Of a stretch of DNA of 64,000 nucleotides, positions 1 to 64,000 are shown piece after piece; the first letter of the stretch is position 1, and every line of letters begins with the position of its first letter. Source of the stretch: Anthoceros angustus (lineage: Eukaryota > Plantae > Anthocerotophyta). A program made the translations under genes and the position numbers. The notes beneath the pieces are model-generated. The model was not told where the DNA came from. It was given only the letters and a program-made list of their open reading frames with translations, and ran no database searches. The stretch covers positions 893,478 through 957,477 of the forward strand of contig MU008158.1 in the NCBI GenBank assembly GCA_010909165.1, read 5' to 3'.

Positions 1-58
1 GTCTGGACTTCGAGAAAAAACGCAGAAGCTTGCAAATGAACGCAGCCCGTTCAACAGG

Positions 59-1530
59 ATGTCTGGCTGGGAAGTTGTTCCTGGACCATACACTTTAGTG
101 GGAGAACATGCATCACGAGAAGAGTTCCAACAAGAGCTATTCGCCGGCGAGGGCATGCATGCGCAGCTGGTTGCTCTGGATATGCAGATAGGTTGGCGTT
201 CTCCGATCTCCAGCTGGAACGGGCCGGATGATTTTGAGCCTCGTAGGCCTGCAGTATTTGAACGGGGGGTAACTGCTGAAACCGTAAGCCAACTATGTAG
301 GAACGAGCAGCTCAGCGAGGCTGTTGAGGCTTTGGAAACTCTGGTGCGGACAGGCTGTTTCTTAGTCTCTTTTTGTGCTGTCCTAAAGCAATGTATGGCT
401 CAGAGGGATCTGGTTCTGGGTGGTCGAGTGCATGCCCTGGCTGTGAAAGGGGGGTAATGATGAGTCAGATACGTCCCTGGGCAACAGCATCATGCGAATG
501 TATACTTCTCATGCCAAGTTGCAAGACGCGATGGATGTGTTTGCAGTGGTGGACAAACCAGATGTCTTCACGTGGTCTGCTATAATTTGTGTGCATGCTA
601 ATCATGGGCAAGATAAGCAGGCCATCGGTCTGTACCATCGGATGCGCAGGTCGAGTGTGAAGCCGGATTGCCATGTGTTTGTCGCAGCCCTACGGGCTTG
701 TGCAAGAGGAGCAGACTTGAAAACTGGACGGGAGGTGCATGTTGATGTGGTGGCCAGGGTTGAGCCTGATTTGTTTGTTTGTAATTCTTTGGTGGACATG
801 TGTGCAAAGTGTACCAGCTTGGAAGACGCTCAAAGGGTGTTTGATGGACTTGGACAAAAGAATGTGGTCACCTGGAATGCAATGATATCAGAGTATTCCC
901 AAAAGGGGATGGGACAGAAAGCTCTTCATCTTTACAGGGATAGGAGAGAAGAAGGCATCATTGCACCGAACTCTTTGACTTTCGTGTGCCTCCTGCAGGC
1001 ATGTGCAAGTGTGGGTGCTCCAGCTTTGGGGAAGGGGAAACAGCTTCATTCAGAGATTTGAGAACAGCGACTTGACGGTGATGTTGTTGTCGGTTGCAGC
1101 CTGGTATACATGCATGCCTAGTGTGGGAGCCTGAAGGATGGATGCTCAAGGCATGTTTGATGGACTCCGTCAAAAAAAATGTGGTGACATGGACCGTTCC
1201 GATAGCAGGATTCGTAGCATGGTATGGGCAAGGAAACCCTGTCTGCACAGTGCTAGGCTAGAGGAAGGCCTGGCTGTGCCCAAAAATTGTGCCTTCTCCA
1301 GGCGTGTGCAAGTGTGGGCACCCCAGCTTTGGAAACGGGGAAGCAGCTTCATGCACTGATTGGCGAACAGGGGTCTTCAGGCTGACGTTTTTATAGCCAG
1401 CAGTCTGGTGAACATGTATGCCAAGTGTGGCACCTTATAGGATGCTCAGGGTGTCTTTGATGGACTTGGTGGAGAGAATGTAGAATGCCATGATAGGACG
1501 GTTATTCCCAGCAGGGCATGGGGCAGGAAG
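59..1530 (+). pseudogene. PLS-class PPR (RNA editing factor-like) pseudogene, copy 1
   Basis: PPR motifs across frames (NSLVDMCAKCTSLEDAQRVFDGL, KNVVTWNAMISEYSQKG, TFVCLLQACAS, MYAKCGTL), interrupted by stops at 455-457 and 1059-1061 and by frameshifts. Boundaries approximate. Confidence 0.85.
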
Positions 1531-2091
1531 CGAGAAACAACACTCTCCCTACGGTCGGTTGGCTTCAATTGATTAATGTCATCGTGTCTTACATCAATAA
1601 ACTCCACTCCCAAATCGGATCCAAGATTTCGTATCAGTTTTGATTACGTAGTTCTGAACAAACATAACCGCTCCAAAGCTTCAAACCACATAGCTACATC
1701 CAATTGGGTAAGATGTTGTATAAATGCCTTCAACCATGCTAAATGCGTGAGAGATGGATCGCGAAATGGGGTCGTGAATTGCATGGGATAAAAGTTAGGT
1801 GCGCGTCCAGTAGATGGCAGTTCGCCCGCTCGGAATTCGGGGCGTGGACTGGGAATAAAAGGTGCATTGGGAGTATAACGTGGGAACGCGTCACCTATGT
1901 CTGGCGTCCGCGAGCAAACGCGGGGGCGATGAAGTCATTGTTAACGAGCGAGCATCATTTCCAAGAGCAGTGGCACGCAAACTGAGGGAACGCACTCAAC
2001 GCCACGCTCGGCAGCGCGGTCGGATCATACACTATGATGCCTCGCCTGCGGTGCGGCCGCAGCAGCGGGAACCTGTTGTTCCTCGTCCGCC

Positions 2092-3825
2092 ATGGCCGCG
2101 GGAGCGGGAGCAGGCAAGCCCGCGGCGAGAAGGAACGCGCTGGCCCTGCTCCTGGCCGGCGGCATCGGCTGCGGGAGAGGGAAGGCGTCCCTGGCGGGGC
2201 CATGCAAGCTGGTGGCCGCGGCCATCGTCTTCCTGCTCCTGACGCTCTTCACGCTCGAGAACATGTACGCGTGGTGCGATGCGAGCGCGGGCATGGCCGC
2301 CGCGGAGCAGGTGCAGGGGCTCTCAGCCGGCCAGGACCCGGTGAAGGCCATCCTGTGCAGCGCGTCGGCGCGGTACCGGCGGCCCCGGATATGGGAAAAT
2401 GTGAGATCGGCGCTGGCGAGCTGCGTGCTGGAGCGGCAGGAGGAGGAGGCGGAGGAGGAAGAGGAGGAGATGTGGCGCAGCCTGAGCGACGGGATTCCGA
2501 ACAGGCGCAGCTGGAAGAGCCAGTGGGAGCGGCGGAATCTGTCTTGGACATCCCCGGCCGCGGAGGAGCTGCGGGACAGTCTTCTGGCCTCGGGTCTGCA
2601 GGTGGTGGACACAAGGAAGGTGCCGGGGACGGGATCTTGCGCCATGCACCGCGGCCCGGTGATGCTCAGGCTCCAGGAAGGGTTCGGTACGGTGCCGTGC
2701 CCGGTGCTGTGGCGGTGCCGGCAGCAAGGCCGGGATGTGGAGATGGAGAAGGTGGAGGCGATGTGCTGGAACCCGAAGTTCTTGGACGCGGTGGAGCCGG
2801 CGTCGCTGCCGACGGAGAACGGCTTCACCACGCCCCGGCTCGGGGAGAAGACGGTGGCCAACTACGAGCAGCATCTCGGCGCGGTGGTGTTCTTGGCCAA
2901 CGTCTACACCAACATCCACGCGCAGGTGTTCGATTCTCGCCATATTTTCCTCAAAGGCGGGTGCTGGGAGCAGCGCGCCCTGGTGCCGCTCCTCCGGCAC
3001 GGCGAGAACGCCACGGTGATCCGCGTCCCGCTCGGCATCAACCTCTGCTCCTTCCACGCCAACAGCCAGTTCCATGGCCTGGTGGAACTGATGTCGCGCA
3101 TCGCTCTCCTCTTCCCGGTGATCCAGGCCCTGCCGTCCGCGCCGCTGCTGGTGACTCGCCGGGACTTCCCCTTCGTTTCCACCTTCTTCCGGCTGCTGGG
3201 AGAGCCGCGGGGGCTGGACGGGCGGCCCGTGCGGGTGCTGCGGGAGCTGGACCTTGTGCACGCCGACATGCTGGCGGTGGCGCACAGCCCCGGCTGCGGC
3301 AAGGCCAGCGGGAGCGTGTGGCGGCATATCCGGGACCGGCACTTCCGCGTCCGCCGCAGCGCCTGGGCCGGGTCCTGGTACGTGGTGCTGGAGGAGCGCA
3401 AGGGCACGCGCGGGATCGTGCAGCACGGCGACCTCCTGGCGCGGCTGCAGACCGAGCTCGGCTCCGAGCGCGTCCGGCTCTTCTCCGACCGGGACGAGTG
3501 GAGCATGGAAGCGACGCAGGACTTGTTCGCGGGCGCCGCGGTCCTGCTCGGCCCGCACGGCGCCGGCCTGTCCAACATGGTGTTCATGCCGCACGGCGCG
3601 TCCGTGGTGGAGGTGCGTCCCTCCAATTTCAGCAACACCTGCTACCATGTGCTCGCGGACGCCATCCGCTTCAACTACTACAGGCTCGACAGCCCCGGCG
3701 TGAAGAGCAGCCGCCTGGACGTGGATGTGGAGCAGGCGGTTGCGCTGGTCGCCGCCATCGTGCGCGCCCGCGGCCGCCCTGTGCCCTTCTACCCGGAGCT
3801 CTCCTGGACCAGACGTCGCCTTTGA
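2092..3825 (+). CDS. Glycosyltransferase family 61 (DUF563), intronless, 577 aa, type II membrane anchor
   Basis: ATG in ccgccATGG context, N-terminal hydrophobic stretch (LVAAAIVFLLLTLFTL), C-terminal GT61 motif VLLGPHGAGLSNMVFMPHGASVVEV. Confidence 0.85.
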   Translation: MAAGAGAGKPAARRNALALLLAGGIGCGRGKASLAGPCKLVAAAIVFLLLTLFTLENMYAWCDASAGMAAAEQVQGLSAGQDPVKAILCSASARYRRPRIWENVRSALASCVLERQEEEAEEEEEEMWRSLSDGIPNRRSWKSQWERRNLSWTSPAAEELRDSLLASGLQVVDTRKVPGTGSCAMHRGPVMLRLQEGFGTVPCPVLWRCRQQGRDVEMEKVEAMCWNPKFLDAVEPASLPTENGFTTPRLGEKTVANYEQHLGAVVFLANVYTNIHAQVFDSRHIFLKGGCWEQRALVPLLRHGENATVIRVPLGINLCSFHANSQFHGLVELMSRIALLFPVIQALPSAPLLVTRRDFPFVSTFFRLLGEPRGLDGRPVRVLRELDLVHADMLAVAHSPGCGKASGSVWRHIRDRHFRVRRSAWAGSWYVVLEERKGTRGIVQHGDLLARLQTELGSERVRLFSDRDEWSMEATQDLFAGAAVLLGPHGAGLSNMVFMPHGASVVEVRPSNFSNTCYHVLADAIRFNYYRLDSPGVKSSRLDVDVEQAVALVAAIVRARGRPVPFYPELSWTRRRL

Positions 3826-4556
3826 TTCACGCACGCCCAATCCATCACGCCACCATGACCTTCCTCTACGTGTTTGGCGTTCGCCGCCCTTCCATCGCAA
3901 TTTGCATATTGATAAACAACACAAACAAGCCAACTCCTGGCTTCATCTTGCTATTCCCGACAGGCTACATCCTCCACCTCCACCTTCGGCTGTCTAGATC
4001 GAGGCTCCTTTCAGACCTCGGGAAGGCCAAAATTGGCGGCACAGGATGCCGTGTTTCAGACTTGGCGGCGAAGCAGCCAGGTTGACGACATGAGGACGAA
4101 ACATTTTGCATGAATGCCATTCCACTCGTTTCCTGTGCTTTGCTTGAAACAGATGCTCAACAGATGACTCCACCCTCAATCCGTCCACGTCCACCTAGGT
4201 AACCGGCTTGACACTATCGTGTGGGTCGGTTTTGGGCAGACTCCGAGACCGGCGTACCGGCACGGCATGTGTGGTAAGCACGTAGGACCGAGACAAGGCA
4301 TGTACACTCATGCCCTCTGTTTTTGTAGCCATGTTGTCTAAAACTTGTTGTTGCCTGAAGTGAGTGATGCCCTTGGTGCTAGTAGCTTACGCATACCATG
4401 ATACAAGTTGTGAAGTACCAAAGCCCCATGATAGGAAAAATTCTATCCACATATTTCATCTTCTTCTTCCTTCTCTCATGGATCTGGAAACTTTGGAAAG
4501 TGGTTCTACCTTACTAGGAGTTATGGTTGGGGCCAATTTTTGGCAAGGGCGTGCAA

Positions 4557-4818
4557 GCTGGTGGGGGCCATTTGTGATAAAGTTTGCTCGAGGAAGTCTC
4601 GCCGTGAGCCCTGGAACTGAGAGACGATGAGTCGCTTCGCGGAGCATCCACGGAGTGGTCTTTTCTTTTTCTAGTGGGAGCAGGGAGATGGAATACTTTG
4701 ATTCATCATTGGAACGAGCATGCTGGTGGGGGCCAGATGTGATCAAGTTTGCTCAACGAAATCTCGTCGTGAGCCCTGGAACCGAGAGACGATGATCCGC
4801 TTCGTGGAGCATGCATGG
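4557..4818. repeat. Two degenerate ~97-bp direct repeats offset by 165 bp
   Basis: gctggtgggggcca...ctcgYcgtgagccctggaaYgagagacgatga...ggagcat at 4557-4653 and 4722-4818. Confidence 0.8.
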
Positions 4819-4829
4819 CCCTCGAACAG

Positions 4830-6222
4830 CGCGTAGCTGCTGAAACCGTAAGCAGACGGCCGCACCAGCAGCTCAAAAAGGCTGTTGAGGCCATGGGAGT
4901 TCTGTGCGGACAGAATAGCAGGTTCCTCAGCCTCTCTTTTATGCTTTCTAAGACAATATATGGCTCGGAGGGATCTGGTTCTTGGTTTAGGGTGCATGCC
5001 CTGGCTGTGAGAGTGGGGTATGAGTCGGATACGCCATGTACCATGGGATGTGCAGGTGGAGTGTGAACCAGATTGCCATGTATTTGTCGCAGCCCCTCAG
5101 GCTTGTGGAGAGGAGCCTACTTGAAAACTGGGCAGGAGGTGCATGCTGATGTGGATTCGTTTCTTTCCTTTTCCTTTGTGGACATGTATGCGAAGTCTAG
5201 CAGCTTGGAAGACGCTCAAAGGGGGTTTGACGGACGTGGTCAAACGACCGTGGTCACATGGAATGCCATGCTATCAGGGTATTCGCAGAAGGGGATTGGA
5301 CAGCTCTTCATCTTTACAGTGACTGAGGAGAAGAAGGCGTAATTCTACCCACGTCTGCGACTTTTGTGTGCCTCCTGCAGGCATGTGCGAGTGTGGGTGC
5401 TCCAGCTTTGGAGAACGGGGGGATGCAGAAACCCGAGAACGGGGAATGCCTTTTTTGTGCCTCCAGGCATGTGCGACTGTTGGCACTGCAGGTTTGGAAA
5501 GGGGAAGATTGAAGAACAAGGCCTTCAGGCTGATGTGTTTATAGCCAGCAGTTTGGCAGACATGCATGCAAAGTGTGGCAGCTTAGAGGATGCTGAGCGT
5601 GTGATCGATGGACTCGGCGAAAAGAGTGTGGTGACGTTGGAATGTCATGATAGGAGGGTATTCCCAGCAGGGCAAGGGACAAGAAACACTTCATCTTTAC
5701 AGGAATATGCAAGAAGGCGGCCTTGTGGCACCCGACTCTTTGAGGCTGTGAGCAGCCCGTGCGGCATCCTTCCTACAGTGGAGCACTACACATGCATGGC
5801 AGAACTCCTGGGTCGTGCCGGCCAAGTGAACGAGACATTTGCTCCGGTAACCGCAATGCCTGTCGCTGACTCAGCTGCCTGGCACACTCAGTTGGGTGCC
5901 TGCCGGAAGTGGAGCAACGTGGAGATGGGATGCCATGCTTTACATGAAACAGTGAAGCAGAGAAGCTAAGCGAAAAGGACGCAGAAGCGTATGTTCGGAT
6001 GTCAGACATATCCTGCTCAGATGTGGGAGCAAGCTTAGGAGATGCAGGACAGCTGAACAGAAAGTCGGGGCTTGGAAATAGCCAGGCCAGAGCTGGTGGA
6101 CAGACATGGACGGACTGGTGCATAGCTTTCTGGTCGAGGATCAAAAGCATCCTGAGAGTGATGCTATCTATGCAAGGCTGAACGTGCTCTTCCCCAAAAT
6201 GAAGGAAGAAGGCTACGTGCCT
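4830..6222 (+). pseudogene. PPR-E/E+-DYW(WW-type) pseudogene, copy 2, truncated after GYVP
   Basis: Paralogous to 270-1530 at the DNA level (ctgctgaaaccgtaagc..., gagggatctggttct...). Contains MHAKCGSLEDA, VEHYTCMAELLGRAGQ and LGACRKWSNVEMG. Frame 6061-6222 reads KVGAWK*PGQSWWTDMDGLVHSFLVEDQKHPESDAIYARLNVLFPKMKEEGYVP. Many frameshifts. Confidence 0.85.
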
Positions 6223-6224
6223 CC

Positions 6225-6778
6225 ATCTCCACATGGTGACTAACAGAAATACTCTTATCAGTTCTTCAGTAGCATCTGCTTCGGCCACCAGTAGCGTCCT
6301 GCAAAATGGGCTAGAGTGCAATATCTTCACCCATATGTCCAGCTGCCGGAGTGTCAGGTGCTTCCTGTATAAGTGCGAATCCGATATGTCTGAGTCGGGG
6401 TATGTGGAGAGCTGTCCCTCTCCAGGGTAACTGGTCATGGTCTAAGCATTTTGGTGGTTTGCTGTCCGGCAGAGCTCTGCCTTACGTTTTGTGCTGGATC
6501 ATCATCCGGTAGAGCTTGGCGAATTTCTTCAAGCCAGACAGGCTGTGTGCTGGCCTGAGCTGTTTTGATTTCTTGGAGGTGAGGTCTGCATCCGAGCGTA
6601 TCTGCTACGTTGTTACCTGATTCATTTTAGTACTTGACCTGCTAGAAGAATCCTAACCACCTGACTTGTTCCCTGGTCAGGTGCAGTTGAGTTTGCAGGA
6701 ACTGCAATGGACTATGGTCGACGGTTTCAAGGATGAATTGTGACCCGTCGGGAAACAGCGCCAATGTTTGAGCGGAAA
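6225..6778 (-). mobile_element. Ty3/gypsy pol fragment (RNase H C-terminus to integrase H2C2 zinc domain)
   Basis: Minus-strand translation across frameshifts gives LKHWRCF / DGSQFILETVDHSPLQFLQTQLHLTREQVRWLGFF / NNVADTL / LIQEAPDTPAAGHMG / RYWWPK, matching recalled gypsy consensus motifs (TDH..L.YL.TQ..L..RQ.RW, N.VAD.LSR, EAHD.P.AGH.G, YWWP). Confidence 0.75.
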
Positions 6779-6781
6779 CGC

Positions 6782-6930
6782 TCCGCTTCAACTACTACAG
6801 GCTCGACACCGCTCGCGTCAAGAGCGAACTTCTGGACGTAGATATGGAGCAGGCGGTGGCGCTGGTGGCTGCCATCGTGCGCGCCCACGGCCGCTCTGCA
6901 CCTTTCTATCCGGAGCTCTCCAGGACGTCG
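6782..6930 (+). pseudogene. 3' fragment of a GT61 paralog
   Basis: tccgcttcaactactacaggctcgaca...gagcaggcggtggcgctggtggctgccatcgtgcgcgccc...ccggagctctcc aligns with 3665-3810 of the intact GT61 gene. Confidence 0.9.
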
Positions 6931-7045
6931 GCGGATATTGACGAGTGCCGAATTCGTCCTGCCATCTCTTGTAGCCCGGTGGGGGGGAACTATCGCTGTA
7001 TGTCACTGAAGTTCAATTTGCTATTATCCGCTTCGAGCAAATTCA

Positions 7046-7117
7046 GCTTCCGTAGCATAGTGGTAGTGCGTTCGCTTCGTAAGCGAAAGGTCGCGAGTTC
7101 AATCCTCGCCGGGAGCT
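7046..7117 (+). tRNA. tRNA-Thr: tRNA-Thr(CGT)
   Basis: 72 nt; acceptor stem GCTTCCG/CGGGAGC, anticodon arm TTCGC-TTCGTAA-GCGAA, T-loop GTTCAATCC. Confidence 0.95.
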
Positions 7118-7208
7118 CTAGGTTTGACTACTCAGTGCCGCTTTTCTTCTCTCTCATGCAATCGTCGGAACATGGTCAATAGAGTGTTCATCGGGAGATG
7201 CTTTCGCA

Positions 7209-7370
7209 ATGGCGAAGTCCCGAGTGGACTTCAAAAGAATTCTTCTTCGCTATCGGATTCTCGGTTTTCGATTCAACTACCCAAGCGAAACCATGGCGAA
7301 GTCCCGAGTGGAATTCAATAGAATTCTTATTCGCTTTCTGATTCTCGATTTTCGATTCAACAACCCAAGT
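7209..7370. repeat. 84-bp tandem repeat, two copies
   Basis: atggcgaagtcccgagtgga...ttttcgattcaac.acccaag starts at 7209 and at 7293. Confidence 0.85.
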
Positions 7371-8245
7371 GTGAAAGACCACATCCCAGCCACTGTCCAG
7401 ATGTGCTTGTCCTGAGCCATTGTGCTCCCCACTGCCCAGGTGATGAGCGCCCGTCAGGGATGGCTGCAATTCGCAAACACTGGCCGTGACCTACCGGTAT
7501 ACGGTAGACTATTCGCCAATCTTTGTTTGGGTTAGTGCAGTCTTATTTATTATGCTTCGCCCATCGGAACTGGATTTCTGTCCCCATGGGTAAAGCCAGA
7601 AGCTGGAGCCTTGGGGATGAACCTGAACTGGTTAGTTCTAGTGGACGGCAAAGCGCGCGCCTCGAGATGTAAGGTGGTTGATGAAGCATCCTACTCGCGA
7701 CACACACGGTCTGCAACTTTTAGCTGATCCAGGAGTCATGTACAAAGGTCTGCTACTGCAGCTGATCCAGGAGTCCACATAGGACTCCCCTGTGAAATCT
7801 GGCAGCTACGTGTCGCCAACAGCGGCACTGACGCCACCCGCTTCTAGGACACTTGGCACCAGTCCGCTGCCCCTCTGCTTGGATGTGCTACAAAGTTTCC
7901 CTCTATAATGGACTGGGTGTGCTCCTCACACGTATGTGAGACGACTCCTCTCTCAGGAGAGTCCAATTTGGTGCTGCTTCTGCTCGTCGACGACCCGCTG
8001 TTGCTGTGTGCCCGGTATACTACGCCCGGGCCTCCTGCAACTGCATACTGCTCTCAATTTCAGACTGGATGTCAGAAAGATGTAAATGTAATGGTGCTTG
8101 CAATCTGGTGGAACATCGAGGGGGAAGCTGAACATTTCATTTGCTAGGAGGTGGCAGGTATCAGAATAACTCCGACTGTGTAGGATCTAAGGGCTTGCAA
8201 GCGTGACCGGTTGATGATTCTTGGAGCCTCGCAGGAAAGGCGGAT

Positions 8246-11200
8246 ATGGATCAATTAAGCAGGTGTATCTCGTCCGCGGAAGACGAATCGTACAGGTCAC
8301 GGCCGGTAATGGAGGGATGGCTATATCTCATATCTTCCCGGCTGTTCTCAGGGCGCCCGCAGAAGCGCTACTTCGTTCTGGATGGATGTTGCGCCTACTG
8401 CTTTAAGAGCAGACCTGTAGACAAAAATGAGGTTAGCCCCCTTCCCCTTTGTAGCTGTCACCAAGATTTATCGTCATCCGAGACTGTGCGTAGCCACCAA
8501 CTGGCTTGGACATATTGGATGCATAATGATTGTCTACAGCGTGCACAAAAGCGACGAGCACATTAGAGGATTTTGTGACTGGAGTTGCTCACCTTGATGT
8601 GCGTTTTCCGTGGTGGCAACCTCAGGACGGGATTAGTCTTGGTCGCATAAATTCCTACTACCGGGTGGAAGATAACGGGAGGGATAGCTTTCGCCGTCGA
8701 GTACGTACCTCTTCCATTTCATTTACTGTCCTTTTTCCACAAGAGATGGGGAGTGCAGTCCAGGAGAGTGGGCTGAGCATGACCAGGCCGCAAGAATTTT
8801 CTCTATGACATTACAAATATCTTGGGACATCCACTCACTTGATGGATGTCGCACAGATTCTGTTTGTTTTCACCATTTATGACCCCTACAATCGGGAAGA
8901 TCACCTCAAGGCAAGCATGCATAAGATGGTCGTCGACCGCAAATGTTTAAGCTCCGTTCCTTCAAGCTCCTATGTTAGATTCCACTTTGCCGTCTTCTCA
9001 AGCTCTTATTTTGGTGTCAGTTTGGTGCTCCAAGTGCAGAAGAAGCAGCTCTGTGGATTACCGCTTTCAAAAATGCTGCAGATCAGGTGGCTCATCTGTT
9101 GTTTCCAGGGACCAGAGCAATTTCCATTTTTATTCGCAATCACTCCATTGCTGATGTGTTAGTGCTCTATGAAAGTTTTGCAGGGTGAACCAATAGCACA
9201 TCAAGAACCAGCTGTAGATGCCTTGAGGGGAGGACAAAGTTATAGGTAGTGCGAAAAATACGCTTTGTCAGATTTGATGGTTGATGCCTCGATAGCTCAG
9301 CAAAACAATGATTCGCTCTGGAATCGCAGGACTTCCTCTCTTGGATCTTTAGACTATGGATCATTCAGTTCTGGTGGTAAGTCTGTTGATCTGTCCATCT
9401 TTGATTGAGCATCTGATCCCCAGCTCCAGGCATCTTTGGCCTGACGGTAGTCATTATATCCATATGCTCATAGCGAATTGGCTCCCTTCCAGATTTGCCT
9501 GACTGGACAGGGGTGCGAAATCGGCAAGATGGTCAACCAGATGTTGTCACCAAATCCCCCTGGAAGATTTTTGGTTGTAAGAATGGTAGGACATCAGAGT
9601 TGAGTGAATTCTGGTAGAAACCCAGAAACCCAAAGACTGCGGGTGATCACCGGCGTGCACTGTGACAGGATTACGGCTGTTTCAAGAAACTAGCGATCGG
9701 GAGCTTGGAGGCAAGGTGAGATATAACTGTCGCGATTTACTGGGCTTTACATGTATCGTGATGCTCAAACAAATGATCTTTTTCCTCCAGCTCCACTCTG
9801 ACGACCTCCCAGCAGTAATGGCAGTGGGCACTGTAAACTCCACATGTGAAAGTATTTTTGCTACTATTCTGGAGTTGGGCACGTCCAGATCTGAGTGAGT
9901 TGACAAATCGGATTTGGTGTATATGGGCTTTGGTACTTTGGACTTTGGACATACTTTCTCAGGGGATTGAGAAGTCCTGATCAGCCAAGATCACAAATTT
10001 CATCAGTAGCTATTACTGAGTTTATCATCACGCGTGCAAGGTGGGATTTTTGCTATCTGCGAGGAGAGGTGATCGAACGACTTGACGGACACACTGATAT
10101 CATACACAAGCAATTTCATACAGCCTGGGTCCCTTGGTCAGTATGAAGTTCTCATGGCTTGCATGGTCTCACGAAGGGTTGAACAACTATTGTTTGCGGG
10201 TTCCAATGACTTATCTCCGTGTCGATGGCCACTTTTCATGGATTCAGGACAATGAAGCCAATAGATCTACTGCTCCTTCGTTATTGGCGACGAGAGGATG
10301 ATGGTTCATATGGTCAGTTGTAGGCTAAGTAACAGATGTTGCAGCTGCCCATTCCCAGCTTTCAAGTATGGTTTGATGTTCTTGTTGGTTTCGTAATTGG
10401 CTCCCAGCAATTCTATACCAGTCTGTCGAGCATGAGAAGTGCCCTCCAGCTAAAGGTTTCCGACGAGCTTGGCTGAATAGTAAGGGGCAACCTCATCCAT
10501 TTGTATGATATCCATTTGGATGGTAGTTTGATGGCGTTTGTCGTTGAAGGTGGAGGATATGTCATATCACCTCTGGAGTCTGAGCAAGCGTCATCAAGCC
10601 GGGCTGTTGTTAGGCATATGCTGGATGTGGATTGGAAGCTTCAAAAGTCCTGTCGCAGGTCTGCGCAAGCTCAGCGCATTTCAATGAGTGTTCTTCAAAG
10701 AGTTGCAGGTGACATGACTTATCTTCACCTGGTGTTTGTACGTACCACATCTGCACTACTTTGGGTCCTGTTTTGAGACTGCTTGTGCTGCTGTGCAGCG
10801 CTAAGGGACATGTATGACGCCCTACCGTCTACATTAGCCAGGAGGCACAATGTGCATGCAGTTTTCAACCGGTCCACCTATTTTTCAACTCGCGGTCCTA
10901 GACTCCCTCAAGAAAGTAGGACTGCACGATCACCAGATACTTCTGAAAATGGAGAGTGCGCACCGGAAAAGCATTTGCAGCTGAGTGAAGTTGCAGAGGA
11001 ATTTTATGACTTCCCTGAAACTGTTTGGGAAGATGCAGCTACAGATGAAACTCTTAAATTTGAAGGAGAAGAGGGTACCGAATTGCGTACCGAAGAAATG
11101 CCGGTACCTTCACTACTTACTTCCGTATGTTCATCTCAAATCTGCCTGGAGATGGGACCAGTCAGTGCCGAATTGGTCCGTGAATTAACTTAGCATGTGT

Positions 11201-12799
11201 GTCTCTGCTAGTCTTCAACTCCTACCAAGTTCACTGGTGCCGCTCGATTGGTAAAACGTCTGCACGAGCTCGCACTATCTGCTAAAACAGGTTCGCTCAA
11301 GACCGGTATTCTCCTCTGAAAATCAGGCCCTGTTCTGTGGTCTTGATACAGCACCAGCTTCATCACTGAAACACAGTAACTGTTGACTTCAAGAAATGTT
11401 TCTCATTTGCAGCTCAGAATCGGAGCCAGATCCCAGCTACAAAGGAGGAGAAGGCAGATCTATTAAGCCAGCAAGGCTCACTCCCAAGGTGCTCGAGTTC
11501 TGTTCAGCAGAGTTGTTGGTGTACGCCTGAACCGGATTCTTTTCGAATTCGAGGCAAGTCTTACTTGACAAATCGGGTGAAGGTAAACGTCCAACACGTC
11601 AGCCTTAACACTCCGTTAGCCTGGTCATGCTGTCCAAACCAGGATTTCACAGTAATTTCACAGAGGTCCGTGAAATTACTGTGTGCTTGCTCCTTCATAC
11701 GAACGACAACCAGTGTGTATTGGGAACCGTTTGCTGTGAAATCCAGGTAAAAGGCGGTGATCCCATTATGCAGCTGGTGGCTTGTGATTGGATTAAATCC
11801 AGTGAGACGGAGAACCATCTTGCCAGTAGACCGGGCAGCCTTGTACGAGAGAAGGTACGAAACAGCGTTACATACTTCCTTATGGAATCCGTATTTTCAT
11901 GGTGGTTTGTACCACCTTGTTTGTTCAGGGGAGGGAGACCAGCGGAGCATTTTTCTTCCTCATCAATATTCAAGTAAGAGGATTCTCATCATTCCAATGG
12001 CTAGAATGAGCATGTGTCGACATACATGGATCTGGTAGTTGATGCACTTGCCATCCTGAGGATCCGTTGTCCGAATTATATCAGGTTCCTGGAGCAACAA
12101 ACTATGCATTGCTGCTTTACTTCATGACACACAGTCCCCTTGAGACTTACCCACTGCTGAAGACATTCGTTGAAGCAGATGATAGATATCGAAATTCAAG
12201 GTTCAAGCTTATTCCCAACATCGCAAAGGTGAAGCAGGTGCTGTGTGGTGGTTAATTCTGTATGTTTTGCTCCTTCCGATTGTTAACCGGCTCCCTGCCA
12301 TATCAGGGTTCATGGATTGTCAAACAAAGTGTTGGAAAGACGGCCTGTCTAGTTGGTCAAGCTTTGGAGATCAATTACTACCGAGGGGATAACTACATTG
12401 AGGTTTCTGTATTTGCCACCACCTCACCAACTCAGTCAACCTTCTAAATCAGCAAGCATCTACTGAACTGGTAGTGTGGGTTGCAGGTTGATGTCAACAT
12501 AAGCTCTTCGTCCGTAGCTACAAGGGTTGTGAACCTCGTGTTGGGCTATCTAGGCAAGCTGGTGATTGAGATGGCTTTCTTGATCCAGGTAATCGGCTCT
12601 CCAGTCATCTTGCGCCTAGAAGCTCTCAGCTTGAACGGTCAGAAATATGTAACTAGGATGATAGATTGATAGAGCGTTTGGTTGTCGCACGAGCTGAATG
12701 CAGGCAAACTCTGAAGAGGAGCTTCCAGAACAATTGCTGGGCACGTGTAGGGTGGTTCATTTGGACGTAGGTGAAGCAGTTGCTGCTCCCGCCGAGTAG
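8246..12799 (+). CDS. PH-START-DUF1336 lipid-binding protein (EDR2-like family), many exons
   Basis: PH exons (MEGWLYLISSRLFSGRPQKRYFVL; DHLK|FGAPSAEEAALWI), START exons (PWKIFGCKNG, WDFCYLRGEVIERLDGHTDIIHK, LLRYWRREDDGSY), DUF1336 exons (RNSRFKLIPNIAK|GSWIVKQSVGK, ANSEEELPEQLLG). Stop TAG at 12797-12799. Start codon tentative. Confidence 0.9.
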
Positions 12800-13035
12800 A
12801 AGTATTGTTGACTTGGTTGCCGGTATGTATGTGATTGAACTAGGTGACATAAGCACACAGAAAAAAAACGGCAGATTGAGGACCACACGGACCAAAGATC
12901 GTTCATAAAACCTGCGCATTGCTTTTGGAAGCCACGTCTTCACTTCAGCTCAGCATCACTTCAGCTCAGCATTTGTATAGGTTTTGGTTTACTGATGAGT
13001 AAAACTCTTAACTAAGTCTCACAATAAAGGTATTA

Positions 13036-14779
13036 GGCTTGCCTAGGTATGGAATACCGTTCTCGTCACGAGGCTTCGTGTGTGTGACTTTGTTTTTTTT
13101 TTGTGTACATATATTATACGTATATTATATATATTATACTTATGTATAATATACGTATAATATTTACCACATCAGCTTCCATAGATTCGTACGAGCAAAA
13201 ACTTTCTATGACAGTTTTCGCCTGGTGTTCCCATTGTGTCATGCACATGTTTTGTTGTTTAGGGTTTAGGGTTCCGATCACCACACATACATGTTAAGCA
13301 AAAACTTTCTATGACACAGTTTTCGCCTGGTGTTCCCATTGTGTCATGCACATGTTTTGTTGTTTAGGGTTTAGGGTTCCGATCACCACACATACATGTT
13401 AAACAGGTGCCCAAGACACACATACACAAATTTTTTGGGCGCAAGTTTGGCCCTGTGTCGGGTTTCCTTTTCCTGAAGGCCTCACTATCGTGTGCATGCT
13501 TCTTTCTCGCGCGACCATCGCTACAACACGGAGGTAAGGCTTGTGCATCGTCTGCATAAGGGGCTCAGCATCTTCACAGGTTTAGGGTCTGTTTGTGACA
13601 CAACATCTGATGGCATTGACAGGGCATCCAAGCCACTGAGGACAACCTCATGCCTTGTCCAGGCCATCAGAAGCACAGAAGCATTCAAAGTGATACCCTA
13701 AGCCACAGAACGAAAGCCCACACTTGGGCTCACTCATGCTTGCACAATTGCCGCCATAAAAACCACATGTTCAAGTTTGCACTCCCATCTCATGGTGGGA
13801 GATCTCAAAACACCTACCTACAAAAACAACTACAAACCACCTACAAACCATGCTCCACTCAATCTGGAAAGAGTCGTAGAGCAGGGCCTCCATCCTCTTG
13901 TGCCCCAGAGCGTGGCCCTTGGGCTTCTGAGTTCGGAGGCTGCCTCGGCGCAGCCTGAGGGGGAGGAGCCCGCAACAAGGAAGAGCCAAGTGCAGCCGGC
14001 TGTGCCATAGCATGGCGAGGTACCGTCGGCTGATATGTACCGCCTGCACAGTCTTGGCGACATTGTGCGAGGGAGGCACCGCCGAGTACTGCGGCGATGG
14101 GCGTTGAAGCCATCTTGTGGGCGTGGGCGGGGATCAACCTCGCCTGCTATGTGGTGCAGTAGGCCCTTTGAACTTTACACTTGGGCACTACAGGTCTTTT
14201 TGAGTGCAAGCCTTGTGTCTGTGCGATTGTTTTCATGGAAGCCCTTCTTGTGTTGGTCCTTCTAGTACAAACTTGTTTCAGGGTACTTGGTAGTATATGA
14301 AACTCCACCCCCATAGTCAGTAGCAAACATTGCAGCCCTGTAGCCAGTGCCAAAGATTGCAGCCCTACATACAAGGGCAAACGCACTCAGCCGCACAAGA
14401 AACACAAACGCTGAGTGCAATCCAAACGCATCCGCAAACGTTGAGCGCAGTGTAAACGCATCCGCACACATATGCCACCCAGCAGATGCATGATGCAAGG
14501 GCACACAAACGCCCATGAGAAAATGCAACCCTAAACCCTAGCCTCAAGTGGGCAAAAGAAAAAACGTTTAAGTGTATGATGCATACAAAGTTTGTGTGCA
14601 TCATGAGCATGACGACATCGGTACACTAGGGGGCCACAGCCAAGACCGATGTGGTCATGCGTGACATAATGAAATAGTTCCGCCGTATGTGGCGGGACTA
14701 TTTCTTTCTGTCCACAACCCTAAAAAAATGTGGATGGCGCGTGACCAGTTCGATATTCCATACCTAGGCAATATGGCTC
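13036..14779 (-). mobile_element. Non-autonomous TIR DNA transposon (possibly PIF/Harbinger-like) with a decayed Cys-rich ORF
   Basis: 32-bp inverted repeats at 13039-13070 and 14740-14771, 28/32 identical (ttgcctaggtatggaata...gtcacg). TTA trinucleotides flank at 13033-35 and 14780-82. Telomere-like tttagggtttaggg and accctaaaccctag lie near the two ends. Confidence 0.7.
13195..13402. repeat. 103/105-bp tandem duplication inside the TIR element
   Basis: gcaaaaactttctatgac...gtttagggtttagggttccgatcaccacacatacatgttaa at 13195-13297 and 13298-13402. Confidence 0.95.
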
Positions 14780-15329
14780 TTAATCCTATCTCATTTGGTA
14801 CAAGGTGTAATACCTTCACGATCTCTCTTATAGAGTAATAAACTTCCTACAATAAATGGACGAGCAATGAACTTACAAGGGGTTATTGATGCACAAGCCC
14901 ATGGGCTACCACGTATGTTGCTAGGAGGGTATTGTAGGTAGATGTCTGCAATGACCAGACCCTGTTACATGCATACATGGATATGTGAAACCTACAGGCA
15001 GAGCTGCTTCCTGCAAGATCGATGAATAGCGAGTCACCAAGCACTGGACACATGCACAAGGGTAGTCCATGGCCAGCAAGAATGCTTGTAAGGTCAAGAC
15101 ACAGGAGCTTAAAAGCTATACAGTGAGCACAAAGGCACGGCCTTGTTCATTGCTGAATGCATTGTTACAAAATAGCAAAGGCTGCTGCATGTAGTGGGAG
15201 CCTGTTGCTAAAATTGGTGCTATTTTTGAATCCTTGATGCTTGCTGAAATCCCAGGTGCCTACAGATTGTGAGTATACGTTGCCGCAAGAGCCACCTACT
15301 CAAAAATAAAAAGCTTCAATCTAACTACA

Positions 15330-17609
15330 CTAATCCTATTTCATAATGTCTCATTCTCCTTCCCGCACATTAGCACCTAACGGCTACCTGGATACCTTAC
15401 CCGCCCGGTTTGTTGAATTAGAATTGATCAATTTGATCACCTAGTTGCGTAGGTCATCCTCTCTCTCCAAAGGGCAATTTCCGCCTCTACCCTAGTTGTG
15501 CGTCCTCACCTTTGTGCTAAACCTGTGTGGTCTCCTACCTTGTCCTCTTTGCATAAGGGACTAGCTCGGGCACGCCAGATTATGCGCACGACTAACAGTT
15601 CATCGGGCATTGCGATTTTTCGGACAGCCAGAAATGAGTACTTTCGCATGGTTAAAATGGCCAAGAAGGACCATTGGAAGACCAAGAGGAGACCTCTTCT
15701 TTTTCTGTTCTTCACGTCTGGCCTTATCTCTCAACTTCAATCTATGGGTGGCAACACTAGTTGGATTGATGACACTGGGGCATATACCACTGCTCCTTCA
15801 TGCAAGAAGTCCACAAAAAAGCTTCAAGCTATGCTACATGTAGCTTCAAAGTGGGCCTCCACGCACCTCGTGGAGTTTGATCTCAACAAGTTCGAGCTCA
15901 TTCGTTTTTCTCTCAAGCACAAGGAAAATATTAAGGAGTATACTCTTTCTCTGCCCGATGGCTTTCTTATTACTCCCTCAGAGTGTGTCAAATTCTTGGG
16001 CTTTTACTTAGACTCCAAGTTAACTTGGAACACCTATGTGCAATATGCTTCGGCTTCATCTATGCGTACTCTATCAGCTATTATCTCTCCTGGTACCTCT
16101 GTTTGGGGACTCGAAGCTAACCTCCTGCGACAACTATATGTTACTGTTGTTTTGCCTAAACTTGATTATGGCTGCGGTGTTTGGTTTAATGGTGGGCGCA
16201 CGCATATTCAACATCTTCAGCGGGTTCAACATCTAGTTTGTAAGGCAATTACTAGCGCACTTTGAAGGACCTCCACTAAGGCCCTTGAATTTGAAGCTTT
16301 CCTTTTGCTCACTGAGATCCGTCTTCAACGCCATTCTCTCCGCTCTCTTCTCTGTAACCTCTGACCGTAGCCGACTCACCCTCCTTTCCCAAGCTCCTCT
16401 CTACTTGGTGTTACAATTGCCCACCCCTACTGCCATTGAGACCATTTTCCCTCGCCTTGTTCCCCCTTGGGCTCCCCCCTGTCTTTACCCTCAACCACTC
16501 TGATTTTACCATCTCCTGAGTTAGCTATTGCCTCACATTCTCAGGTATCTGCTGGCTCTTAATACCCTTGCAATTTACACTAATGGTTCCCTCATGGATG
16601 GTAAAGCTGGAGGGGCGGCGGTTTTCTATTTCAATAGGGATCATGTGCATCAATTGTATTTTGGTTTAGAGACTTATTATGGGATTTTTGAGGCAGAACT
16701 CCTTTCTGGGGTTAAGGCCATCTCGTACCTACCTACTCTTTTAGCCACACTCTCTGGGGTTCGCTCAGTTAACATATTCATTAATAACCAAGCAGCTATC
16801 TTGTCTTAAACTGACACATTTGCGCGCTCCTCCCAGGCTATCTCAATACGGGCTCGAGGCGCTCTCCATGGCCTCTCTCTTGCTCACCCTCAAGTTTCCC
16901 TAAACCTCCACTGGATTCCGGGCATAATAATGTAGTTGGCAATGAGCTGGCAAATGTTACTGCTAAGGCAGCCACTCTTCTTCCAATTTCCAGTGAAGAC
17001 TGTACCTTATCTGTGTCCAGAGGGCATCAACAGATTCATGTAGCAAGTTTGCAGGAGTGGCATGTACAATGGGCCTCATCTACTAAAGCTTCTGCGCTAA
17101 AGCGAGTGGTGCTTGGTGGCCCCTCGGCGTCGGTGTTACAACGTCTTGGCCTTCATGATCGTAAAGTCTCATCCTTTCTCACCCAGTTACAAACTGGGCA
17201 TACGACTATTGGGGCTTATTTCAAGCGATTCAACATTGCTGTAAACCCATTTTGTGGGAAATATATGTCTTTCGAAGAAACCCGCCAGCACATCCTTGGT
17301 CAGTGCTTGGCTACCCGCAACAAGTGGGACCAGATTTTCCAGGGCTCTTACTATGATATGCGCCAACTCCTCAGTATTTCCAAACTCAGAGGGAAACTTA
17401 TATCTTACTTCAAGCTGATTGGCGACTACTTTTAGTGCAGGTTCCTTAGCAAAGCTATTTAGTCTTCTGATCTTTGTTTGATCTACTTTCTTTGCTTTTA
17501 CGCTCTTCCAAATGTCACTTCATTCATGTTCTTGATTCCTGTTCAGGCGTCATAACCTCATGACTGTATACGCCTAATGATTTATAAATAAATAAATAAT
17601 AAATAAAAA
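15330..17609 (+). mobile_element. 5'-truncated, internally deleted LINE with RT, RNase H and C-terminal zinc-knuckle region; (TAAA)n tail
   Basis: RT end (WIDD, KFELIRF, VKFLGFYLDSKLTW, LRQLYVTVVLPKLDYG), RNase H (IYTNGS, FEAEL, IFINNQAAI, LHWIPG, GNELAN), QLQTGH...C...EETRQHILGQC, A-rich tail at 17583-17609. 5' boundary approximate. Confidence 0.85.
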
Positions 17610-18420
17610 TCTTACACTTCCATCGGTATTTAAATGGGGTGCTAGAGGCTTCTTTCCCTCGGTGCTAGAGGGAGTGGAACTTCTTTTTCTTCTACTCAGT
17701 TCATTTTGGTCTACGTTTTATCAAATTGTTTACGATCGTGAAATTCTGTTCGGGGTGTTCCGCTAAAAATGAAAACTGTTTGCAGTCGTCTTATAGTCCC
17801 ACGACCGGGTGTATCGTTGAATGACAGAAGGATCCGGAGACGGCTCGGTGAGAGGAGTAACCAGGCGGGGATGTGAGGTTAGGGGATTGTAACCTAGGCT
17901 GCGACACAGGCACAGGCGCGGCGGTTACGCGAGGTCCCGCCGAGGCAGGTGGCTCGGGCCGGGCCGGAGTCGGAGGTCCTGTGGCCTGCAGACTCTCTCT
18001 CAGGCTTTTCTTTGCCTCGTGGCCCAGCGAGCAAGTGAGCAAGCAACAAGGGTTTGAGCCAAGGGAATGCCCGCAACGCAACTGGATGCGAGCAGGAGAA
18101 GAGGCGAGTGCCGATCGTTGACGGCAAAGTGTGCAAATCGGCGCGCAAATGCGGACTCCCTTGCCTGACTGCCTCGCGTCCGATCGTAGGCGGCTGCCAT
18201 GCTGAATCTTGCGGGCGCAGGGGAAGAGGCGGCCAGGAACGCGCAGGCCGGGGCGGGGGATCCCATGTCTGGCCGCCTGCAGCGCACGCGCCCCTGCCTG
18301 CGGCGGCGACGCGACGCAGCGTGCCGGAGCACGCTGCGGCTGAGAGTGAGTGACGGGGTGGGCCGGCGCCAGCATGATTCATCAGATCGAGGAGTCGGCA
18401 GTTACGGCGGCGTCGGGGCG

Positions 18421-21400
18421 ATGGAGAATTCCATCGTGTCCGTGAGGCAGGAGAAGAGTGTGGCGCGGGGGGCTGAGAACGGGGACGAGCAGCCCCGGGA
18501 GGGAGGGCAGGAGTCGGTGCAGGTGGAGAAGCGCGGGGAGCATGCGGCCGTGTGTAAATGGACAATTTCGCAGTTCTCTAAAGTGAAGGCGCGTGCATTG
18601 TGGAGTAGGTATTTTGAAGTAGGTGGCTACGACTGCCGGCTGCTGGTTTATCCGAGGGGAGATTCCCAGGCTCTGCCTGGCTACCTCTCCATTTACTTGC
18701 AGGTCACTGATCCGAGGGGCTCCTCCTCCTCCAAGTGGGATTGCTTTGCCAGTTACAGGCTCTGCGTGGTCAACCAGCGCGACGAGTCCAAATCCATTCA
18801 GCGGGACTCGTGGCATAGATTTTCGGGGAAGAAGAAGTCGCATGGCTGGTGTGATTTTACCCCCTCTGTAACCATTCTGGATGGCAAGGCCGGTTTCCTT
18901 GCCAACGAGTCGGTGCTCATTACGGCCGAAATTCTGGTGCTCCATGAGTCTGTCCAATTTTCCAGGGAGAACGAGCTCCCGGCATCGTTGGGACCTGTGC
19001 CGGAGGTGCTCAGTGGCAAGTTCACCTGGAAAGTGCATAACCTCTCTCTCTTCAAGGAGATGATCAAGACTCAGAAGATTATGAGTCCGGTGTTTCCGGC
19101 AGGGGAGTGCAATCTCCGCCTCAGTGTTTATCAGTCATCCGTCACTGGTGTGGATTACTTGTCCATGTGCTTGGAGAGCAAGGATACGGAGAAGTCAGTC
19201 TTGCCAGAACGGAGCTGCTGGTGCCTGTTTCGGATGTCGGTGCTCAATCAGCGAGCAGGAATGAACCACATGCACAGGGATTCCTATGGTCGATTTGCTG
19301 CAGACAACAAGAGTGGTGACAATACTAGCCTAGGATGGAATGACTACATGAAGATGGCAGATTTTGTGGCTCCTGACATGGGCTATTTGGTGGATGACAC
19401 TGCAGTATTCAGTGCCTCGTTTCACGTTATCAAAGAGAACAGCAATTTCTCTAAGAATCTGGGTCAGGCAGCTGGGCGTGCCAACCCCAAGAAGACCGAT
19501 GGGTATCAGGGAAAGTTTATCTGGAGAATAGAAAATTTCACTCGCCTCAAGGATCTGCTGAAGAAGCGCAAGATAACAGGTCTTTGCATTAAAAGCCGTC
19601 GCTTCCAGGTGGGGAACAGGGACTGCCGGCTCATTGTGTATCCACGAGGTAAACATTGTACACTCAGCATGAAAATGCATTTCCAGAGCAAGTAGCTTTG
19701 TTACACCAACTTATATTTAAGACAACTTAACAGCCCCATCTTGCTGGTCAGCATTGAGGATCAGTTATGCTTAGGCTGTGCTGCAGCCATTGGGGAAGAT
19801 GGGCCCATACTCAGCTGACCTTAGCATCTGAGCCCTGCTGATTTAGAGGACAAAGAATGGAAAGGATTTCTAAGGGTTGGAAGTTAGGTGGTAGATCCCC
19901 GGCTGGAGGAATTGTTGCCTGTCCTTCCAGGTCTGTCTTTGACCCTCTGGAGCTTCAGTACAAAAACTGTCTTGAACACAGTTTGGTATTTGTGGCAACC
20001 GGTTTGATCTGTCGGCGTGTGGGGAGTATGGACAGTCAACTTTGGTAGAGGCTGTAAAGTGATCAGAAACTCTAGTCAAGACATGTAGACTGTAGAGTTT
20101 GTATAGGAGGATGTTGGTGTCCGAGCTGTACAAATCTGTGCTTTAATATCTCTAGAGATACTAGTCAGATGTGTTTGTCTATTGTGTTGAATATGTAATT
20201 TCATGTTCTAGTAACCCTGTTGTTTGTTGCAATGTAGGTCAATCTCAACCTCCTTGCCACCTCTCCATGTTTCTTGAGGTCACAGATCCTCGCAACACAT
20301 CAGCAGATTGGAGCTGCTTTGTCAGTCACCGTTTATCTGTGGTTAATCAGAGATCTGATGAGCGGTCTGTCACAAAGGAATCACAGAACAGATACTCAAA
20401 GGCTGCAAAGGATTGGGGCTGGAGAGAGTTTGTCACGCTCACCAGCCTCTTTGATCAAGATTCTGGATTCCTTGTGCAGGATACAGTTGTATTTTCTGCT
20501 GAAGTTCTGATCTTGAAGGAGACCTCAACAATGCTTGAGCTTCCTGATTATGATTTGGAGGGCTCAACTGTAGGAAATGAGACTGGTAGAATTGTCAACC
20601 GCGGGACTTTCACCTGGAAAGTGGAAAATTTCTTGGCTTTCAAGGAGATAATGGAGACGCGGAAGATCTTCAGCAAGTTTTTCCAAGCTGGTGGCTGTGA
20701 GCTGCGTATCGGTGGGTTAAATTACGTGGGCACATTTTGCACATGGTCTCTTAAATCAAGCGGCTCGTAAAAAAGATTGATCATATGAAAGGTGCTTTGA
20801 TGTAGTAAATAAATTGAAAGTTTGGTTTGTGATGCTTCTGGGCTTTTTGTGGTTGGATTGGGAGTATAACTTGGTGTGTCCATATGCACTTATGTTTATG
20901 TTTCTTGTCAGTGATAGGTGGGTTAATCTTTTAAAGAAGGAAGTATTGATTTTGTTGTGGATTGTGGGTTTGACTAGTTATTTATTAGCAGCTTCTGCAT
21001 GCCAGATTTTCCACACCTGGTTGCTGGCTTTTAGGTGGGTGTCTTGGTCAAGGAGGTGTTCTGTGCATTTTTTTGTGGGGTAACTACTCTGGATCGATCA
21101 CTATTGTTGCCGGTTCTGTGTTCCTGAGCCTGTGTAATGTGATTGTGAACAGGTGTTTATGAATCATTTGACACCCTCTGCATTTATTTGGAGAGCGACC
21201 AGTCAGTGGGAGCTGATCCTGACCGGAATTTCTGGGTCAGGTATCGCATGGCTGTTGTAAACCAAAAGCATGGAGATCGCACAAATTGGAAGGAGTCATC
21301 TATATGCACCAAGACCTGGAATAATTCTGTGTTGCAGTTTATGAAGGTGTCGGAGATGGTGGAGCCAGATGCAGGCTTTCTTGTCCGAGATACTGTTGTG

Positions 21401-24400
21401 TTTGTGTGTGAAATTCTGGACTGCTGTCCATGGTTTGAGTTCTCTGATTTGGAGGTACTGTGACATGTATATCAATGACTTTCTCCCAATTGTTGATGAT
21501 TCCTGATGTCCTGCTGAGACTCTTGTATCGCTGATGTGGTGACATTTTTCTGCAGGTCTTGATGTCGGATGACGAACAAGATGCGTTGTCCACCGATCCA
21601 GATGAGTTGTTGGACTCAGATGACAGTGATGGAATAAGTGGGGATGAGGAAGATTTATTCAGAAGCTTGCTTGCACGAGCTGGTTTTCATTTGAGTTATG
21701 GTGACAACCCACCACTCCTCCTGGATCCCTCGCAGCTGCAAGTTACACTAAGGGAGAAGTTATTAATGGATGCAGGGGCTGTGGGCACCTTTTTGAATGG
21801 TCTTCGAGTCTACTTGGATGACCCTGCTAAAGTGAAAAAGTTGCTTCTTCCCACAAAGACATCCCCTGCGTCTACAGGGAAAGACATGGGGACTAAAGCA
21901 GAGGCAACGTCCCCCAGCTTGATGAACTTGCTTATGGGTGTTAAAGTACTCCAGCAAGCAATTGTGGACCTGCTGTTGGACATCATGGTGGAGTGTTGCC
22001 AACCTTCAGAAGCAAAGAGAACTAGTGATCCTGTGGAGGTCAAGACCCGTGTGATACCTGATATAGGCAATATTCATGGCAAAAATAGCAATGACTGGAG
22101 AGGTGGTAGGGCATCTTTGGACACAAGAGATGCTGGTCTTAATTCAATTGAGCAAAGATTGGAAGTTGGGTTGGATGGAGTGACTGGGGCACAGGCAGTG
22201 CAAAGCAGTGACTCGTCGGCAATTGATGGGCCGGTGGGAAGGACTGCGGCGTTTCCAGTGTCGCTGCTCACGGAATCTCCAACACCAGAGGCATTTGTGT
22301 TAGATACTGTAAACCAGACGCAGAAGGTGGGTGATTTCCTTTGTACCTCTTATGTCCATTGTTTAAGTGCATTTGTCATTGCTGGATTGTTCCAAGCTCA
22401 CTATGTAATTTTGTTGGCAGACGAAATGGCCAGAGCAATCCGATGAGCTTCTAGGTTTGATAGTGAATTCTCTCAGGGCTTTGGATGGGGCAGTGCCTCA
22501 AGGTTGCCCAGAGCCGCGTCGAAGACCCCAATCAGCACAGAAAATATCCTTGGTACTGGAAAAGGCCCCCAGGCATTTGCAAGCAGATTTGATAGCTTTG
22601 GTACCAAAGCTTGTTGACTCTGCAGAGCATTCTCTTGCTGCCAATGCTCTGCTTAATCGCCTGCGAAAACCTGATGCGGAGCCTGCACTTCGTCTTCCAG
22701 TACGTTCAAGTTCTCTGTCTGTTAGTTTGTTCTGTCTGCTTTTTTTTGATTCAGCAGTCCTTGGATTTTGCAAGAACCTGGTGCAGCCCTTAGCTGCTTA
22801 TGGTCGTTTGGCAGGTTCTGGGAGCGTTGAGCCAATTGGAAGTAACCAGCGATGTATGGGAGCAGGTCTTACAGCAGGCTCTTGATATTCTGCCAGAGTC
22901 CAATGATGAGCCCTTGGCTGCAGTCATGAGCTTTGTTTTCAAAGCTGGAGCTGAATGCCAGCAGTTGCCACAGGCGGTATGATGGAACTTGCCATCCTTG
23001 TGTGTTGGGCAATTCTGGAGATTATGTTGTCCTGGACTTGTGAACTTACTAGCTTCTGTTGCTGAACAATGTAGGCAAAGGCAGTCCGGGGAAAGTTAAA
23101 AAGGCTGGGCCCGGCTGTTCCACCGCAAGTCCTTGATGTTGTGCGGAGTACTGTGTGCACACGAATAGATGTTGCCGAGGCACTACTCAGAGACATTGAC
23201 ACCGATTGCGAGTGTAGTGAGAATGAGATGTCGTCACCATCAGCCGGTCTGGATTTTGTAGACCGTGAAGGTGGAGCCGCTGAGCAGCTTCAGGCTGCCG
23301 CTGAGCAGGTTGCAGCAGCATGCTGGCGAGTGGCGGATGTTGACATCATTGTAGAGATGTTAACAGTTTCATCCTTGAGATTAGAGGCACAACGTGTCTT
23401 TGAGCGGGCCATCTCGAGAGGAGCTTTTGGGGAGCAATCTGTTGTGATGGTCTTGGAGAGACGTCGGTCTCAAAGGCTGGATGGGAGATGCAGAGGATCT
23501 GCACAGAGTACTGAGTCTCTGATTCCTAGCACCATGAGCCTTTCATTGCCAGAGGATGAGGATGACTTTCCAGCAGTACTGGGACTTGCCGAATCCTTGG
23601 CTCTTTCTAGGGATACAAGGGTCAGGGAGTTCGTGAGTACATTGTATGCTGTTATGTTCAAGGTATATGGTGATGAAGGGTATCGTGAGCGCATGCTCCG
23701 TGGACTAGTTGAAAGAGCCACAAGCAGTAGCAGTGGTCTTCCTGAGATAGAATTAGGAATGGACATCTTGACATTGATAGTCAGGGAGGAAGAAGGTACT
23801 GCTCGCCCCGCTCTGAGCATGATGCGCGAGGCAGCTGAGGTAGCCAATGCTGACCGTAATGCCTTGTGGCAGCAATTACGTGTCAGTGGGGAGGAAATTA
23901 CCCGCGCTCGGAATGACCGACAGGGTGAGATAACACGCCTCACCAGAGAGAAGGCTGCAATGGCTCAGAGACTTACAGATGCAGAAGGAGCTCAGAATCG
24001 CCTGAAGGTTAGAGAGAATGATGGTCATATGGTTTGGTGAATTGGGAGTTGGCAGTGGTGTAATGGCTGTTCTGACGGTTAGTCATTGGGGTGTGTGCTT
24101 GCAGGCTGAAATGAAAGCAGAGGTGGACAAGTTTGCTCGAGAGAAGAAAGACTTGGCTGAGCGACTTCGCGAGGCTGAGAATCAGTTGGAGTGGGTACGG
24201 TCTGAGCGTGATGAGGAGATTACAAAACTGGTTGGCGAGAAGAAGTCTCTTCAAGACCGCCTTCGAGATGTGGAGTCTCAACTGACACAGCTCAAGTCTC
24301 GCAAGCGAGATGAATTGAAGGTATGAGCAGATGCGACTTGTCAGTGGTCTGGTGTCCTGTGCTATCTGTAGAGGTATAGTGGCTGTGGCACTTCTTCTCC

Positions 24401-25658
24401 TGGTACAGAAATGTCTGTGCTGGCTATTGAGGTGCCCATGTCAGGTGCAGGCTCTGGCAAGCTTGCTGTGCATTTTTGCGTGGAGGCGATGTTACAGCTT
24501 GTAGTCATTCAGATAAGTTTCCATCTTGTCCAGAATGTTGTAGACTGGCTTGTGGTTCCACAGCAGCGAAGGCCAGGACGCCAACCTGTTCCTTCTAGTG
24601 TGGTGGTCTTTGGGCTGTATCCTCGTGGTGGAGGAAAGATTTTGAGAGGCGGTAGAAGACTGGTGGTGATTCTGAAGTAGTACTTTGTTGAGCTAAGTAG
24701 TGTCATGTGGATACCATGGCCAGTATCCATTGGGCACTTTGTGAGTGATATGTATCCATCCACTGGCCGCCACAAGATGTCATCCTGACGTCATTGGCGA
24801 TTGGTGGAGAGCCTTGTCCTGTGCTCCTGGGTCGAAGGCTTAAGCTGATTAGGATTGTGATGGGTCCTGAGGATTGGCTGTTTGGGAGGTGCGGAAGTGG
24901 GCATGTGATGGTTTCTTGTAACACGTTAGTCGTGGAAATGCTTTCTTTTTGCAGAGGGTGGTGAAAGAAAAGAACGTGTTAGCGGAGCGGTTGAAAAATG
25001 CTGAGTCCGCCCGGAAAAGATTTGATGAGGAGCTGAAGCGGTATGCTACGGAAACGGTGTCACGCGAAGAACTCCGAGTGTCTCTGGAGGACGAAGTTCG
25101 GCGGCTCCAGAAGACGGTCGGGCAGACAGAAGGCGGCCTGCGTGAGAAGGAGAGCCAAGTGATGAGGTGTGAGGCATACATTGACGGAATGGAGGCGAAG
25201 CTTCACGCCTGCCAGGTGAGCGAGACTTTCTCCTTTCAACTCTTTCCTCCGGTGAGCTAGCTGCTCTTCGACCGTGATGCTGAAGCGATGACTGTCGTCT
25301 CCTGCCCCAGGACTACATCCAGACTCTGGAGGGATCCCTCCAGGAGGAGATGTCAAGGCACGCCCCGCTTTACGGGGCCGGCTTAGAAGCCCTATCCCTG
25401 AGTGAGCTGGACACTCTGGCGAGAATCCACGACGAGGGGCTTCGACAGGTGAGGAGCCTGCAGCAGCAGCGACAGGGGGCTGGGGAGGTGGTGATGGTGA
25501 ACATGCAGGACCCGAACCACTCGCCCCTGCCGAGCATGAGCCTGTACGGCACGCCGCCTCCGGTGGCGGTAGGCATGCCCTCCATGCTGGCCAACGGCGT
25601 GGTGCACAGCAATGGCCACCTGAACGGAACTATCAATCCTTGGTTCCCGGCCTCTTAA
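18421..25658 (+). CDS. Large multi-MATH/TRAF-domain protein with C-terminal coiled coil, 10 exons, ~1657 aa
   Basis: Exons 18421-19648, 20238-20711, 21153-21454, 21556-22326, 22421-22699, 22815-22976, 23075-24007, 24105-24320, 24955-25215, 25311-25658; all GT-AG and frame-consistent (4974 nt). MATH repeats such as CKWTISQFSKVKARALWSRYFEVGGYDCRLLVYPRG; resembles the Arabidopsis At2g25320-type family as I recall it. Confidence 0.92.
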
Positions 25659-26408
25659 TAAATGTATTCCTTTCCCTGGCTACCTACTACTGTCGCTGCC
25701 TCCGCCGAGGAGTTGGCCCTATTTTGTTTCCGTGTTTCGTGGTCCCAATCTGGAAGCCTGTCGTTCCAGCCATGTTTCCGAGTGTGCCAAACTTGGCGCA
25801 CGCCAGCAGCGAAGAGCGAAGCAGTAGGCGATGAGCAGGAAGGAGAAAGTGTCCAGCTGCAGTGTGTTGTGGAATCGAACTATGCAAGCGTAGTAGAGAG
25901 CGGTGGGACGTGGGTAGCACGCCGGCGAATGGAGCAGAGAACGCGGACGTGCCTGCCACCACCATCACCTGAGCAGCGAGGGTCTCACATGCTGGCGCTC
26001 CCGGTCCCCGGTCCCGCGCTATTCTGTCGCCTCAAGCCTGGGCGGGCGCGCGTTGGAAGCCTATTCCCGGCCTGCGCCTATCCATCCATCCCCGGCTGCG
26101 GCCGCCGCTGTTGCGCCTGGCATCGGGCCCGCCCTGCTCCCCCGCACCCTGCCCCGCATCGGATCTGCTCTCGCGTCGTCCGCTTAAATGCGGGCGCGGG
26201 GGCCGGGTCATGGGAAAGCGAGCCCAGCTTCCAGATTCAGCGACCTGCTTCGCTAAAGCGAGCAGATCTCTGCTTCTCAGCTCGGTCGCAGCAGCGCACA
26301 CTCCACACACACACAGACTTCGGGCGGATTCACACGTCGGGCGCTGGATGTTACGCAGCTAGCGTGGCAGGGGCGATCAGCGGGCGCGAGGCGAGATCTG
26401 TCGTCGGG

Positions 26409-28785
26409 ATGGCGGCCAATTACGGGCAGATCGGGGGGCTGGGGGAGTCGAGGGGCCGTGGGAGGCGAACAGGATGCATCACGCTGGGTTTGGGGGCCGC
26501 GCTGCTGCTGGTGGTGGCGTGCGTGTTGCTGGCCGTGCTAATCCCGCGGAGCCACCAGGAGGAGGCCAGTAACGTGTTCGTGCCCAAGTCCACCACTGCC
26601 GCCTCGCAGCTGTGCACAGGTAACGGGCAGCAGCAGCAGCAGCAGCAGCAGCACTTGCATTGCATTTGCTTTCCTCTTGGATGGATGGATGGAAGGAAGG
26701 AAGGAAGGAAGGAGGCGCTGATTTGGAGCTGGGTACGTGGTTGTGTGTGATGTGAAGGGACGGTGAACCCGCCATTGTGCGACACGGTGCTGTCCGGCGC
26801 GCCCAATGGATCCGCAGCCACCCCGCTGCAGCTGGTGCAGTTCATCATCACCAACGTGATCCAGGCAGTGGAAGCGTCCCTGGACCTGGTGAACGTGACC
26901 GTGAACAATGCCGGCGCCAACCAGCTCTCCAACGCCACGCTCTTGGCCTTCGGGGACTGCCGCGAGGTAGCTGCCATCGCCATAGCATGCGTGAATTGCA
27001 CCAGCGGTGCTAGCCTAGCCTGTTCCGGATCCACACCATCTCAATTATTCATGCTGCTTGCGTTGGTGCGTGAATTGGCTTGCAGTTGCTGGGAAACTCG
27101 CTGGACTTCCTGGCCACCAGTACGCAGCAGCTGCAGAATCTGACTCTGGCCAGCATCGAAGAGGACGCCCAGAGTGTGATCACCTACCTCAGCGCGGCGG
27201 CCACGCAGTACGACACCTGCCTGCAAGGGTTGGTGGAGGCGGCCAACCCGGTGGGCACGCCCCCGTCGGACGTCTACCCGCCCACCGACCCCTACTCCAC
27301 CAGCAACTCCACTTCCGTGTTGCAGGATCTCTACTCCATCGCGCTCTACTTCGCGGACTACATCAGCAAGCTGGCGGGCACCAACCTCCCGGCCGACATC
27401 CCCAAATCCTTCTCCCTCTCCGACCTCCTGCACAGGCGCCGCCTGCTGGAAGCTGACGAGGAGGAGGAAGAGCAGGTGGATTCTTCGCAGAACGATCAGC
27501 CGGCCTGGTACGAGCTGCCGTCCCAGCTCCAGCTCCAGCTCCAGCTCCAGCAGACGGGGCCATCTGATGCGGACGCGGAGTTCCCCAGCTGGATGAGCCA
27601 CCGCACTCGCCGAGCCCTCCTCCAGCTCGGCACCACCAAGCCCAACAAGGTCGTGTCGCATGGCACCGCCTTCAAGGGCAGCGTCAAGACCATCCAGGCT
27701 GCCGTCGACTCCGCGCCTTCCAAGAGCAGCGACCTGTACGTCATCTTCATCGACAGCGGGATCTACAAGGAGCAGGTCACCATCCCCAAGGAGAAGCAGA
27801 ACATCGCCTTCGTGGGCGCCGGCATCGACAAGACCATCATCTCCTGGGGCGCCAGCGTCGGCGGCGGCTCCACCACCTTCCTCTCCGCCACTCTGGGTAC
27901 GTGCTACTGCTTGTCTTGATGCCGGGCATCGTCACCATAATGCTAAATTCACCAGGCTGACACGACGTCTCTCTCCGATCCCATCCAGCTGTGAACGGGT
28001 TCGGATTCCTGGCGGCGGCTTTGACCATCGCCAACACGGCCGGGGCCAACAAGTTCCAGGCAGTGGCGCTGCGGGTGTCGGCGGACCAGACTGCATTCTA
28101 CAGGATCAAGGTCACCGGATTCCAGGACACGCTGTACGCGCACACGCTGCGCCAGTTCTACCGGGAGAGCACCATCGTGGGCACCGTGGACTTCATCTTC
28201 GGCAACGCCGCCGCGGTCTTCCAGCAGTGCAACATCCTGGCGTCCACGGGCATCCTGGGGCAGCAGAATACGCTCACCGCGCAGGGCAGGACCGACAGCG
28301 GCATGAACACGGGCTTCTCCTTCCAGAGCTGCATCATCGCGCCCACCAAGCAGCTCCAGTCGCAGCAAAAGAACTTCCAGTAAGCACCCTTGGCAACCGG
28401 CAACCGGCAACCGACCGGCAAAATCACCGGCATTCTTTTGTTCCGATCGGTTTCCCCGTCCTCACACCCTGTTTCTTCTCTTCTCTACAGGACGTACTTG
28501 GGCAGGCCGTGGAAGCTGTACTCCAGGACGGTCTACCTTGGCTGCACTCTCACCAACATCGTCAATCCCGCGGGCTGGCTCCCGTGGAACGGAACGTTTG
28601 CTCTCAACACGCTCTTCTACGGGGAGTACCAGAACAAGGGTCCCGGAGCTGCCACTGGCGGCCGGGTAAACTGGACCACCACCGCCATGACAGCCAGGCA
28701 GACCAAGAAGTTCCTCCTCAAGAAGCTCATCCAGGGTTCCGTCTGGCTACCGCCTACCGGCATCCCCTTCTCCAACGGGTTCTAG
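26409..28785 (+). CDS. PME: Type I pectin methylesterase (TM anchor, PMEI pro-domain, PME domain), 5 exons, 638 aa
   Basis: Exons 26409-26619, 26758-26966, 27086-27896, 27989-28379, 28491-28785 (1917 nt). Motifs QAVAL, QDTLY, GTVDFIFG, YLGRPWK; processing motif RRRLL. Confidence 0.93.
26628..26713. repeat. (CAG)8 and (GGAT/GGAA)n microsatellites in PME intron 1
   Basis: Read directly from the sequence. Confidence 0.9.
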
Positions 28786-29866
28786 ACTCTTCAAGGATCC
28801 TTCCACTCGCAAGCACAAGCTGGCCAGCCATGTTCCATGAAGACACGAGGAGTCGTAGGCTGTAGTTTATGTTGATTTCACTTCTTTCAGCCTTCTTTCA
28901 GCCATTCTTTCAGGACACGCTCAAGAACGAGCATGGCCTGCTTTTCTTTTCTTTTTTTAATTTTTGTGACTGCACACATGCAAATTGATGCAAATTGCAG
29001 TGAAATTTGTCTTTTGCCACTAGCCGGAAGCTGTTCATAGCCCCAGAGTCTGAGCTATTGCGGCCTTGTCCTTTTCTTGTCGGATGGCCGGCTCTCTAGA
29101 TGATTTCAGGCCAGGAAGGATTCGTTGGAATCATTGTACGACTGCAAACAAGTTGTAACAATGTAACATTTCCAGACATACCTGAATAGACTTCTTCGCT
29201 GAAGGCCTGGTCTGATAGCAAGCAATTTGTTGTTAAGCATGGATCGGGGATAGAGCATTGCAGGGTTGGTCTCCCTCTCAGCTCCACCCTGAGAGGATCA
29301 GACAGGAGATTTCAGACTTTCACATGTCATGCATCCTTCACTCAGGGGCCCCGTCTCACGCGGACACTTGGCCGACAGCCTGTAGATGCTCAAGGCAAGG
29401 GTGCACGAGTATGAGTCTTGGTGGTAGCTCACGCCTGGCAGATTTGCATTACAGTTTTGCGTCAAGGGCAATAAAGTTAGTCACTCATGAGACACACCAC
29501 GAACAAACCCCAGCTTCACACTTGTAATGCAGCTGGGTAACCTGCAGCGGAGATCAGCCTCTGTGGGCAACACATCTCACAGCAAAAGATCCCTGCTACA
29601 GTCAGATGTCACATGGACTCAATACAGAAGCTGGGAAGGACATGACAGCCAAGAGGCAGGGACCCGACTTTTGCATCGCCCTGTGTAATAATGCTTGACC
29701 TGTTTGCAAAATATCTCCCTCACCATTGACGAGGCAGCTTTGCTATTCCCAAGATGCTCGGAGCGACAACGCACCAGTTGGAACCTTTAGGAAAACTCTT
29801 AAGCTCCTGTGGCGGGGAAGGCATTTTTTATAAAATAAACAATTTTTTCACGTAGATGTGCCATCG

Positions 29867-29937
29867 GCGCAGCTGGTGTAGTGGTATCATAGTACCCTCC
29901 CACGGTACTGACCGGGGTTCGATTCCCCGGCTGCGCA
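29867..29937 (+). tRNA. tRNA-Gly: tRNA-Gly(CCC), copy 1
   Basis: 71 nt; acceptor GCGCAGC/GCTGCGC, anticodon arm GTACC-CTCCCAC-GGTAC, GGTTCGATTCC; upstream TATAAAA, downstream T4. Confidence 0.95.
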
Positions 29938-30174
29938 TGGGTCTACAGTTTTCGTCTAAATATATTATTAGCAAATTTTCTCAGTTTGAGAGCTTCAGAG
30001 TTTATCTGGGAATGGCGTCCTACTACAGGAGGTCGGGACAACAGCAGGTTGGTTCCCCGATTTGCTCATACAGCTGATCAACTTTGGCCATTCTCTGATT
30101 GGATCAACACAGATACCCGAGTTAAGCCTGCAGGAAGTACCTGAACATAAAAGCTTGGGCTGTGCCGCGGAAGC

Positions 30175-30569
30175 CTGGCTACCGCCTACCGGCATCCCCT
30201 TCACCAACGGTTTCTAAAGTCTCCAAGAATCCTTCCACTCGCAAGCACAATCTGGCCCCATCTTCAATGCACGGAGGAGCAGTCGGGTGTAGTTCATATT
30301 GGTTTCACGTTTCTCTCGCTCAAGAGCAAGCGTGGCCTACTTTTCATTTAAATTATAACTGCACACATGCAAATGGCAGTGAAATCTGTCCTTTGCCTTT
30401 CTTTGGCAGGAAGCTGAAGCTAACCAAAGTCTGAGCTATTGCGGCCATGTCCTTTCCTTGTCGAGATGGCCGGCTCTCTCCTGATAGCTTTAGGCCAGGA
30501 AGGATCAGTTATGACTTCAAACAATTTGCAACAATGTAAAATTTCGACACATGCCTGGTTAGACTTCTT
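30175..30569 (+). pseudogene. Duplicated 3' end (last codons plus 3'UTR) of the PME gene
   Basis: ctggctaccgcctaccggcatccccttc (WLPPTGIPFTNGF*) and downstream UTR align with 28743-29196. Confidence 0.9.
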
Positions 30570-30679
30570 GAAAGACACAGGCTGAATGAAGGCTTCACAC
30601 AGGATTGAATAAATTGCCCACGAAGAGTATCAACACTCAACATTGGAAGAGATAGCAACACATTCAAGTGGAAACAATC

Positions 30680-31246
30680 TGCTGTGGGTCAGGCTTTCTG
30701 GTCATCAAGTTGGATGATCAACGCCACAGAAATTCGACTAGTCCAATATAGAACACAATTTAACTCTGACAGGTATAGGTTGCTGTTGTACCACAAGGTC
30801 CACAACCCATCATAGATTCAGGAGGAAAAGAGCACGAAGGTGCACATGCGCAATTCAAAAGGAAATTCACACAGCGGTATCGGGGCCGCAGGTGGTGTCA
30901 CGTTTTTAGGCTAAATGCGTGTTCTCTATACTCAAGACTTGTCAGGTTCCATTCGTGACTGTTGTAGGGAACTTGGAGCAAATTCGCACCTGTACATACC
31001 CGTAGGAGGAAGAGCAGAGGCACGACATTTACATGAATGTAACCGCTTGAAGACAATGGTGTGAGCAAGCAAAATCGTTGCTCACACCATTGTCTTCAAG
31101 CGGTTGCATTCATCAGCATTCATCAGCAAGGAAACGAAAACCGATCTGAATCCTTCCGGATTCAGATCCATTTCGCAAACTGCTGTAGCTAGATGCTTGA
31201 ACTTCAAGCTCAGCCTATCTCAAGTGTCCAATTTGAGCTGCTCACG
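30680..31246 (+). pseudogene. Relic of a tandem P450 paralog: promoter/5'UTR and intron 1 remnant (continues at 37890-37943)
   Basis: tgctgtgggtcaggcttt identical at 30680 and 37944. 31002-31071 aligns with 38402-38471. 31176-31243 aligns with P450 intron 1 (39473-39533). 37890-37943 aligns with 39534-39588 (acceptor plus DIYATSVES vs ETYAGSVES). Confidence 0.8.
31033..31113 (+). ncRNA. 36-bp hairpin with 9-nt loop, candidate MIRNA/hpRNA precursor
   Basis: Arms 31033-31068 and 31078-31113 pair fully with one G:U. Transcription is not shown. Confidence 0.55.
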
Positions 31247-31394
31247 CGCTACCTGGAAACCATGCCCTTTATCATGGACTTATAATGGATTTTACTATGG
31301 AGTTACTACTCTAGTAATAAAATATCCGTAGTAAAGACAAAGCATTAATTTCCGTGGTAATGTCTCATACCTAAAGTTTACTTTACTACATAAA

Positions 31395-32340
31395 TCAACT
31401 ATACTTTTTTATTACATATATAAAAGCCTCAACAGCCTCAGCATCCTTTGCAATTTTGCGGGGCAGATAATCCCTCATCATCCACCCATCATCAGTAACA
31501 TTTTGCTTCATGATGGCTTCCATGATCTTCCCGTCGCATTCATCAGTAAGATATCCTGCCTCCTTCAATATGTCCCACACCACAATAGCCTTCTCCTTCT
31601 CCCCATTTGCACCAGCCTGCGGACCCAACTCTGGCTGTCCGGTTTTGAACTCCCTCCAAAACACTCTCAACTTCGAAAGCCAAGACCCATGATTACTTCC
31701 TACAGCCTTTATCTCATCCAGGCTTGGTTCACTAGTGTACTTTTCTCTAAACCTCTCTAGAAACCCATTCTGACCACCATAACCAAAGCAAGAATATGTA
31801 TTGCTTCCTACCTCCTTCATCCTACTCATGGCAGCTAGTTTTTGCTGGCTAAGGGCCACGACTCTGCTTATCTTGTTTTGCTCCTGCTTCAAAAACACAT
31901 CCCAATACTCTTGCTTCACACCTTTCGGGACATACTGGGGGTTAGACTTTTTTCCCTGCAAAAAATAACGGGCCTCTTTTCTAACATTGTTCCTCCAATG
32001 CTTCAAATTAGTGCTAAAAAACTGCAAGACAATAGGCTGAAACTTCCATGGCCCAGTCATAGTTTGCTTGATATATGTTTCAACATGAAGCTGGATGGCG
32101 TCTGCTTCAAAAACACATCCCAATACTCTTGCTTCACACCTTCGGGACATCGGGGTTAGACTTTTTCCACCAAAAATAACGGGCCTCTTTTCTAACATTG
32201 TTCCTCCAATGCTTCAAATTAGTGCTAAAAAACTGCAAGACAATAGGCTGAAACTTCCATGGCCCAGTCATAGTTTGCTTGATATATGTTTCAACATGAA
32301 GCTGGATGGCGTCTGTCTGTTTCCAAAAGGGATATATGAG
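31395..32340 (-). pseudogene. Ptta/En/Spm (TnpA-like) ORF disrupted by a ~218-bp tandem duplication
   Basis: NLKHWRNNVRKEARYF...VPKGVKQEYWDVFLK...SCFGYGGQNGF resembles the recalled Ptta/En/Spm profile. Duplicated segments 31884-32101 and 32102-32315. Confidence 0.55.
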
Positions 32341-32783
32341 TGGATTGCATATGTACCGGACCGCAAAATGGACTCTGTCCTTCATCGGTATGAATGAGGG
32401 ACTCTCTTGGTATATAAACCCTAAAAAACACGAGGAGTTGCAGCAAGGTTAGTACTATGGCACCAGCAAAGTTGGAGTTTAATTAGGCCTAATTCAGTCT
32501 TCAAACAGACTTAGCAAAAAGTCTGTTTGACTTTCTGCTAAGTGACAAAGTGAATAGGCTTGTTGCATGCCCTGTTATCATCGCTGTTCCAAGCCTGATA
32601 AGCCATGCCTGAAATGGGGTTGAAATTTCATGCCTAGACCCAGGCCACCATCCCGCTCTTACAGTAAATAACATTACATGAACTACAAATTAGCGTGCTT
32701 ACCAAAAGGGTGCAGATGTGAGGGAAGCACTTCTTGACAGATATCGTGAACGCTCTTCCGCTTTGGGCCCCTCTTGCCCTTCA

Positions 32784-32919
32784 CCTCCACATCGCGGCAT
32801 TCAAGTAGAAGGGTGTTCGCATCGTCCTCCACATCACGACATTCAGCTGGAAGGGTGTCCCCATCTTCCTCCACATTGCGGCATTTAGGTGGAAGGGTGT
32901 CTGCATCTTCCTCCACATC
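32784..32919. repeat. 42-bp tandem repeat x3.2 (14-aa acidic/Cys repeat on the minus strand)
   Basis: cctccacat at 32784, 32826, 32868, 32910; translates as EEDADTLPPKCRNV/EEDGDTLPAECRDV/EDDANTLLLECRDV. Confidence 0.9.
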
Positions 32920-33724
32920 TTCATCATGAGGAAGATGCTAAAACTCTGCCCCCCCAAGTAAGCCACTTGCATCCGTGGCAACACAATCTTCAATGTCAAG
33001 GCAGACAGGAAATTCAGCATTCACCCTGTTAGCATGGGCAGGCTCTACAGATGCTTCTTTAGCAGAAGGGTTCTCATTTTTTGTAGTCTTCGTGCATGGC
33101 GCACGAAATTTGCCCACACAGTTGGTTTTTTCTGACTGTCTGGTACACGGCAATATGCACCATGTACTTCCTTCTCAAACTTTGGGTGAGCATAAGTCTC
33201 CAGCCCCCTATCATGATCCACCAAGGCATCATGATTACCGGCGAGGGTAACCACCATTTTTGCATTGTTCGAAACCAGTTGTGTTGCTTGTGATTCTAAC
33301 GCGCTAGACCCTTCTGCGCGTGAAGTCAGACATCGTCCATAACGCCCTGGAGCATAGATCCGGCTTGACTGCCTCAATTTGCCGTGCCCTTCCTCGTCGA
33401 TATCTAAATCAGACTCGGCCTCTTTCCCCTCAGAACGCGGACGCTCCTCGTCCACGGCATCCTCATCGGAAACCCTGTCCGCATACCATGACTCCTGCTG
33501 CACATCATCATCAAACCCCGAGCAAGCGGCGGCACCCTTTGCCCTAGCGGTGGCAACACGGGCTTTGGGCCGCCCCGATTCCGGAACAGGTGTGCACCCA
33601 CGGCCACGCTTGCTCGTGCCAACGTGGCTATTGCATGCTCTTCCATGGCCATCACAACCAAGCCCTGCCATTAAGGACACCCGCTGGGATGCATCCCTTT
33701 TTTTCCCACTGCCCCGTTCTCGCT

Positions 33725-36187
33725 CACGAGTAACCCCAGGCCTCCTTGAAGCCCGGTTCTTTGCTAGCTCTACATCCTCGCTATTCCCGATGGACACTGA
33801 CATCTCCCATGATTCTTTAACCTTCGCCATGTGCCCTTCAATCTCCCGGGGGTGGGTCCGAGGAAGTTGGCAGCCACTTCTAGGTTCTTGTCAAGCGCAA
33901 CCAACTTTGGGTCCAGGCCAATCATCCCCTCCACAGTTGCCTCCACAGCAGCATCTCCAGCAACCATTGCCACTGTCGTCATGCGCCAAGTGTCCTTGTT
34001 CGCCTCTGCCCGCAACTCGATCTTCTGCGATTTTGGCATTTGGACCCATGGTTGGTTGTGATTAACAAGAGCAATGGAAAGAATGGCATGCCCACACTTG
34101 AAGCTTGAAGTGGCTCACAAAGCGCATCTGCTGTAAAACTTGCATCCTTACCCTAAATCCCACAGACTCCCAAAGAGGGCTGATGTGGCTTCAATCCGTC
34201 CCGCTTGCTTGCGCCAAGTGCCCTCGCTATAACCCACAATGGTAAGTTCTCCTGTTCTCTCTAGCCTTCGTGGTACATTGATCGACTGAGTAGACCCCGC
34301 CCAAATGCGATTCTCTGCTTTGTCCGGGTATTTTGGTTTTTATGAACGTCACAGCAGTCGATTCGAGCGTCCCTACCTCCATCGCTTTCCCACCTTTTGA
34401 ATGCCGTTTTCTTGTATTTAAACATTATTAAATGGTTTTTTGTCCTTGAACCATGGGAAAAGGGCAGCAGAGTCCCGCCTCGCTTTCAATCCAAGCCAAG
34501 GAACCCTACGGTTGCTTGTCCTCGGCCTTGGTAATCCAAGAATTCTGCCTATACTATCTTACCATGGTAAAATACGATATATTTCATGGAAACCCCGCAA
34601 CCCAAGGAAGGTAATCCGGCTTATAAGGCATTGAAGGAAACACTTTTTAATGGAGCCATTGTCCGTGTCTGTGTGAAGCCTTGACCACAATCTGGTGTAT
34701 TTGACCACTCGAGTTCTTTTAGAAGCACGCGCCTGTGCAAATTCCACGTCCCGGCATGCCGTTCCTCTGTAGCATTGAAACGCCTGTCTGACTGAAGATA
34801 CGTGGCGATGAGCCGTTGGCTTGTCCAAGCCATAAGAAGGGGCCACCGCCACCCCTTGGCATGGTTGGGTGTAGGTTACACTAAAGCGCAAGATTACAGT
34901 TGGCGTCTGCGATTCAAGATTGGGCGCAATTGTGAGCATGTCCAAATTTCCTCGCCACGAGTAACCCCAGGCCTCCTTGAAGCCCGGTTCTTTGCTAGCT
35001 CTACATCCTCGCTGTTCCCGATGGACACAGACATCTCCCATGATTCTTTAACCTTCGCCATGTGCCCTTCAATCTCCCGGGGGTGGGTCCGAGGAAGTTG
35101 GCAGCCACTTCTAGGTTCTTGTCAAGCGCAACCAACTTTGGGTCCAGGCCAATCATCCCTCCAGTTGCCTCCAGAAAGATCTCCAAGAACCATTGCCACG
35201 CCATGCGCCAAGTGTCCTTGTTCGCCTCACCGCAACTCGATCTTCGCGATTTTGGCATTTGGACCCATGGTTGGTTGTGATTAATAAGAGCAATGGAAAG
35301 AATGGCATGCCCACACTTGAAGCTTGAAGTGGCTCACAAAGCGATTCGCTAAAACTTGCATCCTTACCCTAAATCCCACAGACTCCCAAAGAGGGCTGAT
35401 GTGGCTTCAATCCGTCGTCCCGCCGTTTGCGCTGCCAAGTGCCCTCGCTATAACCCACAATGGTAAGTTCTCCTGTTCTCTCTAGCCTTCGTGGTACATT
35501 GATCGACTGAGTAGACCCCGCCCAAATGCGATTCTCTGCTTTGTCCGGGTATTTTGGGTTTTTATGAACTGCAGCAGTCGCCTGGCCCCTACCTCCATCG
35601 CTTTCCCACCTTTTGAATGCCGTTTTCTTGTATTTAAACATTATTAAATGGTTTTTTGTCCTTGAACCATGGGAAAAGGGCAGCAGTAGTCCCGGCCTCG
35701 CCGTTTTCAATCCCGAAAGCCAAGGAACCCTACCAGTGCTTGTCCTCGGGCCTTGGTAATCCAAGAATTCTGCCTATACTATCTTACCATGGTAAAATAC
35801 GATATATTTCATGGAAACCCCGCAACCCAAGGAAGGTAATCCGGCTTATAAGGCATTGAAGGAAACACTTTTTAATGGAGCCATTGTCCGTGTCTGTGTG
35901 AAGCCTTGACCACAATCTGGTGTATTTGACCACTGAGTTCTTTTAGAAGCACGCTACTGCGGTAAATTCCACGCCCCAAGATGCCGCTCAGTAGCATTGA
36001 AACGCCTGTCTGACTGAAGATACGTGGCGATGAGCCGTTGGCTTGTCCAAGCCATAAGAAGGGGCCACCGCCACCCCTTGGCATGGTTGGGTGTAGGTTA
36101 CACTAAAGCGCAAGATTACAGTTGGCGTCTGCGATTCCGAAGATTGGAGCGCCGAATTACAGTGAGCATGTCCAAATTTCCCTGTCC
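33725..36187. repeat. ~1.23-kb tandem duplication inside the CACTA element
   Basis: cacgagtaaccccaggcctcc starts at 33725 and 34956; copies are collinear and differ mainly by 1-3 bp indels. Confidence 0.95.
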
Positions 36188-36310
36188 ACGCCAATTTTTC
36201 CTTGTTGTTTGTGGTTGGCATGGACGCACCCTCGTGCGTATCATGTGCACTAGGGCGTGCTTTGAGACGTGCACTGAAGGGCGACCATATGCAAGGGTGA
36301 GGACTTGCCA

Positions 36311-36411
36311 CGGCCATGAGCCGCGGCATATGCTTGTGCCTCGGCCATGAGCCACGACATATGCTTGTGCCTCGGCCATGAGCCACGGCACATGCTTGTG
36401 CCTCGGCCATG
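36311..36411. repeat. 31-bp minisatellite x3.2
   Basis: cggccatgagccRcgRcaYatgcttgtgcct at 36311, 36342, 36373, partial at 36404. Confidence 0.95.
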
Positions 36412-37479
36412 TCCTCACCCATGGCCGCGCCTTAGCGTCGCCCATGTATGCAGCCCAATCGCGACTCCCCAAGAACCTAATCACCATTAGTCCTGACACA
36501 TGAATGGTTTTCCAGGGAATTTTGTGATTGTGATTAACAAGCATCGATGGCCGCAGCACCTGAAGCATGATCTCCCGGAGATGGGTGGCCGGAATATGCT
36601 GCTCAGTGGGAGGCCACCATCTGCGCCACCTTTGATCACGCATGGGCAATTCGGGGTCAACTAACCCCACGCGATACCATCGTGACCGCAGAGGATGCCC
36701 ATAGAATTGTTGAGGGTGTCCCTGATGCGGAGTTTCTAGAGTTCTGCACGCGGTTCATTGTAGTGGGCCAAAGCCTTTCGGAGGTAGATTCAATGCTCGA
36801 ATGATGCCTGTGTCGTGGACGCCCGGGATACTCACATGGGTGGACGAGCGGCGACATACCATGAGGCTTCTATGGGATGCCATAAAGGTGCGTTTTGGCC
36901 CAAACCCCCATTAGTGTGAACATATTTAGGGTATGCAATTTAGGGTTTGTGGCAACCCCTAAAAATTCGCAAAAAGGGCCATGCTGTCATGCTTTTGATA
37001 ACTTAGTAAAAGACGGCCCATTGTAAGTATCATATACGCCCATAGTGATCCCATACCTAAAATGTGTAATGTAAAAAGTAGATCCGTTGTAAATCCAGGT
37101 AGTAGAAAAAGAAAAGTGGTGGATAGTAAATAAGAGCCTTAAAAGGAAAACGCCCATTGTAAAACATATTTGTAGTAGAAAAACTTATCCCTGTGTAAAT
37201 CTCCATGTAGTAATTTCCATACTTGAGTAGTAAAGTCCTCCATCTTGTTGTGAACCTCAATTGCCTTTGTAATAAACGACTTTCGCCACTGCCCCGTCAT
37301 CGTATTGAGTCACTGAGAAATCCCACCACAGTAAAATACTACAACCCTTGTTGAAAAATCTATTGGTATACTCCTAGAAAATAATTCGGCCAATAAACAC
37401 CCATAGTAAAACAAAAATGTGCTCCACTCTCTCATCTCTCTATAAAACAGAGTTTAGTAAAGGGCATGGTTTCTTAGTA

Positions 37480-37884
37480 CCGTACCCCGCGGACTGATTC
37501 GGTATTAATTAATTAATTAAAATTATTAAAAGTTGAAAATCGAGAAATTATTATACTTAAAATGTTGAATATGTAAAAATTTATGAGTTTAAGATGCAGA
37601 AAACAAGGAAACTAGGGTTTGTGTGGAAAAGTAGGGACCTGTTTAGGGGAGGTCTATACATATCCATTACCAAGTCCCATGATGGAAATCCGTCCTTAGT
37701 GGACTTCAATAAAATTCTTCTTCTTCTTCTTCTTCATTAGTTATATATATACCTATGTATTTTAATAAAATTATTTTTTGAAAATATTTAAATTTTGAAA
37801 ATATTAATATTTATGTTGAACCTTATTTTATTTTAAAAATAATTATTTCGGCATTATCCTGTTGAACCACCCCTCGGGGTACGG
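37480..37884. mobile_element. 405-bp MITE (Tc1/mariner/pogo-like) nested in the CACTA right TIR
   Basis: Perfect 10-bp TIR ccgtaccccg/cggggtacgg, AT-rich interior, flanks TA and GA (read as a TA TSD with one substitution). Confidence 0.7.
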
Positions 37885-38470
37885 GAGTGAGGATTGTGGG
37901 TGAATGGCACTTGCAGGACATCTACGCTACTTCGGTGGAGTCATGCTGTGGGTCAGGCTTTGCGCAAGGCAGTATAAAAATTCCACAAGCCGAATATAAA
38001 AACACCAAGGAATCTGTGAGGTATCTGAGATGGTTCGGGGTTCGAGCCAAACGAGCGCCACAGTGAGCAGGCGCTTTTATTTGCTGATGAGGTTTAGGCG
38101 ACAGGATAGATACTAGATGCGGCCAGACGTCGAACCCAGTGACCAGAAACGCATGAAAGAGACACGGACAAAAACAGACCAGGAAGGTGTAATTGATGCT
38201 GCAATGCACAAACTGAGGTGTGGTGGCCGCAGATGGCGTCACGCTTTTGTCAAGTATCGGCCCATCCGGGCGGCAAAGGTTTCACGCTTTTATTCGGTTT
38301 ATGTCGTACTCTACACCCAGGAGATGTCAGGAGCCATTCACAGCTGGTACCTCTGAAGCGAGTGCACTGTGGACACAAATGCACAGCAGCTAGCAGCGGC
38401 TGTAGGAGGTGGAGCAGGAGCAAGATAGACACATGCATGTAGGTGCTTGAAGCCAGTGGTGTGAGCGAGC

Positions 38471-40330
38471 ATGGGCGCAGAGGCAGAGCTACGGGGAGAT
38501 TATGCTCAGGCGCTGGCTCTGCTTGTGACGGCAGCCTTGGTATGGTTGCTGTCCGTGGTGCTGTACAGATCAAGGCGACAGACGGGACGGAATGCCGGGT
38601 TGAAGCTGCCTCCGGGGCCCCCCAATCTGCCAGTCATCGGATCAATGCACCTCCTTTCCGAGCCCCTGTGTTTGGCTTTCCAGGATCTCTCCCGGAAGTA
38701 TGGCCCGCTGATGTACATGAGGTTAGGCTACACTGACTGCGTGGTGGTGTCAGATGCCGACACAGCCAAGGCGTTCACCACCACACACGACGTGCAATTC
38801 GCGTCCAGGCCATACTCCACCCTGGGCGAGGTCGTCGGCTTCAACTTCAACGACGTGGTGATGGCACCGTACACCCCCCGCCTGAAGCGCCTGCGGAAGC
38901 TCATGGCCACGGAGCTCATGTCCGCGGAAAGAATCGCTAGCTTCGACCCCATCATAGCGGAAGAGACTGCTGCGTGCGTCACCAGGATGTGGGACTCGAA
39001 TGCGGAACCGGTGGCATTCCGGCGGGAATTGAAGACTCTCATGTCCAACGCCATCTGCCAGATCCTGTTCGGGACGCGGTATGCGGCGGACAGCGCGTTG
39101 GGGAAGAGCTTGGAGGCGTTCGCGGACGCCGTGGAAAGCGTGGGCAGGACCGGCGGGAAGTTGGACCCCGGCCAATTCTTCCCTGCCATTCGGTGGATGG
39201 ATTTGAGGGGAGTGAAGCGTTCCTTAACCAAGGACATGCTTGTGGCTGAGGGCTCCCTCCAGGCTGTGCTTGATGACAGACGGGCTGTTATTGCTGCCGA
39301 TGCCGATGCCGATGCCGATGCCGATGCCGATGCGGACATGGACGTACTGGAAGCCTCCCGCAGGAAACGCTGCACCATGGCTGACATTTTGTTGTTGCAG
39401 AACCAGGCGGGGCAACTCTCGGATATCGAGCTCATAGCTGTGGTTTTCGTTAAGTTTCCTTCCGAACCCGAACAAACTGATGTGGCTGAATGTTGAATAC
39501 ATAGACTGTTGTAGTGTTTGATTCGAGTCGCTCAGGATTGTGGGTGAAAGGCACTTGCAGGAAACATACGCTGGTTCGGTCGAGTCTTCGGCTATAACCG
39601 TGGAGTGGGGGATCGCGGAGCTCCTCAACAACCCGCACATGCTCAAGCGAGCCCGCCAAGAATTAGACCGTGCGGTGGGGAAACACCGTCGTGTTGAGAA
39701 GAGCGACATGTCCAATCTCCCATTCCTACAGGCAAGACTGACCATGAACATGAACTACATTCCCGCTTCACACTGCCTCCATTTTCATCTCTTTCTTGCG
39801 AGTTGCCAGCCGAGTTCACCGTCTGATTCGTGCCCTGGCCGCAGGCAGCGGTGAGGGAGACGCTGCGCTTGCACCCAGCCTTGCCTCTGGGCATCCCGCA
39901 CTCCAATGAAGAGGCCGCGGAGGTGAATGGCTATCACATCCCAGCCAAGAGCAGCGTCTTCTTCAACCTGCACGCCATAAACAGGGACTCCAGGAAATGG
40001 GACCTACCGGACCAGTTCCAGCCCGACCGCTTTCTCAACTCCAACATCAACGTGATGGGAGCACACCACCAGGTGCTCCCATTTGGGGCGGGAAGAAGGA
40101 TGTGCCCTGGGGCGTCCTTGGGATTAGGCACGGCTGTGAGAGCTTTGGCCAGCGTCATCCACGCGCTGGACTTTCAGCTGGTTGGAGAAGATGGCAACAT
40201 TCAAGCTGCTGGAACGCAGGCCCAAGGGGCTATTGACATGAGCGTTGCAACGGGGGTGGTAGGGTACATGAAGCAGCCAGTGCGTGCGGTGCCACTACCC
40301 AGGCTTCCCTGCAATGTGTACCGCAGCTGA
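38471..40330 (+). CDS. Cytochrome P450, CYP71 clan, 3 exons, 544 aa
   Basis: Exons 38471-39448, 39561-39731, 39845-40330 (1635 nt). N-terminal TM, LPPGP hinge, ETLR, PDRF, heme motif PFGAGRRMCPG. Second intron is GC-AG. Confidence 0.93.
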
Positions 40331-40421
40331 CATCTACGCCAACCGGCCACGTAGCATCAAGCTTACGGAGTTACGATCAGGAACGGATGTCGATCGAGAA
40401 GATGACCTTGGAAGCTAGCCA

Positions 40422-41010
40422 GCTTAGCTCTTCGCTTTCACCTTGGCAAAACGCAGCTCAGCAGCTGTATGGTGTGCATCTCTTCCTCTCACAGTTAATG
40501 ATCAGCTGTTTCTCATGCTGGAGAGCATCTGAGTGCCGCTGTTTCTCGCCATGCTTGTTTCTGGACATCGGTGCGACTGTTTCTGGGGGTCCTTCTCCTG
40601 GTTCATTGATAATGTCAAGTCCAGGCGCTTAGCTCTTAGCTTTGACCTTGGCAAAAAGCAGCTCAGCAGCTGTATGGTGTGCATCTCTTCCTCTCACAGT
40701 TAATGATCAGCTGTTTCTCATGTTGGAGAGCATATGAGTGCCGCTGTTTCTGGCCATGCTTGTTTCTGGACCTGGAGAGCATCTGAGTGCGACTGTTTCT
40801 GAGAGTCCTTCTCCTTGTTCATTGATAATGTCAAGCCCGGGTACGTTTCTTAGAGCATTCAAGCCATACACGTGTGAGGGCAAGCAACTCCTCAGCCAAA
40901 TGTGGAACAAGGACGAGGTGGATTTGGTTGCTGGCATCAGCCTATTAGACATGTTTATGAAGTGTGGCAGCGCCGACGATCCTCAAGTATTCCCAGTCGG
41001 ATGTGCGAGG
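40422..41010 (+). pseudogene. PPR relic with a ~205-bp tandem duplication
   Basis: Duplicate units 40422-40626 and 40627-40842, followed by TFLRAFKPYTCEGKQLLSQ...DLVAGISLLDMFMKCGSADD. Confidence 0.6.
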
Positions 41011-42012
41011 TCCCATCTTCTATTCACACAAGTCATTTTTCTGTAGGCGGAAACCGACCAATCTGAGTTTTCCATATGTTCAAAGCTCAGTGTCGGTAAC
41101 CTCCGTGTCAGCGCGAACAAGGTTTGCATAGACCCCCACGTGGTGCTCCACAACATTAGGGCATGGATGGCATCGACATCGGCGCGCCTCCAAGCCTCGT
41201 AAGCCTACGTTTTTTCGTCTGTGTAGCGGGATGTAGATCTAGACCATGTTTGCTTACAGTTTCCGCTTGCAAGATCTAATTGCGAGCAAAGCAGCAGCGG
41301 CCAAAGGCCAGGGTGTAATAAGACCGCTACGATGGTCAGCTTCTGGGCAGTCATCGTGCTAACGCTGGTTCTGGCTCTGTTCATAGCCGTTTCCCTCTTG
41401 GCTCCGGGCGTTATCCGTCAGTCATCGTCCCTACCCTTCCTCTTTGTTTCCTTCCTAGCATGGTAGAAAGCTCGTAGGAGAATGCGTCACGACGGTTTGT
41501 TTGAATTCTAGCTATTTTTGTTTCTGTGTGATGACAGGTTTCAACAAATCCGCTGCTGCGGAAGGCACTGTCAAAGCTCTCAATACACTTCCTGTAACTG
41601 CTTGAGAACTTAGAAGCACTGAATTCCTCCTTGTCTAGTACAAGGTACAGGGGCAGACGGCTTCCCAAGTTTCAGTCTTGAGAGCAAGTCACATGTTAGC
41701 GTTGGGATTAAGGTGTTTCCTTCGCTCTGTCGATTTTGCCAAGTAGTTTACTGGCAGCTTTTCGAGTTATGTCTCTTTCCTCAGAACCTGCAGGTAGACC
41801 GATGATCAATGGTATGTAGGTCGATTATTTTCTCAGCCTCCTGATAAAGGGCATCCATGTTACGATAACCCTACACAGGAGCTGCTGTTAGACACCCAAG
41901 GGGCTGCTGTTATACACCCACAGCGAAATCGGAATCATGAATGGCGAGGATGAAAGGAGAATCCATGTTAGGATAAGCCAACACAGCGCGCCTGAGGTGA
42001 GTTCCTGTATCG

Positions 42013-42075
42013 GGGCACCCACCTCGTGTATCAGGAGGCCTGGGAGGGCACCAACCTCGTGTATCAGGAGGCCTG
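42013..42075. repeat. 30-bp direct repeat, period 33
   Basis: gggcaccMacctcgtgtatcaggaggcctg at 42013 and 42046. Confidence 0.85.
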
Positions 42076-42625
42076 TCCCAGAAAAACTGTGACGCTCCTG
42101 AGAACCTGTTTTTGGAGTGATTTGCTTTACTCAATTATATATAACAAGGTACAACAAAGAACTACTCCGAATACTCAAAAACGTCTTCAGAGTCTGGCAG
42201 TTTGAATTGAGTCGAGAAAGGTGGTCTTCGCAGAGACCACCATACCACGTAACTACCGAATTGAAGTTTCTAAGGTGTCAAGGATTGCCTGACGTTCCAG
42301 CAATTCGTGGAGAAGCACGTCGAGATCCTGTGGAATTTCAGACAGTGCTTCGTGGATGGGTCTTGAAAGCGGCAAAGTGAGCCCAGGAAAGAACGCAGCG
42401 TCCAGTCGGTCCATTTCCCCTGTTTAGATTTTAGATGGCTTTGGAGAACATAGTTGTGAGGGGGAAGTCAATGGAGAGGGGATCCTGTTCAAAGGAAGCG
42501 CCAACCGGTTGCTGCGGCTGGTGTCTAGGTCTGACCGGTCCTGAACCTGTTGAAGAATTTGATGGAAGAGGGATTCGAGCTTAAAATTAGCCTTATAAAA
42601 AACAAAACACATGTTCCCCAGCCCA

Positions 42626-42696
42626 GCGCAGCTGGTGTAGTGGTATCATAGTACCCTCCCACGGTACTGACCGGGGTTCGATTCCCCGGCTGCGCA
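42626..42696 (+). tRNA. tRNA-Gly: tRNA-Gly(CCC), copy 2
   Basis: Identical to 29867-29937; upstream TATAAAA present. Confidence 0.95.
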
Positions 42697-45589
42697 CCTG
42701 CTAGGTATACAATTATTTATGTGCCAGCATTTAATTTTCACGCAAGGCTTGCCTTCTTTCTAACTTCTCCAGCCTGAATGTCAAAGCCCTCTTTCTAACT
42801 TCTCCAGCCTGGACGTCCCTCTTTCTTACTTCGATATTTGAGTGCAGGGAAGTCCCTCTTTCTATTTCTCCAACCCGGAGACTTGATTTTCCTCTTTTAA
42901 AATGACAAGTATCCCCATGATATTTGGGTGGAGAGATTCTCGACGGACAAGCATCTTCAATTTAATTCTCCAACCTGAACTAAGATAGACAAGGATCCTC
43001 AATTTAATTCTCCAGCACAAACTAAGATAGACAAGCATCCTCAACAAAGATAGATGACATTTGAGCACAAATCTCGCACGCATACATAGGATTTGACCAA
43101 GTTGTGGATTCCTTCTTTGCTTCATACTATCCAAAGTGCACTCTCACCAGCTGTCTACAGGATTCAACCAAGTTGTTAGTTTGAAAGGAACGGCTATCAA
43201 AAAACCAATGAACCCAGTGGTTTCCATTATAGAATGCTATTTAACGCGTTCCGTGTTCCCGTTATCCACATTGCACCGCATTTGCTGTACTATCTATGTT
43301 GTTTCCTAATATCATGCGTTTCCTTATACCCTAATATCGCGATTATTACATACCCTAATACCCTAAATATTAAATACCCTGAGCTCAAATTATCCTAATT
43401 ATTTATTTATGTCCATTGCAAAGTTCCTTCTTTGCTTCATACATTGCGGGCTCCTTCTTTGGCTCATACTATATATCCAAGCTTTTATAGATTCAACCTT
43501 ATCATAGGTTGCTTCATATTATTCAATCCGTTTATGTCTGGCATACCCTTCTTTTCTCTGTAGTAGTCTGTGCATTGAAGGTTTAATGTCCCTGAGGTAA
43601 CAAAACATTTGAACTCCTTTATTACATCTGAATCCTCTATTATACTTATCATATCATATAGCTAGGAAACATAATACTATTGAAGTTTCTGAACAAACAT
43701 TATCAATCATAGTAGTTTTCATGTTGTCGGCTCCTAGTTATCAACAACCTCAAAGGGTTGCCTTTGCTTACAAAGATATTGATTTAGCCTGCACAGTCAC
43801 AGCATCCCGTATCATGTCACACCGTCCCGTATTCTACGAGCCCATGCATCTACAATCATTATCCGGCATTCTCTATTTAAGCAGTGTCATACCGTGTGAC
43901 ACTAATCTGAGCGCTTGGGTTTAGTGTTTGATTAGTGTTAATTAATCTAGTTACTTATCTTTAAGTAAGTAATTAGTATTAATGAACATATGCACTTATA
44001 TTAATTAGTATGGATTAGTGTTAATTAAACATTGTTAGCAAGAGCTAAGTGGATAAGCACAAGTAATATGCTTTAGGAATTCCTTGCATATTATAGTATA
44101 TTCTTAGGATATTTTCGGCATATGCTTATGTCAATAGGATATCTTAGGAATATCCCGATACCGAGGACTAGAATATATAGATCCTTTCATACAGGACAAG
44201 CTCATATCATAGCTTTTCTTCTAGATATACAATGTAAGAGTGTTGTGAGGAGGCCAAAGCTATGACTCCGAGAGCGATGTGTGAGGAATTTGCGTATTGT
44301 TCTCGTGGAAAAAGTGTGTTTGTGCCACGACGTGTGAGCTACTCTCTCCTCAATTGGTCTGCACCTGTATTTGCATATTAGATTTGTTTTGCTTGGTTGT
44401 CTCTTGAGGAAGTGCTCAAATGAATGCAAGTGCTTACCTTGTACGACAGCAATGACGAGATGGTGCTACGGCGGTGCACGTTGGGTAGGGGATCTAGGTC
44501 TTGTGGCAAGGGCAGTCGCCTTCCAAGCATGGTCTCCCAATCTTCCCCTTCCAACCAATTTCTAATTAGGCAACACTTCAAAGGTTGCCTTAGAAAACCC
44601 TAGCCCTACACACATGCATGCTATAGTTAGGCGTACCACAGTCAGGCTTGTTGCAATTGCGCCTTTGGTGGGATAAGCCGCAGTTGGCAAGCTCAACGAT
44701 AAATTATACATGTGATGCAACATATGCATTGTTGGTGAATTTTTGCAATCAACTTGATAAAAACCACTACATATATGTATAAAATGCCCACGTCCATGAC
44801 CACAAATGCCAATACCATTTTTTGACGAGTGAGGAGGTCGAGAAAATATGTTGACCCATAGCAATAACGTGTTATCCACTTTAAATTTGTCTGGCTCAAA
44901 GCCGTGTTTTCCACTTTGTCTAGCTCAAATCCGGGTTGTCCACTTTGTCTACCATCTTCATGCCTGGCGCAAATATTATTGCTTGTCAATTTGTCTCTCT
45001 TTGTAAGTACGTCGTGTTTGAGGCATTGTAACTAGTGGGCCTAGTTTTGGGCTTCGGTTTTTACGCAATATCGTGGAGTGAAGTGTGAACTTGGTCCTGG
45101 GTCCTATCTATTTGCATGAGGTATGAATTGAGAGTTCGAATGCACTAGCTACCGGATTGGAGTAGTGCTCACACCTTTGGAAGGAAGGGCACACAAATCG
45201 CCCGCTGAATCTGAAATTGCACAGAATAGCTGCATTGCCAGCATATTGGTGAACATGTAAGTGGTGGCTTGATTACGCTTCCAGGAGGTCTAATAAGAAG
45301 GTTAGATTTAAGACTCCACTGTCGCATTCTTAACAAGGACATCTGAAAAGTCATGTAACATAATATCGGCTAAGGCGGGATCATGAACAAAGTTTATTTA
45401 GTATGATAAGACAAATTCATCTTTTTGATAATGCAAAGAAAAGCATGAGTGTCGGGACGACAATAGTCCCAAGCCACCTAAGCAATAAATACTTGCTGAA
45501 TTGGCGACACAAAGATCATATATTTGGCCCTTAGTATATATATATATAAGCTTAGTTCATGATAATCCCCAGCCTAGGCATCTATGATA

Positions 45590-47120
45590 GAAGATTATAT
45601 CTAACATCACATGAGACCTTGAGGCATGACACTCACTTTCAGTATTCAGTATATTGCTTATCCATATCGCTGTACGGCGTGGTGAGGCCCGCGGTCAAGG
45701 TGATTTTGCCCGATTGGGCGGAAGCTATTTGCGCAGCGTCCTTGCGCAACTTTAAACTGCAAACGATTATCATATGCTCCAATTCTCATCCTCATGATCT
45801 TGGCTTGTAAAAGCCTGAGCTAGAAGTAGGCTTGACAACACTCATAAGTGAAAAATAGGATGGTCCCCCAAACACTGCAGATGGAATCAATATCGGTCAC
45901 TCAGTTAGGGGTCTATCATTGTTGGGAAGGAGGGTTATGGAAGTAGAGTCGAAAAAGAGTGGAGCCACACTATACCATATATTCAAGGTGGTCTCGTACC
46001 TTTGAACTTGTCCAAGAGAATCTGGCCCCGCGATAACCGGGGCAACATATGTTAAAGATCATAGACCTAAGTTCCTAGGAAAAGTATCTAATGTACTAGA
46101 AGCGAAGCAAAGCGTGCTCGCTAAAAGAGAGGCACGCTAGAGTGTCGTATGCTGGAAGATAAACATGATGTGTTGTGTTGGAAGAGAAGCGGGGTGTGCT
46201 TGCTAAAAGAGAAGCAAGGCAAGCTGTGTTGGAAGAGAAGCAGGGTATGTTGTGCTTGAAGAGAAGGAGGATATGTTGTCATGGAAGAAAAGCAGGACAC
46301 AAGCTACTAAAAGAGATCCTGGGCCTGCTGTTCAAGGAGAGAAGCAGATTGTGCTCTTCTGGAAGAGATGCAAGGCGCATTGTTTGGGACAAATAGAAAA
46401 GAGGGCACGGAAAGGAGGGTAAGGGGAGCATGAAGTGAAAGCAAAATAATGCATATGATTTCCAAAACAAAAACATAACGTCACTAGATTTCCCAACCAT
46501 CTCCACCTTTTATCCTCAAAGTTCTATCAATCCTCTTATTTTGTAACATGTCATCAAATTCCTTCCAACAATTCTTAACTCACGCTAGCTTTTCAAAACT
46601 ATGTCATTATTTACAACTACTACATTTGGAGTGGTTCAAGAACTCCTTCAATCACTGCAGTGGTATTGATGATGGTGGTGGTAACTTTCTCCACAATACT
46701 GGACATGAAGAGCCAATCTCTTCTTTCACCAAGCAGCCACTGAATCGCACGATTACCAAAATTGATCCACCCTCACTAGCACCAAAGAGCTGTGGAACTC
46801 ACTTCTTTTTGCCACGCCTGCCCCTGCCAGCCAACATTACCAGTAAACTTTAGGGAAGAATTCGATCATTACACAAAAAATCCATATTACGAACCCCAAT
46901 CTCCGAGTTCTCTCCTTATGCTACATGAAGGGTAGGGCATGTTGCTCAAGGCCATGAGGGTTTCTCAAGCCAAAAGTTTTTCTAGGTTTCCCTTGCCAAC
47001 TCATGCACTTGGATGCATTGAAATCCCATAGGATTAGGGAAATGCATACAAGGACACCCCTAACCCACCAGGTATCTTTCAACCATTTCAGGAGTAGTCC
47101 ACATTCTGCAAGGTGCAATC
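45590..47120 (-). mobile_element. Highly decayed Ty3/gypsy gag-RT relic
   Basis: Minus strand: CCHC-like C/QYCGESYHHHHQYHC near 46650-46710; RT fragments VVKPTSSS, DENWSI and VMPQGL (45613-45630). LTRs not identified. Confidence 0.5.
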
Positions 47121-47578
47121 ACAACTCGTTTGGTGGTTTCAAGGACAAATAGTCTAAGCCCAAGCTTGCCAACCAGAAACCTCTTAACCGCGAAGGCAGC
47201 TCGCCTACCAGAAACCTCTTAGCCGCGAAAGCATCACTACAGCTCTAGCGGGCTACTCCCCTTGGGGTATATAAATAAGGCCAAAGCAAAAGACCTTGAG
47301 GTTGTTGAAAATATCAAGGTCTTGCATCACCGCCACAAAGTAGAATTGTCCAAAAAATCAACATCACCCAACCCGCAGAGGATGCAACAGTAATATCCCT
47401 ACCAAAAGAGCTACCACTAGCTAGACCGTGGTGCAAAAGTGCAAAATACCGCATGGGCTTGCAGCGGTGGAGTGGAATGTACAAAACACAAGCCAAGTGA
47501 TGCCACCGTGTGCTTGGAGCCGGCTAAGAACGGAAACCCGGCTGCAGACGTAACGAGACAGCACGGTAGTTCGGAGAC

Positions 47579-48220
47579 TTACGCTTTGTCTTTCTCCGCT
47601 GCTTCACCATCTGCCTTCGCAGCTGCAGCCTTGGGCGCCTTTGCCGCCTTCCCCTTCTTTGGGGTTGTCTTTTTGGCCGGAGAAGAAGTTGCTTTCTCAG
47701 CCGGAGTGCCAGGAGTTGCAGCTGCGATCCCCGCCGCGTTCGGCTTCTTTGGCAGTAACACTGCGTGGATGTTAGGGAGCACGCCTCCTCCAGCGATTGT
47801 AACGCCACCCAGCAGCTTGCTCAGCTCTTCATCATTTCTGATTGCAAGCTGAATGTGTCGGGGGATAATCCGCGTCTTCTTGTTATCCCTGGAGGCATTC
47901 CCAGCAAGCTCCAAAACCTGCAAATCAAGGCCAGCACCACCTTAGGGCTATGGTGAACCAAGCACAGATCATGCAAAATCCTGCCAAAGCGCGATCTCCA
48001 CAGATACTGAAGAAGAAATAACAGGAGAAAAAGTAAGACATACCTCAGCTGCCAGATACTCCAATACAGCAGCAAGGTAAACCGGTGCCCCGGCCCCGAC
48101 TCGCTTGGCATACCGACCAGCTTTTAAGTATCGGGCTATTCTGCCAACGGGAAATTGGAGTCCAGCCTTGGAACTCCGAGTCACCGACTTCTTCCCAGCT
48201 GCCTTGCCACGCCCAGACAT
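47579..48220 (-). CDS. H2A: Histone H2A variant with a 54-aa basic C-terminal tail (H2A.M/H2A.W-like), 2 exons, 171 aa
   Basis: Exons 48220-48044 and 47917-47579, phase-0 GT-AG intron; core [10 protein letters not shown]...[13 protein letters not shown]. Confidence 0.95.
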
Positions 48221-48957
48221 TCTGGCTTCTCACGTCTTAACAAGTGTCTCACACGGCTTAACGAGCACAAGAGGAAGCAATCCAACCACCCTTTCTGCCA
48301 AACTCACTCCCCCATGTGCTCGACAACAGCAGAGCCAGACACCTTGTCGATCGCTTGGGATATCAACAGAACACAAAAATTGGAGCTCTGGGCAAGGACT
48401 TCCTTGCTCCAGGGACAGAAATTGCGAGCAAGCAGCCCAGAATTCAGACACACGGGACCACGCCCAGAGCTGGATTTCAGACACGAGAACAGGAGAGCGA
48501 AAGCAGAGAGAAAATGGGTAAGAGATCGGAACTGCAGAGACGTTTTAATACGCGATGACTGGCGCGGGGTTTCGCCGCCCAGGTTATTGCGCCAAACCAG
48601 GACATTCCGTGCAATGTATTTCGTCTCTGTTCGTTTGCGATTTCGGGCTACAAGGACGTTTGAATTTCAAAAGACATGGCTTCCAAAAGGTGTTCTCACA
48701 TCTCGTTCCCTGCGACAGTAACACTGGCGGAACTGTTTCGCCATCAGCCAATGGCAGTTTGTCTAAGGGATCACCGTTCCTTCTCTCATATGGACGGTGC
48801 AAGATCAACAACGCACAGGATGGGTGACGTGGAGAAGAGGATCGATGATGTGGATGTACTATATTGTACTATATGAGTAGATGAGGTTATATTATTTTAC
48901 TCTAGGTCAGTTAAACAACTGTAATTTCATTAGGTTGTACGTTCGGCGCCGCCAGTG

Positions 48958-49171
48958 GCTTGCTGTTGCAGTCCGGTGGGAAAACCCTATTCAGCTAGCC
49001 GCTGCAATTCTGGAAGGAAAACCCTATCGAGCTTGCTGTCGCAGTTCTAGAAGGAAAAGCCTATTGGGCTTGCTGGTTCAATTCTGGAAGGAAAACCCTA
49101 TCGGATTTGCTGTAATGTTTGTGGAAGGAAAACCCTATTCAGCTTGTTGAGTTTCTAGAGCGAAAACCTAC
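48958..49171. repeat. ~37-bp minisatellite x6 containing AAACCCTA telo-box motifs
   Basis: Units gcttgctg...ttctRgaaggaaaaccctat; an exact AAACCCTA occurs in 4 units. Confidence 0.8.
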
Positions 49172-51106
49172 ACGGCACTTACTCTTACGTTATTGGATGG
49201 ACGATTCATCTACTTTGTACTTGCATTGTTGGAGTGGCAATCCACTCTGTACTTGTTGTTACATTATTGGAGTGAGAACATTACTTGACATTTGTTGTTG
49301 CAATTTTTGAGTGATCACCCCAAGTCAGCACTTGTTGCATTATTGGAGTGAGAAGCTCACTCAGTACTTGTTCTTGCTATTGCATTGTCCTACCAAGCCA
49401 AAATTTGTGGTCTAAATTTGAAGTAATGTCGAGGCCTCTTGTTGTCATTTTAGGTGAGAATGCTTGTTGTTTGTTTGTTTGTTTGTTTGTTACATGTTGG
49501 ATCATAAACTTATTATATGGATGTAGTTGTGTGAAGGATTAGGCCCAGTGTTGATCCCCTCTGTGTGACTCTCATATGTACATACTAGTATCTTTCTTCT
49601 CAAATTTATTTGGTTCGTGGTTGCAAACTTTATATAGAAGAAATTTAACTTGATCAAGTTTTTGGGTTCTCTTTAGCTTGATCTTTTTCGTGATATTCAA
49701 ATTGCTTTCCTCAAAGTTTGTCACCTTGTATATATCTTCTAATTTTATTAGGATAGTGACTCGGGTTGCCCAAAATTTTAGTGGATTTGTTGTCTAAAAC
49801 TAAGATACGATAATCCATTCTCTTATTTCATGACATCAGAATGGTTGAGTTGTTCCCCTAAGATTTTTGCAAAAAGATCTTCTTACAGCATAATCCTTCT
49901 AATTATTACTTAGATGTGCTTTAAAAGAAAAATAAATTGCACCAAAATTCGTTTCATTCAATATTTTTCATAGATCTAACTATTAAGATATATTATTCAA
50001 AATTTAGAATTAATATATTTATATAAAATTTCTTTTTAAATATGTAATAATAAAGAAAATTCATGGCTTGGGTAAACATTTGTGCCCCTCACCGAGTAGC
50101 AACACTTAAATATAACGTCTAGTTTTACAAGTGCTAGACACAAGCAGACTATTTTGCATAGGTAGGTAGTAAGTTTCTCTAAAATGTTGTTTCTCAAATT
50201 ATTTCAATCATTCTGTTTTGTTATAAGAGGTATAATATATGCAATGAGTTGAAAAGGAATGGTGTTTGAAAGTAGTAGCAAAACCATATGTACTCAAAGT
50301 CACATGAAACAATATTGAAAATATAACTTTTCTAATAAAGATATGAGTATATTTAAGATGTACTATGTTTTGATAGAGAGGTACTGTACTAAATGCAAAG
50401 AGAGAAAATACCTTCAATCTCTTTATTAGTTTACCGGATCATTTATTTTCTACAGGTCATGTAAACATTGAACTTGTATAATCATAAATCTTTTAAATGG
50501 GGATCAATGAAACATGGTAAACCAAAAACTTATGATTTAATTACGTAGGTAGTGGAAATTATTGTATGGATATGAATTAAAATTTTCACCAAATAGAAGT
50601 ACACGTGAGGATTGGGTCTTGCTACCAATTTAAGTGATATTGTCTTTGTTGATCACATGTATATTATAATTTTTTAAGGAAAAAAATCTACTAATAATAC
50701 AAATGAGACTCTAATTTCTTTTGAAATTTGATCTAGAGATTGAATCACAGAAAACTCTTAGTTCCATTCAAATCAATTACATATATTTATATTAAAAATC
50801 ATCTACATTGAATTGATGTAATAGGATTTGGAACCCGCACTTGGTAGAAGCAATATATCTACATATGCCATGCACATTGAACACTTTGACTAGTTATTTG
50901 GTTGTCAACTACAACACTCTAGGGCTTTCCTTGTTTTCTTACTTGTTTTGTTGATTTTGTTTGTCAGCTATGAGACTCCAGAAATTGATTTTGTTGTAAG
51001 CTATGAGACTCCAGAGGTTGATTTTGTTGTTACCTATTTGTTGTTAGCTATGAGACTCCAGATCTTTTCTTATTTTCTTACCGCATTCTAATCTTGTTGG
51101 CCCAAA

Positions 51107-51248
51107 CTGTCTTGTTTAGCCCTCACCCCTGGCCCTGAAGACATGATGACTTGAGAATTGTTCAAGACATTCAGACTCTGTCTTGTTTAGCCCTCACCCC
51201 TGGCCCTGAAGACATGATGACTTGAGAATTGTTCAAGACATTCAGACT
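51107..51248. repeat. Perfect 71-bp tandem duplication
   Basis: ctgtcttgtttagccctcacccc...cattcagact at 51107 and 51178. Confidence 0.95.
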
Positions 51249-51719
51249 TTAGCATGTTAGGAGAATGGTCTAGATGGAAGCATTTCAATGGTTGGATTCC
51301 AAGTTCCTCTAGTCCTCTTATTTCTAACTCATGTGAGAGTTCGATCTTCAACTTAAACTCTGGTCACATGTGTCTTTGAGTAACTTAGAGTTAATATGGT
51401 GGGTCTGGAGGTTTACCGGACTTCCAAAATAGCATAAAGGGCTCGTGTTGCACCATTGTGGCTACAAAGGCATTCCAGTTTTGTAGTAAACTTATACTAA
51501 TTTGCGTTTTACTTACTACATAATAATACATAATTAATTAACTACTCTGGTAATTGAGAGGTATTAGATATTGTTAATTGTTGAGACATGCACTTGTAGT
51601 TATGACTACTATAGCATGTTGATATCCATGACCACGGTGAAACTTCGCATGTTGCGGAGCTTGGGTTTGGATGGACGGATTTACAGAGTTTGGACGGACC
51701 TACGTATGGACGCGATCTC

Positions 51720-51994
51720 GAGTGGTAGGCCCACTTTTGCCAACTTTCGCCCACTTCCGCTCAGGGCTCTAGTTTCTTCTATATCGATGTGACCTGTATG
51801 CTCGTCCTATGTACATGCACTTCCGTATGGAGTTGACGCTTGTATAGACCATATGGAGTGGTAGGGCCATTTCCTCCCACGGCCGCCCACTTCCGGTCAG
51901 GGCTTTGGTTTCCTCGATATCGATGTGACCCATAGGATCTTCCTACGGGCACTTCGGCAACAGGGCTTAGGTTAAGCTCGATATCGATGTGACC
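51720..51994. repeat. Three degenerate direct repeats ending in atatcgatgtgacc
   Basis: Copies 51720-51794 and 51856-51930 (offset 136) and a shorter third at 51947-51994. Confidence 0.8.
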
Positions 51995-52338
51995 TGAATA
52001 CTCTTTCTTCACTTATTAAGGTGATAGATTTAGTTACACATGGACATATCATCCTTACAAAGGACGGATAGCTTGTACTAGATAGTGGAATATATGTATG
52101 TAGATGGAAAAAGCTTTTCACCATGCTCGTACCATGAAGCCAATGGTTACAAAGTGGTCGAGAAAACCAAACTGACGTGCTAGCTCAATTAGTCATAATT
52201 GAATGAGATTATTTTGTGCAGCACCCACGGAGTGACTCCAATTGCATTCTGCAAGTGCCTGGTTGGGATAACAGAGAGCGGCATCAGCTTGTCTGAGTTG
52301 AGGATAGAGGCCGTGGGGCAGGGGGCAGCGGTGCGGCG

Positions 52339-53052
52339 ATGGCGGGAGCTTTGTGTATGGCGTCGCTGCAGGCTTCGCTAGCACAGTGCGGTGTGGCCTC
52401 TCAAGCGCCGCAGCAGAAACAAAAATCGTGGGGCAAGGCCGCGTGCTTCCGCGTACCAGCGCGCGCCTGCTCGGCCCCGCTCCGACTCCAGGCCTTCTCA
52501 GGTCTCCACTCCAGCAACCCCCTCCAGCTCCGCACAGGTGATCACCTCCTCCACGCTTGTCCCCGCCCGCCCTGCCTGCACCTTCCCCGGCACCTGCATT
52601 TCTAATCCTTGGATGCTGCATTTGCCTCCGGTGCGCGGTGTCCAGACCCGGGATTCGAGAGCTCCAGCCTGGGCCTAGGGAATGGCAGCAAGTGGTTTGC
52701 CATGCGGCACGGGAGGAAGGTGCCGAAGCTGGGACGCCCCGCGGACCAGCGCCGCGCGCTGCTCCGGGGCCTCACCACGGAGCTGCTGCGGCACGGCAGG
52801 ATCAAGACGACGCATCCCAGGGCCAGGGCCATGCGGAAGTATGTGGACCACATGATCACGCTCGCCAAGGGCGGATCCTTGCACCAGCGCCGCCAGGCCC
52901 TGGGCTTCCTCTACGACAAGCAGCTGGTGCACTCCATTTTTGCCGAAGTGCCTGGCAGATACGGGGAGAGAAACGGCGGGTATACCAGGATCATCCGGAC
53001 CATGCCTCGAAGAGGTGACAACGCTCCCATGGCGTTCATTGAGTTGGTTTGA
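52339..53052 (+). CDS. RPL17: Plastid 50S ribosomal protein L17 (bL17c) with transit peptide, 2 exons, 201 aa
   Basis: Exons 52339-52537 and 52646-53052; [37 protein letters not shown]...RNGGYTRII...[14 protein letters not shown]. Confidence 0.95.
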
Positions 53053-53407
53053 AGCTTAGCAGTAGAGCAATCTGTCGTAGGATGGATTGGATCCCCGGCC
53101 ACCGAGCTCCCAGTGTTGTGACTGTTGTTAGCTGTGAAGGCTATCAGTCTCCAGCAGCGGCTGTCAGGGATCTCGAACATGCACAATCGTTTACTGTCAT
53201 ATACCAGATTCGTTCCAGATTCAAGGATGAAATACACTACACCCTCGGGCTTCATGGCTCGGAACCCTTAGTGTGTGTGCTTTCCTCGCCTGTGAGATAT
53301 GTTGGCATCAAACACAGCAGGTTACCTAAGCTTGAGTAAAGTACGAAGCAGTTCTGAGGATCGTAGGAAAGGCAGGACCGAGCCCCTCAGGGTGCGGGAG
53401 AGCCGAC

Positions 53408-55049
53408 ATGGCGTGTTGTAGGGCCTGGCAGTGTTCACAGCCTTCTGCGTCTCCGTCTTGCTCCGCTGCTTCGTCCTACGGGGATCGTGGTAATAGGCGG
53501 GACCAGCTTCTGGTTTTGTGTGACGCTGGTTGGATTATGAGCACTTCCGTCATGCTGTGGTTGATGTGCAGCGGCTCTGGAGGTGGATTGTCGGGCATTG
53601 GGGGGGCAGCGGTTTCGGAATGTTGTGAAGGGAGGGAATTTCATCGTCGCCAAGAGGGGGGAGACTCGGCGAGATCAGAAGCCGAAGAAGTACCCTCGGT
53701 GGGATCCGTCGAAGAAGGCTCAGAATTCGTTCAAGAAGTTGCCTAAAGGAGATACGTTCTTGAGGGAGGATGACGTTTTTGGGACACTGCAGACGGCTTC
53801 TGGGGAGGACATCCCGTTGCGAGAGGATCAAGCAGTGGGGCAGGTGGTTGCAGCGCAGGCTAACATAATGCGGGTGATTGTTGTAAGGGGAGGGTCTGTA
53901 GAGGATGACAGCTCAGGGACATTGCTGCTTTGCTATGTGCGGGCACTGCTGAAGAAGATCAAAAAGCGAGTGCTTGTGGGAGACTATGTGTTGATATCTG
54001 GCATTGATTGGCCAAGCAGAAGGGGTATGGTGGAGGATGTCCTGAACCGGAAGTCCGAGATTTTGGATCCTCCAGTTGCGAATGTTGACCACCTGGTTGT
54101 GCTGTTTGCTTTGGATCGGCCCAAGCTTGAACCTGTTGCTTTGAGCAGGTTTTTAGTTGAGGCAGAATCCATGGATATCCCTTTTACCGTCGTATTGAAC
54201 AAGGCAGACCTGGTGTCTGAGGAAGTTATCCAATCCTGGAGAGAGAGGCTCTTGGGCTGGGGTTATGACCCGATTTTCTGCAGCGTCAGTGGAAATACAG
54301 GGCTGTCATCGTTGGCTGAGATTCTGAAGCCTCGGACAACGGTCGTTGTTGGGCCAAGTGGTGTGGGCAAGTCCAGTCTTATCAACGCTCTTGGAATGAG
54401 ACTAGGGGCGAAGTCCTTGGCTTCATTGGGAGACAGTGATGAGGAAACTTGTGGCAACCCTGAAGAAGCTTGTGCAGGCGGGGAGCATCCGGCTGAGGCT
54501 GTTCTGCAAGGAAATGAGCTCTTAGCTGCAAGTGAGGTGTCAGAGAGAAGTGGCAAAGGGCGGCATACAACACGCAATGTCACGCTGTTGGAACTGGCTA
54601 ACGGTGGTGGCAGGCTGGTTGACACTCCAGGCTTCAGCCAACCCAGCCTTGCAAAGTTGACGGGCACCTCAGTGGCAGACTATTTCCCTGAGATCACTAC
54701 TAGGCTTGATGCAGATGAATCCGGCGGTTGTGCCTTTGCGGACTGCATGCATGTGGGCGAGCCAAACTGTGTTGTAGGAGGAGGGTGGGATAGGTATGGT
54801 GATTATGTCGGCTTCTTAGCGGAGGTTAGGAAAAGAGAGGAGCTGCAAAAGAGAGTTCTCGGTACCAAACAGGAGAGTAAAGTTAGGTACAAGACAGGAA
54901 CAATGGGTGTTCTGCAAGCTGAGCCCAGACTCGTGTCCAGTAAGCATCGCCGAGAATCCCGCAAAAGCCTTACTCAATCTGTTGAAGGGGATGTATGGGA
55001 GCAGAGGCAAGACCAACAAGAAGTTGATGAACTTTCCCTCTTTTCATAG
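53408..55049 (+). CDS. RsgA: RsgA/YjeQ circularly permuted GTPase, organelle-targeted, 2 exons, 519 aa
   Basis: Exons 53408-53489 and 53572-55049; G4 NKADL, G1 GPSGVGKSS, G2 GRHTT, G3 DTPG, zinc finger CAFADCMHVGEPNC. Confidence 0.93.
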
Positions 55050-55100
55050 TGCTCCAGTATACCCACCGATCCCTTGGCTTCAGTCCTGTGTCTGAAATTT

Positions 55101-58100
55101 CTACGGCTCTGTATCGGGTCCATTTGATCCCCCCTTGTTGCCGTAATAGTCAGCACTACTTTCCAATCCACCACCCGCCTGGTTAACTTCTGCAGGTTTT
55201 GCATGAGATGCCCCCTGTCGGCTGGACTCTCCTATGCCTTCATGATTGTTTCCTTCTTTACTAGTTGCTTCAGGTACTCTCGCATCTTTAGTGGAGCCCC
55301 CCTGTGTTGTCTCTAATCCTTCGTCAGCCTTGCTAAAAGGTTTCTCATCGTCGTCACCTGCAGGAACCTTCCCTTCAAGTATGTTCTTCATCGTCTCCTT
55401 TTCTGCATGTGCTGCTGAGAGCCTCGAGTCCATGTCCGTCTTCAATCCGTCCACTTCTGCAACTCTGTTAGCCAGCAGGGCTTCAATTTTTCTCTCCAAG
55501 TTTTGAACCTCGTTATCAAGTTCGTTCGATCTCTCTACATCCTTCACTTCTGTGAAGTCCCTCTGGTCAGCTTTTACTCCGCGCATTCTCTCAATATTTT
55601 GGACTTGCTTCTGAATTTCCAACAGTTTGATCTTGAGGCTCTCTGTGAGCAACCTGAGAGCATCAACCTCTTTCTGCAATATCTCTCTGATTCTCATCTC
55701 CTTGGTCCGTTCACCTTTCAAGCATTCATTTTCGTCATTTAAGTGTGTCACTCTCCGTGTAATTGCGTTCTTTTCAACTTTTGCAGTCTTCAGCATGGAC
55801 TCTAACCCCTTCACTTCCGCCTTCAGGTTTTTATTCTCTGCCATTAATTGCTGCAACATCCTCTCAGCCTCCTCCCGCAAGTTCTTCTCGTCCTTGATCA
55901 TGTACTCCAGCTCTCTGTTTCTTGCCAGTAGAGGCTCAAGCGCTTTTCTCAACTCAGCCACCTGAGCTCTTAAGTCAGCAATGATGGTGGCATTGTCATT
56001 TGCAATGCCTTTCCACTTTACTTTCTTGGCGAGAGTTTTGTTGTACTTCTCGGTCATATCCCTCAGACAGTAGTCCAACCATTTGACCTTTTCCTCAAGG
56101 GCAGCGTTACTTCTTTCCAAAGACATCCGGGCTTGCGTTTCTGTGGCCAAAAAAGCTCTGAGTTGTTGAAGCTCTGCAGTGTTGGTGTTTTGCTGAGCTG
56201 TGCTTTCTGCCGCTTCATTCTGTAGGCGCGCTATTCCTTGGCTTTGGTCTTCGTTAACCATGCGGAGTTCAGTCACTCTTCCTCGGAGTCTCGTGAGTTC
56301 ATCCTCCGCTAGACTCAGCAACTGTTCAACTGTACGTTTTTCGAACGCAAGGTTGGCTACGCGTTGATCTGCATCGCTCAGTTGCAAGTTCTGCTGCGAT
56401 AGGAGTCGCCAAGTATCGTTAGACTGCTTCTCCAGCCAGGATCGCTTGTCCCTCTCCTCCTTTGTGCTGTCTTCCATTTTGTGCAGTTCGGCTGTCAGTC
56501 TGTAAAAGTCCTCACCTGCTTCGTCCAGCCTTTCCATCAAAATGGAGGACGGGGTACATCCTACACCTTTGTCAAATCGGTCCACTAGGACCTTCATCTT
56601 CGCTAGGAGTGAAGGCCTCAGAGTGATAAATCGGGGTCGTGCTTGAGCCATCCGTGACAAGGCAACCACTCCCAACGTCAAAGCATGTATAGACTTGTCT
56701 TTTTGGTTAATCAGAGACTCCAAGGTATGTGTCGCTTCAAGTTTCTCACTCTTCTTCTCAGCAAGTAATCCGCGGAGATGGCCTATTTCCAGCACAATCT
56801 TCTCCTGCTCTGCAAGCAGGTTCTCATTTCCCTGGACCCAACTCTGGACTTCATCTGCCAAGAAGGTAGCCTCTAGCACTTTCTCGTCACAGATCCTCGT
56901 CTTTTCTCGAACTAGAAGCCGCATTCTAGCCATTGACGCATTGCAATCAGCCATTTCCTGGTCAAGACTAGCTAACTTGAGTAGTAAATCAGTGTTCTCG
57001 GCCCTCAGATCGGACCCATCCTTCCTCATCGCGTCATTTTCGTTTTCCAGATGTGCAACTTCGCTGATTTTCTGCCCCAACTGTTTCCACAGTCACAACA
57101 ACCTCTGCCTGAGACTGTCTGATGGAAGCTGAGTCAGACAGAAGCTGAGTAACAGAAGATCCAAACGTAAGGTGGCTAGAGGTAAATGACCTGCTGTTTA
57201 AGTTGATTCATAAGCTGAAGATGTTGGTCGGCTTCTTTCCTCCTCCTTTCTTCTTTGTACAACTCCTCTTCTACTCGCGCAGAGCTTTGCTGCAGTTTCT
57301 TTCCATGGTCCTTCTCAAGAGCTAGGGCCTCCTGAAGCTTCAGCAGCTTCCTAATGTCTTGCCACGAAAAGCAGCAAAGTCAAAACAGAGTTGCTTTCTA
57401 CCAGAAAACAGAGATAGAAGAGGTGCAAAGACGCGATGCTGCTTGTCTGTCAAACCTACGCTTTCAAAGAATCCACTTCATCAATCTTTTTCGCCTCATT
57501 CAAAGATGCATTGTGTTCATCCAGCTTTGCTCTCTTCATCATTCTTGTGGCGTCCACAGCCTAAGCGCCCAAAACCACAAGCAAAAAGACTCCATCACTT
57601 TAACATGTGCCATTTTGTATAAAACCTGCACTTCAATGACATCTGGCCCCCAGTGATTGATGCGCTTGTTTGTCCAACTTGGCCCTTCTACTGATGGTCG
57701 TTGCCTCCACAGCCTAGTCACCAAGCCAGAACACACAAAAGCCTATCACTTCTTCTCAACTTGACATTTGGTCAAACTACTACATCCAGACCTAGTTCTG
57801 TGCTTGTTGAGACATATAGCCAGTGGCTGCTGGCTACACAGTTAGTGCCATGAGGAAGAAGGCAATAAGCCTTTCCTCTCAGAGGCATGATCGTCCTGGA
57901 ATTGGCCTGTCTGACAATCTGAGAATATCAACATGCACATGGGGAAAAAAATCACGGAAATCACAAACGGTTCCTACAATGGCATCCGCAGCAAGTGGCG
58001 ACAAGCAAGGAGGCTAGGGGGGAAACCTGTGCGACAGCTTCTGCTCGTGATTGTTCTGCTTTAGAGCATTTGTCCACCAGGGCATGGATTTGACCTTCCG

Positions 58101-59183
58101 AATCTTTTAATCTTCGTTCAAGATCTCGGACCTGCAGAAGAGAGAGCTCAGATGCTGTGCTAAACATTCCACGGAGACCTTCATAGCAGTGACGACTAGT
58201 TATCGAACATTGTATCTGTTTGCTGACGAACCTCTTGCAGCCTTGTGTCTTCCATTGCATTCTCTTCAGCTAATGTCTCGCTTAGCTGTATCTGCTTCAT
58301 AAACTCCAGGGACAGTCTATCAAGGGCTCCATTGAGGCAGCCTCGTGTCACTCTGAGCTCATCCTGCGCCTGCTTCTTCTGGTCCACCAAGTCTGCAATT
58401 TCCACCCGGAGCCCAATCTGCCAACAACAGACAACAATCAGCCACTGCCCTGCCAGCTATCTCTCTCTCAACTTCGCAACGTAGATCAGAAACACAAAGT
58501 CCACAACGACACGACCTTGCTCTGCTCCTCACACAGCCGAATGTATGCACGCCAAAAGCATCCCACAAGAAACGACTTCCCCAGGCTATGAAAGCACAGC
58601 TCCTTGATCACGTCATAACAACCAGCAGAGTAGACATACAGCATGCGGTACCCTCTTTCAACTTCCGCCTCTGAAAGCCCATATCTGGCAAGCTGCTGTC
58701 GGGAAAGATTGTACTCTGTCAGGCCCGTATCATCGGCATCCACAGACCTGGGGAACAGTCACGATTCCACAATTCTCAGCCAGGGCCCATCAACCCCTAG
58801 CCCATCCCACACCAACCCAAAAGCAGAATCATTTACATGCACAAGCTGTAGCGGGAGGTGACAGGTGGGGATGGACGTTTCAACATGAGATTGAGCCAGT
58901 CCTCCAGAAGCACGCTTTCATGCTGATGCTGGGATATGGGCTTGGAGCCATTTCCATCGTTCTGCTGCAGCCCAAGGAGTGGAGAATCCAAGGAAGGATG
59001 CTCCGGCATTGATCGGGGAGACCTGATGTAAGTGCGAATGTGGTCTGCCTGTGTATGCCGGGATGGCATATCGTCGGCATCCTCGATTGGCACATCATTG
59101 GGCACCTTTTGGCGGGTAAAGAGGCCCAGCGACCAGGCCGGGCCTCCGCCTCTCACTGACAGATGCTCCTCCATCCCGCTCAT
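55101..59183 (-). CDS. Uncharacterised long coiled-coil protein, ~1036 aa, at least 7 exons
   Basis: Frame-consistent GT-AG model: 59183-58837, 58747-58516, 58417-58232, 58131-58027, 57560-57460, 57350-57191, 57080-55101 (3111 nt). Last exon is rich in E/K/L heptads. Function unknown; start tentative. Confidence 0.75.
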
Positions 59184-59646
59184 CAGTCTGGCATCATGTC
59201 ACCCGCCTTCATTGTCGATTTGCAACCGACGGTGCCAATTCCAATGGTCCTGGAAGCACCCAGGAAAAGAGCAACATGGAAAATATTTCTTAGGTAGCAA
59301 TTATTTCAGAAAATTAATACATACATATTCCTCCTTAACCTCGGTATGCTTCTAGGTGAAGTTAACTGCCTAGGTAGGTAGGTATATAAGCGTAGGTCAG
59401 GCAACGAAACAAATATGAATGCGAACAGCGAACCAAAAGCCTCAACTTGATACACCATCGTTACACAATCTGCACATGCCGCCCACGGAGTGGGTGCCGC
59501 CGCCAGCACCTGAATCACCTGGTAGGTTGCACGCAAGCACCACATTTCAATGGGGTGAGTGTGTAGGTTGTCGCTAGGCGTTGCTGTCGTTGCACAGGGT
59601 TCTGACGGAAATTATGATGCTAGTTACCAAAAGTTGCGCTCGTCGG

Positions 59647-62600
59647 ATGGCCAAGAAGAAGAGAAAGCTTGTGGAAGCTGGGAAAGGAGACAAAACCACC
59701 TATTTTGATGTCTACGGAGCCGAGGTAGCTGTAGGCCTGGTTTGGAGCTGCTGCTTTGATCCTAAACAGCTGTGCTAGACCGTTGGATTTGAAGTAACTT
59801 TGTAGTTGATGTTGTAGGCTAGGGCAGAGTTGATTTTTCAACCAGTTGATCCTAACACAAAGCTGGAGTTAGAGGTAAACTTGTTTTTTAATTGTTTTCG
59901 CGGTTAGTGGTGTGTCGCATTCCTATCGCTAAAGGTTTTTTGTTGATGTAGGATTTGCAAGAACTTGTAAAGTGGGTTCTGGCTGAGGGAACTATGCCAC
60001 AGTGGATTTTCATCAAGGTACAACTCGCCTGTCAGCTTTTGCCTGTCTCGTTCAAGTTCCAGTTTGTTCTAGAATGTTGTTGGTCTGATGCTTGTAATTT
60101 TGCTGTTTCTGTTCAGAACAAACCACTTGTTTCCAAGGTCGTGATGGTGTACTTGGCGGGACTTGATGCTGCTCTCTACATGAGCCACTTGGCTTTGCTT
60201 GAAAATACATCAACCAGCTTGGGGAATCCGCTTGCAGTCATGGCTCTGAGGTCAGGTACCGTCTTATTCTTTTCATTTCTGGCTTGACAATCCGGTTCTG
60301 TATTTTTGCACTGTGATTCTGCATGTAGTCCGACTGAGTTACTGGGTAAATTGCTAGTTGCAGCCCAACTGCAGACTCCAAGCAAACAATCAATGCCCTT
60401 CTCACGTGCCGTGTGAAAAGAAAACGGAAGGAGGTAAGGGTTTTAGTTTGTGTCAGTTCGTTTCCATCATCTCGGGATGAAAACTTTCATTTAACGTTCA
60501 TTTTGCCTACTGTAGCAACCTGAAAGGACCACCCCAAGTAGTGAGGTCTGTACCACTCAGGCGAACACGTCTGAAGAGTCAAACAACACTTTGTCCAAAG
60601 CAGACTCTGCACAAGCATGCCAGACTGGAGTCAAAGGTGGGTCTGGCTGTATTGAGGTTGCTGTCCCGCATCAATTTTGGCCGATGTTCTGGACTCGTTT
60701 CTGGAAAACATTATATGCTGCTTCTCGGGCTGAAATTTGGCGGACTTACAGAGCTGCTGAACTTAGTAGCCCTGTGGCATACTTGTTGCAGACGCAGTGG
60801 CAAGGCCTATATTAACGTCTAGGAAGCCACCTTTGCCAGCATCGCATTATATTCTCACAGAAAAACAGATGATGGACCATCTTTATCCCGGAGCTGGACC
60901 AACAAGGGATCTGCTCCCAGGTTTTGTCTCTGCTTTCGTTCTGAAGACTATTGCTGTAAAACTGAGACTTCAGGATCGTATATTGTGCATGGTCTGAATT
61001 CAGATGGTGATGCAATTTTTGCGTCCTACTCTGCTGAAATTGGCGTCTTTGTGTTTGCTGTAGGGTATGTTGTGACGCAGAGTTCTTCAGCTGCACCAAA
61101 CATCGGAATGGTGGCAGTGGATTGTGAAATGGTAAGGATTTTGCTCGCGGGTTGACAGTTCTTGGGCTGTGCTTGACGATACTCTGTTGATGGAGTTACT
61201 CTGTTGCAGCTAGTCTCTACATGCTATTCTCTAAAGTTTTCCTGCAGTGCGTTACAGAGGAAGGCCTCGAACTTACTCGAGTCTCTCTTGTGGATGACCA
61301 TGGAAAAGTGAGTGTCCCTTCTTGCACAGATTGCTTCTGCCTTTGAAAAGCGTGAGTAAGAAATGTGAAGGCGACCTTATTGTGCAATCTTTCTCTTTCT
61401 GTCATGTTCAGGTACTTCTTGACAAGCTGGTGAAACCTGTCCGTCCCATCACAAACTACAATACGCAGTACGTGCTTCTGTTTGTTATGTATTGAATGAA
61501 GACAGAGCTGGTTTTCAGAGGGCAGCATCGTCTGTTACTTGTACTTAACATGCTTACCAGGATTCAAGCGTGTTACACACGTGGATTGGCTACTATAGTA
61601 ATCTGACTAAATGTAGGGATGAATGTAAACAGGTGGAGTGGAATCACACCAGAAATGTTGGAGGGTGTTACGACTTCCCTTGCAGATGTACAGGTTGAGC
61701 CGCAAGACAGCTCAATACGTGTTCTCTCGTGATTACAGATCTTTGTAGCATTGCTGACTTCTCATTACGACGGCTTGGCAGGAGGAATTTTTGACATTGG
61801 TAAAAGCAGAAACTATATTGATTGGGCATTCCCTAGAAAGTGATCTTGGTGCCTTGAAGGTGGTGCACAAAAGAGTCATAGACACAGCGGTTCTGTATCC
61901 TCACCCACGTGGATCTCTTTACAAGTCTGCTTTAAGGACACTTGCAGCCAAGTTCCTGAAGCGGAGAATACAAAATGGTTCCTCTGGTCACAACAGTATT
62001 GAAGATGCTCAAGCAGCCATGGATCTTGTTTTGCTGAAGATACGGAATGGTATGTGCTATTTCACAATCCTTTGTGAAGTTGCCGTCTTTCATGATGTGA
62101 TCTAATATGACTGTATGGTTTGCAGGCCCCCGATTTGCAGAACCATCAGATTCCATGTCCCGCGAGAGCTTGATCTCAATGTTGTCGAGACAGAACCGTC
62201 AGTGTTCACTAATTGATCGCCCAGAGGTGGTCCAGCGTTATGCCATTGACTCCTGTCATGCTATTGGTTGTGCGTCAGATGAGGAAGTGTTATCAAGGGT
62301 TGAGAAAGAGGTAAAAGTTTGTATATGCTTGTTTTGATTCTTATCACACTGTATTCTTTTGTTGCTACAGTATTCAGTACAAACAGTGGCACACTTGTGA
62401 CCAAGAAATGACCCCATGTGACTCAGTTGTAGGTTCTGTCGCTGAGCAGGTGAACAAAAAGGCGGTGGATTTTGTTTGGGCACATCTGTCAGACTTGAAT
62501 ACCTTCTATGAAGAACGAGCCAGGGACCCTGAGAAAGTGGCAGCTCTTGCTGCCGAACATGCCGCCTTTATGACTTGCAGGGAAGGCACTGCAGACCATT

Positions 62601-62973
62601 CGCATCCTCCGATCAGTGAGCAGCTGAAGGCGGAACTATGTAAACTGGATCGGCGTGTAAAAAGGGTGCATTGTGCATTGCCGGTGAACACTATGATGAT
62701 AGTGGTCACGGGTCACGGGGATACTGCCGGTACTCGCAGGTATGCATCGCCTTGGCTTTTGGTTGAGGAAGTCATCTTCCTCCCTGAAATTCTTCCTCAC
62801 AGTATTCCATCGTTTGCAGATTGCAACAGTTGAAGTGGATGAAAACGGCTCCTGACGGTGCAGAGAGCTGGCAACATTCTGCCGATTCTTTATTGGAAGA
62901 CGTCCAAGCTCGATCAGCGGTAGGCCTAGGATTCTTTTGTATAAAAATGGAAGCTCCAAACTCGGAGAGCTAG
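59647..62973 (+). CDS. SDN5: DEDDh 3'-5' exonuclease, small RNA degrading nuclease 5 / REXO-like, multi-exon
   Basis: TYFDVYGAE, LVKWVLAEGTMPQWIFIK|NKPLVSKVV, ExoI AVDCEM, ExoII GHSLESDL, ExoIII GHNSIEDA; last exon 62820-62973. Confidence 0.88.
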
Positions 62974-63002
62974 TCCTAGTCTTTGGTAAGCGTATAGTGA
63001 CC

Positions 63003-63464
63003 CTAAGGGTCGATAGGAGGCACATACGGACTGGTATCGAAGCTGTCGAAGCCGTATCGGAGGCTACAGCTTGGATTTGAAATGTGAGCGATAAATGCAT
63101 TTCGGCACTCGGAGTAAATCTTCTTGTCTAATTCCTGAAGGCAGAAGGTACACTCCCCGGGAGCAGTCAGTTTCGGAGCGCAATAGCCTTCTGCATAGAC
63201 GGTGAAGCAATAGCCGTCTTCGTCCGTGACATCGGCGGAAGTCCTGTAGTAGGTTGTGCTATTCGCGTGGTCCAAAACGTCATTGACAGCTGCAACAGTC
63301 GCTTGGTTGTAGGGACTATGGACAGCGAAACTGAAGTTGAAGCACTGCTTGTTGATCGGCTTCAACTCGACTTCTGCGCGAGTTATGCTGCCTGTGCACA
63401 AGAAATGGTAAGCGTACAAATTGGCCAATAACGCCGGATAGAGGAACTGCTTCAAAGTTGCCAT
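63003..63464 (-). CDS. Secreted single-domain Gnk2/DUF26 cysteine-rich protein, 153 aa
   Basis: Hydrophobic N-terminus, VYAEGYCAPKLTAPGECTFC, then C...SCSLRY; intronless. Confidence 0.8.
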   Translation of the reverse strand: MATLKQFLYPALLANLYAYHFLCTGSITRAEVELKPINKQCFNFSFAVHSPYNQATVAAVNDVLDHANSTTYYRTSADVTDEDGYCFTVYAEGYCAPKLTAPGECTFCLQELDKKIYSECRNAFIAHISNPSCSLRYGFDSFDTSPYVPPIDP

Positions 63465-64000
63465 CGCTTTGCCTTGTCCCTACACTGTTCAAGCTACAGA
63501 CTGCAGGAGCAAATGTGCTTGAATATGTAGCCACGGATGGCCGACGAGATTGCTTGTTCCATGCTCTGTCTGCAGCCGTTTTGAGTTTTTGACTGCTTTC
63601 TCAAGCTGAGTCGAGAAGATTCTGTTTCAACGAGAGACTTTCGGATTTCAAGGAGGAAATATCAGCATCGGCGATTCCCTGTTGGCTGGGACCTGGGGAA
63701 ACGAGAACATCTTACTCGGCACCAGTGCCTGACGCAAGTTAGAGGAGTCCTCCCGAAATTGGTAGCGCAACTGTATCCTTCCCACGCAGAAGCGCTTGGT
63801 TGAAGTTCCACGTTTGGTCCATCCAGCGCACGAATCGGGATGAGTTTCAGATTCCAGACTGTGTACAATGTCATGAAATGCAAGTGATGCGATGTCAATC
63901 TGTGGACAAACATTGCGTACGGTGGAGGATGCAACAACAAACTTCAAACAAATTTCCCTCAGCAATTGGCATCAATTGGCGATGCAGGTTGCCATAGGCA

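Follow-up and report, generated by a model that had tools for sequence, protein, structure and literature searches.

A near-perfect hairpin beside a P450 gene of Anthoceros angustus: probable DNA-break repair scar in a dead partial duplicate and candidate small-RNA locus

A 36-bp hairpin, one arm of which is antisense to the leader of a neighbouring P450 gene, raises the question of whether it is a newborn silencer of that gene or a by-product of the events that dismantled the gene's upstream duplicate. The hairpin lies in the window, by which we mean the whole 64-kb stretch of A. angustus DNA (64,000 nucleotides) that was analysed; an initial annotation had proposed a miRNA or hpRNA locus there, born from a dead paralog of the P450. 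The features on which our answer depends are collected in Table 1.

Table 1. Coordinates of the P450 gene, its upstream copy, the hairpin and the neighbouring features, in positions of the window
Feature	Position	Strand	Remarks
X', upstream copy of P450 promoter/leader	30680-31071	+	last base corresponds to the A of the ATG
5' arm	31033-31068	+	sense relative to the P450 leader; 7/36 positions different
Loop, 9 nt	31069-31077	+	contains the end of P450 homology (31071) and the inversion centre
3' arm	31078-31113	+	repeats the 5' arm in inverted form apart from one position (G:U in + strand RNA); antisense to the P450 leader
Candidate 21-nt small RNA, 5' U	31079-31099	+	pairs with 38447-38467, score 2.5
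Perfect tandem repeat of GCATTCATCA, 10 nt, 2.3 copies	31106-31128	+	begins inside the end of the 3' arm
Filler, 133 bp, between hairpin and transposon-like insertion	31114-31246	+	palindromes and arm-derived words
Transposon-like insertion, ~6.2 kb	31247-37482		approximate boundaries; terminal inverted repeats of 25 nt, imperfect around a perfect core of 16 nt
Y', remnant of the P450 intron 1/exon 2 junction (final 30 nt of the intron, initial 23 nt of the exon)	37890-37942	+	87% identical to 39534-39586
X, live P450 upstream region and leader	37944-38470	+	sequence comparison with X'
Complementary site in the P450 leader	38447-38467	+	4-24 nt upstream of the ATG
Intact three-exon P450, CYP71-clan type	38471-40330	+	all matches to PF00067, at 25-39% identity

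In our gene model the live P450 has exons at 38471-39448, 39564-39731 and 39845-40330, separated by one GT-AG and one GC-AG intron, and it carries the haem motif FGAGRRMCPG. Its promoter and leader recur upstream in X'. Local alignment of 30879-31071 with 38264-38471 gave a score of 61 at 75% identity, compared with 20.6 ± 2.4 (maximum 30) in 300 shuffles; an identical 18-mer opens both X' and X, and the 24 nt of 30884-30907 are 87.5% identical to 38225-38248. The homology extends ~150 bp 5' of the hairpin's 5' arm and reaches the A of the ATG (31071 corresponds to 38471), and ~190 bp of proximal promoter and leader are still recognisable in the upstream copy. The ~390 bp of homologous promoter and leader claimed in the initial annotation (30680-31071 against 37944-38471) are real as homology but less continuous than was stated, with a mid-section of ~180-260 bp that does not align.

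The far end of the dead copy has survived as well. The relic Y' abuts the live promoter, X beginning 1 nt past its end. With the same 18-mer at the start of X' and X, and Y' 1 nt before X, the arrangement is that of a partial tandem duplication in which Y' marks the duplication junction and the surviving far end of the upstream copy. On this comparison the dead paralog is the upstream member of an old tandem duplication, a partial one from which the haem-binding exons were absent from the start. The upstream copy is without exon 1 and most of intron 1: we found no exon-1 remnant between 31114 and 37889, in agreement with the earlier description of a paralog lacking this exon, and the placement of the hairpin where a dead partial copy of the P450 ends is upheld and sharpened by the matching far end.

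The two arms of the hairpin are 36 nt each and 97% complementary, with one G:U pair and a 9-nt spacer; both the inverted repeat and the homology of its 5' arm to the sequence before the P450 ATG, as first noticed, were recovered by inverted-repeat search and alignment. Folded as + strand RNA it reaches -64.3 kcal/mol, compared with -21.9 ± 3.1 for shuffles (z = -13.6); the - strand folds to -62.4 with one A.C mismatch, and the z-scores of both strands are close to -13. Among the short-loop inverted repeats of the 64-kb window it is the strongest. The arm sequence matches only three places in the window, namely the two arms and the P450 leader, and no shuffled sequence reproduced these matches. 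Each arm is identical to the leader at 28-29 of 36 positions (7-8 of 36 differing), all seven differences are common to both arms, and the centre of the inversion lies 2 nt beyond the last base homologous to the P450.

Palindromes are classic artefacts of assembly and of long-read chimerism, and the inversion might in principle be one, or the similarity a matter of chance. In a public DNA sequencing run (X1), a 908-nt contig with a word depth of ~18 starts at 30198, crosses the 5' arm and the loop and reaches 32 nt into the 3' arm, although this run may derive from the same sample as the assembly, so that its independence is uncertain. With this contig, the fold z-scores and the arm matches absent from every shuffle, we give an artefact or a coincidence hardly any credence. 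Word depth in the same run was 26 in the hairpin bin and ~18 beside it, close to single-copy. A hairpin derived from a MITE or another transposon would belong to a multicopy family and have terminal inverted repeats flanked by target-site duplications; here the arm sequence is confined to the hairpin and the P450 leader, its depth is near single-copy in run X1, and it is with a gene leader, not with the adjacent transposon-like element, that the arm shares homology.

The hairpin stands exactly where the retained homology stops. Its 3' arm is the reverse complement of the 36 nt that close this homology, and beyond it the copy lacks exon 1 and the greater part of intron 1. The 133 nt that follow contain the 10-nt tandem repeat, a second palindrome at 31138-31173 with an 11-bp perfect core, a mini-palindrome at 31195-31209 made of the arm words GCTTGAA and CTTCAAGC, and the word TGCTCAC at 31239-31245. 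Altogether 30 of the 133 nt fall in words of at least 7 nt common with the hairpin source, a level that was reached 18 times in 1000 shuffles and 3 times in 468 genomic controls; the enrichment of arm-derived 7-8-mers is moderate (p ~0.01-0.02). The tandem 10-mer, the small palindromes and the adjoining transposon together indicate an origin in repair, and we hypothesize that the hairpin is probably the scar of a DNA break repaired within the dead partial tandem duplicate of the P450 5' end.

Scars left by Pol-theta and SD-MMEJ repair include snap-back inserts, in which the adjacent flank has been copied as its reverse complement, along with reiterated priming and slippage (PMC5068794), and the same type of scar appears in the available portions of PMC2943611 and PMC4912351. 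The insert described here is likewise the reverse complement of the flank of a deletion breakpoint, accompanied by a slipped direct repeat and short flank-derived pieces, which suggest repeated priming and dissociation. It differs in that templated inserts average ~10 bp, and snap-back inserts are a minor class (PMC5068794), whereas the present copy of 36 nt is several times longer; moreover, the event is ancient and is reconstructed from one allele, with the partner end of the deletion hidden by the later transposon-like insertion.

For this repair-scar origin we propose the following course. A segment that begins 527 bp before the ATG and ends 23 bp inside exon 2 was duplicated in tandem, placing an upstream copy (X' from 30680 to the end of Y' at 37942) without haem-binding exons directly before the live gene, and this copy later lost its sequence between roughly the start codon and a point close to the 3' end of intron 1; both steps are evident from the ends that survive. 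We infer that the break was then closed by synthesis-dependent, template-switching end joining, in which the broken 3' end may have snapped back and copied ~36 nt of leader as its reverse complement, creating the hairpin, after which slippage would have produced the tandem 10-mer and further short templated or palindromic filler. The transposon-like element of ~6.2 kb, now 133 bp beyond the hairpin, may have arrived at any point in this order. The outcome is a near-perfect stem of pre-miRNA size, antisense in its 3' arm to the leader of the live gene, and possible raw material for a small-RNA gene.

Several features count against such a scar. An inverted copy of 36 nt is at the long end for snap-back repair, itself the minor class in PMC5068794; the enrichment in the filler is moderate; and the priming geometry is unclean, the priming site requiring a 1-nt bulge at 31069.

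The arms differ from each other at one of 36 positions and the two gene copies at 19-25%. Were the arms as old as the duplication, the probability of at most one difference between them would be 0.004 to 0.0004, which makes the inversion far more recent than the duplication, barring selection that holds the stem paired. Near-identical arms are equally expected from selection for pairing or from gene conversion within the palindrome, and the sole arm difference is a G:U that preserves pairing on the + strand; both observations also weigh against the scar.

Could the hairpin nevertheless serve as a small-RNA precursor? [quoted passage not shown] The hairpin agrees with the first of these, having a single stem of 36 bp, one G:U pair in it and a loop of 9 nt. 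The stem would accommodate one 21-nt duplex above a lower stem with unpaired, single-stranded flanks; the 16 bp previously given for that lower stem hold for the 5' arm (16 nt), but 14 nt lie below the duplex on the 3' arm. This length is near the 15-17 nt of dsRNA beside the duplex that are known as processing determinants (PMC11317159).

The 3' arm is antisense to the last 40 bases of the live P450 leader. The pairing of the candidate 21-mer (31079-31099) with 38447-38467 was confirmed as first described, with a mismatch at position 15, G:U pairs at positions 1 and 12 and positions 10-11 paired. Only the loop-proximal registers 31077-31082 pair well, all scoring 3.5 or better, and we found no second complementary site for the candidate in the 64-kb window. 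We stress that this complementarity follows automatically from paralogy, and that target complementarity of a hairpin beside a paralog is not by itself regulatory evidence. The ~190 bp of promoter and leader kept upstream make transcription through the hairpin plausible, and a miRNA or hpRNA reading is structurally possible. Scar origin and nascent small-RNA locus are not mutually exclusive.

As a new working MIRNA, the retained promoter copy would give rise to a transcript, DCL1 would measure ~15 bp from the stem base and free a 21-nt duplex, and the AGO1-loaded 5'-U strand would cut or repress the P450 mRNA leader, making the locus a silencer co-expressed with its target. The lower stem, the target score, the arms that still pair and the retained promoter all fit this proposal, which we nonetheless hold to be quite unlikely. 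In its favour, closing duplex mismatches leads to more processing of two-step precursors; against it, a perfectly paired stem is expected to feed several Dicers and yield mixed products (both PMC11317159). Against Rfam 15 the hairpin matched no family above the gathering score (best mir-4782, 44.5 bits against a threshold of 100), all matches being sub-threshold and to animal miRNA families, that is, generic hairpin similarity; nor was its sequence found in the papers searched. A second run (X2), RNA-like by our guess, gave no contig over 28988-34500, which includes the hairpin; its contig at 28600-28987 covers the 3' end of the neighbouring pectinesterase. Because the run is small, is represented by contigs only and is of guessed type, the lack of a contig is weak negative evidence.

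The same empty interval bears on a source of heterogeneous siRNAs, in which transcription of either strand, for instance as read-out from the transposon-like element, would yield 21-24-nt siRNAs that might target the P450 leader or guide methylation of the DNA immediately before the ATG. The two strands fold equally well, and the element, 133 bp away, has a - strand open reading frame that points to the hairpin. An hpRNA locus typically has a long perfect dsRNA stem of hundreds of bp and produces many phased or heterogeneous siRNAs; a 36-bp stem is far below that length, and we consider this source unlikely. There is a precedent in the small-RNA dominance modifiers of the Brassicaceae self-incompatibility locus, where, in the available portion of PMC13128112, linked hairpins silence their neighbour non-canonically. 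The present hairpin resembles them as a precursor with proto-miRNA features linked to its, here putative, target gene; it differs in that target silencing has been shown experimentally there, according to the same portion, whereas this hairpin is known from its sequence.

Plant MIRNA genes are reportedly born by inverted duplication of a target gene, as Allen et al. are said to have described in 2004. The model is summarised in PMC11317159, and the accessible parts of PMC1790633 and PMC3237417 give it genome-wide support. As in such loci, both arms are homologous to the prospective target with similarity extending past the putative mature RNA, the stem is near-perfect, as expected of a very young one, and the locus adjoins the parent gene family. 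Unlike them, the piece is only ~36-40 nt long and comes from the untranslated leader instead of coding sequence; it has exactly the size of one pre-miRNA and is not a long inverted fragment later whittled down; and it is preceded by a copy of the target's own promoter. One could imagine an 'instant' MIRNA, for which a single event of snap-back repair, at the start codon of a truncated tandem duplicate still carrying the target's promoter, would have sufficed; it might be transcribed wherever the P450 is and feed back on its leader. This is a long shot; if true, it would mean that new miRNA genes of plants can arise directly from break-repair scars, in this case in a deep-branching lineage of land plants.

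Most likely the hairpin is silent, or yields no more than a few small RNAs that are not under selection. If silent, as we think more likely, the locus is a well-resolved natural case of a partial tandem duplicate that later suffered a deletion and acquired templated inverted filler. Should the hairpin prove to be expressed and processed, the locus would show the birth of a miRNA with great clarity, the parent gene, its dead duplicate, the point of inversion and the target site all lying within 8 kb, and would suggest a shortcut in which a 36-nt snap-back at a repair junction replaces the classical long inverted gene duplications. The hairpin is a candidate of a known kind, to which we add the far end Y', the loss of exon 1 and most of intron 1, the age of the inversion, the pattern of the filler and the 6.2-kb insertion.

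That insertion had no match in a Pfam search, and its affinity amounts to a weak lead to En/Spm-type Transposase_24 and DUF8039. In run X1 it is represented by multicopy, diverged contigs. It contains subterminal repeats of the TAGTAAA type and internal tandem duplications, and its - strand open reading frame (31398-32198) encodes 267 aa.

The inverted repeat noted in the initial annotation lies exactly where it had been placed (see table). Folded as plus-strand RNA, it gives an unbroken stem with one G:U pair at -64.3 kcal/mol, against -21.9 ± 3.1 kcal/mol for 200 dinucleotide shuffles; extending the fold to 301 nt leaves the stem as it was and adds a second small hairpin just downstream. The minus strand is nearly equal at -62.4 kcal/mol, the G:U pair becoming an A·C mismatch. 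No stronger short-loop inverted repeat is found in the 64-kb window, in which the arm sequence occurs in the two arms, in the leader of the neighbouring P450 gene and nowhere else. Given this single copy and the homology to a gene leader, we rejected a derivation of the hairpin from a transposon or MITE. Of the words sampled from 30600-31600, 58% are contained in X1, a public DNA run, and a 908-nt X1 contig spans 30198-31109: it crosses the 5' arm and the loop, continues for 32 nt into the 3' arm, has ~18-fold word depth and shows zero differences within the hairpin. Because reads of X1 cross the inversion point, an assembly artefact is very unlikely even if X1 shares its sample with the assembly, as it may, and we give almost no credence to the hairpin being either such an artefact or a product of chance.

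Features of the hairpin locus and of the live P450 gene (window positions)
Feature	Position	Description
Hairpin 5' arm	31033-31068	36 nt; 97% complementary to the 3' arm
Hairpin 3' arm	31078-31113	36 nt; 9 nt between the arms
Perfect tandem repeat	31106-31128	GCATTCATCA, 2.3 copies; starts inside the 3'-arm end
Filler	31114-31246	133 bp; between the hairpin and the ~6.2-kb insertion
Transposon-like insertion	31247-37482	~6.2 kb; 25-nt imperfect inverted repeats at the ends, with a 16-nt perfect core
AT-rich stretch	37473-37891	own inverted repeat; extends to the intron 1/exon 2 relic
P450 exon 1	38471-39448	our gene model
P450 exon 2	39564-39731	our gene model
P450 exon 3	39845-40330	our gene model

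The gene at 38471-40330 is an intact cytochrome P450 of three exons, modelled with a GT-AG intron followed by a GC-AG intron, and it carries the haem-binding motif FGAGRRMCPG. Every relative in the protein database has the Pfam family PF00067; those listed share 25-39% identity (top hits about 30%), and no relative above 39% was found there. They are mostly seed-plant enzymes of the CYP71 clan, with Riccia and Adiantum also present, and the protein atlas is concordant with them. Just 3' of the stop codon we observed a tandem duplication of ~205-215 bp, 89% identical (40422-40841).

A copy of the promoter and leader of this gene extends up to the hairpin loop. The two begin with an identical 18-mer (30680-30697 and 37944-37961), the 24-mer at 30884-30907 is 87.5% identical to 38225-38248, and in the ~190 bp that precede the breakpoint, 30879-31071 aligns without gaps to 38264-38471 at 75% identity, with a local score of 61 where shuffles give 20.6 ± 2.4 (maximum 30). 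No alignment was found for the middle of the two segments, so that the homology proposed between 30680-31071 and 37944-38471 holds in substance and is patchier than the continuous stretch originally described. It ends at the position of the start-codon A (31071, equivalent to 38471), the ATG not being retained. Neither exon 1 nor the bulk of intron 1 has left a trace from one end of the upstream copy to the other, a loss of about 1.06 kb. We also searched 31114-37889 for P450 coding remnants beside the hairpin by tblastn and sensitive blastn and found none. The sole relic, which emerged from comparing the window with itself, is a 53-bp segment at 37890-37942, an 87% copy of 39534-39586, which comprises in our gene model the final 30 nt of intron 1 and the initial 23 nt of exon 2. 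It stands directly before the live promoter, its end separated by 1 nt from position 37944, where the similarity to the promoter copy starts.

These alignments show that the dead paralog arose when a segment reaching from -527 to exon 2 +23 was duplicated in tandem. The arrangement is the geometry expected of such an event: the downstream copy begins at the duplication junction, and the upstream copy begins at the same base beside unrelated sequence. The 53-bp relic marks this old partial tandem duplication of the 5' half of the P450, and the upstream copy therefore lacked the C-terminal half of the enzyme from the outset. In its evolutionary half, in which the hairpin derives from a dead P450 paralog, the initial interpretation is supported and sharpened.

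The hairpin arms differ at one of 36 positions; between the 5' arm and the live P450 leader there are seven differences in 36, all of them also present in the 3' arm. If the inversion dated from the time of the tandem duplication, at most one difference between the arms would have a probability of 0.004 (from the 7/36) to 0.0004 (from a flank divergence of 25%); therefore, either the inversion came long after the duplication, or selection or inter-arm conversion has preserved the pairing. The sole arm difference keeps pairing on the plus strand, which as a single site has zero statistical weight.

An inverted copy of the flank placed exactly at the deletion breakpoint, a slipped 10-mer, small palindromes and filler words derived from the arms together lead us to propose that hairpin and filler would be a scar of break repair, left by snap-back, template-switching synthesis. 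The filler contains a second palindrome (31138-31173, with an 11-bp perfect core), a mini-palindrome built from two words of the arm (GCTTGAA, CTTCAAGC), and a further arm word, TGCTCAC. In all, 30 of its 133 nt fall in words of at least 7 nt common to the hairpin, a level of sharing that 1000 shuffles reached only 18 times and 468 genomic control windows only three times. Polymerase-theta-dependent repair is known to yield reverse-complement inserts templated by the neighbouring flank, accompanied by repeated priming and slippage (PMC5068794), and templated inserts of this repair are likewise described in two further papers (PMC2943611, PMC4912351); the hairpin locus would belong to a known kind, the templated repair insertions. 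Against this reading, the inserts in one of these studies have a mean length of about 10 bp, few of them being of the snap-back class (PMC5068794), the priming geometry requires a 1-nt bulge, and the filler statistics are moderate. On balance, we consider that the locus is probably a repair scar, silent or nearly so.

The functional half of the initial interpretation, a small RNA silencing the neighbouring P450, is structurally possible as judged from the predicted fold. The candidate 21-mer (31079-31099) has a 5' U and a lower stem of 14-16 nt with unpaired flanks; known determinants for DCL1 are 15-17-nt double-stranded stretches adjoining the duplex, processing of two-step precursors improves when duplex mismatches are closed, and use of young, perfectly paired foldbacks by several Dicers is expected (PMC11317159). 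The pairing of the 21-mer with 38447-38467 is as had been claimed, a single mismatch at position 15 and G:U pairs at positions 1 and 12, and scores 2.5; registers scoring 3.5 or better are confined to the loop-proximal 31077-31082, and no other target site for the 21-mer was found in the window. The predicted site, 4-24 nt upstream of the ATG, very probably lies inside the P450 mRNA. As a target-derived foldback, the locus also belongs to a known kind, and it is unusual in being just one pre-miRNA long and in lying behind a copy of its target's promoter. We stress that complementarity to the P450 leader follows necessarily from paralogy and does not by itself argue for a working MIRNA. A contig of X2, an RNA-like run, covers the 3' end of the pectinesterase gene (28600-28987) and none lies in 28988-34500, hairpin included, the run being small, its type guessed and its contigs unable to represent small RNAs. 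On the hairpin, an Rfam scan of 29000-43000 gave sub-threshold animal miRNA models only, which reflect generic hairpin similarity rather than family membership, and the four candidate mature or star sequences were found in no paper by a literature search with supplementary tables outside its coverage. A working young MIRNA is distinctly unlikely. A source of heterogeneous siRNAs, possibly by read-out from the neighbouring transposon-like element, is also unlikely.

Beyond the filler, the transposon-like insertion has TAGTAAA-type subterminal repeats and internal tandem duplications, among them one of 1.23 kb, 93% identical (33719-36181), and shorter arrays at 31884-32315, 32784-32919 and 36306-36411. 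A 267-aa ORF on its minus strand gives a weak atlas lead (0.86-0.88) to En/Spm-type transposase families. The ORFs of the intervening 6.8 kb have no Pfam match above the curated cut-off, the sole match below it being DUF2316 (E 0.0012). X1 contigs on 31461-32310 are multicopy and diverged, and none at 90% likeness or more covers most of 32540-34500, which may be absent from the X1 sample, different in it, or filtered out. Since no clean target-site duplication was found at the insertion ends, these stay approximate.

Segmental duplicates form a patchwork across the entire 28.7-38.5 kb interval. The pectinesterase gene (27991-28785; PF01095) consists of two in-frame pieces with a stop between them, probably within a short intron, and the end of the RNA-like contig suggests that its transcript ends near 28987. 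Its 3' end and downstream sequence are duplicated just upstream of the P450 promoter copy (28743-29196 and 30175-30569, 71% identity). Two identical tRNA-Gly(CCC) genes with unrelated flanks (29867-29937 and 42626-42696) lie on either side of the P450 region; the tRNA-Gly bin has ~7x single-copy depth in X1, which indicates a multicopy tRNA family. A tRNA-Thr(CGT) gene is at 7046-7118.

Further along, an intronless ORF for an RsgA-type GTPase (53583-55046) is followed on the minus strand by a 659-aa ORF without a Pfam family (55104-57080), and the pair is also adjacent (1856-5470) on a 16-kb Logan contig from a relative. This contig begins only 1.9 kb upstream of its RsgA gene and carries no P450. 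By RsgA, the closest relative is a Logan protein at 72% identity, the next named hits being a moss and a liverwort at about 50%. The source is a land plant lacking close annotated relatives: since RsgA identity to annotated plants does not exceed 57%, protein databases cover this lineage poorly. In the other direction, a 498-aa ORF with three MATH domains lies at 18199-19692, and two ORFs at 21559-24037 with weak FancD2-like matches are probably exons of one gene.
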